Assembly: GCF_000143415.4 (NCBI RefSeq)
Contig: NW_003314291.1
Location: 1,654,517-1,718,516, forward strand
DNA length: 64,000 bases
Source of the DNA: Selaginella moellendorffii
Lineage: Eukaryota; Plantae; Lycopodiophyta
Direction: 5' to 3'
Shown: positions 1 through 64,000 of the stretch, piece by piece
Numbering within the stretch: position 1 is the stretch's first letter
Layout: the number at the start of each line of letters is the position of its first letter
The notes under the pieces: model-generated
Told to the model about the DNA's origin: nothing
The model's database searches: none
What the model saw: only the letters and a program-made list of their open reading frames with translations
Translations under genes and position numbers: made by a program

Positions 1-61
1 TCTCCCAGACCCTGGGGGGTTTGGTGAGCTCCAAAAGTATAGTAGGGGGAGGACTGCAGTG
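1..61 (+). mobile_element. Fragment of a family A LTR, interrupted by the DNA transposon
   Basis: Matches LTR A sequence at 41725-41785 up to ...GGACTGCAGTG. Confidence 0.85.
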
Positions 62-85
62 AAGCTCTATTTCGTTAAAGTGGGA
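62..85 (+). repeat. Terminal inverted repeat, copy 1 left end
   Basis: AAGCTCTATTTCGTTAAAGTGGGA; reverse complement found at 15419-15442 and 37320-37343. Confidence 0.9.
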
Positions 86-503
86 ATTGTCATTATCCCA
101 CTTGTAAAATAAGGTTTCCAAACCTTTATATAGTATATAAATATAAAAAAATTCAATTGCATTGAGGCACATGCCATTTTATTTTAAACAAGGAAATGTC
201 TACTCAATCACTTCTCCTCCCCCTGCCACTGCTTCACCTCTCTCTTCTCCTTGTCATCGTTGTCCAATTTCTTTCCATCCTTTTAATATTGGCTCAGTTG
301 CTCCGAGTCTAGATGGAGCCCAAATCCCCATTCAATCTTTACTTTCCCCTTATTAATAAAACAACTTCGCAGACTTCCAATAACATGCTGTAACACTTCT
401 AGTATAATGCAAATCCTCTCAAAGAATTGTCTTTTAATATTAATACAATGGCATGGAACCCCATGCCATAATAAGTTACATTTTTAAATAAATACATGCC
501 ATC

Positions 504-3500
504 TCAGACTGTTATTTTTTGCCTCCAACGCCTATACAATAATCTTGGAATTTCATCACTCTCCACACTATCAGGATTTAAACCCAATAGTAATGCCATC
601 TCTTCTCTAATACGTCCATGCTCATGTTCAGTGGTCGAAGAACCCATCCGGTTGAGCAGATTATGGAGATGCGGATAGTGCTTGGCTAGACAATATACAT
701 GCCATAAATGATGACTGGTGTCTGTCCGATCAAATGGCTTCTGATATACAGTTCCATCTGCCATTTGGTTGATTTCTGCAGCCACCTCCTGGACTGGCCG
801 GTTCTCTATCACCATCGCTTCAAGCCGTTTTGCAAGGTCCCCCAGAACATACGGTTTCTTCTCCCTAGTTTCCATACTGCAAGAGATGGGGTGCACTGCA
901 TATGTGTGCGTGTTCGCTGCAGTTTTAATCGGCGAGTCATCGATGATGAGGATTTCACTTGACCTAGCAGTCCGGTTCATCACTACAGCCTCTGCCTTGA
1001 CGAAGATGGGCTTGCTACCCCTCACATGGACCATAGTCAAGCAATCCTCCTACGTTAGGAGAAAGTCAAATGGTAATATTACTCGCGTCTGATCGTGCAT
1101 CATCTGTAGCAACGTTAATGCATTGTGGCGCATCATGGATGTCCAAACTCCCAATTGCAAATTGAACCCGGCCCTCTGTTTTAAGTGTCGCATGGTCATT
1201 ATTAGATCCCGCAGTTTCTCCCGTGTGATTAATGTGAATCTGTCTCTTTTGACCAACTTGCGACCGCAGGCTTTGGAGGGTGCAGTGACATTCGAGGACG
1301 AGCCACGCTCATGGGAGAAAAGGACACCGTTCAGATCAAAAACGATACAGTACTTTCGCCGTGACTCTGAAATGAAATGTGTTAGCATAAAAAATGGTAC
1401 AAGTCAATTTTACCATCTACAATATTAGCGAATGGTGCTCCCGATGGTCGTTGAGAGGGTTTGTGAGACACAAAATCCCTAGGCCCCAAAGTGGAGCCAG
1501 AAGGGCGCCACATGGTAGTGGCCGAAGCGAGAGCCAAACGAGCGTAACACGTTTGGACCAAAAGCTCCGACTTGAAAAGTCAAGAGCGGGAGTGGAACTC
1601 CCAACGTAGTGCTTGAGGAACGAGCACGAAGCGAGCAAAAGGTGAGGCTCCAAAAAGGGACCCAAAAGGACCAACACATGACACGTGGGAGTGTCCGAGA
1701 TGGACTCGAGTTGGAGTCTGAAGTGGAGTCCGAGATGGACCCGAGTTGGAGTCCGAAGTGGAGTCTGAGATGGACCCGAGTTGGAGTCCAAAGTGGAGTC
1801 CGAGATGGACCCGAGTTGGAGTCCGAAGTGGAGTCCGAGATGGACCCGAGATGGAGTCCGAAATGGAGTCCGAAGTGGAGTCCGAGGTGGACCCGAGATG
1901 GACCCGAGTTGGAGTCCGAAGTGGAGTCCGAGATGGAGTCCGAGATGGAGTCCGAGGTGGACCCGAGATGGACCCGAAATGGAGTCCGAGATGGACCCGA
2001 GATGGAGTCCGAGATGGAGTCCGAGATGGACCCGAGATGGACCCGAGATGGAGTTCGAGATGGAGTCCGAGATGGAGTCCGAGATGGACCCGAGATGGAC
2101 CCGAGATGGAGTTCGAGATGGAGTCCGAGATGGAGTCCGAGATGNNNNNNNNNNNNNNNNNNNNNNNNNNNNNNNNNNNNNNNNNNNNNNNNNNNNNNNN
2201 NNNNNNNNNNNNNNNNNNNNNNNNNNNNNNNNNNNNNNNNNNNNNNNNNNNNNNNNNNNNNNNNNNNNNNNNNNNNNNNNNNNNNNNNNNNNNNNNNNNN
2301 NNNNNNNNNNNNNNNNNNNNNNNNNNNNNNNNNNNNNNNNNNNNNNNNNNNNNNNNNNNNNNNNNNNNNNNNNNNNNNNNNNNNNNNNNNNNNNNNNNNN
2401 NNNNNNNNNNNNNNNNNNNNNNNNNNNNNNNNNNNNNNNNNNNNNNNNNNNNNNNNNNNNNNNNNNNNNNNNNNNNNNNNNNNNNNNNNNNNNNNNNNNN
2501 NNNNNNNNNNNNNNNNNNNNNNNNNNNNNNNNNNNNNNNNNNNNNNNNNNNNNNNNNNNNNNNNNNNNNNNNNNNNNNNNNNNNNNNNNNNNNNNNNNNN
2601 NNNNNNNNNNNNNNNNNNNNNNNNNNNNNNNNNNNNNNNNNNNNNNNNNNNNNNNNNNNNNNNNNNNNNNNNNNNNNNNNNNCCCAGGTGGCTCGCGTAA
2701 GGCCACGGTGTTCCGAAATGGTGTCCCAAAGTCCCAGACTGTGGAAAGGAAGAGGGGTAGCCCTCGGGTGAGGTGACCAAGGACACAGTCACACAGTGAG
2801 GAAGTCCTCAAGGATAGTGGGACTTAGTGGTCGGGCCGGTGGGCCTTGATCCAGTGGCAGTGTTGGCGAACACAGCCAAGGACAGAAAGGGACTTGGTGG
2901 GGACCGGAACAGAGATATTGGGGAAGGCTATTCCCCATGTCTGTAGGCATCCTAAGGATGTTAAGGAGTGGATCTGGGATGATCCCTCATGGACGGATGA
3001 CCCAGTCTTTGAGAGACGGGATTGGAATGCAGGTGGTGTTGGACCACCAGTGTGACCAAGGTAATTGGGCATGGCCTTAGCGTAACGGGCCGATACGTCG
3101 GTGGTACCTTGGGGTGTCTATCATGGGATCGGACACGTGGAGCACTTGGACCAAGTGCTAAGGTTGAGTGGCATGGATGCCATTCTCGGGGCTAGAAAGC
3201 CCCAAGTCCTGAGTTGGACTTATGGAGGTTGTGAATGAGACTCCTCCAAGTGGTCGGAGGTGTGGTTAAGTGACTAAAGTAGAATGGAAAAATTTGTCGC
3301 TTACAGGGTTTTGGTCGAGGAAACGTGAAGGGCGGAAATACTCTCCTCTGCAATGTGGGGTCAATCGCATCCGATGGTGTGTGGGCACATGCCATTTCAG
3401 CTGTAGACTCTGGTACAATTGGCTCAACAGTGGCATGGGGTGGTTCCGATGGTGTGTGATCACACGCCATTTCAGCTGGTGCCTCCGTTGGCAAAGTGGA

Positions 3501-6500
3501 CATGACCGAACAGGCAGCAGGGGCGGTGTAGGGAGGTTCCAACGGCATGTAGTCAGACGATTGGGCACATGTTGGAAATGAGGATACGACCGGCTCGGCG
3601 GCTGGGGCGGCCTCATGCGGGTCCAATGGCGCCTGGTCACCGTCAGTTGGATACGTGGACAAGATTGACTCAATGGTATGGGCAGCATCAAGTGGAGCGT
3701 GGTCAGCTTGCTTGGCGTTGATATGGATAGTAGCCTCCACCAGCTCTGATGACTCTTGCAGGCAAGTAGAGTCCACTGGCGGATCCATATGCATGTCCAA
3801 ATATCTCCCTTCGATTGAGATGGTATCCTCCCGTGCTACTAAAAACAAACTCATTAGCACATTGAATCGACTATACTGTATTTACCATCAACTGCTATTG
3901 AGGAACTAGGACCGATATCACTTGGGCGCACTGCTGATTCTGAAGGATTGGACATACGTTTCGACCCTTGCTTGGCACTATCCTTCCTCGACACTAAAGG
4001 CTAGAGTTTGTATCTTAATTCAACTGAATAATCTCTACTTACCATTTCTTCTGCGACCTACATGGACAATGTTAGAAATGGTAAAAGGTTAGGAATGGAT
4101 GTACTATTATTTACCTGATGGTTTGTCTTGTATGACCTTCCTCCGCTGCTCTTTGGCCACCTCAGGCTGGCCATCGTCGTCATCATCGTCATCGTCGTTA
4201 TTGTGATCATCACCATTGTGAGGACCATCCAAGTCCTCTTCGTCCTCCTCTTCTTCATCCTCCTCTTCTTCGTCCTCCTCTTCGTCCTNNNNNNNNNNNN
4301 NNNNNNNNNNNNNNNNNNNNNNNNNNNNNNNNNNNNNNNNNNNNNNNNNNNNNNNNNNNNNNNNNNNNNNNNNNNNNNNNNNNNNNNNNNNNNNNNNNNN
4401 NNNNNNNNNNNNNNNNNNCTCAAAATACAAGACATCCATAGCCTGTTTTAGTGCGTGACCTAGGACCGTATCCTCACCCGACTGTCTTAACATGGTTTCT
4501 GCACGTTCTTGCACCCTTCGAAGACGACGAGATGAGAAAAACGTGGCCCTGACTTGAAAAGCATCCCTCATCCATTGTACCTCTCCATTGAGATTGGGGA
4601 AGGGGAGTCTGCCATAGGAATCTGAGTCAGAAGGTGGTGACTGGCTCCTTTCACTCAGCCCTTGATCTGTAATGAATGGCATGAGCACACACGCCATAAC
4701 CGCGAGGCATTACCTATCATCTTTTCGTTACCCTTCTTCCTTTTCGAATCAAACGCCTCTGATCCCGACGACTGTCCAACGTGCTTTCGCTTTTTATGAC
4801 CACTGTCAGTTTGAGCTTGGCTGGTGCTTGCCTGTTTTGCCTTTGAAGAAGTGTCTCCTGCAAGGAATGGCATGAGACCACACGCCATTGCAAATATAAT
4901 TTGTACCTCCTTTTTTCCTATTGCTTGTCTGTTTGTCCTTCTTTGACGCGCCACCAGTGCGCTTTTCAGTCCTCGTGTCTGAATATTCACAACGATCTAT
5001 AATCAAAATGGCGTGAGGCCTCATGTGACCTTACCTTGTGCAGGTTGTGACCTCGGCCTAACATCAGTAGCTGTTAACGCCGTTTCAGCATCTGGGGGTG
5101 GCCACGCTCCTGCATACAGAGCTTGTGAGATAACATTTAAACTTAAAGTGCGTACTCACCAGGTTCGTAGAGAAGATACTGTTTTTCTTTGGCAACTGTA
5201 ATTATATGCTCCATTGAAGTCACCTCTTCAATGGAGTTTGTCACCGCAACACACGGGACACCCTTGAGTAGTGCGGCTCGAAAGAATAGTCCGCCGCAGT
5301 TGTACTCGACAACGCATTTGCCCTTGGAGTCACCCGCTATTGCGTTGAAGACCCAGCTGAGCATTTCCCATGCTGCACCTGGAGCTTTCTTTGGATTCGA
5401 AAGCTCCATAGCCGTCTTCAGTTCCTCAGGCACGGGTAAATTGACCTCCCTCAGATCAATTCGATCGGCTTTGTTGAACGAAGCTGGGAAGTCACTCCAG
5501 TCCCACTCTGCTGCAGGACCAATAACAAGGGCGACTGTGAAGATGCGGACATTCGTCGGTATCTTTTTCTTAGCCATTATCCCATGGATCTCCCGCATCT
5601 CCTTGCCTTTCAACCGAGCCTTCACCTCGTTCAAGGCCTTCCAGAACTTGTGATAGGATTTGGAGTCGTAGATCATATAGTGGACTGAAGATTCCACCTC
5701 CGCAAGTCCCACCATTAAGTCAATGATGGAGCTGACTTCGTCTGCATGAGTGATCTCCTCGTTTGTGAAGTCCATCACACAAAAGATGTTCTTGACCTGC
5801 TCATCTCCGCGGGAAACGATGCTCCTCCACCTTTGATCCTCATCCGAATTCACATATACCCGGTAAGGTTCTCGATAGGCCTCTGCTGCGGGGTCGAGCT
5901 GTTTCTGAAGCCGGCGGTCGACATCCCTCTTAATGAAATTTGGATACTGATCCAACTTCTCAGCTTTACTTTTCGTGGCATCCCGCAGCAGATCGATGAA
6001 CTTGGGGGCCCCCTTCACGTACTCGTCGATGTCTTCATTTGACAAGTCCAGCTCTTCCATCATCTCTTGCGTGGTGTCAATGCTCACCCTCGCCACGGCC
6101 ACTTGCTCGAAGATCCAATCCTTCAATAGCGCACGAGCTCTCAGAGTCGTGCACAAGTCCTCGTATGTCACAATATGGTCGGGAGTCATTTTGGTCTTGT
6201 TGAAGACTACCTCACCACGTAGAAGAGCATTAGCCACTGTCAGAAGGTCGTCGTCGTCTAGAGACCGCGAGAAACGCAAGCCGTTGAGCTTCAAATCATT
6301 GGGCTTCCGGCCGTCCTCCACACCCATTGAGTTTAGCAACTCCCCGTCATGGTACCTCCTCAGCACATCTACCCATTTGTCAAAAACAACTTTTATCGCG
6401 AGTAGAATGTTATGGATGCTGAGTGTGTCATTGACCCCCAGTGTTTTCGAGAGAAAACTCGAGAATTCCTGCAATGGAAATGGCGTGAGGCCACATGCTA

Positions 6501-7620
6501 TGCCACATGCAACGAGGCTTACCTGCCAGGCGCTAGTTGTTAGTGCACGTCCTTGTCCTGGTTTTTGTGGCTTCTTCAGTTGAACCCAGAGCTTCCGTGT
6601 TCGTGCCAATGTCTCGTGCAGACCCGATTTGTAGCACGTTTCTTGCTTGACATTCTGCGCATGGGAGATGTATATGATAGATCGGAGGGGCGAGTTGCCT
6701 TTTATCAGGCGGACAACTCTTGTCTTGAAGACTTTCTTCACCTCCTCGCCCACCATAATATCCACAACTATCTGTTGCATCGCCAAGCTAGAATGCTGCC
6801 CGGAGACGGCATAGAACCGGATGTTCTGATCGTCCAACACCTTCCTATTGATCAAGTCTGGAAACCTCGTCTCGCCCTTCATTGTTCGGTAGTAGGGGAT
6901 CACGTCTGCGATGTCGGGTGTTACTGGACTTGCCAGCATCTTCTGCTTCAGTTTCTCCACCCACTCATCAGATACTAGCCTGTGGTTGTATTTGCTTTGG
7001 ATCTCGATACGGCTCACGTCGATTGTATATACTTTGTTGGAATAGTAACAAGTACTATTATCTGCGACGATTTTTGCTGCCTCTTCTTGCTCTTTCTGCT
7101 CTTTGCGGCTCTTCTTTTTGGTGGGTGTAGTGTTCGAACCCGAGGCAATGGCATCACCGAGTAGCTTCTTTTTTGGAGCAGCAGAGTCGGACGTCGGCTT
7201 GAGCTTGACCACCCTTTTCTGCTTCGGGGTAGTTTCCAGATCGACCCCCTTCCCCTTCGCTTTGCAAACTGGAGGCACTCTCAACGGCTCAATGTTGGAA
7301 TATAGTTTTTGAACATCGCCGTAGGTGAGGTCCGTGGATTCCATGTGATCTTCATAGACCCGCAGCGTCTTTGAAATTGTGGGCCTCCTGGACAACCTCT
7401 CCCTAGCTCCCTCTAGGAATTCCTCATAGCCGCTGCCCCCCTCCGGGAAGCCGCTAGGATGTGCAAGGTGGATCTTGAAGGCGGACGCTGTCTCTACCAC
7501 AAGTGCCAGTCCATATTCTTGCATGGAACTGCATGGAGTGTCTGTCACTTGGATGAGGATCCCCATGCATTCTTTTCTCCCACCATCTGTGTTGTACAGC
7601 ATCAGATCCTCGCCTTCCAT
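504..7620 (-). pseudogene. Spliced ~1,600-aa cargo gene, copy 1: ParB/Srx-like + degenerate amino-MTase-like fold + acidic linker + FCP1/SCP-like HAD phosphatase; disrupted by a solo LTR and a CAG>TAG
   Basis: ORF 5143-7722 has IDVSRI..NHRLVSDEWVEKLKQKM..FYAVSGQHSSLAM (ParB-like) and KKAPG..CVVEYNCGGLFFRAALLKGVPCVAV (MTase motif-I-like). ORFs 504-1388 have CIVFDLNGVL, GVWTS and IIDDSPIK (HAD). GT-AG introns join all parts in frame. Stop at ~1050; LTR at 1462-3305. Confidence 0.7.
1462..3305 (+). mobile_element. Solo LTR, family A, inserted into the cargo gene (contains assembly gap 2145-2682)
   Basis: TGTGAGACAC...GTCGCTTACA with 5-bp TSD GGGTT (1457-1461 / 3306-3310); empty site in copy 2 at ~35945. 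Confidence 0.9.
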
Positions 7621-8074
7621 CCCGAAAGTCCAACTGGTGAGCTCCTCCCCCTTCTCTGCATCCACATTGACAGTGGCTGGAAGAAGAACGCAATTCCTCG
7701 CCTGTTCAGAAATGCACAACAATTAGAGCTGACAGATGAAAAGCTAGCAGCTGGAAATAACGTGAGGCCACACGCCATTCACCACTGCATCAGATGTCTT
7801 GAGGCTGCATCCTAAGATGGCGTGAGGCTACACGCCATCTGTAACCGGACTGCACTCGAGAGCCCAATCGGTGCATGCCAATGTTGCTACTGAATGGCAT
7901 GTGGCCTCATGCCAGCGGATCGTAGCAGCAAGGCTACTCTGCCACTTACAGTTGGAGAGTGGCGCTGAAATCTCCCGGGACGCCAAATGGGCTGCGTGTG
8001 GGTGGCGGAGTGGGCGGCGGAGTTGGCGGCGAAGTTACAAACTGGGTGTGTCTTGAAGTGGACGCCGATTCACA

Positions 8075-8240
8075 CGAGCGCGAGTGTGATGCAAGCGCGA
8101 GTGGACGCCGATGCACACGAGAAACCTGTAGAGAAGTGAGCGTGATCGCGAGTGGGAGCGCGATGCGAGCGGGAGCGCGAGTGTGATGCGAGCGCGAGCG
8201 CGAGTGTGCGAGCGCGAGCGCGAGTGTGCGAGCGCGAGTA
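8075..8240. repeat. CpG-rich GCGA/GCGC microsatellite-like tract upstream of the cargo gene
   Basis: Repeats of gcgagcgcgagtgtg; the tract is shorter in copy 2 (32062-32190). Confidence 0.7.
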
Positions 8241-9454
8241 CAAAGCAAAATGCAAAACCTAACCTCACACGCGCGAAATGTCACAACGGTTGGTAATCCC
8301 GCCACGTCATCATTCCTCGGACTTGGGCGCCACCATTAATTTCTGGATTGCCGCGCGCATGCAAGCACGCAAAATCCAAAAGAAATCCGCAACGTCATCA
8401 TTCCTCGGATTGCATGCACGCGAAATCCAAAAGAAAGATCATGATTGGGATATCATTTAATACCCTCGCTATATTTATACCATGCATGATTGGATATTCC
8501 AAAGCATCTTGTATTTCCAAAAATGGCAGATGTTCAGCTAAATAAAGAAATTCTATCTGTTTCTATTTTTCTCTCAAATCAATATTATAGCGTGTGGGCT
8601 CATGCAATTTTGAACCAAAGAAACCCAAAAAACGTTGGACCCAAAATATTTTGAAAAAACCCGAAAAACCCTAAACATTTTAAACCCAAAAATCCAGGCG
8701 TCCTGTGGCGTTATTCCTTCAATGGCGTGTGGGCGCATGCCATTTTCAGGGCCAAATGCTGAATGGAGAAAAATTCCCTTTCAGTGCAAATGCTGCAAGA
8801 GGCAGATGCCGAGCACAAAGGACTGTAACTACCTCACATGACACAGATAAACTTTTCTCTATTTGGCAAAGATAAACTTTATAGCGTGTGGGCTCATGCA
8901 ATTTTGAACCCAAGAAATGCACCAAAAAATTCTCAGCGTCATCTGGCATTATCTCTTGAATGGCGTGGGGCCGCATGCCATTTTCAGGGGCACATAGGAG
9001 TATATTCCTAGGATATTCTGACACGCGCGAGATTTTTTTGAGTTTTCTGGAGATCCAACCGTTAGATCGCAACTAGATTTTACAGAATGGTATACAATGT
9101 CTTTCTTGATGACCCTGCAAAGAAGCATCTCGATCGGACACCACATGAGACCACATGAGCCTTACAATGTTTCAGGGGCATTTGCCATAGATCCGACCGT
9201 TATTTTGCTCCAAGATTTTACAGTTTGGTGTGCATTGACCTTTCCATCGACACTGCAAAGGGACATCACAATCAGATGCGGGATCACAAGAAACTAACTT
9301 CACTAACTCTGGTTTCACCAAGATCTACGTAAGGAGTTATGAAATGAAAGGACCCTCTCTATTGAAATGTGTTTATGGTCCTAGGGGCATTGTGACATAT
9401 CAAAGGATTTTGCATCAAGTTCTGTATTTGCATGTTTATCAAGCTACTAAATTG

Positions 9455-9474
9455 CTAAACCCTAAACCCTAAAC
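9455..9474. promoter_or_regulatory. Telo-box / plant telomeric-type repeat in the divergent intergenic region
   Basis: CTAAACCCTAAACCCTAAAC; also AAACCCTAAA at ~8666 and the mirrored copy at ~30827-30846. Confidence 0.5.
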
Positions 9475-10309
9475 ATGTGGCAAATGCTGCGTGAAGAAAG
9501 ATGCCCTTTCTGGGCAAATGCTGTAAGAGGCAGATGCCGAGCAGATGTATCTCAGGCTAGCGAAGGGGACAAACGAAAGCTAGCTATAAACATCACGGGA
9601 TGCAAATAGATTACTAGGCTGGTCCTACGAAAATCAAAAACCATAATTGAAAACATTGAACATGCAAAAAGAAAGGTTTATAATATTTTTGAATTTTAAG
9701 CAACCAAAGGAATGTAAGTAGGGCATGTGTTTGTAAGTTTAAAAATGCCTCAACCACTTAAATTCCCAAGTAAATAAAGCTGTTTCTATTTTTGGTACAG
9801 GTAAACTTTATAGCGTGTGGGCTCATGCAATTTTGAACCCAAAAATGCACCAAAAAATGCTCGACTAGCATTATTCTTTGAATGGCGTGTGGCCTTATGT
9901 CGAGCATTATTCTTTGAATGGCGTGTGGCCTTATATTGCCATAAATGGACGTACACACACAGCATAATTATTCCTTTACACGGCGAATAATCTTGGCGCG
10001 GATCGCTGACATGGCATGGCAAAGTTCGAATCACTGACATGGCACAGCTGGATCGAGGCAAGGACATGATGTGACAAAGTTCAACCTCCGACAGCAAAGT
10101 CTAGAAGCTACTCAGTTTGAAATTTGTCAGAGGAATCATAAGATCTGGTTTGTCAGAGGATTTGATGTGACGTTCAAGCGTGTGTTATTTTTGAATTCTC
10201 GAACTCATTCCTAGGTCTATCATTTTTGTGCGCCGTGTTCTTGGTTCCGCTGAGCGCAGTGAGCGCTGCTTGTGTAAGCGGCGTTGTGGGCTGTGGTTTA
10301 TGCGTCTAC

Positions 10310-10440
10310 GAGCGGTTGCGGCATTGCGAGCGCCATTGCGAGCGGCAGTTTATGCGAGTGGCAGTTTGTGCGAGCGGCGCTACGAGCAGTTGCGGTGTTG
10401 CGAGCGGCGCTACGAGCAGTTGCGGTGTTGCGAGCGGCAC
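10310..10440. repeat. CpG-rich tandem repeat (30-bp unit) upstream of the transposase
   Basis: gcgagcggcgctacgagcagttgcggtgtt repeated about 2.5 times. Confidence 0.75.
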
Positions 10441-10742
10441 TGTCTTTGGTGTGGCTACCGCTTCCTCTTGATATTCGGCACTTGTGCTTCCTGGTATGTT
10501 CACCATGGAATGGCTTAGGACCACATTTAGAAATGGCATGAGGCCTCATGCCATTAGTGGTACCACTAATGGCATGAGGGCTCATGCCAATTTTGTGAAT
10601 GCGAAATTTCACGTGGGTGTCAATAGCATGTTTGAATAATGGCATGTGGCCTCATGCTATTGAGGTTGTTTGGTATGTTATGATTTAGGCCATTCTCCAA
10701 TCATTTTTTGTATGGTCTTAACTTCTTTTCTGCACTTTCAGA

Positions 10743-13700
10743 ATGGCCTTCAGGGTTGGGGAAAAGGTTTACATTTTGAATGGTGGGAAGAGAGTTGCAA
10801 AAGGGACCCTTGTGTCTATGGATCGGAACTTTGTTATACACTGTCAAAGGCTTGGGGAAGGCAATGCTGCTGTATCAGTAGAAACTGTCTTCGATGGGAA
10901 TGTGGTCGCTATTGAACGAGGAGAGATGGTCGTCGGGGTAAATGTTGTTGTTGCCTTGAAAAATCTTCAGAAGAAAGCAGATGTTGGGGACAGCGCAAGT
11001 GCGACGCATGTTCCCTCCGTGGATCTTAAGAACCGTGCTACAAGGATTCAGGCAAAGGTGTTTCTAAACAACCCCGAGGGGGAGGTGGTAGCTGAGGGCT
11101 TAGCCACAGTTGTCGATCCAAGAGATGCGGTTGCTAATCAAGAATTGGGCTGGGATGATATTGGAGTTGCGATTTTAGAGGTTGTTGACACAGAAGAAAA
11201 CAGTCTGACTATTGGAAGCATTGTGCGGTGGAAATTGAGGCACTTAGTGTTTGAGAATGTGAAGGATTCACAATCAAACACCACTACAACTGATGACAGA
11301 ACATCTCTTCATGGGAAAAGAAAGTACACCTTCCTAAAGCGCAGCCAAAGGGATCTGAGCAACGAACCGAAAAGGCAAAAAATGGCGATGGAGGTTCGAA
11401 TGGTCTCGACAATTGCTTGTTGCAAGAGGAGGTGCTGTCAACATGCTGATTGGGATGCTATTGAAGAGGAGAGAGCAAGATACAAGACATTGTCCTGGAA
11501 GGCAGCTCGCAATTTTGTGTATGAGGCATTACGGTCATCTGTTGATGCTTCAGAACATCAGGTGGGGGGCATGGTCTTCCAGAGGGGTTTGGTCTGCATG
11601 AAGGCATGGAGAATCATTTATGGAGTCCCTCGAACCACATTCTATAGAATCAAAACTGAGTTCGAGGAACAAAGGGTTCAACAGGCAGTCCATGGGAACG
11701 ACGGTACGCACAAAACCAGGGGTCATGTTGTATATGGAGAGGCAATCTTCAAGAGGTTTGTCGAGACATGTAGCGAGCAGCAACCACATAAAAGCCGCCT
11801 CTTGGAAGATGGAACACGAGACACCCAACGAGTTCTCCCTTCCATGTATACCAAGGGGGCCATATTGGAAGATGTGAATCGGGAACTCCAGAGTAATGGC
11901 TACAGGAAGCTGAGCCAATCTAGATTTAGTAGATTGTGGAGCAACAGGTTCAGGGATGTGAGTATAGGAAAGTACTCCAGCTTTTCAAAGTGTGACGAGT
12001 GCACTGCTATCAAAATGGCTTTGTCGAAGAATTCTTGCAGCGCTCAAGAGCGAGAGACGTTGGTTAGAAGGCGGCTCGACCACAACATCGAGCAGAGAAG
12101 CTGCAGGACTGCATATTATCATAACAGGATTCTCTCCATGGAGAGACCTGACTCTTACCTCTGCATCATCCACGACAAAATGGACCAGAAAAAGACGTGC
12201 TTACCTCGACTCAATCCTACCCCCAAGGCAATCTCTTCATCCATGCAGCTGCCTGTGTCTCTGTTTGGCATAATCGCTCATGGGCATGGTGCCCAGAACT
12301 ATGGGAACTTCTTTGTACCTCTATGGGGTGGCGGGGGTGCAAACATGATGATTGCGTCCCTAGCAAAACACTTAAGGTCTCTGCAAAGTGCGCAGACTGA
12401 GCTGAACGGCCAACCCTTGCATAAGGCCCTTGTCGATCGAACCCCATACAGGGTTCAGCTGGAGGAGGAGCAAAGGCTTGCAGTATCGCGTGGGGCCCCA
12501 TGCCATCCCAGTGAATATGTTGGCCGTCAGATTGTAGGGTTATCACGTGAGGCCTCATGCCATTCCGACGAGGCTGGTCGCCCGGTGAATGCACAGCCTC
12601 ATCCAAACGAAGCAGAATCTCAAGGAAGTTCTTGCGGCCGATGTGGCCTTCCACCCCATCTTCTGCTCCAAACAGACAATGCTAGCAGTGAGAACAAAAA
12701 CATGTACGTCTTCGCGTACTTGGCGATGCTTGTTGCCAAAGGCATATTTGAAACGGTTACACTTGGCTTTCTCATGGTTGGGCACACTCATGAAGACGTC
12801 GATGCCATGTTCAGTCACCTGGCAGAGTCCCTCCGGCGATCTAATGTCCTCACCCTCCCACAACTCTACGATGAATTCCAAAATTGCATCAAAGGCACTG
12901 TTGAAGCTGCACTTCTGACAGAGGTTCCAGACTTTAAGGGGTTTGTAAGAGGCTACATCAGGGACGGATCCGAAACGCTGATTGGCCACTCCAAGCCTCT
13001 TCAGTTTCATTTCAGCATGCGTGACGGTGCTCCAGTGATGAGGTACAAGATGAGAGAATGGGACACAGTGTGGCTGCCAGTGGACGGCATTGAACTCTTC
13101 AAGAGAGATCCCATAACTGGGGAACCTATGATTTCTCAGGGTTCCCCACGGCCGATGCACCCGGATGGACTCAAAGACCAGGAAAGTATAGTGGCCGGGA
13201 TTAGATAGCATATTGCCTTCTGGAAGAGGGGGTTGGTGTTTGGTGGAGAATCCTATTTTCAGAGGTGCAAGCCTTTGCTCGAATACTGGGAGAAGATTAT
13301 ATCTGCTATCCAAAATGGGCCGGTTGTATATGAAGAATTGGAAGAGTCCTTTTGGCCAGAACCCAGAGCACCAGATAGTAGCGGAACAATGTCCTCTGGA
13401 AATGCAGTGACAGATAACGATGTTGAGGATCACTATTGTGGGCCGAGGAACAAGAAGCCGGATTCAGCATTCAATCCAGTACAGGTCTGCAAAGGAATGG
13501 TCGTGCTTGTCAGACCCAGTAATAAAAAACAAATGATATGGGTGGGGCGCTGCATCACTGATGCAGAGGAGGACGCGGAAACTAACTCCTTCAATGTAAC
13601 TGTGGAGTGGTTCAAGCCAAGTTCCGGATATACGAACGATTGCCTAGAAAAGAGATGGGTGCTGAATCCAAGGGATCCCAGCATGAGCATATCGGTGGAT

Positions 13701-13884
13701 AATGTTGTGCATGGTTGGATGCGAAAGCAGAGTGCCACCATCACCTTGCCAGACCATGCAAGAGATGCAGCAAGAGCATTCATAACCCGGGTTCAAGGTG
13801 AGATTCATGAATATTCCTTTACTAAGTTTCTAATGTATTTTATTTCAAGGTGAACAATCCGAATCTGAATCAGAGGAGGCGTGA
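10743..13884 (+). CDS. Sola1-like DDD/E transposase (N-terminal tandem Tnp1/En-Spm-like repeats, CxxC..H motif, C-terminal BAH/Tudor-like domain); in-frame TAG at 13206-13208
   Basis: Motifs KCDEC..H, HDKMDQ, LLLQTDN..ENKN and GFLMVGHTHEDVDAMFS give a D-D-D/E triad. ORFs 10743-13208 and 13233-13853 are in the same frame, separated by one TAG. There is a 5' UTR intron at ~10494-10741 and a last intron at 13798-13849 leading to GEQSESESEEA*. Confidence 0.8.
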
Positions 13885-14524
13885 TAGCATGTGGCCTTAC
13901 GCCATTCCTAGGTGAGATGATACAAATAACAAGTATAAATTCTTAGTTGTTCTAGCAAATCTTACTTAAAGTTCAAGGTGAACAAGCCGAATATGAATTC
14001 ATCGGATTGTTATAACAAATTGCGAGGTGATGGCATGAGGCGATACGCCATTTGAGAGTGGTAGCCATTCCTATATGAGGTGAGTGAAATATTTATTAGA
14101 AATACCTCATTCAATTGTGCACTTCTAAGTCTTGGTCCACTCAGTACTGTTTGCATGTTTCTATTTTAATTCTTTCTCTAAAATGTTATTTAGCATGTGG
14201 CTTCATGCCATTGCTCTCCACAATCATGCATTGAATTTTTCTATCCTTGCATAATACTTCTCCATATATATAGCATGTGCGCACATGTGATATGGTTCAT
14301 TAGGCCTGATATAGTGTGTGAGGTAAAACAAAGATGATGTGACATATGCATTTACCAATCACACGTGCATAAATCTAATAATATGGCATGTAGCCCATAT
14401 TAATGGCACATAAACCCATATTGTGGGCTTACGTGCTTTATGTATCATCATTCCCTTGCAGCGTGTGTGTTGGTTTCCTTTTATAACACAACGAACTCCA
14501 TATTTTAGGGTGAAGAGCGTTCTC

Positions 14525-14782
14525 ATGGCAAGCACAAAATCTGTAAGTGAGGCAGAAAAGGAGACGGAGAAGGAGATAGGTGAAGATGTAGAATATATAA
14601 GTCTTCCAAACTCCCCGTACTATACTTCAGGTGATCATTTTTCTGAACAAACGGCAACATTAACAACTATCGAGAACGCCCCAGTAACGTCAGAGACAAC
14701 AATCCAAAGCAAAACAACTGACCCGGAGAAGGATGATAGTACCGCTGAGAGTACCAAAAAGGAGGTGTCCACTAGCGCTTAG
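14525..14782 (+). CDS. Possible small acidic/Thr-rich ORF in the 3' part of the transposon
   Basis: 85-aa ATG-initiated low-complexity ORF, preceded by an acceptor-like TTTTAG and followed by a palindrome unit; no recognisable domain. Confidence 0.25.
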   Translation: MASTKSVSEAEKETEKEIGEDVEYISLPNSPYYTSGDHFSEQTATLTTIENAPVTSETTIQSKTTDPEKDDSTAESTKKEVSTSA

Positions 14783-15418
14783 GCTTATAATGGCGTGTGC
14801 CCTCATGCCATTTACTTGATCACCAAATACCTTTTTCCCTTTGCACTAGTATATCTTAATACCGGTCTGAGAAATAGAATGGCATGTGCCCTCAGGCCTT
14901 TTACTAAATCACCTTTGAAAGAAATGCAAGCCTCTATGTCGTAAAAAAAAGGTACTAGAGAAATTCCTTAATAATATGAATGTTATTTAGTTTCATGAAA
15001 ATACACTAAGGGTCAAATGAGTTAAATGACTTCTCCAGACTAGCAATGCCTTTTGCTACACCTTCACAATTAGATTCGTTAGAAAAAGATAACATTGAAT
15101 AATATCTAAATGTTCTCACCATTAAGTTATATGTCTGGCTAATAGGAATGATGTTCATCTTGGAAAGCTCACCACATGCTCAATGAACAAACAAATAGTG
15201 TGTGCGCGCATGCCATCGCTCTTCTTTAGCTTCAGATTCGGCTTGTTCACCTTGACAATGAGATTTATTATACAACTAGATGGACTCAGTCTGGACATAA
15301 GGTCACCGCGCTAGTCACCATGCCCCAGATATGTCTAGCCCCTGGACAAAAAACATATAATTTCACGTCATTTTCAAATACTTGAAAATTTGTACCTAGT
15401 CCCATTTTACTGAATAAA

Positions 15419-15442
15419 TCCCACTTTAATGAAATAGAGCTT
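15419..15442 (-). repeat. Terminal inverted repeat, copy 1 right end
   Basis: TCCCACTTTAATGAAATAGAGCTT, followed immediately by Gypsy RT sequence. Confidence 0.9.
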
Positions 15443-17741
15443 AAATGTGATTTTGCTCAACAAGAGGTAAAGTTTCTCAGGCATGTGGTGGGCAAGGACG
15501 GGCTCAAGGTGGACCTTGAGAAGGTCCAAGCGATCTAGGATTGGGAGCGACCATCGAATGTACACAAGTTAAGGGCATTCTTGGGGCTATGCAACTACTA
15601 TCGAAAGTTTATCAGACACTATTCGAAAGTAGCCCTACCCTTAACAGACCAAACGAGAAAAGGGAAGATGGTATGGACAGCGGAATGCGAAGCAGCATTC
15701 GTCCACCTTAAGGGGAAGTTGAGGAAGGCTCCCATGTTGGCATTACCATACTTTGGTAAGGACTTTGAGGTAGAAACAGATGCTTCAGACTTTGCGTTGG
15801 GTGCAGTTTTGAAGCAAGACAATCACCCAATAGCGTTCTTCTTGAAGAAGTTGGACAAGGCTCAATGGAAGTGGCCTGCCCACGAGAAGGAATTGTTTGC
15901 GGTGGTCAAGGCGCTCAAGGAGTGGCGACACTAACTTGGGAGACACTTCAAGGTTTACATGGACAATGTGGTAACGAAACACTTCTTGTCACAGCCCCAC
16001 CTGAGGGGAAAACAAGGTCGGTGGGCCAATGCTTTGGCCGAGTTTGATTGCAAAATTTTGTACAAGCCTGGGAAGAGTAACATCGTGGCAGATGCGCTAA
16101 GTCGAAAAGCGAGCTTGAAGTTGGCAATATCCAGTGCGATAGCAACCTTTAGGGATGATGTGCAGACTGCATATGAGAACGATGGTCTAGCACAAGAAGT
16201 GTTGCTGAGGAATCTAGAGGCGCGGGAAGCTCACCAGAGAGGTGAGCTGCCAACGGAAGAAAAAACGGGCTATGCGGAACACAACAGACTCATATATTAC
16301 AAGCAAACAAGGGTGTATGTTCCAAAAAGGGAACTAAGGAAGGTAGCCTTAGAAGAGTGTCATGACGGACCTCTTGCAGGACATGGCAGAGTGCCCAAGA
16401 CAATGGGCTTACACAAGAGGAAGTACCACTGGCCAGATATGGCTAAGGACGTCCAAGACTATGTAAAGACATGTCCAACATGTCAGCAAGTCAAAGCCGT
16501 GACTAAGGCTAGTGGGGGCTTTTTACAAAGCATCCCAATTCCAGATCATCCCTGGAAATGTCTTATGATGGACTTTATCACGGGACTCCCTCCAAGCGAG
16601 GGGTTCGATGCGATATTCGTGGTGGTGGATCGATTTTCGAAGATGGCACATTTCATACCCACCACAACGGAAGTGGATGCGGAAGGTGTGGTGAAGCTGT
16701 TTTTCAAACAAGTGGTTCAAGTGTGGGGAAGGCCAGAAGAGATTATCTCAGATCGAGATAAGATCTTCACCAGTAGGTTCTGGAGGACACTCCTAGAACA
16801 GTATCGCACCAAGCTGAAATTCAGCACAGCCTATCACCCACAGACAGGTAATGGGTATTAAATCAAGATTGATGGCACTAACACTTCTTGATAGACGGAC
16901 AAATGGAAAGGGTAAATAGGCAGCTGGAGGATTATTTGCGATGCTATGTCTTGGGGGACTAGACTGATTGGGTAAGTCACTTGGGACTTGCGGAAATGTG
17001 TTATAATAACTCACCACATTCGAGTATCGGGGTGAGTCCATGGGAAGTCATCAATGGGCGAGCTATTGAAGGTCCTGTGGAACTCGGCGTGACCGAGTAT
17101 CATGGAGAGTTACCCACAGTGGTTCACGGCGGAAAGGCTCAACATTTGGAATCTAGTGAGGGATTCCTTGGAACGGGCTCAACAAAGGCAAACCAAGTAC
17201 GCGAACCAGAAGCGCCGGGATGTAGAGTTCCAAGCTGGGGAGAAGGTGTGGCTGAACACCAAGAACCTCAGGCTACCAAGTGGGATCAGCCGGAAGTTGA
17301 CCCAAAGGTAAAAATGCATGTATTCCTGTAAACGAATTGATCTTGAGTTCCTTAAGCAGGTTCGCGGGGCCTTATGAGATTGAGGCTCAAATCGGTAAAG
17401 TGGCTTACTGTCTTTGACTTCCTCGAGAGATGGGGAAGATGCACCCCGTGTTCTACGTGAACTTACTCAAGCATTATTTTGAGGATCCGCTTCACAAAGA
17501 CCAAGTAAGACCCTTACCTGAGGTTATCCAAGGGGAAGAGGAATACGAAGTCGAGGCCATCCTCAATGCGTGCAAGAGCAAGCGACAAGGACGCGAGGTG
17601 AGAGAGTTCCATGTGAAGTGGAAAGGATTTCCACACTGCGAAACAACATGGGAACCGGAGGAGAACCTAGCGAACGCGCGAGATCTAGTGGAGGAATTTG
17701 TGCAAGGCAAAACTCTATGTACTTATGCAAAGTTCAATTAA
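15443..17741 (+). pseudogene. pol: Gypsy pol remnant (RT end-RH-IN-chromodomain) with two GT-AG introns
   Basis: ORFs 15581-15934, 15959-16861, 17102-17311 and 17430-17741; introns 16848-16894 and 17308-17359 restore the QTDGQMER and QRFAGPY motifs. Confidence 0.8.
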
Positions 17742-19033
17742 AGTATTAATTTGTGAAGTTGAGCAATAGCATATGTTGGGACCCGAAGGCGCGCCGAAGG
17801 TAAGCTAATTAGCATGGGTTAGCTAGGTCGACTAGGCGTAGGGAACTACGCCCGACTCCCCGCGGGGATGTCGAATCCGTAGACATATTCTATGGAGGTT
17901 GGGTTCGAGTCCCAACCCCCTAGTAAAGCAAGGCTGGGTTCAAGTCCCAACCCCATACTAGGGTGTGGTGGGGTGAGGAGAATAGGGACACCTATATTCT
18001 GTTGTCATGGGCTCTTGGCTAGGGAGGCTAACTTAGGCACACCGCTAAGTGGGGGGATGCCTCTGGAGACATGGTCAACAAGTCGTAGGATTAAAAAGAG
18101 AGACGTTCGATGTGGGCATCGAACTTCTTCTATGGGTGGTGAAGTTGTAAAGAACCAACTCGCCGAGGTGTCGTAGGCTAAAGGATCCCCAAAAGCATGA
18201 CCAAAATGATAAAGAGTTCATCAAATGGGACTGAGTCTGAGATCGAGTCCAAGACCGACTCTGAGACCGAGTTCGAGATAGAGTCCGGAATTGAGTCCGA
18301 GGCCGACTCGGAGACCGAGTTCGAGATGGAGTCCGAGATCCAAAATCGGGTCTGAGACCAAGTCTGAGGTCTAGCCCGAGGTCGGGTCCAAGATCGGGTC
18401 CGAGATTGAGTCCGAGACCGAATCCGAAGTCGGATCCGAGATCGAGTCCGAGATTGAGCCAGAGACTGAGTCCGAGTACTCATATGGGTCAAGGGGTGAA
18501 AGCCCAAAGCGTGCGTCTCCCAAGGGGGTCCAAAAGTATAATAGGGATAGTGAGGTCTAGGAACCAGTTTTGAAGGAACTCTCCAGTGGGGCTTCCAAAC
18601 TGACTTGAAGTTGAGACTGGGACCGAGGGGCCTTGTGTGGGAGTGAGCATGGACTTGGTTGGTGCCGGAGGGGCCATCCAAGGAAGTGCTCAAGAGCAGC
18701 TCCCACTCCCGAAAGGGAAACCGATTGCGGTGCTCCCGACTCATGTGGAGTGGTGCCCCACTTGAGTACCATGCGGCTCATTGGTCCTTGCCCTTCCTAG
18801 GGGCTTGGACCTTCCCTTCGGGATGGAAGTGGGGGGGTAGAGGTACCCATACCAAGCCGTTAGGCCATGGTGTTTCGCCCCGGCGTCCCGAAGCAAGTGT
18901 TGCACCCAAGACTTGGGATTTATAGGGTCCCATGATCAAGTCTTGTGGTACCAAGAGATGTTAGGAACTTGGAAGCTTGGTGTGCTTGGCTGCTTGTGCT
19001 TGCGGGGAGTGTAGCCGAACCTTAAGTCCAGTC
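15443..19033 (+). mobile_element. 5'-truncated Ty3/Gypsy chromovirus (family B): end of RT, RNase H, integrase, chromodomain, part of 3' LTR
   Basis: ETDASDFALGAVL, HEKELFAVV, HHCC zinc finger, MDFITGLP, SDRD, YHPQT, EYEVEAIL..VKWKGF..TWEP; PPT-like tract before the LTR start at 18146; LTR cut at 19033 by family A. Confidence 0.9.
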
Positions 19034-20029
19034 TGTAAGCGACTAATTTTTCCATTCTACTTTAGTCACTTAACCACACCTCCGACCACTTGGAGGAGTC
19101 TCGTTCACAACCTCCATAAGCCCAACTCAGGACTTGGGGCTTGCTAGCCCCGAGAATGGCATCCATGCCACTCAACCTTAGCACTTGGTCCAAGTGCTCC
19201 ACGTGTCCGATCCCATGATCGACACCCCAAGGTACCACCGACGTGTCGGCCCGTTACGCTAAGGCCATGCCCATTTACCTTGGTCACACTGGTGGTTCAA
19301 CACCACCTACATTCCAATCCCATCTCTCAAAGACTGAGTCGTCCGTCCATGAGTGATCATCCCAGATCCAGTCCTTAACATCCTTAGGATGCCTACAGAC
19401 ATGGGGAATAGCCTTCCCCAATATCTCTGTTCCGGTCCCCACCAAGTCCCTTTCTGTCCTTGGCTGTGTTCGCCAACACTGCCACTGGATCAAGGCCCAC
19501 CGGCCCGACCACTAAGTCCCACTATCCTCTAGGACTTCCTCACTGTGTGACTGTGTCCTTGGTTACCACACCAGAGGGCTACCCCTCTTCCTTTCCACAG
19601 TCTGGGACCTTGGGGCACCATTTCGGAACACCGTGGCCTTACGCAAGCCTCATGGGTACTCTCCCCGCCTTTCGTCTTTAGGTGCTCTAGCCATGGGCTT
19701 AGAGCAGGGTTCCGTTGAGCCACACCAGGTATCCAAGTAGGTAGTGCCACCCACACTTGGACTGCGAGCATCGGCCAGTCGATCTCCCGGAGGAACTAGA
19801 GCCGGCTCTTGAACATTTACCAAGCTACCCCGCTTGTCGGTCCGTGTTCACTCTAGTCTTGGACTTCCCAGTGGGCAGCTCATCACCAAACACTGGGTGC
19901 GGCCTTCTGGGGCCAAACTAGCCTTTCCTGGCCAAACTGGCTCCACTGCAGTCCTCCCCCTACTATACTTTTGGAGCTCACCAAACCCCCCAGGGTCTGG
20001 GAGACGAACGCTTTGGGCTTTCACCCTCT

Positions 20030-20450
20030 CAGACTCGGACTCGGACTCGGACTCGGACTCGGACTCGGACTCGGACTCGGACTCGGACTCGGATTCGGAC
20101 TCGGACTCGGACTCGGGCTCGGGCTCGGTCTTGGCCTCGGCCTTGGTCTCGGTCTCGGTCTCGGTCCCGGTCTCGGTCTCGACTTCGGACTCCATCTCGG
20201 GTCCATCTCGGACTCCATCTCGGACTCCATCTCGGGTCCATCTCGGACTCCATCTCGGGTCCATCTCGGACTCCACCACCTCGGGTCCATCTCGGACTCC
20301 ATCTCGGACTCCATCTCGGGTCCATCTCGGACTCCACCTCGGACTCCATCTTGGACTCCATCTCGGGTCCCTCTCGGACTCCATCTCGGGTCCTTCTCGG
20401 ACTCCAGTTCGGACTCCAACTCGGGTCTATCTCGGGTCCATCTCGGACAC
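20030..20450. repeat. 6/12-bp satellite arrays inside LTRs (TCGGAC, TCGGTC, TCGGACTCCATC)
   Basis: Perfect (TCGGAC)n run followed by 12-bp units; similar arrays at 1693-2144, 18230-18480, 41095-41695, 60040-60530 and elsewhere; these explain the spurious repetitive ORFs. Confidence 0.9.
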
Positions 20451-23400
20451 TTCCACGTGTCATGTGTTGGTCCTTTTGGGTCCCTTTTTGGAGCCTCGCT
20501 TATTGCTCGCTTTGTGCTCATTCCTCGAGCACTTCGTTAGGAGTTCCACTCCCGCTCTCGACCTTTCAAGTCGGAGCTTTTGGCCCAAACATGTTACACT
20601 CGTTTGGCTTTCGCTTCGGCCACTACCACGTGGCACCCTTCCGGCTCCACTTTGGGGCCTAGGGATTTTGTGTCTCACAACTCCACCACCCATACACGAA
20701 GTTCGATGTCCTCATCGAATGGTAAACCACTTTATAAAGTAACATCCGCATGTGTTACCATTTCCATCCTTGGCACCTAGCCAATATTTGTCAATGGTTT
20801 GACATTGAAGGCTCACCATGCCTTCTCCATATTTGTCAATGGTTTGACATTGAAGGCTCACCATGCCTTTTGCATATTCCTCAATGGTTTGACACCAAAG
20901 GCTCACCATGCCTTGCCTATCCTCTAAGGAGGGTAGTCTCCCCAACTTAGAGACTGATTGGACCACATGTAGTGGTTCTCGCTAAACCTCTTAGAGACCC
21001 TTCTCTAAGTCAATCCCACTACTCCTTCTCGAGTAGTCTCAATTTCCATCTATTGAACGTTTGCACCTTGGAACTTTTACTCTTTTGACTTTTGGAAGTC
21101 AATTTCCTAGGTGTCTCCAACACCTTGCATTGCACAGATTGTGCAACTCCACTTCCCCATCCTAGGAAGTTCATTACTTGAGGGCACCATCATCCTCTCT
21201 TCTATTTCGTGCCACCTTGGGCACTAAGTTCCATTTATCATACTTTGTGCTAGGGCTGTCCATGGCCCTATCATTTGGCTACCTTACCACTCCCTCACTT
21301 GGAGCTTTTACTTCGCCAAATTGGAACACTTAGGAATCCATCCTTGGAAGTCCACTTCCTTTCCCACAAGCTGTTAGCATCGAACACATTAGTGTTCCTT
21401 GGCTAACTTTGCCATTTGGATCCCTTCCATTAAATTCCATGGCCCAAACTTGGCCACTAGTCCTTTGCTCCTATCCTTGATTGTTGCACCTAGCAACATC
21501 GGATCGCTACCTCCATTTTTGAGGTATCCTTTAGGTTCCATAGCAAAGACTCTTCTTTGCCAAGTCTGGAGGATGTTCACCCCTAGTACGTCTCTTTAGC
21601 ATCTTCTGCTATGGGCTCTATCCACGGCCCAACTTCGTGACCCTCCCATGGGTCTTTTATAGAGACTACTTTCCTCAGACTCACTATGCCATCGCACGGA
21701 CATAGTTTATTTCCCTTATGTGCTCTTCCCACTTGGTCATCACGACCAAGCCACACCATCTTAAACAGTTCAATTTCAACATTTTGAACCAGGAACTTCA
21801 TTCCTTAGCCAACCAAGGACCTTGTCCTTATATGGCCATAAGATCACCTAGTGATCTCACCTTGGCACCTTAACAGAGTTGCCAAGAGGTACTTGGTCTT
21901 CTAGACCTCCAAGTTGTTGAGTATAACCCCGGGGGCATCCCCCACACTTGGTGGTGCACCCAAGCTAGCCCTTACGGCCAAGGGTTCATAGCAACTGAGA
22001 TTAGGTGTCCCCATCTCACTCACCACGACCTTGGTGCCACTTGCACCAAAGCGTTCAAGTTAGATATGCCGAGCTTTCACACTAAGCAATCTAACCGTGC
22101 ATCACGACTCCGAGGCATCCCTCGCTTGGCGGTGTGCCCAAACCAGTTTCCCCACTGAGAGTCCATGACCACCGAAATATGAGTGTCCTCATATTCCAAA
22201 CCATCACCACGCCCTAGTGATTTGGGACTCGAACCCAAGCACTAGAGGGTCGGGACTCGAACCCAACCTCCGTATATGCATCTACGGACGGCATCACCTA
22301 GGATGCCTGGCGTGACTCCCCACACCGGTCCACCAACTTATACTCAAAGCGCGCTATAGATCACAGCTTAGGAACCTAGTTCCTCCCCACTGCCAAGTCC
22401 TCTCACTTGACAAGCCTGTGATCATGCATGGACTCCTCCATGCTTGGCCCCATGGCCCACCCTTTTTGAAGTTATCACCTTCAACTAGGGTATTTGTTCC
22501 CCTGACTTGCCAATCTCGCTTTGGCAAGTCCTTCGACCACTGTAACATGGTTCCTGCACAAGCGTGAAAGCCCTTGATCATCGACTTTCGTTCAAAGCCT
22601 TCTCTTTGAACACTTGGGAACTACTTCCCTAACCTTGATAGCTTGCCTTATGGCAAGCTTCAAGACCACGCTTCTACTGCGCCACTCTAATTTCGCGCGT
22701 TCCTTGAACCATTTATGCTTGGCCTTTCTAGGTACTAAGCTACCTAGAATCCTCTTTGGGAACCTTGAAGGAACTCTGTCCCTTAGCTTGCTAAAGCCCC
22801 CCCTTTCTGCAAGCTTTCCCAATTACCATATAGTCTAACATGGACAGTTCCATATTTTAGACTCTCCATGGCATCACGGTTGCTAGTGGCAACACCCTCG
22901 AGCCCCCACTTGACTCTCCACTCCCAGCTGGCATAACCAACCTTGGTTATGCCCTTCGATTCCTATGGTTCGGTTCTATCCCCTTACTTCTTGCTTTTGG
23001 CTTCACACCTTTCTTTTGGTCATTCTCCTCCAGACCAGGAGGATAGCTTTGCACTTTCTATCATGCCTTAACAAGTATTCTTAGGGATGAACCTACCCGA
23101 TAGCCTAGGGAGTGGTTCCTCAATCCAGGTATGCTCACCCTATAATCCCACACACCGGGATTACGTTGTTGCTTACGGGCCTTTGCATGCCCATCGCTAG
23201 CCTTGCCAAAATTCCACTTTTGGCTTTGTCCAATTCGAGTAGACAGTCTTCTCCTGTCTCTGCCACCTTGGACATTTGGATAGCACCTACTATCCATCAT
23301 TCGCTAGGGACTTAGTCCCTTGGGCCTTATCTACTGCCCTCGCGACATCCAACACCACCTCCTGGTGTTCTAGAGTGTTCGGGTGTCCTAATAACGGCTT

Positions 23401-24807
23401 CCTTGACAATGAGTATTTCCTTTTACGACATTGACTTACTATATCGCAACATAAACAACTTATCCCTCGTAAGGGTATATCTAACTTCCTTATGCCATTA
23501 AGAAGTCTTGGGTAGTTACCTTCTACCCATTTAACCAATTATCTTGCACCTCTTGCTTAGTTGCCTCATAGTTGTCAAGTCCTACAACTCATTGCTTGGT
23601 GCTTCCTCACCTCCATCATTATCTGGGTCACCACACTCCAACTGCATGCTCTGCAGCTTAGGCTATGCCATTCCCTTTTCCATTGGGATTCCTTTGGCAA
23701 GGGGTTCTCATGAACCCACCAACATAGCCTCAATGTATCACACCTTGGCACATTTGGTGTCTCCACACCATCGGCTCCACAAGCCTACCTCTATGACACT
23801 TCTTCTTTGTGTCTAAGTCTTTGCCAAGACCAATACCACTCTTTCTCATGCCAACCATCTGTTAGCATTGCATCATAGAGGTCACACACAATTTTGTGTC
23901 AAAGTTGTTTTTTTTTTTTTTTTTTGGGAACACCTTTCCCACGACTTTAGCATGGCATATTTTGCCATCGATGAGATACCCTCTGTTCTCATCCTTGGAT
24001 CCTATGATCCCCCCCCATCCTTTGTGGGGTACAACACACCTCAGTCCAAATGCTTCCATCAGTCCTTTTAGGACCATCCCTTGACTCTACTTGAGTCATC
24101 CAGCAGTTTTGGACTTGGTTAATCCACAGACCCGTAAGGTCCTACTTGTGAGGCACTAGCTCACTGGAATACACTTCTTGCATTCCTGTCCTACTCAAAA
24201 GGACTATTTTCACAAGTGTTACTCTGACACTTGATTTTGTTCTCTGGGGGCAACCTTTGCCCCTTAGGACTACTTGTCCATGTGATGAGAATACCAACTC
24301 ATCCACTTAATACACCCCCAACTCCTTGGGTTGTTCCAGCATTTATTAGAGGTAGCCCCGGCTACCATTTCGAGGACTCGTGTCCTCATCCATACTTGAC
24401 CTCTCACGGTCATCCATTCCGGTCTCACCTTCATGAGCACCAGCTTCAACTATGTGAGGATAAACTTGTGACTCCTTTATTGTTTTTGGAGTCTCTATCT
24501 TTCCCGTGATCCCAACTATAGTTGTTTACCACAACTACCTTAGCCAATTTGCTGAGACAAATGCTCATCCAGATCACATCCTCAACTCAATGAGGAAAAC
24601 CTTGCATTGTTCCCAAGATCCCAAAGTCATTCCATTATTGGCCCTTTTCTATCCACCACCTCGTCTACAAGTTCACACATGAACTGTAATGGAGAGCTAT
24701 GTCTTCCCGACTTGCTACTCCTCAAGGATAGGCCCACTCCTCAGACCTTCCGATGCCAACACTAGTGGTGATATACTTGAGCACCAATAAAAGTCGGACT
24801 AAGGAAC

Positions 24808-24820
24808 AGCTCTGATACCA
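24808..24820 (-). other. Primer binding site complementary to tRNA-iMet 3' end
   Basis: Minus strand TGGTATCAGAGCT, 3 nt from the LTR end. Confidence 0.9.
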
Positions 24821-26460
24821 AGTTGTAAGCGACTAATTTTTCCATTTCACTTAACCACACCTCCGACCACTTGGAGGAGTCTCGTTCACAACCTCCATAA
24901 GCCCAACTCAGGACTTGGGGCTTGCTAGCCCCGAGAATGGCATCCATGCCACTCAACCTTAGCACTTGGTCCAAGTGCTCCACGTGTCCGATCCCATGAT
25001 CGACACCCCAAGGTACCACCGACGTGTCGGCCCGTTACGCTAAGGCCATGCCCATTTACCTTGGTCACACTGGTGGTTCAACACCACCTACATTCCAATC
25101 CCATCTCTCAAAGACTGAGTCGTCCGTCCATGAGTGATCATCCCAGATCCAGTCCTTAACATCCTTAGGATGCCTACAGACATGGGGAATAGCCTTCCCC
25201 AATATCTCTGTTCCGGTCCCCACCAAGTCCCTTTCTGTCCTTGGCTGTGTTCGCCAACACTGCCACTGGATCAAGGCCCACCGGCCCGACCACTAAGTCC
25301 CACTATCCTCTAGGACTTCCTCACTGTGTGACTGTGTCCTTGGTTACCACACCAGAGGGCTACCCCTCTTCCTTTCCACAGTCTGGGACCTTGGGGCACC
25401 ATTTCGGAACACCGTGGCCTTACGCAAGCCTCATAGGTACTCTCCCCGCCTTTCGTCTTTAGGTGCTCTAGCCATGGGCTTAGAGCAGGGTTCCGTTGAG
25501 CCACACCAGGTATCCAAGTAGGTAGTGCCACCCACACTTGGACTGGGAGCATCGGCCAGTCGATCTCCCGGGGGAACTAGAGCCGGCTCTTGAACACTTC
25601 ACCAAGCTACCCCGCTTGTCGGTCCGTGTTCACTCTAGTCTTGGACTTCCCAGTGGGCAGCTCATCACCCAACACTGGGTGCGGCCTTCCTGGGCCAAAC
25701 TGGCCTTTCCTGGCCAAACTGGCTCCACTATGCTCTATTTTGTTAAAGTGGGATTTATTCAGTAAAATGGGACTAGGTACAAATTTTCAAGTATTTGAAA
25801 ATGACGTGAAATTATATGTTTTTTGTCCAGGGGCTAGACATATCTGGGGCATGGTGACTAGCGCGGTGACTTTATGTCCAGACTGAGTCCATCTGGTTGT
25901 ATAATAAATCTCATTGTCAAGGTGAACAAGCCGAATCTGAAGCTAAAGAAGAGCGATGGCATGCGCGCACACACTATTTGTTTGTTCATTGAGCGTGTGG
26001 TGAGCTTTCCAAGATGAACGTCATTCCTATTAGCCAGACATATAACTTAATGGTGAGAACATTTAGATATTATTCAATGTTATCTTTTTCTAACGAATCT
26101 AATTGTGAAGGTGTAGCAAGAGGAATTGCTAGTCTGGAGAAGTCATTTAACTCATTTGACCCTTAGTGTATTTTCATGAAACTAAATAACATTCATATTA
26201 TTAAGGAATTTCTCTAGTACCTTTTTTTTACGACATAGAGGCTTGCATTTCTTTCAAAGGTGATTTAGTAAAAGGCCTGAGGGCACATGCCATTCTATTT
26301 CTCAAACCGGTATTAAGATATACTAGTGCAAAGGGAAAAAGGTATTTGGTGATCAAGTAAATGGCATGAGGGCACACGCCATTATAAGCCTAAGCGCTAG
26401 TGGACACCTCCTTTTTGGTACTCTCAGCGGTACTATCATCCTTCTCCGGGTCAGTTGTTT

Positions 26461-29400
26461 TGCTCTTGCTGCATCTTTTGCATGGTCTGGCAAGGTGATG
26501 GTGGCACTCTGCTTCCGAATCCAACCATGCACAACATTATCCACCGATATGCTCATGCTGGGATCCCTTGGATTCAGCACCCATCTCTTTTCTAGGCAAT
26601 CGTTCGTATATCCGGAACTTGGCTTGAACCACTCCACAGTTACATTGAAGGAGTTAGTTTCCGCGTCCTCCTCTGCATCAGTGATGCAGCGCCCCACCCA
26701 TATCATTTGTTTTTTATTACTGGGTCTGACAAGCACGACCATTCCTTTGCAGACCTGTACTGGATTGAATGCTGAATCCGGCTTCTTGTTCCTCGGCCCA
26801 CAATAGTGATCCTCAACATCGTTATCTGTCACTGCATTTCCAGAGGACATTGTTCCGCTACTATCTGGTGCTCTGGGTTCTGGCCAAAAGGACTCTTCCA
26901 ATTCTTTATATACAACCGGCCCATTTTGGATAGCAGATATAATCTTCTCCCAGTATTCGAGCAAAGGCTTGCACCTCTGAAAATAGGATTCTCCACCAAA
27001 CACCAACCCCCTCTTCCAGAAGGCAATATGCTATCTAATCCCGGCCACTATACTTTCCTAGTCTTTGAGTCCATCCGGGTGCATCGGCCGTGGGGAACCC
27101 TGAGAAATCATAGGTTCCCCAGTTATGGGATCTCTCTTGAAGAGTTCAATGCCGTCCACTGGCAGCCACACTGTGTCCCATTCTCTCATCTTGTACCTCA
27201 TCACTGGAGCACCGTCACGCATGCTGAAATGAAACTGAAGAGGCTTGGAGTGGCCAATCAGCGTTTCGGATCCGTCCCTGATGTAGCCTCTTACAAACCC
27301 CTTAAAGTCTGGAACCTCTGTCAGAAGTGCAGCTTCAACAGTGCCTTTGATGCAATTTTGGAATTCATCGTAGAGTTGTGGGAGGGTGAGGACATTAGAT
27401 CGCCGGAGGGACTCTGCCAGGTGACTGAACATGGCATCGACGTCTTCATGAGTGTGCCCAACCATGAGAAAGCCAAGTGTAACCGTTTCAAATATGCCTT
27501 TGGCAACAAGCATCGCCAAGTACGCGAAGACGTACATGTTTTTGTTCTCACTGCCAGCATTGTCTGTTTGGAGCAGAAGATGGGGTGGAAGGCCACATCG
27601 GCCGCAAGAACTTCCTTGAGATTCTGCTTCGTTTGGATGAGGCTGTGCATTCACCGGGCGACCAGCCTCGTCGGAATGGCATGAGGCCTCACGTGATAAC
27701 CCTACAATCTGACGGCCAACATATTCACTGGGATGGCATGGGGCCCCACGCGATACTGCAAGCCTTTGCTCCTCCTCCAGCTGAACCCTGTATGGGGTTC
27801 GATCGACAAGGGCCTTATGCAAGGGTTGGCCGTTCAGCTCAGTTTGCGCACTTTGCAGAGACCTTAAGTGTTTTGCTAGGGACGCAATCATCATGTTTGC
27901 ACCCCCGCCACCCCATAGAGGTACAAAGAAGTTCCCATAGTTCTGGGCACCATGCCCATGAGCGATTATGCCAAACAGAGACACAGGCAGCTGCATGGAT
28001 GAAGAGATTGCCTTGGGGGTAGGATTGAGTCGAGGTAAGCACGTCTTTTTCTGGTCCATTTTGTCGTGGATGATGCAGAGGTAAGAGTCAGGTCTCTCCA
28101 TGGAGAGAATCCTGTTATGATAATATGCAGTCCTGCAGCTTCTCTGCTCGATGTTGTGGTCGAGCCGCCTTCTAACCAACGTCTCTCGCTCTTGAGCGCT
28201 GCAAGAATTCTTCGACAAAGCCATTTTGATAGCAGTGCACTCGTCACACTTTGAAAAGCTGGAGTACTTTCCTATACTCACATCCCTGAACCTGTTGCTC
28301 CACAATCTACTAAATCTAGATTGGCTCAGCTTCCTGTAGCCATTACTCTGGAGTTCCCGATTCACATCTTCCAATATGGCCCCCTTGGTATACATGGAAG
28401 GGAGAACTCGTTGGGTGTCTCGTGTTCCATCTTCCAAGAGGCGGCTTTTATGTGGTTGCTGCTCGCTACATGTCTCGACAAACCTCTTGAAGATTGCCTC
28501 TCCATATACAACATGACCCCTGGTTTTGTGCGTACCGTCGTTCCCATGGACTGCCTGTTGAACCCTTTGTTCCTCGAACTCAGTTTTGATTCTATAGAAT
28601 GTGGTTCGAGGGACTCCATAAATGATTCTCCATGCCTTCATGCAGACCAAACCCCTCTGGAAGACCATGCCCCCCACCTGATGTTCTGAAGCATCAACAG
28701 ATGACCGTAATGCCTCATACACAAAATTGCGAGCTGCCTTCCAGGACAATGTCTTGTATCTTGCTCTCTCCTCTTCAATAGCATCCCAATCAGCATGTTG
28801 ACAGCACCTCCTCTTGCAACAAGCAATTGTCGAGACCATTCGAACCTCCATCGCCATTTTTTGCCTTTTCGGTTCGTTGCTCAGATCCCTTTGGCTGCGC
28901 TTTAGGAAGGTGTACTTTCTTTTCCCATGAAGAGATGTTCTGTCATCAGTTGTAGTGGTGTTTGATTGTGAATCCTTCACATTCTCAAACACTAAGTGCC
29001 TCAATTTCCACCGCACAATGCTTCCAATAGTCAGACTGTTTTCTTCTGTGTCAACAACCTCTAAAATCGCAACTCCAATATCATCCCAGCCCAATTCTTG
29101 ATTAGCAACCGCATCTCTTGGATCGACAACTGTGGCTAAGCCCTCAGCTACCACCTCCCCCTCGGGGTTGTTTAGAAACACCTTTGCCTGAATCCTTGTA
29201 GCACGGTTCTTAAGATCCACGGAGGGAACATGCGTCGCACTTGCGCTGTCCCCAACATCTGCTTTCTTCTGAAGATTTTTCAAGGCAACAACAACATTTA
29301 CCCCGACGACCATCTCTCCTCGTTCAATAGCGACCACATTCCCATCGAAGACAGTTTCTACTGATACAGCAGCATTGCCTTCCCCAAGCCTTTGACAGTG

Positions 29401-29496
29401 TATAACAAAGTTCCGATCCATAGACACAAGGGTCCCTTTTGCAACTCTCTTCCCACCATTCAAAATGTAAACCTTTTCCCCAACCCTGAAGGCCAT
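26461..29496 (-). pseudogene. Transposase of copy 2: shared TAG (27031-27033), an additional TAG (27058-27060), and the 3' end deleted
   Basis: 812-aa ORF near-identical to 10743-13208; continues in frame into ORF 26353-27006; deletion junction at ~26461. Confidence 0.8.
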
Positions 29497-32400
29497 TCTG
29501 AAAGTGCAGAAAAGAAGTTAAGACCATACAAAAAATGATTGGAGAATGGCCTAAATCATAACATACCAAACAACCTCAATAGCATGAGGCCACATGCCAT
29601 TATTCAAACATGCTATTGACACCCACGTGAAATTTCGCATTCACAAAATTGGCATGAGGCCTCATGCCATCTTGATATACACACAGCTGCAGGCAAGTAA
29701 AAACATACATGACAATACGCTAGCCATGAAATTGCAAGGGCCCAAGATGGCATGTGGCCTCATGCCATTTCTAAATGTGGTCCTAAGCCATTCCATGGTG
29801 AACATACCAGGAAGCACAAGTGCCGAATATCAAGAGGAAGCGGTAGCCACACCAAAGACAGTGCCGCTCGCAACACCGCAACTGCTCGTAGCGCCGCTCG
29901 CAACACCGCAACTGCTCGTAGCGCCGCTCGCACAAACTGCCACTCGCATAAACTGCCGCTCGCAATGGCGCTCGCAATGCCGCAACCGCTTGTAGACGCA
30001 TAAACCACAGCTCACAACGCCGCTTACACAAGCAGCGCTCACTGCGCTCAGCGGAACCAAGAACACGGCGCACAAAAATGATAGACCTAGGAATGAGTTC
30101 GAGAATTCAAAAATAACACACGCTTGAACGTCACATCAAATCCTCTGACAAACCAGATCTTATGATTCCTCTGACAAATTTCAAACTGAGTAGCTTCTAG
30201 ACTTTGCTGTCGGAGGTTGAACTTTGTCACATCATGTCCTTGCCTCGATCCAGCTGTGCCATGTCAGTGATTCGAACTTTGCCATGCCATGTCAGCGATC
30301 CGCGCCAAGATTATTCGCCGTGTAAAGGAATAATTATGCTGTGTGTGTACGTCCATTTATGGCAATATAATGCCACATGCCATTCAAAGAATAATGCTCG
30401 ACATAAGGCCACACGCCATTCAAAGAATAATGCTAGTCGAGCATTTTTTGGTGCATTTTTGGGTTCAAAATTGCATGAGCCCACACGCTATAAAGTTTAC
30501 CTGTACCAAAAATAGAAACAGCTTTATTTACTTGGGAATTTAAGTGGTTGAGGCATTTTTAAACTTACAAACACATGCCCTACTTACATTCCTTTGGTTG
30601 CTTAAAATTCAAAAATATTATAAACCTTTCTTTTTGCATTTTCAATGTTTTCAATTATGGTTTTTGATTTTCGTAGGACCAGCCTAGTAATCTATTTGCA
30701 TCCCGTGATGTTTATAGCTAGCTTTCGTTTGTCCCCTTCGCTAGCCTGAGATACATCTGCTCGGCATCTGCCTCTTACAGCATTTGCCCAGAAAGGGCAT
30801 CTTTCTTCACGCAGCATTTGCCACATGTTTAGGGTTTAGGGTTTAGCAATTTAGTAGCTTGATAAACATGCAAATACAGAACTTGATGCAAAATCCTTTG
30901 ATATGTCACAATGCCCCTAGGACCATAAACACATTTCAATAGAGAGGGTCCTTTCATTTCATAACTCCTTACGTAGATCTTGGTGAAACCAGAGTTAGTG
31001 AAGTTAGTTTCTTGTGATCCCGCATCTGATTGTGATGTCCCTTTGCAGTGTCGATGGAAAGGTCAATGCACACCAAACTGTAAAATCTTGGAGCAAAATA
31101 ACGGTCGGATCTATGGCAAATGCCCCTGAAACATTGTAAGGCTCATGTGGTCTCATGTGGTGTCCGATCGAGATGCTTCTTTGCAGGGTCATCAAGAAAG
31201 ACATTGTATACCATTCTGTAAAATCTAGTTGCGATCTAACGGTTGGATCTCCAGAAAACTCAAAAAAATCTCGCGCGTGTCAGAATATCCTAGGAATATA
31301 CTCCTATGTGCCCCTGAAAATGGCATGCGGCCCCACGCCATTCAAGAGATAATGCCAGATGACGCCGAGAATTTTTTGGTGCATTTCTTGGGTTCAAAAT
31401 TGCATGAGCCCACACGCTATAAAGTTTATATTTGCCAAATAGAGAAAAGTTTATCTGTGTCATGTGAGGTAGTTACAGTCCTTTGTGCTTGGCATCTGCC
31501 TCTTGCAGCATTTGCACTGAAAGGGAATTTTTCTCCATTCAGCATTTGGCCCTGAAAATGGCATGCGCCCACACGCCATTGAAGGAATAACGCCACAGGA
31601 CGCCTGGATTTTTGGGTTTAAAATGTTTAGGGTTTTTCGGGTTTTTTCAAAATATTTTGGGTCCAACGTTTTTTGGGTTTCTTTGGTTCAAAATTGCATG
31701 AGCCCACACGCTATAATATTGATTTAAGAGAAAAATAGAAACAGATAGAATTTCTTTATTTAGCTGAACATCTGCCATTTTTGGAAATACAAGATGCTTT
31801 GGAATATCCAATCATGCATGGTATAAATATAGCGAGGGTATTAAATGATATCCCAATCATGATCTTTCTTTTGGATTTCGCGTGCATGCAATCCGAGGAA
31901 TGATGACGTTGCGGATTTCTTTTGGATTTTGCGTGCTTGCATGCGCGCGGCAATCCAGAAATTAATGGTGGCGCCCAAGTCCGAGGAATGATGACGTGGC
32001 GGGATTACCAACCGTTGTGACATTTCGCGCGTGTGAGGTTAGGTTTTGCATTTTGCTTTGTACTCGCGCTCGCACACTCGCGCTCGCGCTCCCGCTCGCA
32101 TCGCGCTCCCACTCGCGATCACGCTCACTTCTCTACAGGTTTCTCGTGTGCATCGGCGTCCACTCGCGCTTGCATCACACTCGCGCTCGTGTGCATCGGC
32201 GTCCACTTCAAGACACACCCAGTTTGTAACTTCGCCGCCAACTCCGCCGCCCACTCCGCCACCCACACGCAGCCCACTTGGCGTCCCGGGAGATTTCAGC
32301 GCCACTCTCCAACTGTAAGTGGCAGAGTAGCCTTGCTGCTACGATCCGCTGGCATGAGGCCACATGCCATTCAGTAGCAACATTGGCATGCACCGATTGG

Positions 32401-32643
32401 GCTCTCGAGTGCAGTCCGGTTACAGATGGCGTGTAGCCTCACGCCATCTTAGGATGCAGCCTCAAGACATCTGACGCGGTGGTGAATGGCGTGTGGCCTC
32501 ACGTTATTTCCAGCTGCTAGCTTTTCATCTGTCAGCTCTAATTGTTGTGCATTTCTGAACAGGCGAGGAATTGCGTTCTTCTTCCAGCCACTGTCAATGT
32601 GGATGCAGAGAAGGGGGAGGAGCTCACCAGTTGGACTTTCGGG

Positions 32644-35600
32644 ATGGAAGGCGAGGATCTGATGCTGTACAGCACAGATGGTGGGAGAAAAGAATGCATG
32701 GGGATCCTCATCCAAGTGACAGACACTCCATGCAGTTCCATGCAAGAATATGGACTGGCACTTGTGGTAGAGACAGCGTCCGCCTTCAAGATCCACCTTG
32801 CACATCCTAGCGGCTTCCCGGAGGGGGGTAGCGGCTATGAGGAATTCCTAGAGGGAGCTAGGGAGAGGTTGTCCAGGAGGCCCACAATTTCAAAGACGCT
32901 GCGGGTCTATGAAGATCACATGGAATCCACAGACCTCACCTACGGCGATGTTCAAAAACTATATTCCAACATTGAGCCGTTGAGAGTGCCTCCAGTTTGC
33001 GAAGCGAAGGGGAAGGGGGTCGATCTGGAAACTACCCCGAAGCAGAAAAGGGTGGTCAAGCTCAAGCCGACGTCCGACTCTCCTGCTCCAAAAAAGAAGC
33101 TACTCGGTGATGCCATTGCCTCGGGTTCAAACACTACACCCACCAAAAAGAAGAGCCGCAAAGAGCAGAAAGAGCAAGAAGAGGCAGCAAAAATCGTCGC
33201 AGATAATAGTACTTGTTACTATTCCAACAAAGTATATACAATCGACGTGAGCCGTATCGACATCCAAAGCAAATACAACCACAGGCTAGTATCTGATGAG
33301 TGGGTGGAGAAACTGAAGCAGAAGATGCTGGCAAGTCCAGTAACACCCGACATCGCACCTTACAGAACCTTACCGGGTATATGTGAATTCGGATGAGGAT
33401 CAAAGGTGGAGGAGCATCGTTTCCCGCGGAGATGAGCAGGTCAAGAACATCTTTTGTGTGATGGACTTCACAAACGAGGAGATCACTCATGCAGACGAAG
33501 TCAGCTCCATCATTGACTTAATGGTGGGACTTGCGGAGGTGGAATCTTCAGTCCACTATATGATCTACGACTCCAAATCCTATCACAAGTTCTGGAAGGC
33601 CTTGAACGAGGTGAAGGCTCGGTTGAAAGGCAAGGAGATGCGGGAGATCCATGGGATAATGGCTAAGAAAAAGATACCGACGAATGTCCGCATCTTCACA
33701 GTCGCCCTTGTTATTGGTCCTGCAGCAGAGTGGGACTGGAGTGACTTCCCAGCTTCGTTCAACAAAGCCGATCGAATTGATCTGAGGGAGGTCAATTTAC
33801 CCGTGCCTGAGGAACTGAAGACGGCTATGGAGCTTTCGAATCCAAAGAAAGCTCCAGGTGCAGCATGGGAAATGCTCAGCTGGGTCTTCAACGCAATAGC
33901 GGGTGACTCCAAGGGCAAATGCGTTGTCGAGTACAACTGCGGCGGACTATTCTTTCGAGCCGCACTACTCAAGGGTGTCCCGTGTGTTGCGGTGACAAAC
34001 TCCATTGAAGAAGTGACTTCAATGGAGCATATAATTACAGTTGCCAAAGAAAAACAGTATCTTCTCTACGAACCTGGTGAGTACGCACTTTAAGTTTAAA
34101 TGTTATCTCACAAGCTCTGTATGCAGGAGCGTGGCCACCCCCAGATGCTGAAACGGCGTTAACAGCTACTGATGTTAGGCCGAGGTCACAACCTGCACAA
34201 GGTAAGGTCACGTGAGGCCTCACGCCATTTTGATTATAGATCGTTGTGAATATTCAGACACGAGGACTGAAAAGCGCACTGGTGGCGCGTCAAAGAAGGA
34301 CAAACAGACAAGCAATAGGAAAAAAGGAGGTACAAATTATATTTGCAATGGCGTGTGGTCTCATGCCATTCCTTGCAGGAGACACTTCTTCAAAGGCAAA
34401 ACAGGCAAGCACCAGCCAAGCTCAAACTGACAGTGGTCATAAAAAGCGAAAGCACGTTGGACAGTCGTCGGGATCAGAGGCGTTTGATTCGAAAAGGAAG
34501 AAGGGTAACGAAAAGATGATAAGTAATGCCTCGCGGTTATGGCGTGTGTGCTCATGCCATTCATTACAGATCAAGGGCTGAGTGAAAGGAGCCAGTCACC
34601 ACCTTCTGACTCAGATTCCTATGGCAGACTCCCCTTCCCCAATCTCAATGGAGAGGTACAATGGATGAGGGATGCTTTTCAAGTCAGGGCCACGTTTTTC
34701 TCATCTCGTCGTCTTCGAAGGGTGCAAGAACGTGCAGAAACCATGTTAAGACAGTCGGGTGAGGATACGGTCCTAGGTCACGCACTAAAACAGGCTATGG
34801 ATGTCTTGTATTTTGAGATGGAGACTCGGCCAGATGATTTTTCCAAGATGGTCCTGGAAAAACAAGCAATCCAGCCTGAGCAGCCTATGGAAGAAATGCA
34901 AGAGGGGGATGAGGAGCCAGAGAAAGATAATGAGCAGGAAGAGCAGAAGGACGAAGAGGAGAACAAAGAAGAGGAGGACGAAGAAGAGGAGGATGAAGAA
35001 GAGGAGGACGAAGAGGACTTGGATGGTCCTCACAATGGTGACGATCACAATAACGACGATGACGATGATGACGACGATGGCCAGCCTGAGGTGGCCAAAG
35101 AGCAGCGGAGGAAGGTCATACAAGACAAACCATCAGGTAAATAATAGTACATCCATTCCTAACCTTTTACCATTTCGAACATTGTCCATGTAGGTCGCAG
35201 AAGAAATGGTAAGTAGAGATTATTCAGTTGAATTAAGATACAAACTCTAGCCTTTAGTGTCGAGGAAGGATAGTGCCAAGCAAGGGTCGAAACGTATGTC
35301 CAATCCTTCAGAATCAGCAGTGCGCCCAAGTGATATCGGTCCTAGTTCCTCAATAGCAGTTGATGGTAAATACAGTATAGTTGATTCAATGTGCTAATGA
35401 GTTTGTTTTTAGTAGCTACAAGGGAGGATACCATCTCAATCGAAGGGAGATATTTGGACATGCATATGGATCCGCCAGTGGACTCTACTTGCCTGCAAGA
35501 GTCATCAGAGCTGGTGGAGGCTACTATCCATATCAACGCCAAGCAAGCTGACCACGCTCCACTTGATGCTGCCCATACCACTGAGTCAATCTTGTCCACG

Positions 35601-36901
35601 TATCCAACTGACGGTGACCAGGCGCCATTGGACCTGCATGAGGCCGCCCCAGCCGCCGAGCCGGTCGTATCCTCATTTCCAACATGTGCCCAATCGTCTG
35701 ACTACGCGCCGTTGGAACCTCCCTACACCGCCCCTGCTGCCTGTTCGGTCATGTCCACTTTGCCAACGGAGGCACCAGCTGAAATGGCGTGTGATCACAC
35801 GCCATCGGAACCACCCCATGCCACTGTTGAGCCAGTTGTACCAGAGTCTACAGCTGAAATGGCATGTGCCCACACGCCATCGGATGCGATTGACCCCACA
35901 TTGCAGAGGAGAGTATTTCCGCCCTTCACGTTTCCTCGACCAAAACCCTCTGAACGACCATCGGGAGCACCATTCGCTAATATTGTAGATGGTAAAATTG
36001 ACTTGTACCATTTTTTATGCTAACGCATTTCATTTCAGAGTCACGGCAAAAGTACTGTATCGTTTTTTATCTGAACGGTGTCCTTTTCTCCCATGAGCGT
36101 GGCTCGTCCTCGAATGTCACTGCACCCTCCAAAGCCTGCGGTCGCAAGTTGGTCAAAAGAGACAGATTCACATTAATCACACGGGAGAAACTGCGGGATC
36201 TAATAATGACCATGCGACACTTAAAACAGAGGGCCGGGTTCAATTTGCAATTGGGAGTTTGGAAATCCATGATGTGCCACAATGCATTAACGTTGCTACA
36301 GATGATGCACGATCAGACGCGAGTAATATTACCATTTGACTTTCTCCTAACGCAGGAGGATTGCTTGACTATGGTCCATGTGAGGGGTAGCAAGCCCATC
36401 TTCGTCAAGGCAGAGGCTGTAGTGATGAACCGGACTGCTAGGTCAAGTGAAATCCTCATCATCGATGACTCGCCGATTAAAACTGCAGCGAATACGCACA
36501 CATATGCAGTGCACCCCATCTCTTGCAGTATGGAAACTAGGGAGAAGAAACCGTATGTTCTGGGGGACCTTGCAAAACGGCTTGAAGCGATGGTGATAGA
36601 GAACCGGCCAGTCCAGGAGGTGGCTGCAGAAATCAACCAAATGGCAGATGGAACTGTATATCAGAAGCCATTTGATCGGACAGACACCAGTCATCATTTA
36701 TGGCATGTATATTGTCTAGCCAAGCACTATCCGCATCTCCATAATCTGCTCAACCGGATGGGTTCTTCGACCACTGAACATGAGCGTGGACGTATTAGAG
36801 AAGAGATGGCATTACTATTGGGTTTAAATCCTGATAGTGTGGAGAGTGATGAAATTCCAAGATTATTGTATAGGCGTTGGAGGCAAAAAATAACAGTTTG
36901 A
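32644..36901 (+). pseudogene. Spliced cargo gene, copy 2: ParB core deleted; HAD exon open but motif I D>Y
   Basis: GT-AG introns at 34077-34126, 34202-34257, 34330-34378, 34505-34569, 35137-35193, 35209-35257, 35366-35412 and 35992-36038 are all phase 1 and give a stop-free reading frame; there is a frameshifting deletion at ~33357. Confidence 0.75.
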
Positions 36902-38722
36902 GATGGCATGTATTTATTTAAAAATGTAACTTATTATGGCATGGGGTTCCATGCCATTGTATTAATATTAAAAGACAATTCTTTGAGAGGATTTGCATTA
37001 TACTAGAAGTGTTACAGCATGTTATTGGAAGTCTACGAAGTTGTTTTATTAATAAGGGGAAAGTAAAGATTGAATGGGGACTTGGGCTCCACCTAGACTC
37101 GGAGCAACTGAGCCAATATTAAAAGGATGGAAAGAAATTGGACGACGATGACAAGGAGAAGAGAGAGGTGAAGCAGTGGCAGGGGGAGGAGAAGTGATTG
37201 AGTAGACATTTCCTTGTTTAAAATAAAATGGCATGTGCCTCAATGCAGTTGAATTTTGTTATATTTATATACTATATAAAGGTTTGGAAACCTTATTTTA
37301 CAAGTGGGATAATGACAATTCCCACTTTAACGAAATAGAGTTTTATGGGGGATAAATTGTTTATGTTGCGATATAGGGAGTCAATGTCAAAGAAGGAAAT
37401 GCTCATTATCAAGGAGACCATCATTGAGACACCTAAACACTCTGGAACACCAGGAAGTGGTGTTTAGTGTCACAAGGGCAATAGATAAGGCCCAAGGGAC
37501 TAAGTCCCTAGCAAATGATGGATAGGAGATGCCTTCCAAACGTCCAAGGTTGTAGAGACAAGAGGAATCCGTCTACCCGATTTGGACAAAGCCAAAAATG
37601 GGATTTTGGCAAGGCTAGTGATGGGCATATGGAGCCCATAAGTAGCAATGGTAATCCTGGAGTGTGGGATTATAAGGCGAGCATGCCCAAATTGAGGAAC
37701 CACTCCCTAAGCTATCGGTTAGGTTCATCCCTATGAATACTTGCTAAGGCATGATAAAATGTGCAAAGCTATCCTGCTAGTCTGGAGGAGAATAACTAAA
37801 GGAAACATATGAGGCCAAAAGGCAAGTAGTATTGGGATGGAACTGAACCATAGAAATTGAAAGGCATAACCAACGGTGATTATACAAGTTGGGAGTGGAG
37901 AATCAAGAGGGTGCTCGAGGATGTTGTTACTAGCAACCGCGATGATATGGAGAGTCTAAAATGTGGAATTATCCATGTTGGACCATATGGTGAGTAGGGA
38001 GTTTGCAAAGGAGAAGCCTTAGCAAGCTAAGGAACAGAGTTCCTTGAAGGTTCCCAAAGACAATTCTAGGTAAATAAGTACCTACCTTGAGCATGCGAAA
38101 TCAGAGTGGCGCAGCAGAAGCGTGGTCTTGAAGCTGGCTATGAGGCGAGGCTATCAAGGTTGGGGAAGTAGTTCCCGAGTGTTCAAAAAGAGGGCTTTGA
38201 ACAAAAGTCGATGGGTAAGGATTTTCATGCTTATGCATGAACTATGTTACAGTGGCCGGATGACTTACTAAGTGAGATTGGCGAGTCAGGGGAACAAATC
38301 CCTTAGTTGAAGGTGCTAACTTCAAAAGGGGTGGCCCATGGGGCCGAGCATGGAGGAGTCCATGCATGATCACAGACTTGTCAAGCGAGAGGACTTGGCA
38401 GTGTGGAGAAACTAGGTTCCTAAGCTGTGATCTATAGCGCTCTTTAAGTATAAGTTGGTGCACCAGCGTGGGGAGTCACGCTAGGCATTTTTTGCAATGC
38501 CATCCATAGATGCATATACGGAGGTTGGGTTTGAGTCCCAACCTTCTAGTGCTTGGGTTCGAGTCCTAAATCACTAGGGCATGGTGTTGGTTTGGAATAT
38601 GAGGACACTCATTTTTCGATGGTCATGGACTCTCAGTGAGGAGATTGGTTTGGGCACACCGCCAAGCGAGGTATGCCTCGGAGTCATGATGCACGGTTAG
38701 ATTGCTTAGTGTGGCTTGGCAT

Positions 38723-39857
38723 TGTAAGGAACCAACTCACCAAAGTGTCGTAGGCTAAAGGATCCCTGAATGCATGACCAAAATGATAAAGAGTTCATTG
38801 AATGGGACCGAGTCTGAGATCGAGTCCAAGACCGACTCTGAGACCGAGTTTGAGATAGAGTCCAGAATCGAGTTGGAGGCCGACTCGGAGACTGAGTTCG
38901 AGACCGAGTTCGAGACGGAGTCTGAGATCCAAAATCGGGTCCGAGACCGAGTCCGAGGTCGAGGCCGAGGTCGGGTCCGAGATCGGGTCCGAGACCGAAT
39001 CCGAAGTCAGATCCGAGATCGAGTCCAAGATCGAGCCAGAGACTGAGTTCGAGTACTAATACAGGTCAAGGGCTGAAAGCCTAAAGCGTGCGTTTCCCGG
39101 GGGGGGGGGGCTGCAGGGGGTTGCAAAAGTATAGTAGGGATAGTGAGGTCCAAGAACCAGTTTTGAAGGAACTCTCTAGTGGGGCTTCCAAACTGACATG
39201 AGGTTGAGACTGGGACTGAGGGGCCTTAGGTGGGAGTGAGCATGGACTTGGTTGGTGCCGGAGGGGCCATCCAAGGAAGTGCTCAAGATCAGCTCCCACT
39301 CCTGAAAGGGAAACCGACTGCTGTGCTCCCGGCTCATGTGGAGTGGTGCCCCACTTGAGTACCATGCGGCTCATTGGTCCTCACCCTTCCTAGGGGCTTG
39401 GACCTTCCCTTCGGGATGGAAGTGGGGGGTAGAGGTACCCATACCATGCCGTTAGGCCACGGTGTTTCTCCTCGATGTTTCGCCCCGGTGTCCCGAAGCA
39501 AGTGTTGCACCCAAGACTTGGGATTTAGAGGGTCCCATGATCAAGTCTTGTGGTACCAAGAGATGTTAGGAACCTAGAAGCTTAGTGTGCTTGGTTGCTT
39601 GTGCTTGTGGGGAGTGTAGCCGAACCTTAAGTCCAGTTTAACTCGGGGAGGAGGATTGGGAGAGATTTGGGAATCCGTGGATGGATGGCTAACACTTTGT
39701 TGCTTGTGCAGTGAGTAGGTGAAACCAAATAGAACCAAGTAGGAGCTGGTACCATAGGCGAGAACCTTGGCGAGGGAACTTAGCAAAAGCCAAGGCAGTG
39801 TTGGACGGATAGATGAGTTAAGATGGCAAATTGGAAAGGAAAAATTTGTGGCTTACA
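38723..39857 (+). mobile_element. Solo LTR, family B
   Basis: TGTAAGGAACC...GTGGCTTACA with TSD GGCAT on both sides. Confidence 0.9.
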
Positions 39858-40864
39858 GGCATATCTAACTTGAACACTTGGTGCAAGTGGCACCAAGGAC
39901 GTGGTGAATGAGATGGGGACACCCAGTCAGAATTGCTATAGACCCTTAGCCGGAAGGGCTAGCTTGGGTGCACTGCCAAGTGTGGGGGATGCCCCCGGGG
40001 TCATGGTGAACAACTTAAAGGTCTGGAAGACCTAATACCTATTGGCAAACTTGTTAAGGTGCCAAGGTGAGGTGATCTTATGGCTAAAATAAGGACAAGG
40101 TCCTTGTGAGGTTAAGGGATAAAGTCCCTAGTTCAAAGTGTTGGTTTGATCTATTGATGATGGTGTGGCTTGGTCAAGGTGACCAAGTGGGAAGAACACC
40201 TAAGGGAAATGATTTATGATTATGCGATAGCATAGTAAGTCTGAAGAAAGTAGTCTCTATAAGAGACCCATGGGAGGGTCACAAAGTTGGGCCAGGGATA
40301 GAGCCCACAGTAGAAAATCCTAAAGAGACGTACTAGGGGTGAACACCCTCTGGACTTAGCAAAAGCAAAGTCCTTGTTATGGAACCAAAAGGATACCTCG
40401 AGAATAGAGGTAGTGATCTGATGTTGCTAGGTGTAACAATCAAGGATAAGAGCAAAGGACTAGTGGCTAAGAAAAAAGCCATGGGAATCATGGGAAAGAA
40501 TCCAAATGGCAAAGTTAGACCGAGAACACTAATGTGTTGGGTGCTAACGGATTGTGAGAAAGGCAATGTTTCCCCAAAGATGGATTCCCAATTGCTTCGA
40601 TTTGGCAAGAGTGGAAGCTCCAAGGGAGAGAGCGGTAAGGTAGCCAAATGATAGGGCCATGGACAGCCTTAGCACAAATTATGATAACTGGAACTTAGTG
40701 CCAAAGGTGGCATGATATCGAAGAGAGGGTGATGGTGCCCTCAAGTAAAGAACTTCATAGGATGTGGAAGTGGAGTTGCACCATGTGCAACGTAAGGTGT
40801 CGAAGACACCTAGAAAATTGACTCTGAGAAGTCAAAATTAAAAGTTCCAAACTGCAAAGGCTAT

Positions 40865-41544
40865 TGTGAGACACAAAATCCCTAGGCCCCAAAGTGGAGC
40901 CGGAAAGGGTGCCACGTGGTAGTGGCTGAAGCGAGAGCCAAACGAGCGTAACACGTTTGGACCAAAAGCTCCGACTTGAAAAGTCAAGAGCGGGAGTGGA
41001 ACTCCCAACGAAGTGCTCAAGGAACGAGCACGAAGCGAGCAAAAAGCGAGGCTCCAAAAAGGGACCCAAAAGGACCAACACATGGCACGTGGAAGTGGAG
41101 TCCGAGATGGACTCGAGTTGGAGTCCGAAGTGGAGTCCGAGATGGACTCGAGTTGGAGTCCGAAGTGGAGTCCGAGATGGACTCGAGTTGGAGTCCGAAG
41201 TGGAGTCCGAAATGGAGTCCGAGATGGACCCGAGATGGAGTCCGAGATGGAGTCCGAGATGGACCCGAGATGGAGTCCGAGATGGAGTCCGAGATGGAGT
41301 CCGAGGTGGACCCGAGATGGACCCGAAATGGAGTCCGAGATGGAGTCCGAGATGGACCCGAGATGGAGTCCGAGATGGAGTCCGAGATGGACCCGAAATG
41401 GAGTCCAAGATGGACCCGAGATGGAGTCCGAGATGGAACCGAAATGGAGTCCGAGATGGACCCGAGATGGAGTCCGAGATGGAGTCCGAGATGGAGTCCG
41501 AGATGGAGTCCGAGATGGAGTCCGAAGTCGAGACCGAAACCGGA

Positions 41545-41587
<43 letters not shown>

Positions 41588-42696
41588 TCGGGACCGAGAC
41601 CGAGACCGAGGCCGAGGCCGAGACCGAGCCCGAGCCCGAGTCCGAGTCCGAGTCCGAGTCCGAGTCCGAGTCCGAGTCCGAGTCCGAGTCCGGAGCCTGA
41701 GAGGGTGAAAGCCCAAAGCGTTCGTCTCCCAAACCCTGGGGGGTTTGGTGAGCTCCAAAAGTATAGTAGGGGGAGGACTGCAGTGGAGCCAGTTTGGCCA
41801 GGAAAGGCCAGTTTGGCCCAGGAAGGCCGGACCCAGTGTTGGGTGATGAGCTGCCCACTGGGAAGTCCAAGACTAGAGTGAACACAGACCGACAAGCGGG
41901 GTAGCTTGGTGAAGTGTTCAAGAGCCGGCTTTAGTTCCCCCGGGAGATCGACTGGCCGATGCTCCCAGTCCAAGTGTGGGTGGCACTACCTACTTGGATA
42001 CCTGGTGTGGCTCAACGGAACCTCACTCTAAGCCCATGGCTAGAGCACCTAAAGGCGAAAGGTGGGGAGAGTACCCATGAGGCTTGCCTAAGGCCACGGT
42101 GTTCCGAAATGTTGTCCCAAAGGCCCAGACTGTGGAAAGGAAGAGGAGCAGTCCTCTGGGGTAGTGACCAAGGACACAGTCGTGTGGTGAGGAAGTCCCA
42201 GAGGACCGTGGGACTTAGTGGTCGGGCCTGTGGGTCTCGATCCAGTGGCAGTGTTGGCAAACACGGCCAGGGGCAGAAAGGGACTTAGTGGGGACTGACA
42301 GAGGGATATTGGGGAAGGCTATTCCCCTTGTCGGTGGGCATCCTAAGGATGCTAAGGAGTGGATCTGAGATGACCACTCACGGATGGTTTGCCTAGTCTT
42401 GGAGAGCCAAGACGGTGATGCAAGTGGTATTGGACTACCAGTGTGGCAAAGGTGATTGGGCATGGCCTTAGCGTAACGGGCTGCGATGTCGGTGGTACCT
42501 TTGAGTGTCGGTCATGGGATTGGACACGTGGTGCACTTGGACCAAGTGCAAATGTTGAGTGGCATGGATGCCATTCTCGGGGCTAGCAAGTCCCAAGTCC
42601 TGGATTGGACTTATGGAAGTTGTGAATGAGACTCCTCCAAGTGGTCAGAGGTGTGGTTAAGTGACTAAAGTAGAATGGAAAATTTAGTCGCTTACA
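40865..42696 (+). mobile_element. Solo LTR, family A
   Basis: TGTGAGACAC...GTCGCTTACA with TSD GCTAT on both sides; contains (GATGGAGTCCGA)n and (CCGAGA/CCGAGT)n arrays. Confidence 0.9.
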
Positions 42697-44510
42697 GCTA
42701 TGTCGATGGAATCTGAGACTACTCGAGAATGAGTAGTGGAATTGAGTTAGAGAGGGTGTCTCTAACGGGTTTAGCGAGAACTAAACCAATAAAAGGGAGC
42801 AAACCACCCCAGGTGGTCTAGTGAGTCTCTATGTTGGAGAGACTATGCAGCTTAGAGGATGGAGAAAGCATGGTGAGCCTTCGGGGTCAAACCATAGACA
42901 AATATTGGCCGGGTGCCAAGGATGGAAATGGTAATACATGTGGGTGGTACTTTATAAAAGGGTTTACTGTTCAATGAGGACATCGAACTTCGTCTATAGG
43001 TGGTGGAGTTGTGAAACACAAAATCCCTAGGCCCCAAAGTGGAGCCGGAAGGGCGCCACGTGGTAGTGGCCGAAGCGAAAGCCAAACGAGCGTAACACAT
43101 TTGGACTAAAACCTCAGACTTGAAAGGTTGAGAGCAAGAGTGGAACTCCCAACAAAGTGCTCAAGGAATGAGCACGAAGCGAGCAATAAGCAAGGCTCTA
43201 AAAAAAGGGACCCAAAAGGACCTGAGATGGAGTCCGAGATGGAGTCCGAGATGGACCAAGATGGAGTTCAAGATGGAGTCTGAGGTGGACCGAGACGGAG
43301 TCTGAGATGGAGTCCGAGATGGACCCGAGATGGAATCCGAGATGGAGTCCGAAAAGGACCCGAGATGGAGTCCGAGGTCGAGACCGAGACGGGGACCGAG
43401 ACCGAGACTGAGATCGGGACCAGGACCGAGACCGAGGCTGAGGCCGAGGCCGAGACCGAGCCTGAGCCCAAGTTCGAGTCCGAGTCCAAGTCCAAGTCCG
43501 AGTCCGAGTTCGAGTCTGAGAGGGTGAAAGCCCAAAGCGTTCGTCTCCCAGACCCTGGGGGGTTTAGTGAGCTCCAAAAGTATAGTAAGGGGGAGGACTG
43601 CAATGGAGTCAGTTTGGCCAGGAAAGGCCAGTTTTGCCTAGAAAGGCTGTACCCAGTGTTGGGTGATGAGCTGCTCACTGGGAAGTCCAAGACTAGAGTG
43701 AACACAGACCAACAAGTGGGGTAGCTTGGTGAAGTGTTCAAGAGCCGGCTTTAGTTCCCCCAGGAGATCGATTGGCTGATGCTCCCAGTCCAAGGTGGCA
43801 CTACCTACTTGGATACCTGGTGTGGCTCAACGGAACCTCGCTCTAAGCCCACGGCTAGAGCACCCAAAGGCGGAAGGCAGGGAGAGTACCCACGAGGCTC
43901 GCGTAAGGCCACGGTGTTCCGAAATGTTGCCCCAAGGTCCTAGACTGTGAAAAGGAAGAGGAGCCATCCTATAGTTTAGAGACCAAGGATACGGTCATGT
44001 GAGGAGGAAGTCCCAGAGGACCGTGGGACTTAGTGGTCAGGCCTGTGGGCCTTGATCTAGTGGCAGTGTTGGCGAACACTGCCATGGGCAAAAACAAACT
44101 TGGTGGGGACCGGAAAGGGGATATTGGGGAAGGCTATTCCCCATGTCTATGGGCATCCTAAGGATGCTAAGGAGTGGATCTAGGATGATCACTCATGGAC
44201 GGATGGCCCAGTCTTTGAGAGACGAGACTGTGATGTTGGTGGCGTTAGACCACCGGTGTGACCAAGATGAATGAGCATGGCCTTAGCATAATGGGCCGAT
44301 ATGTCGGTGGTACCTTGGGGTGTCAATCATGGGATCGGACACATGGAGCACTTGGACCAAGTGCAAAGGTTGAGTGGCAGGGATGCCATTCTCGGGGCTA
44401 GCAAGCCCAAGTCCAAAATAAGACATATGGAGGTTGTGAGTGAGACTGCTCTAAGTGGTCGGAGGTGTGGTTAAGTGACTAAAGTAGAATGGAAATATTA
44501 GTCGCTTACA

Positions 44511-46104
44511 CATATCCTTGGTTACCACACGAAAGGACTGTTCTTCTTCCTTTCCATAGTCTAGGATTTTGGGATGATATTTTGAAACACCATAGCCTTA
44601 CACGAGCCTTATGGGTACTCTCCCCACCTTCCGCATTTGGGTGCTTTAGCCATGAGCTTAGAGCGAGGTTTCATTGAGCCATGCCAAGTATCCACGTAGG
44701 TAGTGCCCACCTACATTTGGACTAAGAGCATTTACCATTCGATCTCCTAGGGGAAATAGAGCCAGCTCTTAAACACTTCACCAAGCTACCCCACTTCTCA
44801 ATCCATATTCACTATAGCCTTGGACTTCCCAATGGTCATCCCATCACCCAACAGTAGGGTATAGCCTTCCGAGGCCAAACTGGCCTTTCCTGGCTAAACT
44901 AGCCTTTCCTAGCCAAACTGGCTCTATTGGGGTCCAACCCCTACACTCTCCCTACTATACTTTTCACTTTTGGAACCCCTTGCAGCCCCCACCCTCCCCC
45001 TCCCCCCCCCCCCCGGGGGACGATCGCTTTGGGCTTTCACCCAACAGCCTATATTAGTATTTGGACTCGAACTTGGACTCAGACTCAGACTCGGACTCAA
45101 TCTCAGTCTCGGTCTCGATCTCAGTTCTATCTCAAACTCCATCTTGGGTCCATCTCGGGTCCATCTCGGACTCCATCTCATGTCTATCTCAGACTTCATC
45201 TCGGACTCCATCTCGGGTCCATCTCAAGTCCACCTCGGACTCCATCTTGGACTCCATCTTAGGTCCATCTCGGGTCTATGTCCGACTCCATCTTGGGTCC
45301 ATCTTGGACTCCATCTTGGGTCTATCTCGGACTCCATATCAAACTCTATATCAAGTCCATCTCGGACTCTATCTTAGATCCCATCTCAGGTCCATCTTGG
45401 ACTCCATCTCAGACTCCATCTTGGGTCCCATCTTGGGTCCGTGCTCGTTCCTCAAGCCCTTTGTTGGGAGTTCCACTCCCATTCTCGACTTTTCAAGTCG
45501 GAGCTTTTAATCCAAATGTGTTACACTCGTTTGGCTTTCACTTCAGCTACTACCACATAGCACCCTTTTGGCTCCACTTTAGGGCTTTGGGATTTGTGTC
45601 TCACAGGTAGGGGGTTCCAAAAGTACAAGAGGGAGAATGTGGGGGTTGGATTTCAGTGGACCAGTGGAACCAATTTGGCCAAGAAAGGCTAATATGACCC
45701 AAAAAGACTACACCCACATGATGGGTGATGATATAACTATGAGACATAAATCCCAGAACTCCAAAAGTGGAGCAGAAAGGGTGTTGTATAGTAGTGGCTG
45801 AAGTGGGAGCCAAATGAGAGTAATATGTTTGGGCTAAAAGCTCCAGCTTGGACAGTGGAGAGTGGGAGTGGAACTCCCAAAGAAGTGCTCAAGAAATGAG
45901 CACAAAGCAAGTAGTGAGACTCTAGAAAATGGACACAAAAGGACCAACACATGACACATGGAAGAGTCCAAGATGGACCCAAAATGAAGTCCAAAAGGGA
46001 CTCAAGATGGAGTCACCCAGATGGAGTTCGAGATGGAGTCCAAGATGGACCCGAGATAGAGTCCAAGATGGAGTTCAAGATGGACCCAAAATGGAGTCTA
46101 AGAT
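44511..46104. mobile_element. Older, diverged family A LTR fragments (minus-strand piece 44511-45605, plus-strand pieces to ~46104)
   Basis: Degenerate matches to LTR A, including the TGTGTCTCACA end at 45605 and decayed TCGGACTCCATC repeats. Confidence 0.7.
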
Positions 46105-46385
46105 GCCATGTATATGATGTGTTTCAAGTCAATTTACTGGCACTATATCGTGTTGATGCAAATCGCTCTATGGACAATTGTACCCCTCCAAAAGTTATGC
46201 ATGGTGAACTTGAGTATGAGGTCGAGGTGATTCTCTTATCCTGCAAATCTTGTGGTGGTCATTCCAAGGAATATCTAGCTAAGTGGAAAGGTTACCCAAC
46301 TTGTGAATCAACTTGGGAACCTCTTAGGAATTTTACACATGCTCGTGAGCTTGTCACAGAGTATAAGAATTGTTATAAAAACTAG
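46105..46385 (+). pseudogene. Gypsy integrase C-terminus / chromodomain remnant
   Basis: VFQVNLL..EYEVEVIL..EYLAKWKGYPTCESTWEP. Confidence 0.75.
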
Positions 46386-46399
46386 TTTTTGTAAATCTT

Positions 46400-49195
46400 G
46401 TAATAAATCTTGCAAATCAATAAAGTAATATATTTCTATAAATCAAAGTTTCATTTCTCTCGTTTGTTATTACTTAGGTCAGTTTTGGCAGGCTAACTTT
46501 AGCACTCCAGTGCATGCATCCAATCCATAAACATGGGGATAACTATTATAAATTGATCACAAATCCCCATCTCTCTCTCGATGACTCATTTTTTAAAGGG
46601 GTGTGGTTCCAAATGTATGGTAGGGATAGTGGTTGGAATGCATGTCCAACCACTTGAAACATTAGTTTGGCTCTTGCTGGGTTGTGTCACTCTTTATTCT
46701 ACATCCAGCTTGGGTTTAAACCCAAGCTCTATATTGCTCTAGTTAGTGGGGTACTCTCCTCCTCGCATTAGGCCACTGGTATGCCAAAATTGTGCCAAAC
46801 ACCGTCAAATACCATTGCATATAAGTGCTAGATATGGGGAGTTAGTGCTCGTGGGATTGTATTGGACCCTTGTTTCATAGCGCAATGGGCTTGGAATTCA
46901 GCTCTAAGTTCAGGTGCACTACAATAGTGAGTAGGAGTCTTAGTTTGATCATACTCTTTTTGCATTTTATATTCTCTAGGGGTAGCCTCTTGGCTAATTG
47001 TATTCTCTAGGCTATTATAATCTCTAGATTTATTTTCCTCATGGCTAAGTGGATAATTTCAAAAATTACCTCTAGGAGGATAATCTTGATGGTCATCTTG
47101 TCTTTCAACACGTGGGTATTCATGTTTGGCACTTCAATTATCATTGTAATCATTCTTCTTACAATAACTTTTATTATCAACTGGATAGTTTTGCCTACAT
47201 GTTGTTTTATCAACTCAAGCTGTTTATTAGCCTCTTAGCTGTTTAAACAAGGTTTTATACTCCTTAGCTTAATGCCCTTTTTTTCATAAAATTGGCACTT
47301 AATCAACTAAAGTTTGCATTTTTCTTTACTATGGCTTTCATTTTTGCATTTGGTACATCATATCCCTTGTTTGAGATTGGTTTGCAATTTGAGGCTCTTT
47401 AGATGATCACTTTCCTTGTCTATAGGAGACATTTTTTTGTTTAACTTCACCATATCTACTATATCATATTTTTTTATGAAATCTTTGGTAGGCAATCATG
47501 GCTTTTTTCAAGTCATCAAAATCTACATGAACTCTCTTTATCACATGTTTATGATAAATTTTCTTAAGGCTCTATACGTGCATTTTGTTTGACACTAAAT
47601 CTTTACAATACTTATAACGCCTATTGAATCGAGTTGTGTATTCCTTGATTGTCTCAGATTTTTGTTAATGACGTTTTTACAACTCATTATAGTTTTCTTT
47701 TAAGTTTATTTCCATGGAGAAAAATTTAAGGAAAAACCTTGTCTACACATCAAACGTGCCAAAATTTTTGACATCATTGTCATAGTATCAGTCTTTAGCT
47801 TTGTTTTTTAGCGTATAGGGGAAAAGATTTTTTTCCTACCCATTTACTTGATTGAACTTAATTATTTTTGTGTAATGCTTAATATATCGTTGTGGATCCT
47901 TTCCTTTGATTCTGGAAAAGGATGGATATGTAATAACGGTGCTTATTGCCATTCTTGTAATTGCCATCGTGCTTATTGCAATTTGACAATAAATGCTTTA
48001 TTTTGCAACTAGTATAGGCAAAGTAAGTGTTTGGTTCATAGGAGAACCTAGATCATCGTCAAAGGGTAAAAGCAGTAAATTTAACTTTTCTTCCTTTTGT
48101 GGGGAATCATTTTAGTTGTTTTATATTCCACTACTTTTAGCTTAAGTATTTTCTATGTGCCGATACTACCAAGGGGGAGTATTATATGGATTTATGTATT
48201 CTAGATGACTATCAAAGTCATATTGGGATTTTTTATCTCCTCTTCATTGAGGTATACCCAATATACTTTCAATTTGCCTATTTTAAGCTTTTCTTTAACT
48301 TGGTTGAGCAAGGATTTAGTTTATTCTAAAGGGAGGTTAAGATCGTGAATATCACAAGCAAATGCTCTGTAATCTTGTTCTAGATCTTGTGAATACTTCT
48401 TTTTAGACTGCCTTCTGCTCATCAGATTGTGAGGGAAATGTTGTATATCTATTACTTTATTTGGTATAAACAATGATAATTTTATACATAGGGACTATAA
48501 CCTTTAAAACTTTATAAATAAGATCAATTATTGGTCTATGCTTATATATTTTAAGGTCTGTTAACATTACTACTATAGCAAACCTAGTTATTATGCCTCA
48601 TTCATGGAGTGAGTGGTACAAACTTTATGTATTCCCCTTGTAAATTGGCCTATTAGTTACTTTTAGGAACAAACACTTTACCTCCTAATCAATTTCGAAA
48701 TGAGGATGGCCTTTCTCTAGAGGCCAAATATCTAAGGCATTTCTTATACGGAAATCCCAAAAATTTCTCGAGCAACAAATATTTTTTTTCACAACATATC
48801 TATCTTGCTCATGTGTGGTCCACCTAAAATAATTTCTACTCCACAAATTTTTATTATTTATCAATCCAAATTTGGAATTGATCCAACATTTATCAACAAG
48901 TGTATTTTTTCTTATGGGTAGTTAAGCTTTATTATGGACCATTAATGTGCCTATAATAGCTTCTTTGCTTAAAATTGCAACAATTGTCTAGTAGGCAAAA
49001 TTTTATAAATCTTTTGCAGGTTATAATACTCAAGATTTGCGTCTAACTTAACTAAGCAAACTATCTCTCTGTCTAGGAAGAATCTTAGTACTAATCTTGA
49101 GCAAAATATTGTCAAGTATCTCGCTCAGTAATTTGTTGAGCTGTTTAAACAATTTTGTTAAATCTATCATTTGTTGACCTAGTTAGGCACATAAG
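46400..49195 (-). mobile_element. Highly decayed AT-rich retroelement remnant (gag-like traces); host sequence continues after 56110
   Basis: Minus-strand CTKCKNESHSKEKC zinc-knuckle-like trace at ~47315-47360 and PSFS..KDPQRYIK gag-like trace at ~47880-47925; many stops. Confidence 0.45.
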
Positions 49196-50563
49196 TGTAA
49201 GCCACAAATTTTTCCTTTCCAATTTGCCAGCTTACCTCGTCTACCCGTCTAACACTGCCTTGGCTTTTGCTAAGTTCCCTCGCCAAGGTTCTCGCCTATG
49301 GTACCAGCTCCTACTTGGTCCTACTTGGTTTCAGCTACTCCCTGCATGAGCAATGAAGTGTTAGCCATCCATCCACGGATTCCCAAATCTCTCCCAATCC
49401 CCCTCCCCAGGTTAGACTGGACTTAATGTTCGGCTGCACTCCTAGCAGGCACAAGCAGCCAAGCACACCAAGCCTCCAGGTTCCTAACATCCCTTGGTAC
49501 CACAAGACTTGATCATAGGACCCTCTAAATCCCAAGTTTTGGGTGCAACACTTGCTTCGGGACACTGGGGTGAAACACCGTGGCCTAACAACCTAGTATG
49601 GGTACCTCTAGCCCCCCACTTCCATCCCGAAGGGAAAGCCCAAACCCCTAGGAAGGGTGAGGACCAATGAGCCACAAGGTACTCAAGTGGGGCACCACTC
49701 CACATGAGTTGGGAGCACCGCAATCGGTTTCCCTTTCGGGAGTGGGAGCTGCTCTTGAGCATTTCCTTTGGTGGCCCCTCTGACACCCCCGAGTCCATGC
49801 TCACTCCCACCCAAGGCCCCTCGGCCCCAATTTCAACCTCAAGTCAGTTTGGAAGCACCATTAGAGAGGACCCGACTTCGGATTTGGTCTCGGACTCGAT
49901 CTCAAACTCGATCTCGGACCCGATCTCAGACTCGACTTCAGACTCGATCTTGGACCCAATTTTCAGATCTCGGACTCCGTCTCGAACTTGGTCTCGAACT
50001 CGGTCTCCGAGTCGGCCTCGGACTCGATTTCGGACTCTATCTCGAACTCGGTCTCAGAGTCGGTCTTGGACTCGATCTCAGACTCAGCCCCATCCGATGA
50101 ACTCTTTGTCATTTTGGTTATGTGTTTGGGGATCCTTAAGCCTACGACACCTCAGGGAGTTGGTTCCTTATAACTCCACCACCCATAGAAGAAGTTCGAT
50201 GCCCACATCGAATGTCTTTTTTTATCCTATGACTTGTTGACCATGTCTCCGGGGGCATCCCCCCACTTAGAAGTTAGCCTCCTCAGCCAAGAACCCATGA
50301 CAACGGAATATAGGTATCCCTATACTCCTCACCCTACCACGCCCTAGTATGGGGTTGGGACTTGAACCCAGCCTTGCTTTACTAGAGGGTTGGGACTCGA
50401 ACCCAACCTCCGTAGAATATGTTTACGGATTCGACATCCCCGTGGGGAGTCGGGCATAGTTCTCTATGCCTAGTCAACCTAATTAACCTATGCTAATTAG
50501 CTTACCCTCGGCGCACCTTCGGGTCCCAACATATGCCATTGCTCAACTTCACAAATTGATACT

Positions 50564-53500
50564 TTAATTGAACTTTGTATAAGTACATAGAGTTCTACCT
50601 TGCAAAAATTCCTCCACTAGATCTCGCACGTTCGCTAGGTTCTCCTCTGGTTCCCATGTTACTTCGCAGTGTGGAAATCCTTTCCACTTCACATGGAACT
50701 CTCTCACCTCGCGTCCTTGTCGCTTGCTCTTGCATGCATTGAGGATGGCCTCGACTTCGTATTTCTCTTCCCCTTGGATAACCTTAGGTAAAGGCCTTAC
50801 TTGGTCCTTGCGAAGCGGATCCTCAAAGTACAGCTTGAGTAAGTTCACATGGAACACTGGGTGCATCTTCCCCATCTCTCGAGGAAGTTGGAGACGGTAA
50901 GCCACTTTATCAATTTGTGCCTCAATCTCATAAGGCCCCGTGAACCTGCTTAAGGAACTCAAGATCAATTCATTTACGGAATACATGCATCTTTACCTTT
51001 GGGTCAACTTCTAGCTGATCCCACTTAGTAGCCTCAGGTTCTTGGTGTTCAACCACACCTTCTCCCCAGCTTGGAACTTTACATCCCGACGCTTCTAGTT
51101 CGCGTAGTTGGTTTGCCTTTGTTGAGCTCATTCCAAGGAATCCCTTACTAGATTCCAAATGTTGAGTCTTTTCGCCGTAAATGCCTCCACTACGGGTAAC
51201 TCTCCATGATACTTGGCCACGCCGAGCTCCACAGGACCTTCAATAGCTCGCCCATTGATGACTTCCCATGGACTCACCCCGATACTCGAATGTGGTGAAT
51301 TGTTATAACACATTTCCGCAAGTCCCAAATGACTTACCCAATCGGTCTGGTCTCCCAAGACATAGCATCGCAAATACTCCTCCAGCTGCCTATTCACCCT
51401 TTCTGTTTGTCTATCTGTCTATGGGTGATAGGCTGTGCTGAATTTCAACTTGGTGCGATACTGTTCCAGGAAAGTTCTCTAGAACCTACTGGTGAAGATC
51501 TTATCTCGATCTGAGATAATCTCTTTTGGCCTTCCCCGCATTCGAACCACTTGTTCAAAGAACAGCTTCACCACACCTTCCGCATCCACTTTCATTGTGG
51601 TGGGTATGAAATGTGCCATCTTCAAAAATCGGTCCACCACCACGAATATCGCATCGAACCCCCTGCTTGGGGGGAGTCCCATGACGAAGTCCATCATAAG
51701 ACATTTCCACGGACGATCTGGAATTGGGATGCTTTGCAACAAGCCCCCACTAGCCTTAGTCACGGCTTTGACCTGCTGACATGTTGGACATGTCTTTACA
51801 TAGTCTTGGACGCCCTTAGCCATATTTGGCTAGTGATACTTCCTCTTGAGTAAGCCCATCGTCTTGGGCACTCTGCCGTGTCTCGCAAAAGGTCCGTCAT
51901 GGCACTCCTCTATAGCTACCTTCCTTAGTTCCACTTCTGGGACATACACCCTCGTTTGCTTGTAATAGATGAGTCCATTGCGTTCCGCATAGCCTGTTTT
52001 CTCTTCCGTTGGCAACTCACCTCTCTGGTGAGCTTCCCGTGCTTCCAAATTCTGCAGCAACACTTCATTGTGTTTCGTTGCCACATTGTCCGTGTAAACC
52101 TTGAAGTGTCTCCCAAGTTAGTGTCGCCACTCCTTGAGCGCCTTGACCACCGCAAACAATTCCTTCTCGTGGGCAGGCCACTTCCATTGAGCCTTGTCCA
52201 ACTTCTTCAAGAAGAACGCTATTGGGTGATTGTCTTGCTTCAAAACTGCGCCCAACGCAAAGTCTGAAGCATCTGTTTCTACCTCAAAGTCCTTACCAAA
52301 GTCTGGTAATATCAACACGGGAGCCTTCCTCAACTTCCCTTTGAGGTGGACAAATGCCGCCTCGCATTCCACTGTCCATACCATCTCTTCTATTTTCCCG
52401 TTTGGTCCGTTAAAGGTAAGGCTATTCTCGAATAGTGTTTGATAAACTTTTGGTAATAGTTGCATAGCCCTAAGAATGCCTTTAACTTGTGTACATTCGA
52501 TGGTCGCTCCCAATCCTGGATCGCTTGGACCTTCTTAGGGTCCACTTTGAGCCCGTCCTTGCCCACCACATGCCCGAGAAACTTTATCTTTTGTTGAGCA
52601 AAGTCACATTTGCTCTCTTTAGCATATAGCTGGTGTTCCCTTAGTTTCTCAAACACCTTTGTCAAGTGTTCGGCATGCTCCTCTAGCGTTTCGCTATAGA
52701 TCAGGATGTCGTCAATATAGACAACCACAAAGTGATCCAGATAGGGTACAAATATGTGGTTCATCAACGCCGAAAATGTTGCCGGCGCATTGCATAGCCC
52801 GAAGGGCATCACCAGAAACTCAAAGCTCCCATACCTTGTTCGACAAGTTGTCTTCTCGACATCTTCCTCTGCTACCCTGATCTGGTAGTATCCTGACATT
52901 AGTTCAATCCTCGAGAAGTATTTTGCCTTTCCCAACCTATCAAACAGGTCCTTAATCTTTGGCAAAGGGTATTTGTTCTTCTTTGTATACTTGTTGAGCA
53001 ACCGGTAGTCTATGCACATGTGTATAACTCCATCTTTCTTTTGCACAAATAACACCGGCGCCCCATACAGCGACTTGCTCAACCTAACATACCCTTTGTC
53101 CACCAACTCCTCTAGTTGGCACTTGAGCTCCTCAAGTTCTTTTTCGTTCAAACGATAGGGGGGATGAACCACCGCCTCAGCACCCTCGACTAGCTTAATC
53201 TTATGTTCTATCAATCGTGCGGGGGGAACCCCACTGGTAGCTCCTCCGGCATGGTATCTTGGAATTGGTCCAACACCCGCTAGATTACTAAAGGTACTTC
53301 TTCCGTTCCCGTCTTTTTGTCACTCTTCACCGAGAGTAAGCATAAAAAGGCTACCTTAGTTCCTTTAGTGAGTTGTCCTTTCGTGGACACTAGGGCAGGA
53401 ATCTTTGGCCTTGCATTACCCTACCTTTAGATCTTGGGCCTCCACCCTGGATCTTCTTTCTTGGGCATTCGCTACTACCACAAGGTTCCTACCTTGTCCA

Positions 53501-53710
53501 TGCAGAGCTACCACGAATCGATTGAACCAATCCATCTGAAAATCACGTCAAATCTTGCCATGTCCAACACGATGAAATCCATGTCTACTCTCCATGTCCC
53601 TATTTCAACTCTCGCTTGTCGAAGTACCTCATCGATGCTTTGGCTACCTTGAACAAACTCTATAGTCCTTGGTTCGCCCAGCCGCTACACCGTTAGTCCG
53701 GCTTGCCAGA
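50564..53710 (-). pseudogene. pol: Gypsy pol (truncated protease, RT, RNase H, integrase, chromodomain) with stops, frameshifts and a deletion
   Basis: RT motifs [31 protein letters not shown]; RH TDASD; IN MDF..SDRD; chromodomain VKWKGF; retained intron 50946-50996. Confidence 0.9.
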
Positions 53711-54916
53711 CTATGTCTCAGTTTGGATGTCACCCGACTTAATGGCCATATTGGCTCTGGCCTTCTTCGGGTAGGGACATTCCCTCGAAAAGTGTCCCGC
53801 TTCACCGCAGTTGTAGCATACGTTGTTTCCCACACTGCTAAACGACTTGACCTTCTTATCTGTGGGTTTATCTTTTTTTGCTTGACTCCCCCACGTACTC
53901 ACTCGCTGGCCACCGGATTTGCCTTTCCGAAACCCCGAGGACTCATTCTTAGAGAAACTCTTCTTGAATTTCCCTTTGCTATACGTTCCCCTTGGTTTGG
54001 CCCCTTTGCTAAATGTGGATCTCGACCCCGTCATGTTCCCCTTTCGCAGGTTATCGTTAAAATGCACCTTGATAGCCGCATCCAACGCTTCCTTGTAGTT
54101 GGTCGGGTTCTAGCGCATCACCTCACCGTGAGCCCAGGTTTGCAAACCTGATATGAAGGCATGGAACGCATCCATATCCCCCATGTTCGTGACAAATATC
54201 CTCTTTGCCATAAACCCATTCACATACTCCTGAATGGTTCTGGTCTGCTTCAGCCTACTTAGCTCGTCTCTTAGATGCAGAGTAGCATTCGAAGGAACGT
54301 AAGTTGCGCAGATCCTCGCCTTCATCATGTCCCAAGTGGCCACCGGTCCTTCGTTGGCCTCCGTCGTTCTCCACCAAGACTTGGCATTATCTGCCAGATA
54401 TGGTTTTGCACATGGGACCTTCTCTGAGCTCGGTAATTGCAACGCTCGGAAGTAGTCCTCCATATCATAAAACCAATCCTCCACCACTTTATAGTCATTC
54501 ACTCCCTTGAAGACCGGTGGGGGCTTTGGTTTGTTCTCGGGAACTGCCTGAGGGACTGATTCCATTTCGGTCTGTTCGACCTTGTTTGGTTCTGCCTCAG
54601 TCCCTACCGAAGGGTCTGCACCTTCTACGCTGCCAGCATCCGCAGTCTTTCGATTTTTCTTCCGCTTCTCATCACGCTTTAGCTTGCGTACGAGAGTCTC
54701 CAGCAGGGCATTGATCTGTGCCAACTGTCCTTCTAAAATGTCCAATCGAGCCTTAGACAACCGAACCTCGCCACCGGACTCCTGTTTGGAAGTTTCCTCA
54801 CTGGAGTCCTCCTCATGCAAGGATTCCTCATCCATAGCATCTCGTTCAACCGGAGGCTCCAGCTCTGGAGGAGGTTCCATCTCCACCTTGGTTCGCTTCC
54901 ACCCTGCCTTTGCCAT
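53711..54916 (-). pseudogene. gag: Gypsy gag with CCHC zinc knuckle (one internal stop)
   Basis: PPVFKG..VEDWFYDMEDYF, AKSWWR, LKQTRTIQEY; CYNCGEAGHFSREC. Confidence 0.85.
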
Positions 54917-57900
54917 CTCTCAGCAATCCGCCTCTATCCTTCGCTAGAACTGAGGAAAAGGCTTTAATACCAAATTGTAAGCCACAAATTTTTCCTTTCC
55001 AATTTGCCAATTTACCTCGTCTACCCGTCCAACACTACCTTGGCTTTTGCTAAGTTCCCTCGCCAAGGTTCCCGCCTATGGTACCAGCTCTTACTTAGTC
55101 CTACTTGGTTTTAGCTACTCACTGCACGAGCAACGGAGTGTTAGCCATCCATCCACGGATTCTTAAATCTCTCCCAATCCCCCTCCCTGAGTTAGACTGG
55201 ACTTAAGGTTCGGCTACACTCCCGGCAGGCAAAAGCAGCCAAGCACACCAAGCCTCCAGGTTCCTAACATCCCTTGGTACCACAAGACTTGATCATGGGA
55301 CCCTCTAAATCCCAAGTTTTGGGTGCAACACTTGCTTCGGGACACTAGGGTGAAGAACTGTGGCCTAACGGCACAGTATGGGTACCTCTACCCCCCCACT
55401 TCCATCTCGAAGGGAAGGCTCAAGCCCCTAGGAAGGGCGAGGACCAATGAGCCACAAGGTATTCAAGTGGGGCACCACTCCACATGAGCCGAGAGCACCG
55501 CAATCAGTTTCCCTTTCGGGAGTGGGAGCTGCTCTTAAGCACTTCCTTAGGTGGCCCCTCCGGCACCCCCGAGTCCATGCTCACTCCCACCCAAGGCCCC
55601 TCGGCCCCAGTCTCAACCTCAAGTCAGTTTGGAAGCACCACTGGAGAGTTCCTTCAAGACTGGTTCCTGGACCTCACTATCCCTACTATACTTTTGGAAC
55701 CCCCTGCAGCGCCCCCCCCCCCCCCCTCGGGAGACACATGCTTTGGGCTTTCACCCCTTGACCTGTATTAGTACTCGAGCTCGATCTCGGATTTGATCTT
55801 GGACCTGACTTCGGATTCAGTCTCGGACTCGATCTCGGACTTGATCTCGGACCCGATCTCGAACTCGACTTTGGACTCGGTCTTGGACCCAATTCTCGGA
55901 TCTCGTACTCTGTCTCGAACTCGGTCTCAAACTCGGTCTCCGAGTCGGCCTCGGACTCGATTCCGGACTCTATTTCGAACTCGGTCTCAGAGTCGGTCTT
56001 GGATTCGATCTCAGACTCGGTCCCATCCGATGAACTCTTTGTCATTTTGGTCATGCATTCGGGGATCCTTTAGCCTACGACACCTTGGGGAGTTGATTCC
56101 TTACAATAAGATAGTTTAGTTTTTGCTTTCTTATACTTTTGCCTAGTCACATAGAGTGGGGATTAGTCAACTTCCATTTAGGTGTATAAGTAAATTGTGA
56201 TTTTGATATGTGTGATAGATCACTAATAAACATTTTTATTTTGTCTACCCCAATTCCTCCATTCAACTTTTATTAGGACAATGAAGGGTCGTCAATCATC
56301 AATCTCTCCACCTAGGTGTATAGGAGGACTTTCCCTTTCTATCTGTGCTTAGTATGGATAAAATTAATTTAGTGTAAAGTCTTTGACACATGATAGCCAC
56401 TTCCAAAGTAACTTGCTTGCTTCACAATGGGTCTTACCCTTTAGCTTATAGCCAACCTTGCCCTTACAATTGTGGAATTAGAAAGAGATGCTTATTACTT
56501 TTGGTAAATTTTAAGCAAATTGGAATAACACTAGGGACTAATTTGAATGGGGCGTGGAGACCAATCTGTGAAATTGCCCTGTAGAATTAACACAAGAGTC
56601 AAATTGTCTAACATATAATAATTTATTTTAGATTAGTTTTTTATTGGAATGACCTTAGGTAATTTTTTAAACATGTGATAACTAATTCATGGAAGATTTT
56701 GCTTCAAATATAGACAAAATTTGCTTTTCAAGGCAAATTTCTCTTTAACCTCTTCACGAACATGCGGTAATGGTCAATACAAGTCTCTACTCAAGCCTAT
56801 TTGACAGATTTTTAAGCTTTAAAATATATTTTAGAATTTTTAGGAGTGTCTTAAGCTATTTCACTTATCTCTAAGTTTGTTCTAATTCTTTAAAGATCAA
56901 AGTGATGATAATAGTGTCTCTAAGCCTTAGCCTAGTAACAAGCTTTGCAACTCTCTATTTTACGTTTATGGTGTGAAGTCTCTTGATTACTTCATCTAGC
57001 AAAAGCTTGATTAGCAAACGATGTGATCTATACATTCCAAATGTAGGTGGAAATTGAGCTACAACTCTTACTGGAGTAATTATATAATTTTGTCTATGTG
57101 GTAAATATTTGCTAGGTGGGAATTTTCTCATATGAGGAGGCATATACACTTGTAGATTATGTCTCACAAAGGGTGGTTCATGCTTTGCAAAGGGTGTTTC
57201 ACACTTAAAGTGGTGAGTATTTTCCCTAGCAATTGAGCATTGCTCAATTGGTTTGAAAGGCACTTATTCACTTATATATTTACTCTTTGTCTATGCCTCA
57301 CTTCAAGGGATATAAGGCATAGTTCAAGGTGATTGCGCTTGATTCCTCCTTATGGGGCTAGATGTGATATGAGTGCTCTCAAAATCTATAGGAGAGTGAC
57401 ACCTTTCACACTGAGTAGTGTTTGCATGCTCTCTATGTATAAAAGATAAGCCTTGATTAATTTAGAGCAAATTGAACAGTTAGAGTGGTTTGTGATAGTT
57501 ATTTCCAAATTTTTGATTTGTGAATCTTGTTCGACTCTCATAGACTCTTATATATGTAGGAGACTTAAACTCGGGACAACTCTACTCTGAAACCATATTT
57601 GAGTAGTTGTCCAAGCTATAGGACCTTAGATCAAAGCCTTGAGACAACACAATATTTTAATTGTAATTTTGCCTTTGTCAAAGCCTCATAAGATTTGGGT
57701 GAATAATTCTTTAATTTGTTCTTCACTAAGGCTAGCTCTAGCTCTTTTTAAGTTGGATGGTTAATTCAATGCAAATGCATACAATAGTGAGTAGGGGTTG
57801 TTTTTCAGCACGTCTAAATAGTACTTATATACTACATGATTTTATAACCATTCCTAACGAGCATTGCCTAGGTCAGATCTTTCTTCTTTGGATGTCTAAA

Positions 57901-58981
57901 CTTAAGCATAACTCATTTTGCCTAAGTTTTCTTTTTCTACTCTGCCTAGGAAAATATATAAGATAAAACATTTACCTCTTCACTAGCTATGCCCAACCTA
58001 GCCACTATCCCTACTATACATTTGGAACCCCCCTCCCACCCCTCCCAAGGAACACATGCTTTGGGCTTTCACCTTTAACCACCCTTAGTACCAAGAGTTA
58101 ATCTTTGGGACTAACTTGAAATTGTGAATTTAGGCATGGAACAAACACCATTGTGTTCAAAACAATTTCTACATTCTATAGATATACTAAATTAATAAAT
58201 CTAGACACTTTCTATAAATAGCAATTGGGACAAAATGGAATTAACACAAGGTGCATGATAGTAAAAGTGTTTGGCAAACACAATAAGTTATCATTTGGCG
58301 AATATTGAGGGACTAAGCTCAATATTGCGGGGGTTCACAACACTAGTAAATACAAGTCAACAAATGAGTTTCTCTAGCTAAGTCAAGTATACTTGATTAA
58401 TAGCATTTAGGAATTTTATCCTTATGCTTGTCTAGTCAAGTGCACATGTAAAGATTAGTTTCTCAACTAGCTTAGGAAGAAATTGAAAAAAGGGTCCAGC
58501 AATACCAACTTCCTACCATCATAGCAATAAGGAAAAAATATCTGAAAGAACTAGCTAATAGGTAATTTTTTATACCCATAGTCACATTCATAACAATCAC
58601 CCACCTTATATTCCAAGAATTTATTATGCTCATTCGCAGATTTCTCTGCCCTATCCTAAACTACTTACAAATTCTGTTTCCACACCACTAGAATCTTATC
58701 AAATTCTATGGTTAGATCAATCACTTCTAAATTAAGCTTATATTGAACATCCTTGCTTAACTATAATCCCAACTCCTCAAACTACTTCTTATCATACTTT
58801 ATCTTGTGCATGAGTGTCTCTAGTAGGGCATTAGTATATGCCAATTATCTTTCTAAAATATCCAATCAAGCCTTAGACAACCAAATCTTACCCCTAAACT
58901 CCTATTTTGAAGTTTCCTCACTATAGTCCTTTTCTTCTAGGGATTCCTTATCCACAGTTTCTTGTTCGATTGGAAGCTCTA

Positions 58982-61900
58982 TGTAAGCGACTAAATTTTC
59001 CATTCTACTTTAGTCACTTAACCACAACTCCAACTACTTGGAGGAGTCTCACTCACAACCTCCGTATGTCCTGTTTTGGACTTAGGGACTTGCTAGCCCC
59101 AAGAATGGCATCCATGCCACTCAACCATTGCACTTGGTCCAAGTGCTCCACATGTCTGATCCCATGACCAACACCCCAAGGTACCACCGATATATCCGCC
59201 CGTTACACTAAGGCCATGCCCATTCACCTTAGTCACACCGGTGGTCTGACACCACCTACATCATAGTCCCATCTCTCAAAAACTAAGTCATCCATCCATG
59301 AGTGGTCATCCCAGATCCACTCTTTAACATCCTTAAGATGCCCGCAGACATGGGGAATAGCCTTCCCCAATATCCCTTTTCTAGTCCCCACCAAGTCCCT
59401 TTCTATCCATGGTCATGTTCGCCAACACTGCTACTGGATCAAGGCCCACAGGCACGACCACTAAGTCCCATGGTCCTCTGGAACTTCCTCACCACATGAC
59501 TGTATCCTTAGTCACTACACTAGAGGACCACTCCTCTTCCTTTCCATAATCTGGGCCCTTGGGACAACATTTTGGAACACCGTGGCCCTATGCGAGCCTC
59601 ATGGGTACTCTCCCTGTCTTCCGCCTTTGGGTGCTCTACCTTTGGGCTTAGAGCGAGGTTCCATTGAACCACGCCAGGTATCCAAGTAGGTAGTGCCAAC
59701 CACACTTGGACTGGGAGCATCGACCATTCGATCTCCCAAAGGAACTAAAGCTGACTCTTGAATATTTCAAGGTATTTCAAAGACTCTTGAATACCCCACT
59801 CATCTGTCCGTATTCACTCTAGTCTTGGACTTCCCAGTGGTCAGCTCATCACCTAACACCTGGGTACAGCCTTCTTGGGCCAAACTGGCATTTTCTGGCC
59901 AAACTGACCTTTCCTGGCCAAACTAGCTCCATTGGGCTCCAATCCCCACACTCTCCCTACTATACTTTTGGAACCCCCTGGAGGCCCCCCCCCCCAATTG
60001 CTTTGGGCTTCCACCCAACTGCCTGTATTAGTATTTGGACTCGGACTCGGACTCGGTCTCGGACTCAAACTTGGACTCAGTCTCTCGGTCTCGGTCTCGA
60101 TTCCATCTCGGACTCCATCTCGAACTCCATCTCAGGTCCATCTTGGACTCCATCTCGGGTCCATCTCGGACTCCATTTCGGGTCTATCTTAGGTCCATCT
60201 CGGACTCTATCTCAGACTCCATCTCAGGTCCATCTCAGACTCCATCTCAGGTCCATCTCAGACTCCATCTCAGGTCCATCTCAGACTCCATCTCGGGTCC
60301 ATCTCGGACTCCATCTCGGGTCCATCTCAGGTCCATCTCAGACTCCATCTTAGGTCCATCTCGGACTCCATCTTGGGTCCGTCTCAAACTCCATCTTGGG
60401 TCCATCTTAGACTCCATCTTAGACTCCATCTCGGACTCTATCTCGGGTCCATCTCGGGTCTATCTCGGACTCCATCTAGAACTCCATCTCGGATCCATCT
60501 TAGACTCCTTCTCGGACTCCATCTCAGACACTTCCACGTGTCATGTTTTGGTCCTCTTGTGTCCCCTTTTCTAGAGACTCACTCATGGCTCGTTTTGTGC
60601 TTGTTCCTCAAGCACTTCGTTAGGAGTTCCACTCCCACTCTTGACTTTTCAAGTTGGAGCTTTTAGTCCAAACGTGTTACGCTCATTTGGCTTTTGCTTC
60701 GGCCACTATCACATGGCACTCTTTCAGCTCCACTTTGGGGCCTAGGAATTTTATGTCTCACAACTCCACCACCCATAGACGAAGTTCGATGTCCTCATCG
60801 AACGATAAACCATTTTATGAAGTAATATCAGCATGTATTATGCTTTCCATTTTTGGCACCTAGCCAATATTCGTCAATGGTTTGACACCATCCTTTTAAG
60901 GAGTATATTCTCTCCAACATAGAGACTCATTTGACCACTTGTGGTGGTTCTCTCCTTTTATTGGTTTAGTTCTTGCTAAACCCCTTAAAGACACCTTCTT
61001 TATTTGAATCCCACTACTCATTTTCAAGTAATCTTAGTTTTTATCAATATAACTTTTGCATTTTTGGAACTCTTAATTTTGACTTCTTAGAGTCAATTTT
61101 CTAGGTATCTCCGACACCTTATATTGTACATATTGTGCAACTCCATTTCCCCATCCTAAGAAGTTCTCTACTTGAGGGAACCATCATCCTCTCTTCTATT
61201 TTGTGCCACCTTTGGCACTAAGTTTCAGTTATCGTAATTTGTGCTAAAATTGTCCACGGCCCTATTATTTAGCTACCTTACTACTCCCTCTCTTGGAGCT
61301 TCCACTTTCGCCAAATTGGAGCAATTAGGAATCTATCCTTGGAAACACATTGCCTTTTCCACAATCCGTTAGCACCCAACACATTAGTGTTCTTGCCCTA
61401 ACTTTGCCATTTGGGTTATTTCCCATGATTCCCATGGCTCTTTTCTTCGCTATAGTCTTTTGCTCTTATCCTTGATTGTTACACTTAGTAACATAGGATT
61501 ATTACCTTCATTCTCGAGGTATCCTTTCGGTTTTATAGCAAAGACTTTGCTTTGCCAAGTCTAGCAGGTGTTCACCCCTAGTACGTCTCTTTATCATTTT
61601 TTGTTGTGGGCTCTATCCACGGCCCAACTTTATGACCCTCCCATGGGTCTCTTATAAAGACTACTTATTTCCCTTAGACGTTCTTCCCACTTGGTCACCT
61701 TGACCGAGCCACACCATCATCAATAGTTCAAATCAACACTTTGAATTAAGAACCGTCTTCCTTAACCTCACAAGGACCTTGTCTTTGTTTTAGCTATAAG
61801 ACCACCTAGTGATCTAACCTTGGTCACTTTAACAGATTTGCTAATAAGTACTAGGTTTTCCAGACCTTTAATTTGTTGGGCATGACCCCGGGGGCATCCC

Positions 61901-64000
61901 TCACACTTGGCGTTGCACCCAAGCTAGCCCTTCAAGCCAAGGGTCCATAGCCACTGAGACTGGGTGTCCCCATCTCATTCACCACATCCTTGGTGCCACT
62001 CGCACCAAAATGTTCAAGTTAGATATGCCAAGCCACACTAAGCAATCTCACTGTGCATCACGACTCCAGGGCATCCCTCACTTAGCGGTGTGCCCAAGCT
62101 AGTCTCTTTACTGAGAGTCTATAACCACCGAAAAATGAGTGTCCTCATATTCCAAACCATCACTACGCCCTAGTGAGTTGGGACTCGAACCCAAGCACTA
62201 GAGGGTTGGGACTCGAACCCAACCTTCGTATATGCATCTACAGACATCATCACCCAAGATGCCTGGCGTGACTCCCCACACTGGTGCACCAACTTATGCT
62301 CAAAGTGTGCTATAGATCACAGTTTAGGAACCTAGTTCCTCCACACTGCCAAGTCCTTTCACTCGACAAGTCTGTGATCATGTATGGACTCCTCCATGCT
62401 TGGCCCCATAGGCCACCCCTATTAAAGTTAGCACCTTCAACTAGGGGGTTTGTTCCCTTGACTTGCCAATCTCGCTTCGCAAGTCATCCAACTAACATAA
62501 CATGGTTTTATGCATAAGTGTGAAAGTCTTTGACAATCAACTTTCATTCAAAACCATCATTTTAAACACTCAGGGATTGCTTCCCCAACGTTGATAGCAT
62601 TGCTTCATGGCAAGCTTCAAGACCACGTTTCTATTGTTCTATTCTGATTTCGCACGTTCTATGAATCATTTACCCTTGGCTTTCTAAGTACTAAGCTATT
62701 TAGAATTGTCTTTGGGAACCTTGAAGGAACTTTGTCTTTTAACTTACTAAGGCCTCTCATTTCGCAAGCTTTTTAATTGCCATGCTTTAGACTCTCCCTG
62801 GCATCATGGTTGCTAGTAACAACATACTTGAGCGTTCACTTGATTCTCCACTCTCAATTGACATAACCACCTCTAGTTATACTCTTCGATTCCTATGGTT
62901 TGGTTTTATCCCCTTACTACTTGTTTTTAGCCTCACATCTTTCCTTTGGTTATTCTCCTCCAGACTAGGGGGATAGCTTTGCACTTTCTACCATGCCTTA
63001 GCAAATATTCTTAGGGATGAACCTACCCGATAGCTTAGGGAGTGATTCCTCAATCCGGATATACTCATCTTATAATCCCACACACCGGGATTAACATTGC
63101 TACTTATAGGCCTTTATATGCCCATCACTAGCCTTGCTAAAATTCTATTTTTGGCTTTGTTTAATTCGGGTAAACGGTCTTCTCCCATCTCTGCAACTTT
63201 GGATGTTTTGATAGCACCTTCTATCCATCATTTGCTAGGGACTTAGTCCCTTGGGCCTTATCTATTGCCCTTGCAACACTAAACACCACCTCCTAGTATT
63301 CTAGAGTGTTTGGGTGTCCTAATAATGGCCTCTTTGACAGTGAGCATTCCCTTTTATAACATTGACTTACTATATCGCAACATAAGCAATTTATCCCCTA
63401 TAAAGGTATATTTAACTTTCTTATGCCAGAAGTTTTGGGTAGCTACCTTTTACCAGTTTAATCAATTATTTTGCACCTTTTGCTTAGTTGCTTCATCGTT
63501 GTCAAGTTTTACAACTCATTGCTGGTGCTTCCACACCTCTATCATTATTTGGGTCACCACACTCCAATTGCATGCTTTCTAGCTTAAGCTATGCCATTCC
63601 CATTTCCATTAGGATTCCTTTGGGGAAGGGGTTCTCGTGAATTCGCCAACTCACCTTAAGGCATCACGCCTTGGCACATTTGGTGTTTCCACACTATTGG
63701 CTCCACGAGCCTACCTTTATGACACTTTTTACTTGTGTCTAGATCCTTGCCAAAACCAATACAATTCTTTCTCATGCCAACTATCAATTAGCACGGCACT
63801 ATAGTATTCACACACAACTCTGTGCCAAAGTTGCTTTTTTGTGGGAACACCTTTCTCACGATTTTAGTATGGCATATTCTGCCATCGATGAGATACCCAT
63901 TGTTCTCGTACTTGGATCTTATGATCCTCCCCAACCTTCGTGGGGCACAACACACCTTAATCCAAATGTTTTTTACCAATCCCTTAAGACCATTCCTTGA
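58982..64000 (-). mobile_element. Older family A element: 3' LTR 58982-60762 plus internal region running off the window
   Basis: TGTAAGCGAC...TGTCTCACA LTR; internal region colinear with 20680-24080 but more diverged. Confidence 0.85.

Follow-up and report, generated by a model that had tools for sequence, protein, structure and literature searches.

ParB-methylase cargo in Sola1 transposons is an already published design. Sola1-1_Ec32 of Ectocarpus measures 21.5 kb, has a TIR of 282 bp and produces a 4-bp target duplication. Its 1,104-aa accessory protein possesses a ParB-like domain and an N4C/N6A methylase domain; a phosphatase domain is not reported in the accessible part of that article, where the protein is suggested to bind the element that carries it and to modify it (PMC12477816). 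In Bostrychia, PAG3 is a ParB-like cargo, and adjacent inverted repeats were proposed as the binding sites (bioRxiv 10.1101/2025.02.11.637652). Anti-silencing is described, in the available portions of the respective reports, for VANC of VANDAL, whose targets lie in non-coding regions (PMC5735166), and for VirB, a ParB-family protein of bacteria (PMC10676424). A transposase by itself can also activate its own copies (bioRxiv 10.64898/2026.08.24.746577).

Here we analyzed a 64-kb window of Selaginella moellendorffii DNA (the whole stretch under study, to which all positions refer). Like Sola1-1_Ec32, the element in this window has a 4-bp duplication, AA..TT termini and an accessory gene on the strand opposite to the transposase, with ParB-like and methylase-like parts (PMC12477816). 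Compared by description only, the Selaginella element differs in its 24-bp TIR, and its cargo differs in its length of 1,609 aa, acidic tract, NIF domain and degenerate motif IV. Green-algal cases are reportedly described by Iyer et al. 2011, as cited by the Ectocarpus paper. Plavaka PAG2/PAG3 also combine a ParB-like transposon cargo with inverted repeats as candidate sites (bioRxiv 10.1101/2025.02.11.637652). However, as far as the available text describes them, they belong to the EnSpm superfamily, their ParB part is joined to a 2OG oxygenase, with the methylase-SET gene standing apart, and the repeats form tandem arrays, whereas those in Selaginella are dispersed.

Two copies of a Sola1-like element

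Self-BLAST detected two copies of a Sola1-like TIR DNA transposon, neither assigned to a strand. Copy 2 (25730..37343) is 11.6 kb long with two internal deletions. Copy 1 (62..15442, delimited also by its ends) is inverted relative to it and carries two N gaps and a solo-LTR-like insertion in the cargo gene (1462..3305, + strand; TG..CA ends, 5-bp duplication GGGTT). The copies are 98-99.8% identical in shared blocks, and both are broken.

The 4-bp target duplication AGTG (58..61, +) adjoins the cargo end of copy 1, and its partner CACT (25726-25729) adjoins the transposase end of copy 2. The LTR sites that lack the element (19900-19980 and 41750-41830) contain AGTG once, which supports the 4-bp target duplication; for the remaining pair of element ends, no matching empty site was found. 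The element has the TIRs, here of 24 bp, and the 4-bp duplication by which Sola1 is recognized. CpG o/e was 0.70 in the element versus 0.52-0.55 in the flanks, a weak difference that youth alone could explain. No match was obtained in an Rfam search of copy 2.

The transposase gene of copy 1 (10743..13853, +) encodes a Sola1-like DDD transposase (DUF7869, Pfam E 1e-42) with the motifs DKMD, DN..NK and GHTHED, and has a premature stop at 13206-13208. The copy-2 gene (about 26461-29496, -) shares this stop, contains an additional one and has suffered a 3' deletion. These motifs and the termini suggest the Sola1 label; a tree of 30 rows, with long branches and without a named Sola reference, leaves the subfamily unfixed. 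The cargo gene stands head-to-head with the transposase gene, and the region between both genes in copy 2 (29497..32643, no strand assigned) is a putative divergent promoter and 5' UTR region.

The cargo is likely a single spliced gene

As read from the DNA, the cargo is a single real gene, likely spliced, of 1,609 aa. When the copy-1 exons 7620-6523 and 6468-5160 were joined to the copy-2 exons, the frame contained no internal stops. Exon 1 of copy 1 (6523..7620, -; aa 1-366) encodes the entire ParB/Srx-fold domain, and exon 2 (5160..6468, -; aa 367-802) a helical region followed by the beta-class amino-methylase fold. In copy 2, exon 1 (32644..33357, +) encodes the N-terminal region, a basic linker and the start of the ParB domain, where a 1,034-bp deletion truncates it. 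Because of this deletion, exon 2 of copy 2, whose methylase-fold part lies at 33364..34076 (+), is out of frame with exon 1. Eight introns and seven exons (75, 72, 144, 567, 15, 108 and 579 nt) occupy 34077..36038 (+), and the last exon (36039..36901, +; in copy 1 504-1366, -, with a stop at 1050) encodes a NIF/FCP1-type HAD domain.

The copy-2 introns (34077-34126, 34202-34257, 34330-34378, 34523-34569, 35137-35193, 35209-35257, 35366-35412 and 35992-36038) are all GT..AG and phase 1, and their GC is 0.37 versus 0.50 in the exons. Their lengths are 47-57 nt; the first-pass annotation had listed eight GT-AG introns of 47-65 nt and a 54-nt intron. The latter, an in-frame phase-0 GT..AG intron of copy 1 (6469..6522, -) with one palindrome at 6480, coincides with a gap in the alignment of the fern protein P0064, where 15 residues are missing across its 18 codons. 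The exact junctions are non-unique: 16 of 32 tested acceptor combinations remain open, as does an alternative 7-intron path.

Stop-free chaining failed for all 200 Markov shuffles, each started in three frames, and for all 3 opposite-strand frames; the shuffle null is lenient, because shuffling breaks long ORFs. Introns as a chance pattern were rejected, none of the shuffles being chainable under the same rules, and separate genes were rejected since the fusion is conserved in fern. In an unspliced contig from run X3, every one of the five coding indels relative to copy 2 is 3n (15, 12, 15, 1+2 and 9). The stop-free frame, the shuffle null and these in-frame indels bear out the proposal of the first-pass annotation that separate ORFs form one spliced transposon gene. 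Its 859-aa ORF was found in copy 1 (5143-7722, -), but the copy-2 ORFs measure 284, 249, 205, 212 and 299 aa from stop to stop, a few residues off its 201, 210 and 294. Its motifs DLNGVL and GVWTS belong to copy 1, whereas the copy-2 span to which it assigned them has YLNGVL and GVWKS. FYAVSGQHS is likewise real but absent from that span, having been lost within the 1,034-bp deletion.

The annotation had also called for RNA reads across the junctions. Three raw RNA runs were sampled at about 12% each: spliced reads were absent, and no joint equaled any intron; the matches were mostly partial reads of other abundant RNAs, with hardly any true element read, plus three that came from a diverged copy. 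The X1 contigs retain intron sequence and may be DNA. Between exon 1 of copies 1 and 2, there are 3 synonymous and 4 non-synonymous differences, too few to demonstrate selection.

Homologues of the cargo

The fern protein P0064 (1,246 aa, from a cluster of 20) has the same domain order as the cargo. HMMER gave 17 matches, from which P0033 and P0039 were left out as repeat-driven chance matches. Identity across the cargo families is ~20-29%, with domain order and invariant residues retained. With the window protein, no useful match was obtained in Pfam, PDB sequences, NCBIfam, PHROGs (best ParB-like E 0.22) or a phage tblastn, and a word-based search found no homologue among 7,997 candidates.

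ParB-like part

The ParB/Srx-fold domain (~aa 190-350) contains the motifs NHRL and SGQHS, and its model has a pLDDT of 77.7. The best Foldseek rows were Noc (E 1.4e-4), ParB and PadC. In VIA, the first 9 rows were all ParB/Srx-fold proteins, including PadC (Z 9.9, rmsd 2.9 over 100 residues) and KorB (Z 9.3), and Atlas features indicated DUF3723 and ParB_N. These fold searches strongly support the ParB fold claimed in the first-pass annotation.

At the position of the Box II GxxR, 14 rows have GQHS (11), GQHT (1) or GLHS (2), and none has Arg; the G of GQHS would correspond to the Box II G, judging from the fold and the motif shape. The Box II Arg is required for NTP binding in the ParB folds tested so far. 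Since it is missing, a VirB-like CTP clamp appears doubtful, and the Ser/Thr in 14 of 14 rows weakens the idea of an ordinary ParB NTPase. The helical region after the ParB domain was modelled with high confidence and, by its position, may be a ParB-type HTH. A homodimer model scored 0.02 against a mark of 0.32. Like the ParB/Noc/KorB/VirB clamps, as far as the available text describes them (10.1101/2025.10.10.680097), the cargo has a ParB-fold N-terminal domain with a helical region after it, and its element has palindromic candidate sites; unlike the clamps, it lacks the GxxR Arg and a ParA and has eukaryotic fusions. When viral, metagenome and prokaryotic contigs were scanned with patterns of the ParB part, they yielded no relative. 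Thus, no prokaryotic donor was directly seen.

Methylase-like part

Exon 2 encodes a motif IV (DFTN; MDFTN at aa 598) and a motif I (EYNCGG; VEYNCGG at aa 753) in permuted order, motif IV preceding motif I. When its model was analyzed by VIA, beta-class N6A/N4C methylases were 8 of the top 11 rows (Z 7.9-9.3, 153-169 residues); the best had rmsd 3.8 over 153 residues and Z 9.3, near the background of the tool. The Atlas model of a Selaginella homologue gave TM ~0.7 against N6_N4_Mtase models, several of which are ParB fusions. This part of the model has low confidence (pLDDT ~45-60). The VIA rows and the homologue moderately support the beta-class amino-methylase fold that had been proposed. 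The Foldseek check suggested with that proposal returned the ParB matches, but no match under E 0.001 with the exon-2 model. The predicted fold and the permuted order are like those of M1.HpyAVI, M.MboIIA, CcrM and N4CMT (PF01555), whereas DPPY/SPPY is replaced in the cargo and no sequence-level Pfam match exists. Marchantia or rotifer 4mC methylases were rejected as direct relatives, only the fold being in common.

The PPY of motif IV positions the target base. In 11 of 11 rows, from about five independent families, the D alone of DPPY is kept (DFTN, DLRR, DSAN, DAAH/DAEH and DATT); a motif-I-like loop is present in all 8 rows that extend that far. As had been suspected from the Selaginella motif, the methylase part is probably inactive, and by this alignment family-wide.

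Linker and phosphatase-like part

The linker encoded at 34077..36038 is of low complexity and includes an acidic tract, in which 47 of 85 aa are D/E. The NIF domain of the fern homologues was detected above the Pfam cut-off (E 1e-15 to 1e-16), bearing out the NIF/FCP1-type assignment; the window's own piece gave E 0.028, below the cut-off, and its last exon matched P0064 with E 6e-6. HAD motif I is DLNGVL in copy 1, YLNGVL in copy 2 and DLNGL in the fern protein, and IIDDSPIK is present. FCP1/SCP phosphatases (NIF, PF03031) have in common with the cargo the leading Asp, a Thr/Ser in motif II and the DD. However, the cargo has DLNG in place of the signature DxDx(T/V), the second Asp being Asn in both lineages checked, Selaginella copy 1 and the fern. 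This weakens the case for an active CTD phosphatase. A fusion of a NIF domain to ParB-methylase cargo was not found in our literature search.

A 22-bp palindrome is dispersed through the element

The first-pass annotation overlooked the Sola1-like context, the published Sola1 ParB-methylase cargo and a 22-bp palindrome, ATGGCRTG-N6-CAYGCCAT, dispersed through the element. All 51 full sites in the window are inside the element, and the half-site has 72 of 72 matches in its 25 kb and none in the 39 kb outside. Copy 2 contains 23 full sites (25956..37249, no strand assigned), versus 0-2 in 30 shuffles: 11 are intergenic (between the start sites), 5 are subterminal, the transposase has 2, and the cargo has 3 in introns and 2 in one exon. 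Four of the nine cargo introns contain a palindrome.

This layout (11 of 23 sites between the genes, and the introns) resembles VANC targets in non-coding regions. The VANC-type feature, a family-specific motif enriched in the non-coding parts of the element, is present, and together with an accessory protein it is shared with VANC (PMC5735166) and Spm TnpA (bioRxiv 10.64898/2026.08.24.746577). In contrast, their motifs are, in the accessible text, short and non-palindromic, and their activity is demonstrated, whereas that of the Selaginella cargo is predicted. The VANC domains DUF1985 and DUF287 gave no Pfam match in the cargo; the likeness concerns the way of working, not membership.

Discussion

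ParB proteins recognise inverted repeats. Our best reading, which in our judgement could equally well prove right or wrong, is that the cargo is a self-targeting, likely non-catalytic, VANC-like anti-silencing regulator that binds the palindrome of its own element. As an accessory gene product of a Sola1-like cut-and-paste transposon, it would bind the candidate 22-bp site through its ParB-fold and helical part, perhaps as a dimer reading the palindrome. The methylase fold, the acidic tract and the DxN HAD domain may bind or recruit chromatin and phosphorylated transcription machinery. Such binding would keep the element transcribed despite host silencing, without DNA modification, and the net effect may be sequence-specific activation comparable with that of VANC/TnpA in plants and VirB in bacteria. 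The broken copies in the window would rely on intact copies elsewhere.

The main rival, possible if on the unlikely side, holds that it is the transposase that uses the palindromes, as sites for synapsis or self-activation, and that the cargo is real but acts via the transposase, chromatin or target choice without reading the palindrome. Among 80 related transposase loci, cargo remnants were found only at L038, in a degraded state and on the transposase strand, most contigs being too short to judge. L027, a related element that appears complete, has long TIRs and six palindromes but no cargo ORF inside; thus, palindromes need no cargo in cis, although L027 might be served in trans. The palindromes of the related loci are different and their own; those of L025, L027, L028 and L030 have a degenerate core in common that one transposase could read. 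Additional Transposase_23-like parts are present at the N-terminus of the transposase (E 0.028), and sequence-specific activation by transposases is possible, as the accessible text has it (bioRxiv 10.64898/2026.08.24.746577). Against these points, only 5 of the 23 sites are subterminal, the majority being intergenic and intronic, and the palindrome is unlike the 24-bp TIR. Moreover, half-sites differ among four loci whose transposase cores are 87-92% identical, which fits a fast-evolving reader.

That the cargo binds the palindromes and then methylates (N4C/N6A) or dephosphorylates through non-canonical active sites, much as proposed for the Ectocarpus protein in the part of that article available (PMC12477816), is quite improbable: the motif IV Asp, the motif-I-like loop and the retained HAD residues speak for it, but PPY is swapped for unrelated residues in every family, and the second DxDx(T/V) Asp is Asn in both lineages. 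A decaying captured relic, useless to the element, is very improbable, since the broken copies, the absence of expression in the RNA sampled and the few exon 1 differences are set against other sequenced copies that stay in frame with in-frame coding indels only, and against the residues and domain order conserved between families.

An elaboration of the anti-silencing reading, which we regard as unlikely, would make the cargo a triple pseudo-enzyme derived from a phage-type ParB-methylase in a land-plant Sola1. A nucleotide-independent ParB dimer would load onto a parS-like palindrome specific to the family, the dead methylase fold would grip or shield target bases, and the DxN HAD domain would hold the phosphorylated RNA polymerase II CTD rather than clear it. 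Such a protein would be a programmable, self-specific anti-silencing activator with an origin independent of VANC and TnpA.

The escape of plant transposons from host silencing is understood in few systems (VANC, TnpA), and ParB-methylase cargo as a further route has been proposed from algae without a test. With a protein model and a defined candidate site of 22 bp, the Selaginella element also yields a prediction on which self-marking by methylation and self-binding alone part ways: if the methylase is dead, self-marking by methylation is excluded. The NIF fusion, conserved in a fern, would link such cargo to the transcription machinery.

Structure of the element and its surroundings

The two broken copies of the transposon lie inverted at 62-15442 (copy 1) and 25730-37343 (copy 2), and self-BLAST of the window showed shared blocks that are 98-99.8% identical. 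The element ends form a 24-bp TIR beginning AAGCTCTATTTC. Empty LTR sites at other places in the window contain a single AGTG; relative to these, AGTG is duplicated, at 58-61 and 25726-25729. This duplication is split: one AGTG adjoins copy 1 at its cargo end, the other adjoins copy 2 at its transposase end. Thus, the DNA between them (~10 kb) was likely inverted by recombination between the inverted transposon copies. No common empty site for the remaining two ends was found in the window. The surroundings are plant-like repeat DNA with Gypsy/chromovirus fragments. The stretches 15443-25729 and 37343-64000 contain nested pieces of these (gag, RT, RNase H, integrase and chromodomain), together with LTRs that have tandem repeats inside.

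The transposase gene matched DUF7869 (E 1e-42). Its relatives are 29-48% identical, in addition to one near-identical record. Two Transposase_23-like N-terminal repeats are present at 10743-11300, and the beta-rich C-terminal part (13450-13780) presumably resembles a chromatin-reader fold, as judged by eye. We regard the element as putatively Sola1-like on the basis of its transposase motifs, its AA..TT termini and the length of its target duplication (4 bp). According to the accessible text of the Ectocarpus report (PMC12477816), Sola1-1_Ec32 has the same AA..TT termini and likewise a 4-bp duplication.

The transposases of both copies carry a stop at the same codon. Since contigs from two runs (X1 and X3) lack this stop, intact copies of the element likely exist. 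The copy-1 cargo has a stop at 1050, and a solo LTR with a GGGTT duplication occupies 1462-3305 in this copy. In the copy-2 cargo, a deletion with a frameshift and a Tyr in place of the first HAD Asp were found.

Structure of the cargo gene

The first-pass annotation had joined the separate ORFs of the cargo, the second gene of the element, through eight GT-AG introns. This model held. The copy-2 pieces gave 1,051 aa without a stop through eight introns of 47-57 nt, and with exons 1 and 2 from copy 1 the full model reached 1,609 aa. All eight introns are phase 1 and AT-rich, and retention of any of them brings in a stop. Against a lenient shuffle null, stop-free chaining was obtained in none of 200 shuffles, nor on the opposite strand. 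The junctions are not unique (open frame in 16 of 32 acceptor sets), and three RNA runs, each sampled to about 12%, yielded no spliced reads on the cargo. A genomic-looking X3 contig carries 1,034 bp missing from copy 2, and the five coding-sequence indels between the two are all in frame. Three X1 indels upstream of the start (26, 17 and 11) are not. The cargo is a real feature.

In the cargo 5' region, a 40-nt stretch (32312-32351 and 7913-7952) providing a GTAAGT donor-like site also occurs in an RNA of very high abundance (contig depth 1,598, with partial reads in the hundreds). The stretch appears to resemble the 3' part of large rRNA; Rfam gave no match.

Relatives and predicted folds of the cargo protein

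HMMER against 1.84 billion representatives gave 17 matches, 15 of which were kept; many are ORFs ending where the 54-nt intron sits. Named relatives are P0030 from Selaginella moellendorffii and proteins from Adiantum nelumboides. P0030 consists of the helical and methylase-like part only, and its cluster is possibly a domesticated or truncated cargo. The four S. moellendorffii members of this cluster are annotated, host-like genes. In the fern protein P0064, which is 1,246 aa long and belongs to a cluster of 20, the full order ParB-like, helical, methylase-like and NIF is present. Its alignment to the window ORF covers 391 columns at 22% (E 1e-17) and is gapped over the codons of the 54-nt intron; the last cargo exon matched it at E 6e-6. 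Thus, the fusion is old, and an artefact of the splice model was rejected. The fern linker is short, without the long acidic tract of the window cargo.

As a whole, the first reading was partly supported. The proposed ParB/Srx fold was recovered: the model (pLDDT 77.7) gave Noc (E 1.4e-4), ParB and PadC as best Foldseek rows, and PadC (Z 9.9) and KorB (9.3) by VIA. The Atlas features of the fern homologue point to DUF3723 and ParB_N. For the methylase fold, the exon 2 model (pLDDT 61.7, with high confidence for the helical part and low confidence for the methylase part) had no Foldseek match, but VIA placed M1.HpyAVI, TTHA0409 and M.MboIIA first and beta-class methylases in 8 of the 11 top rows. 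The Atlas model of P0030 also matched N6_N4_Mtase models, phage ParB fusions among them, at TM about 0.7. Pfam NIF matches in the fern proteins and the pairwise similarity of the window exon to P0064 point to the proposed FCP1/SCP-type HAD domain, but its motif is DLNG in both window and fern, not DxDx(T/V).

Palindromes in the window and at related loci

The half-site ATGGCRTG occurs 72 times in the 25 kb of the element and not in the 39 kb outside. All 51 full sites of the 22-bp palindrome (ATGGCRTG-N6-CAYGCCAT, up to 3 mismatches) are within the element. Copy 2 has 23 of them, compared with 0-2 in 30 shuffles, and 11 lie between the two genes. Four of the nine cargo introns contain a full site. 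Two palindromes in a cargo exon (35784-35880) are read as MACDHTP and MACAHTP, and two are inside the transposase coding region.

Related transposase loci of at least 2.4 kb were scanned with five shuffles each. Exact copies of a locus's own palindrome numbered 8-11 at L026, L028 and L039 and 5-6 at L002, L010, L025 and L027 (shuffles: at most 2), and L080 has five in a tandem repeat. No palindrome was detected at most other scanned loci, many of which are decayed. The palindromes are all different (20-28 bp), and half-sites differ even among four loci with 87-92% identical transposase cores. Family-specific palindromes, frequently arrayed in tandem ahead of the transposase gene, were seen at L025, L026, L027, L028, L030, L039, L010, L002 and L003.

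L027:1782-8904 is an apparent whole 7-kb Sola-like element with long imperfect TIRs and six palindromes upstream of the transposase, but no cargo. This counts against the cargo as palindrome reader and favours the transposase in that role, which we nevertheless consider rather unlikely. Most of the 80 loci are on contigs too short to judge, and L038 alone showed remnants of a cargo, matching the helical part at E 1e-8 and the ParB part at E 0.12. These remnants (L038:1595-2799) are decayed, as is the transposase, which lies ~7 kb downstream of them on the same strand.

Loss of catalytic motifs

The second Asp of DxDx(T/V) is the general acid/base, and Asn at this position can trap phospho-substrate. 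At the Box II GxxR position, GQHS, GQHT or GLHS was found in 14 of 14 rows. The absence of DPPY/SPPY suggested at first pass proved to be family-wide: at motif IV, each of the 11 rows that have letters there keeps Asp alone, and a further row, a fragment, is gapped. Motif I reads EYNCGG, EYGCGG, DINTGG or DVFACG. In the literature as far as accessible, the Box II Arg is required for NTP binding in ParB-type proteins, DPPY/SPPY is the active site of amino-methylases, and DxDx(T/V) is the signature of the FCP1/SCP-type phosphatase family. Gly, His, an Arg pair and Asn are invariant in the ParB part. These residues leave room for non-canonical ligand binding, of which the ParB part may be capable; that the cargo is an active, non-canonical writer seems improbable. 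Since the losses are common to families at about 20-29% identity, decay of the window copy was rejected as their cause. A relic is the least credible reading of the cargo.

Known systems and proposed role of the cargo

ParB-methylase cargo in Sola1 is already published for Ectocarpus: the accessible text (PMC12477816) describes a 1,104-aa ParB and N4C/N6A methylase gene opposite the transposase of Sola1-1_Ec32. Similarly, that of the Bostrychia Plavaka report (10.1101/2025.02.11.637652) places the ParB-like PAG3 beside inverted repeats. The accessible part of Iyer et al. 2016 lists ParB-fused eukaryotic adenine methylases, and the window cargo family is not among them. Our literature search found no report of a ParB-methylase-NIF fusion, nor of ParB-methylase transposon cargo from land plants. 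From the available portions of their reports, VANC (PMC5735166) and TnpA (10.64898/2026.08.24.746577) are experimentally tested functional models.

We propose, with belief and doubt in about equal measure, that the cargo is an activator which targets its own element, probably without catalysis. In this model, the palindromes in introns and around the divergent promoters would be occupied by a ParB-HTH dimer, and host factors would be recruited or blocked through the methylase fold, acidic tract and DxN HAD domain.
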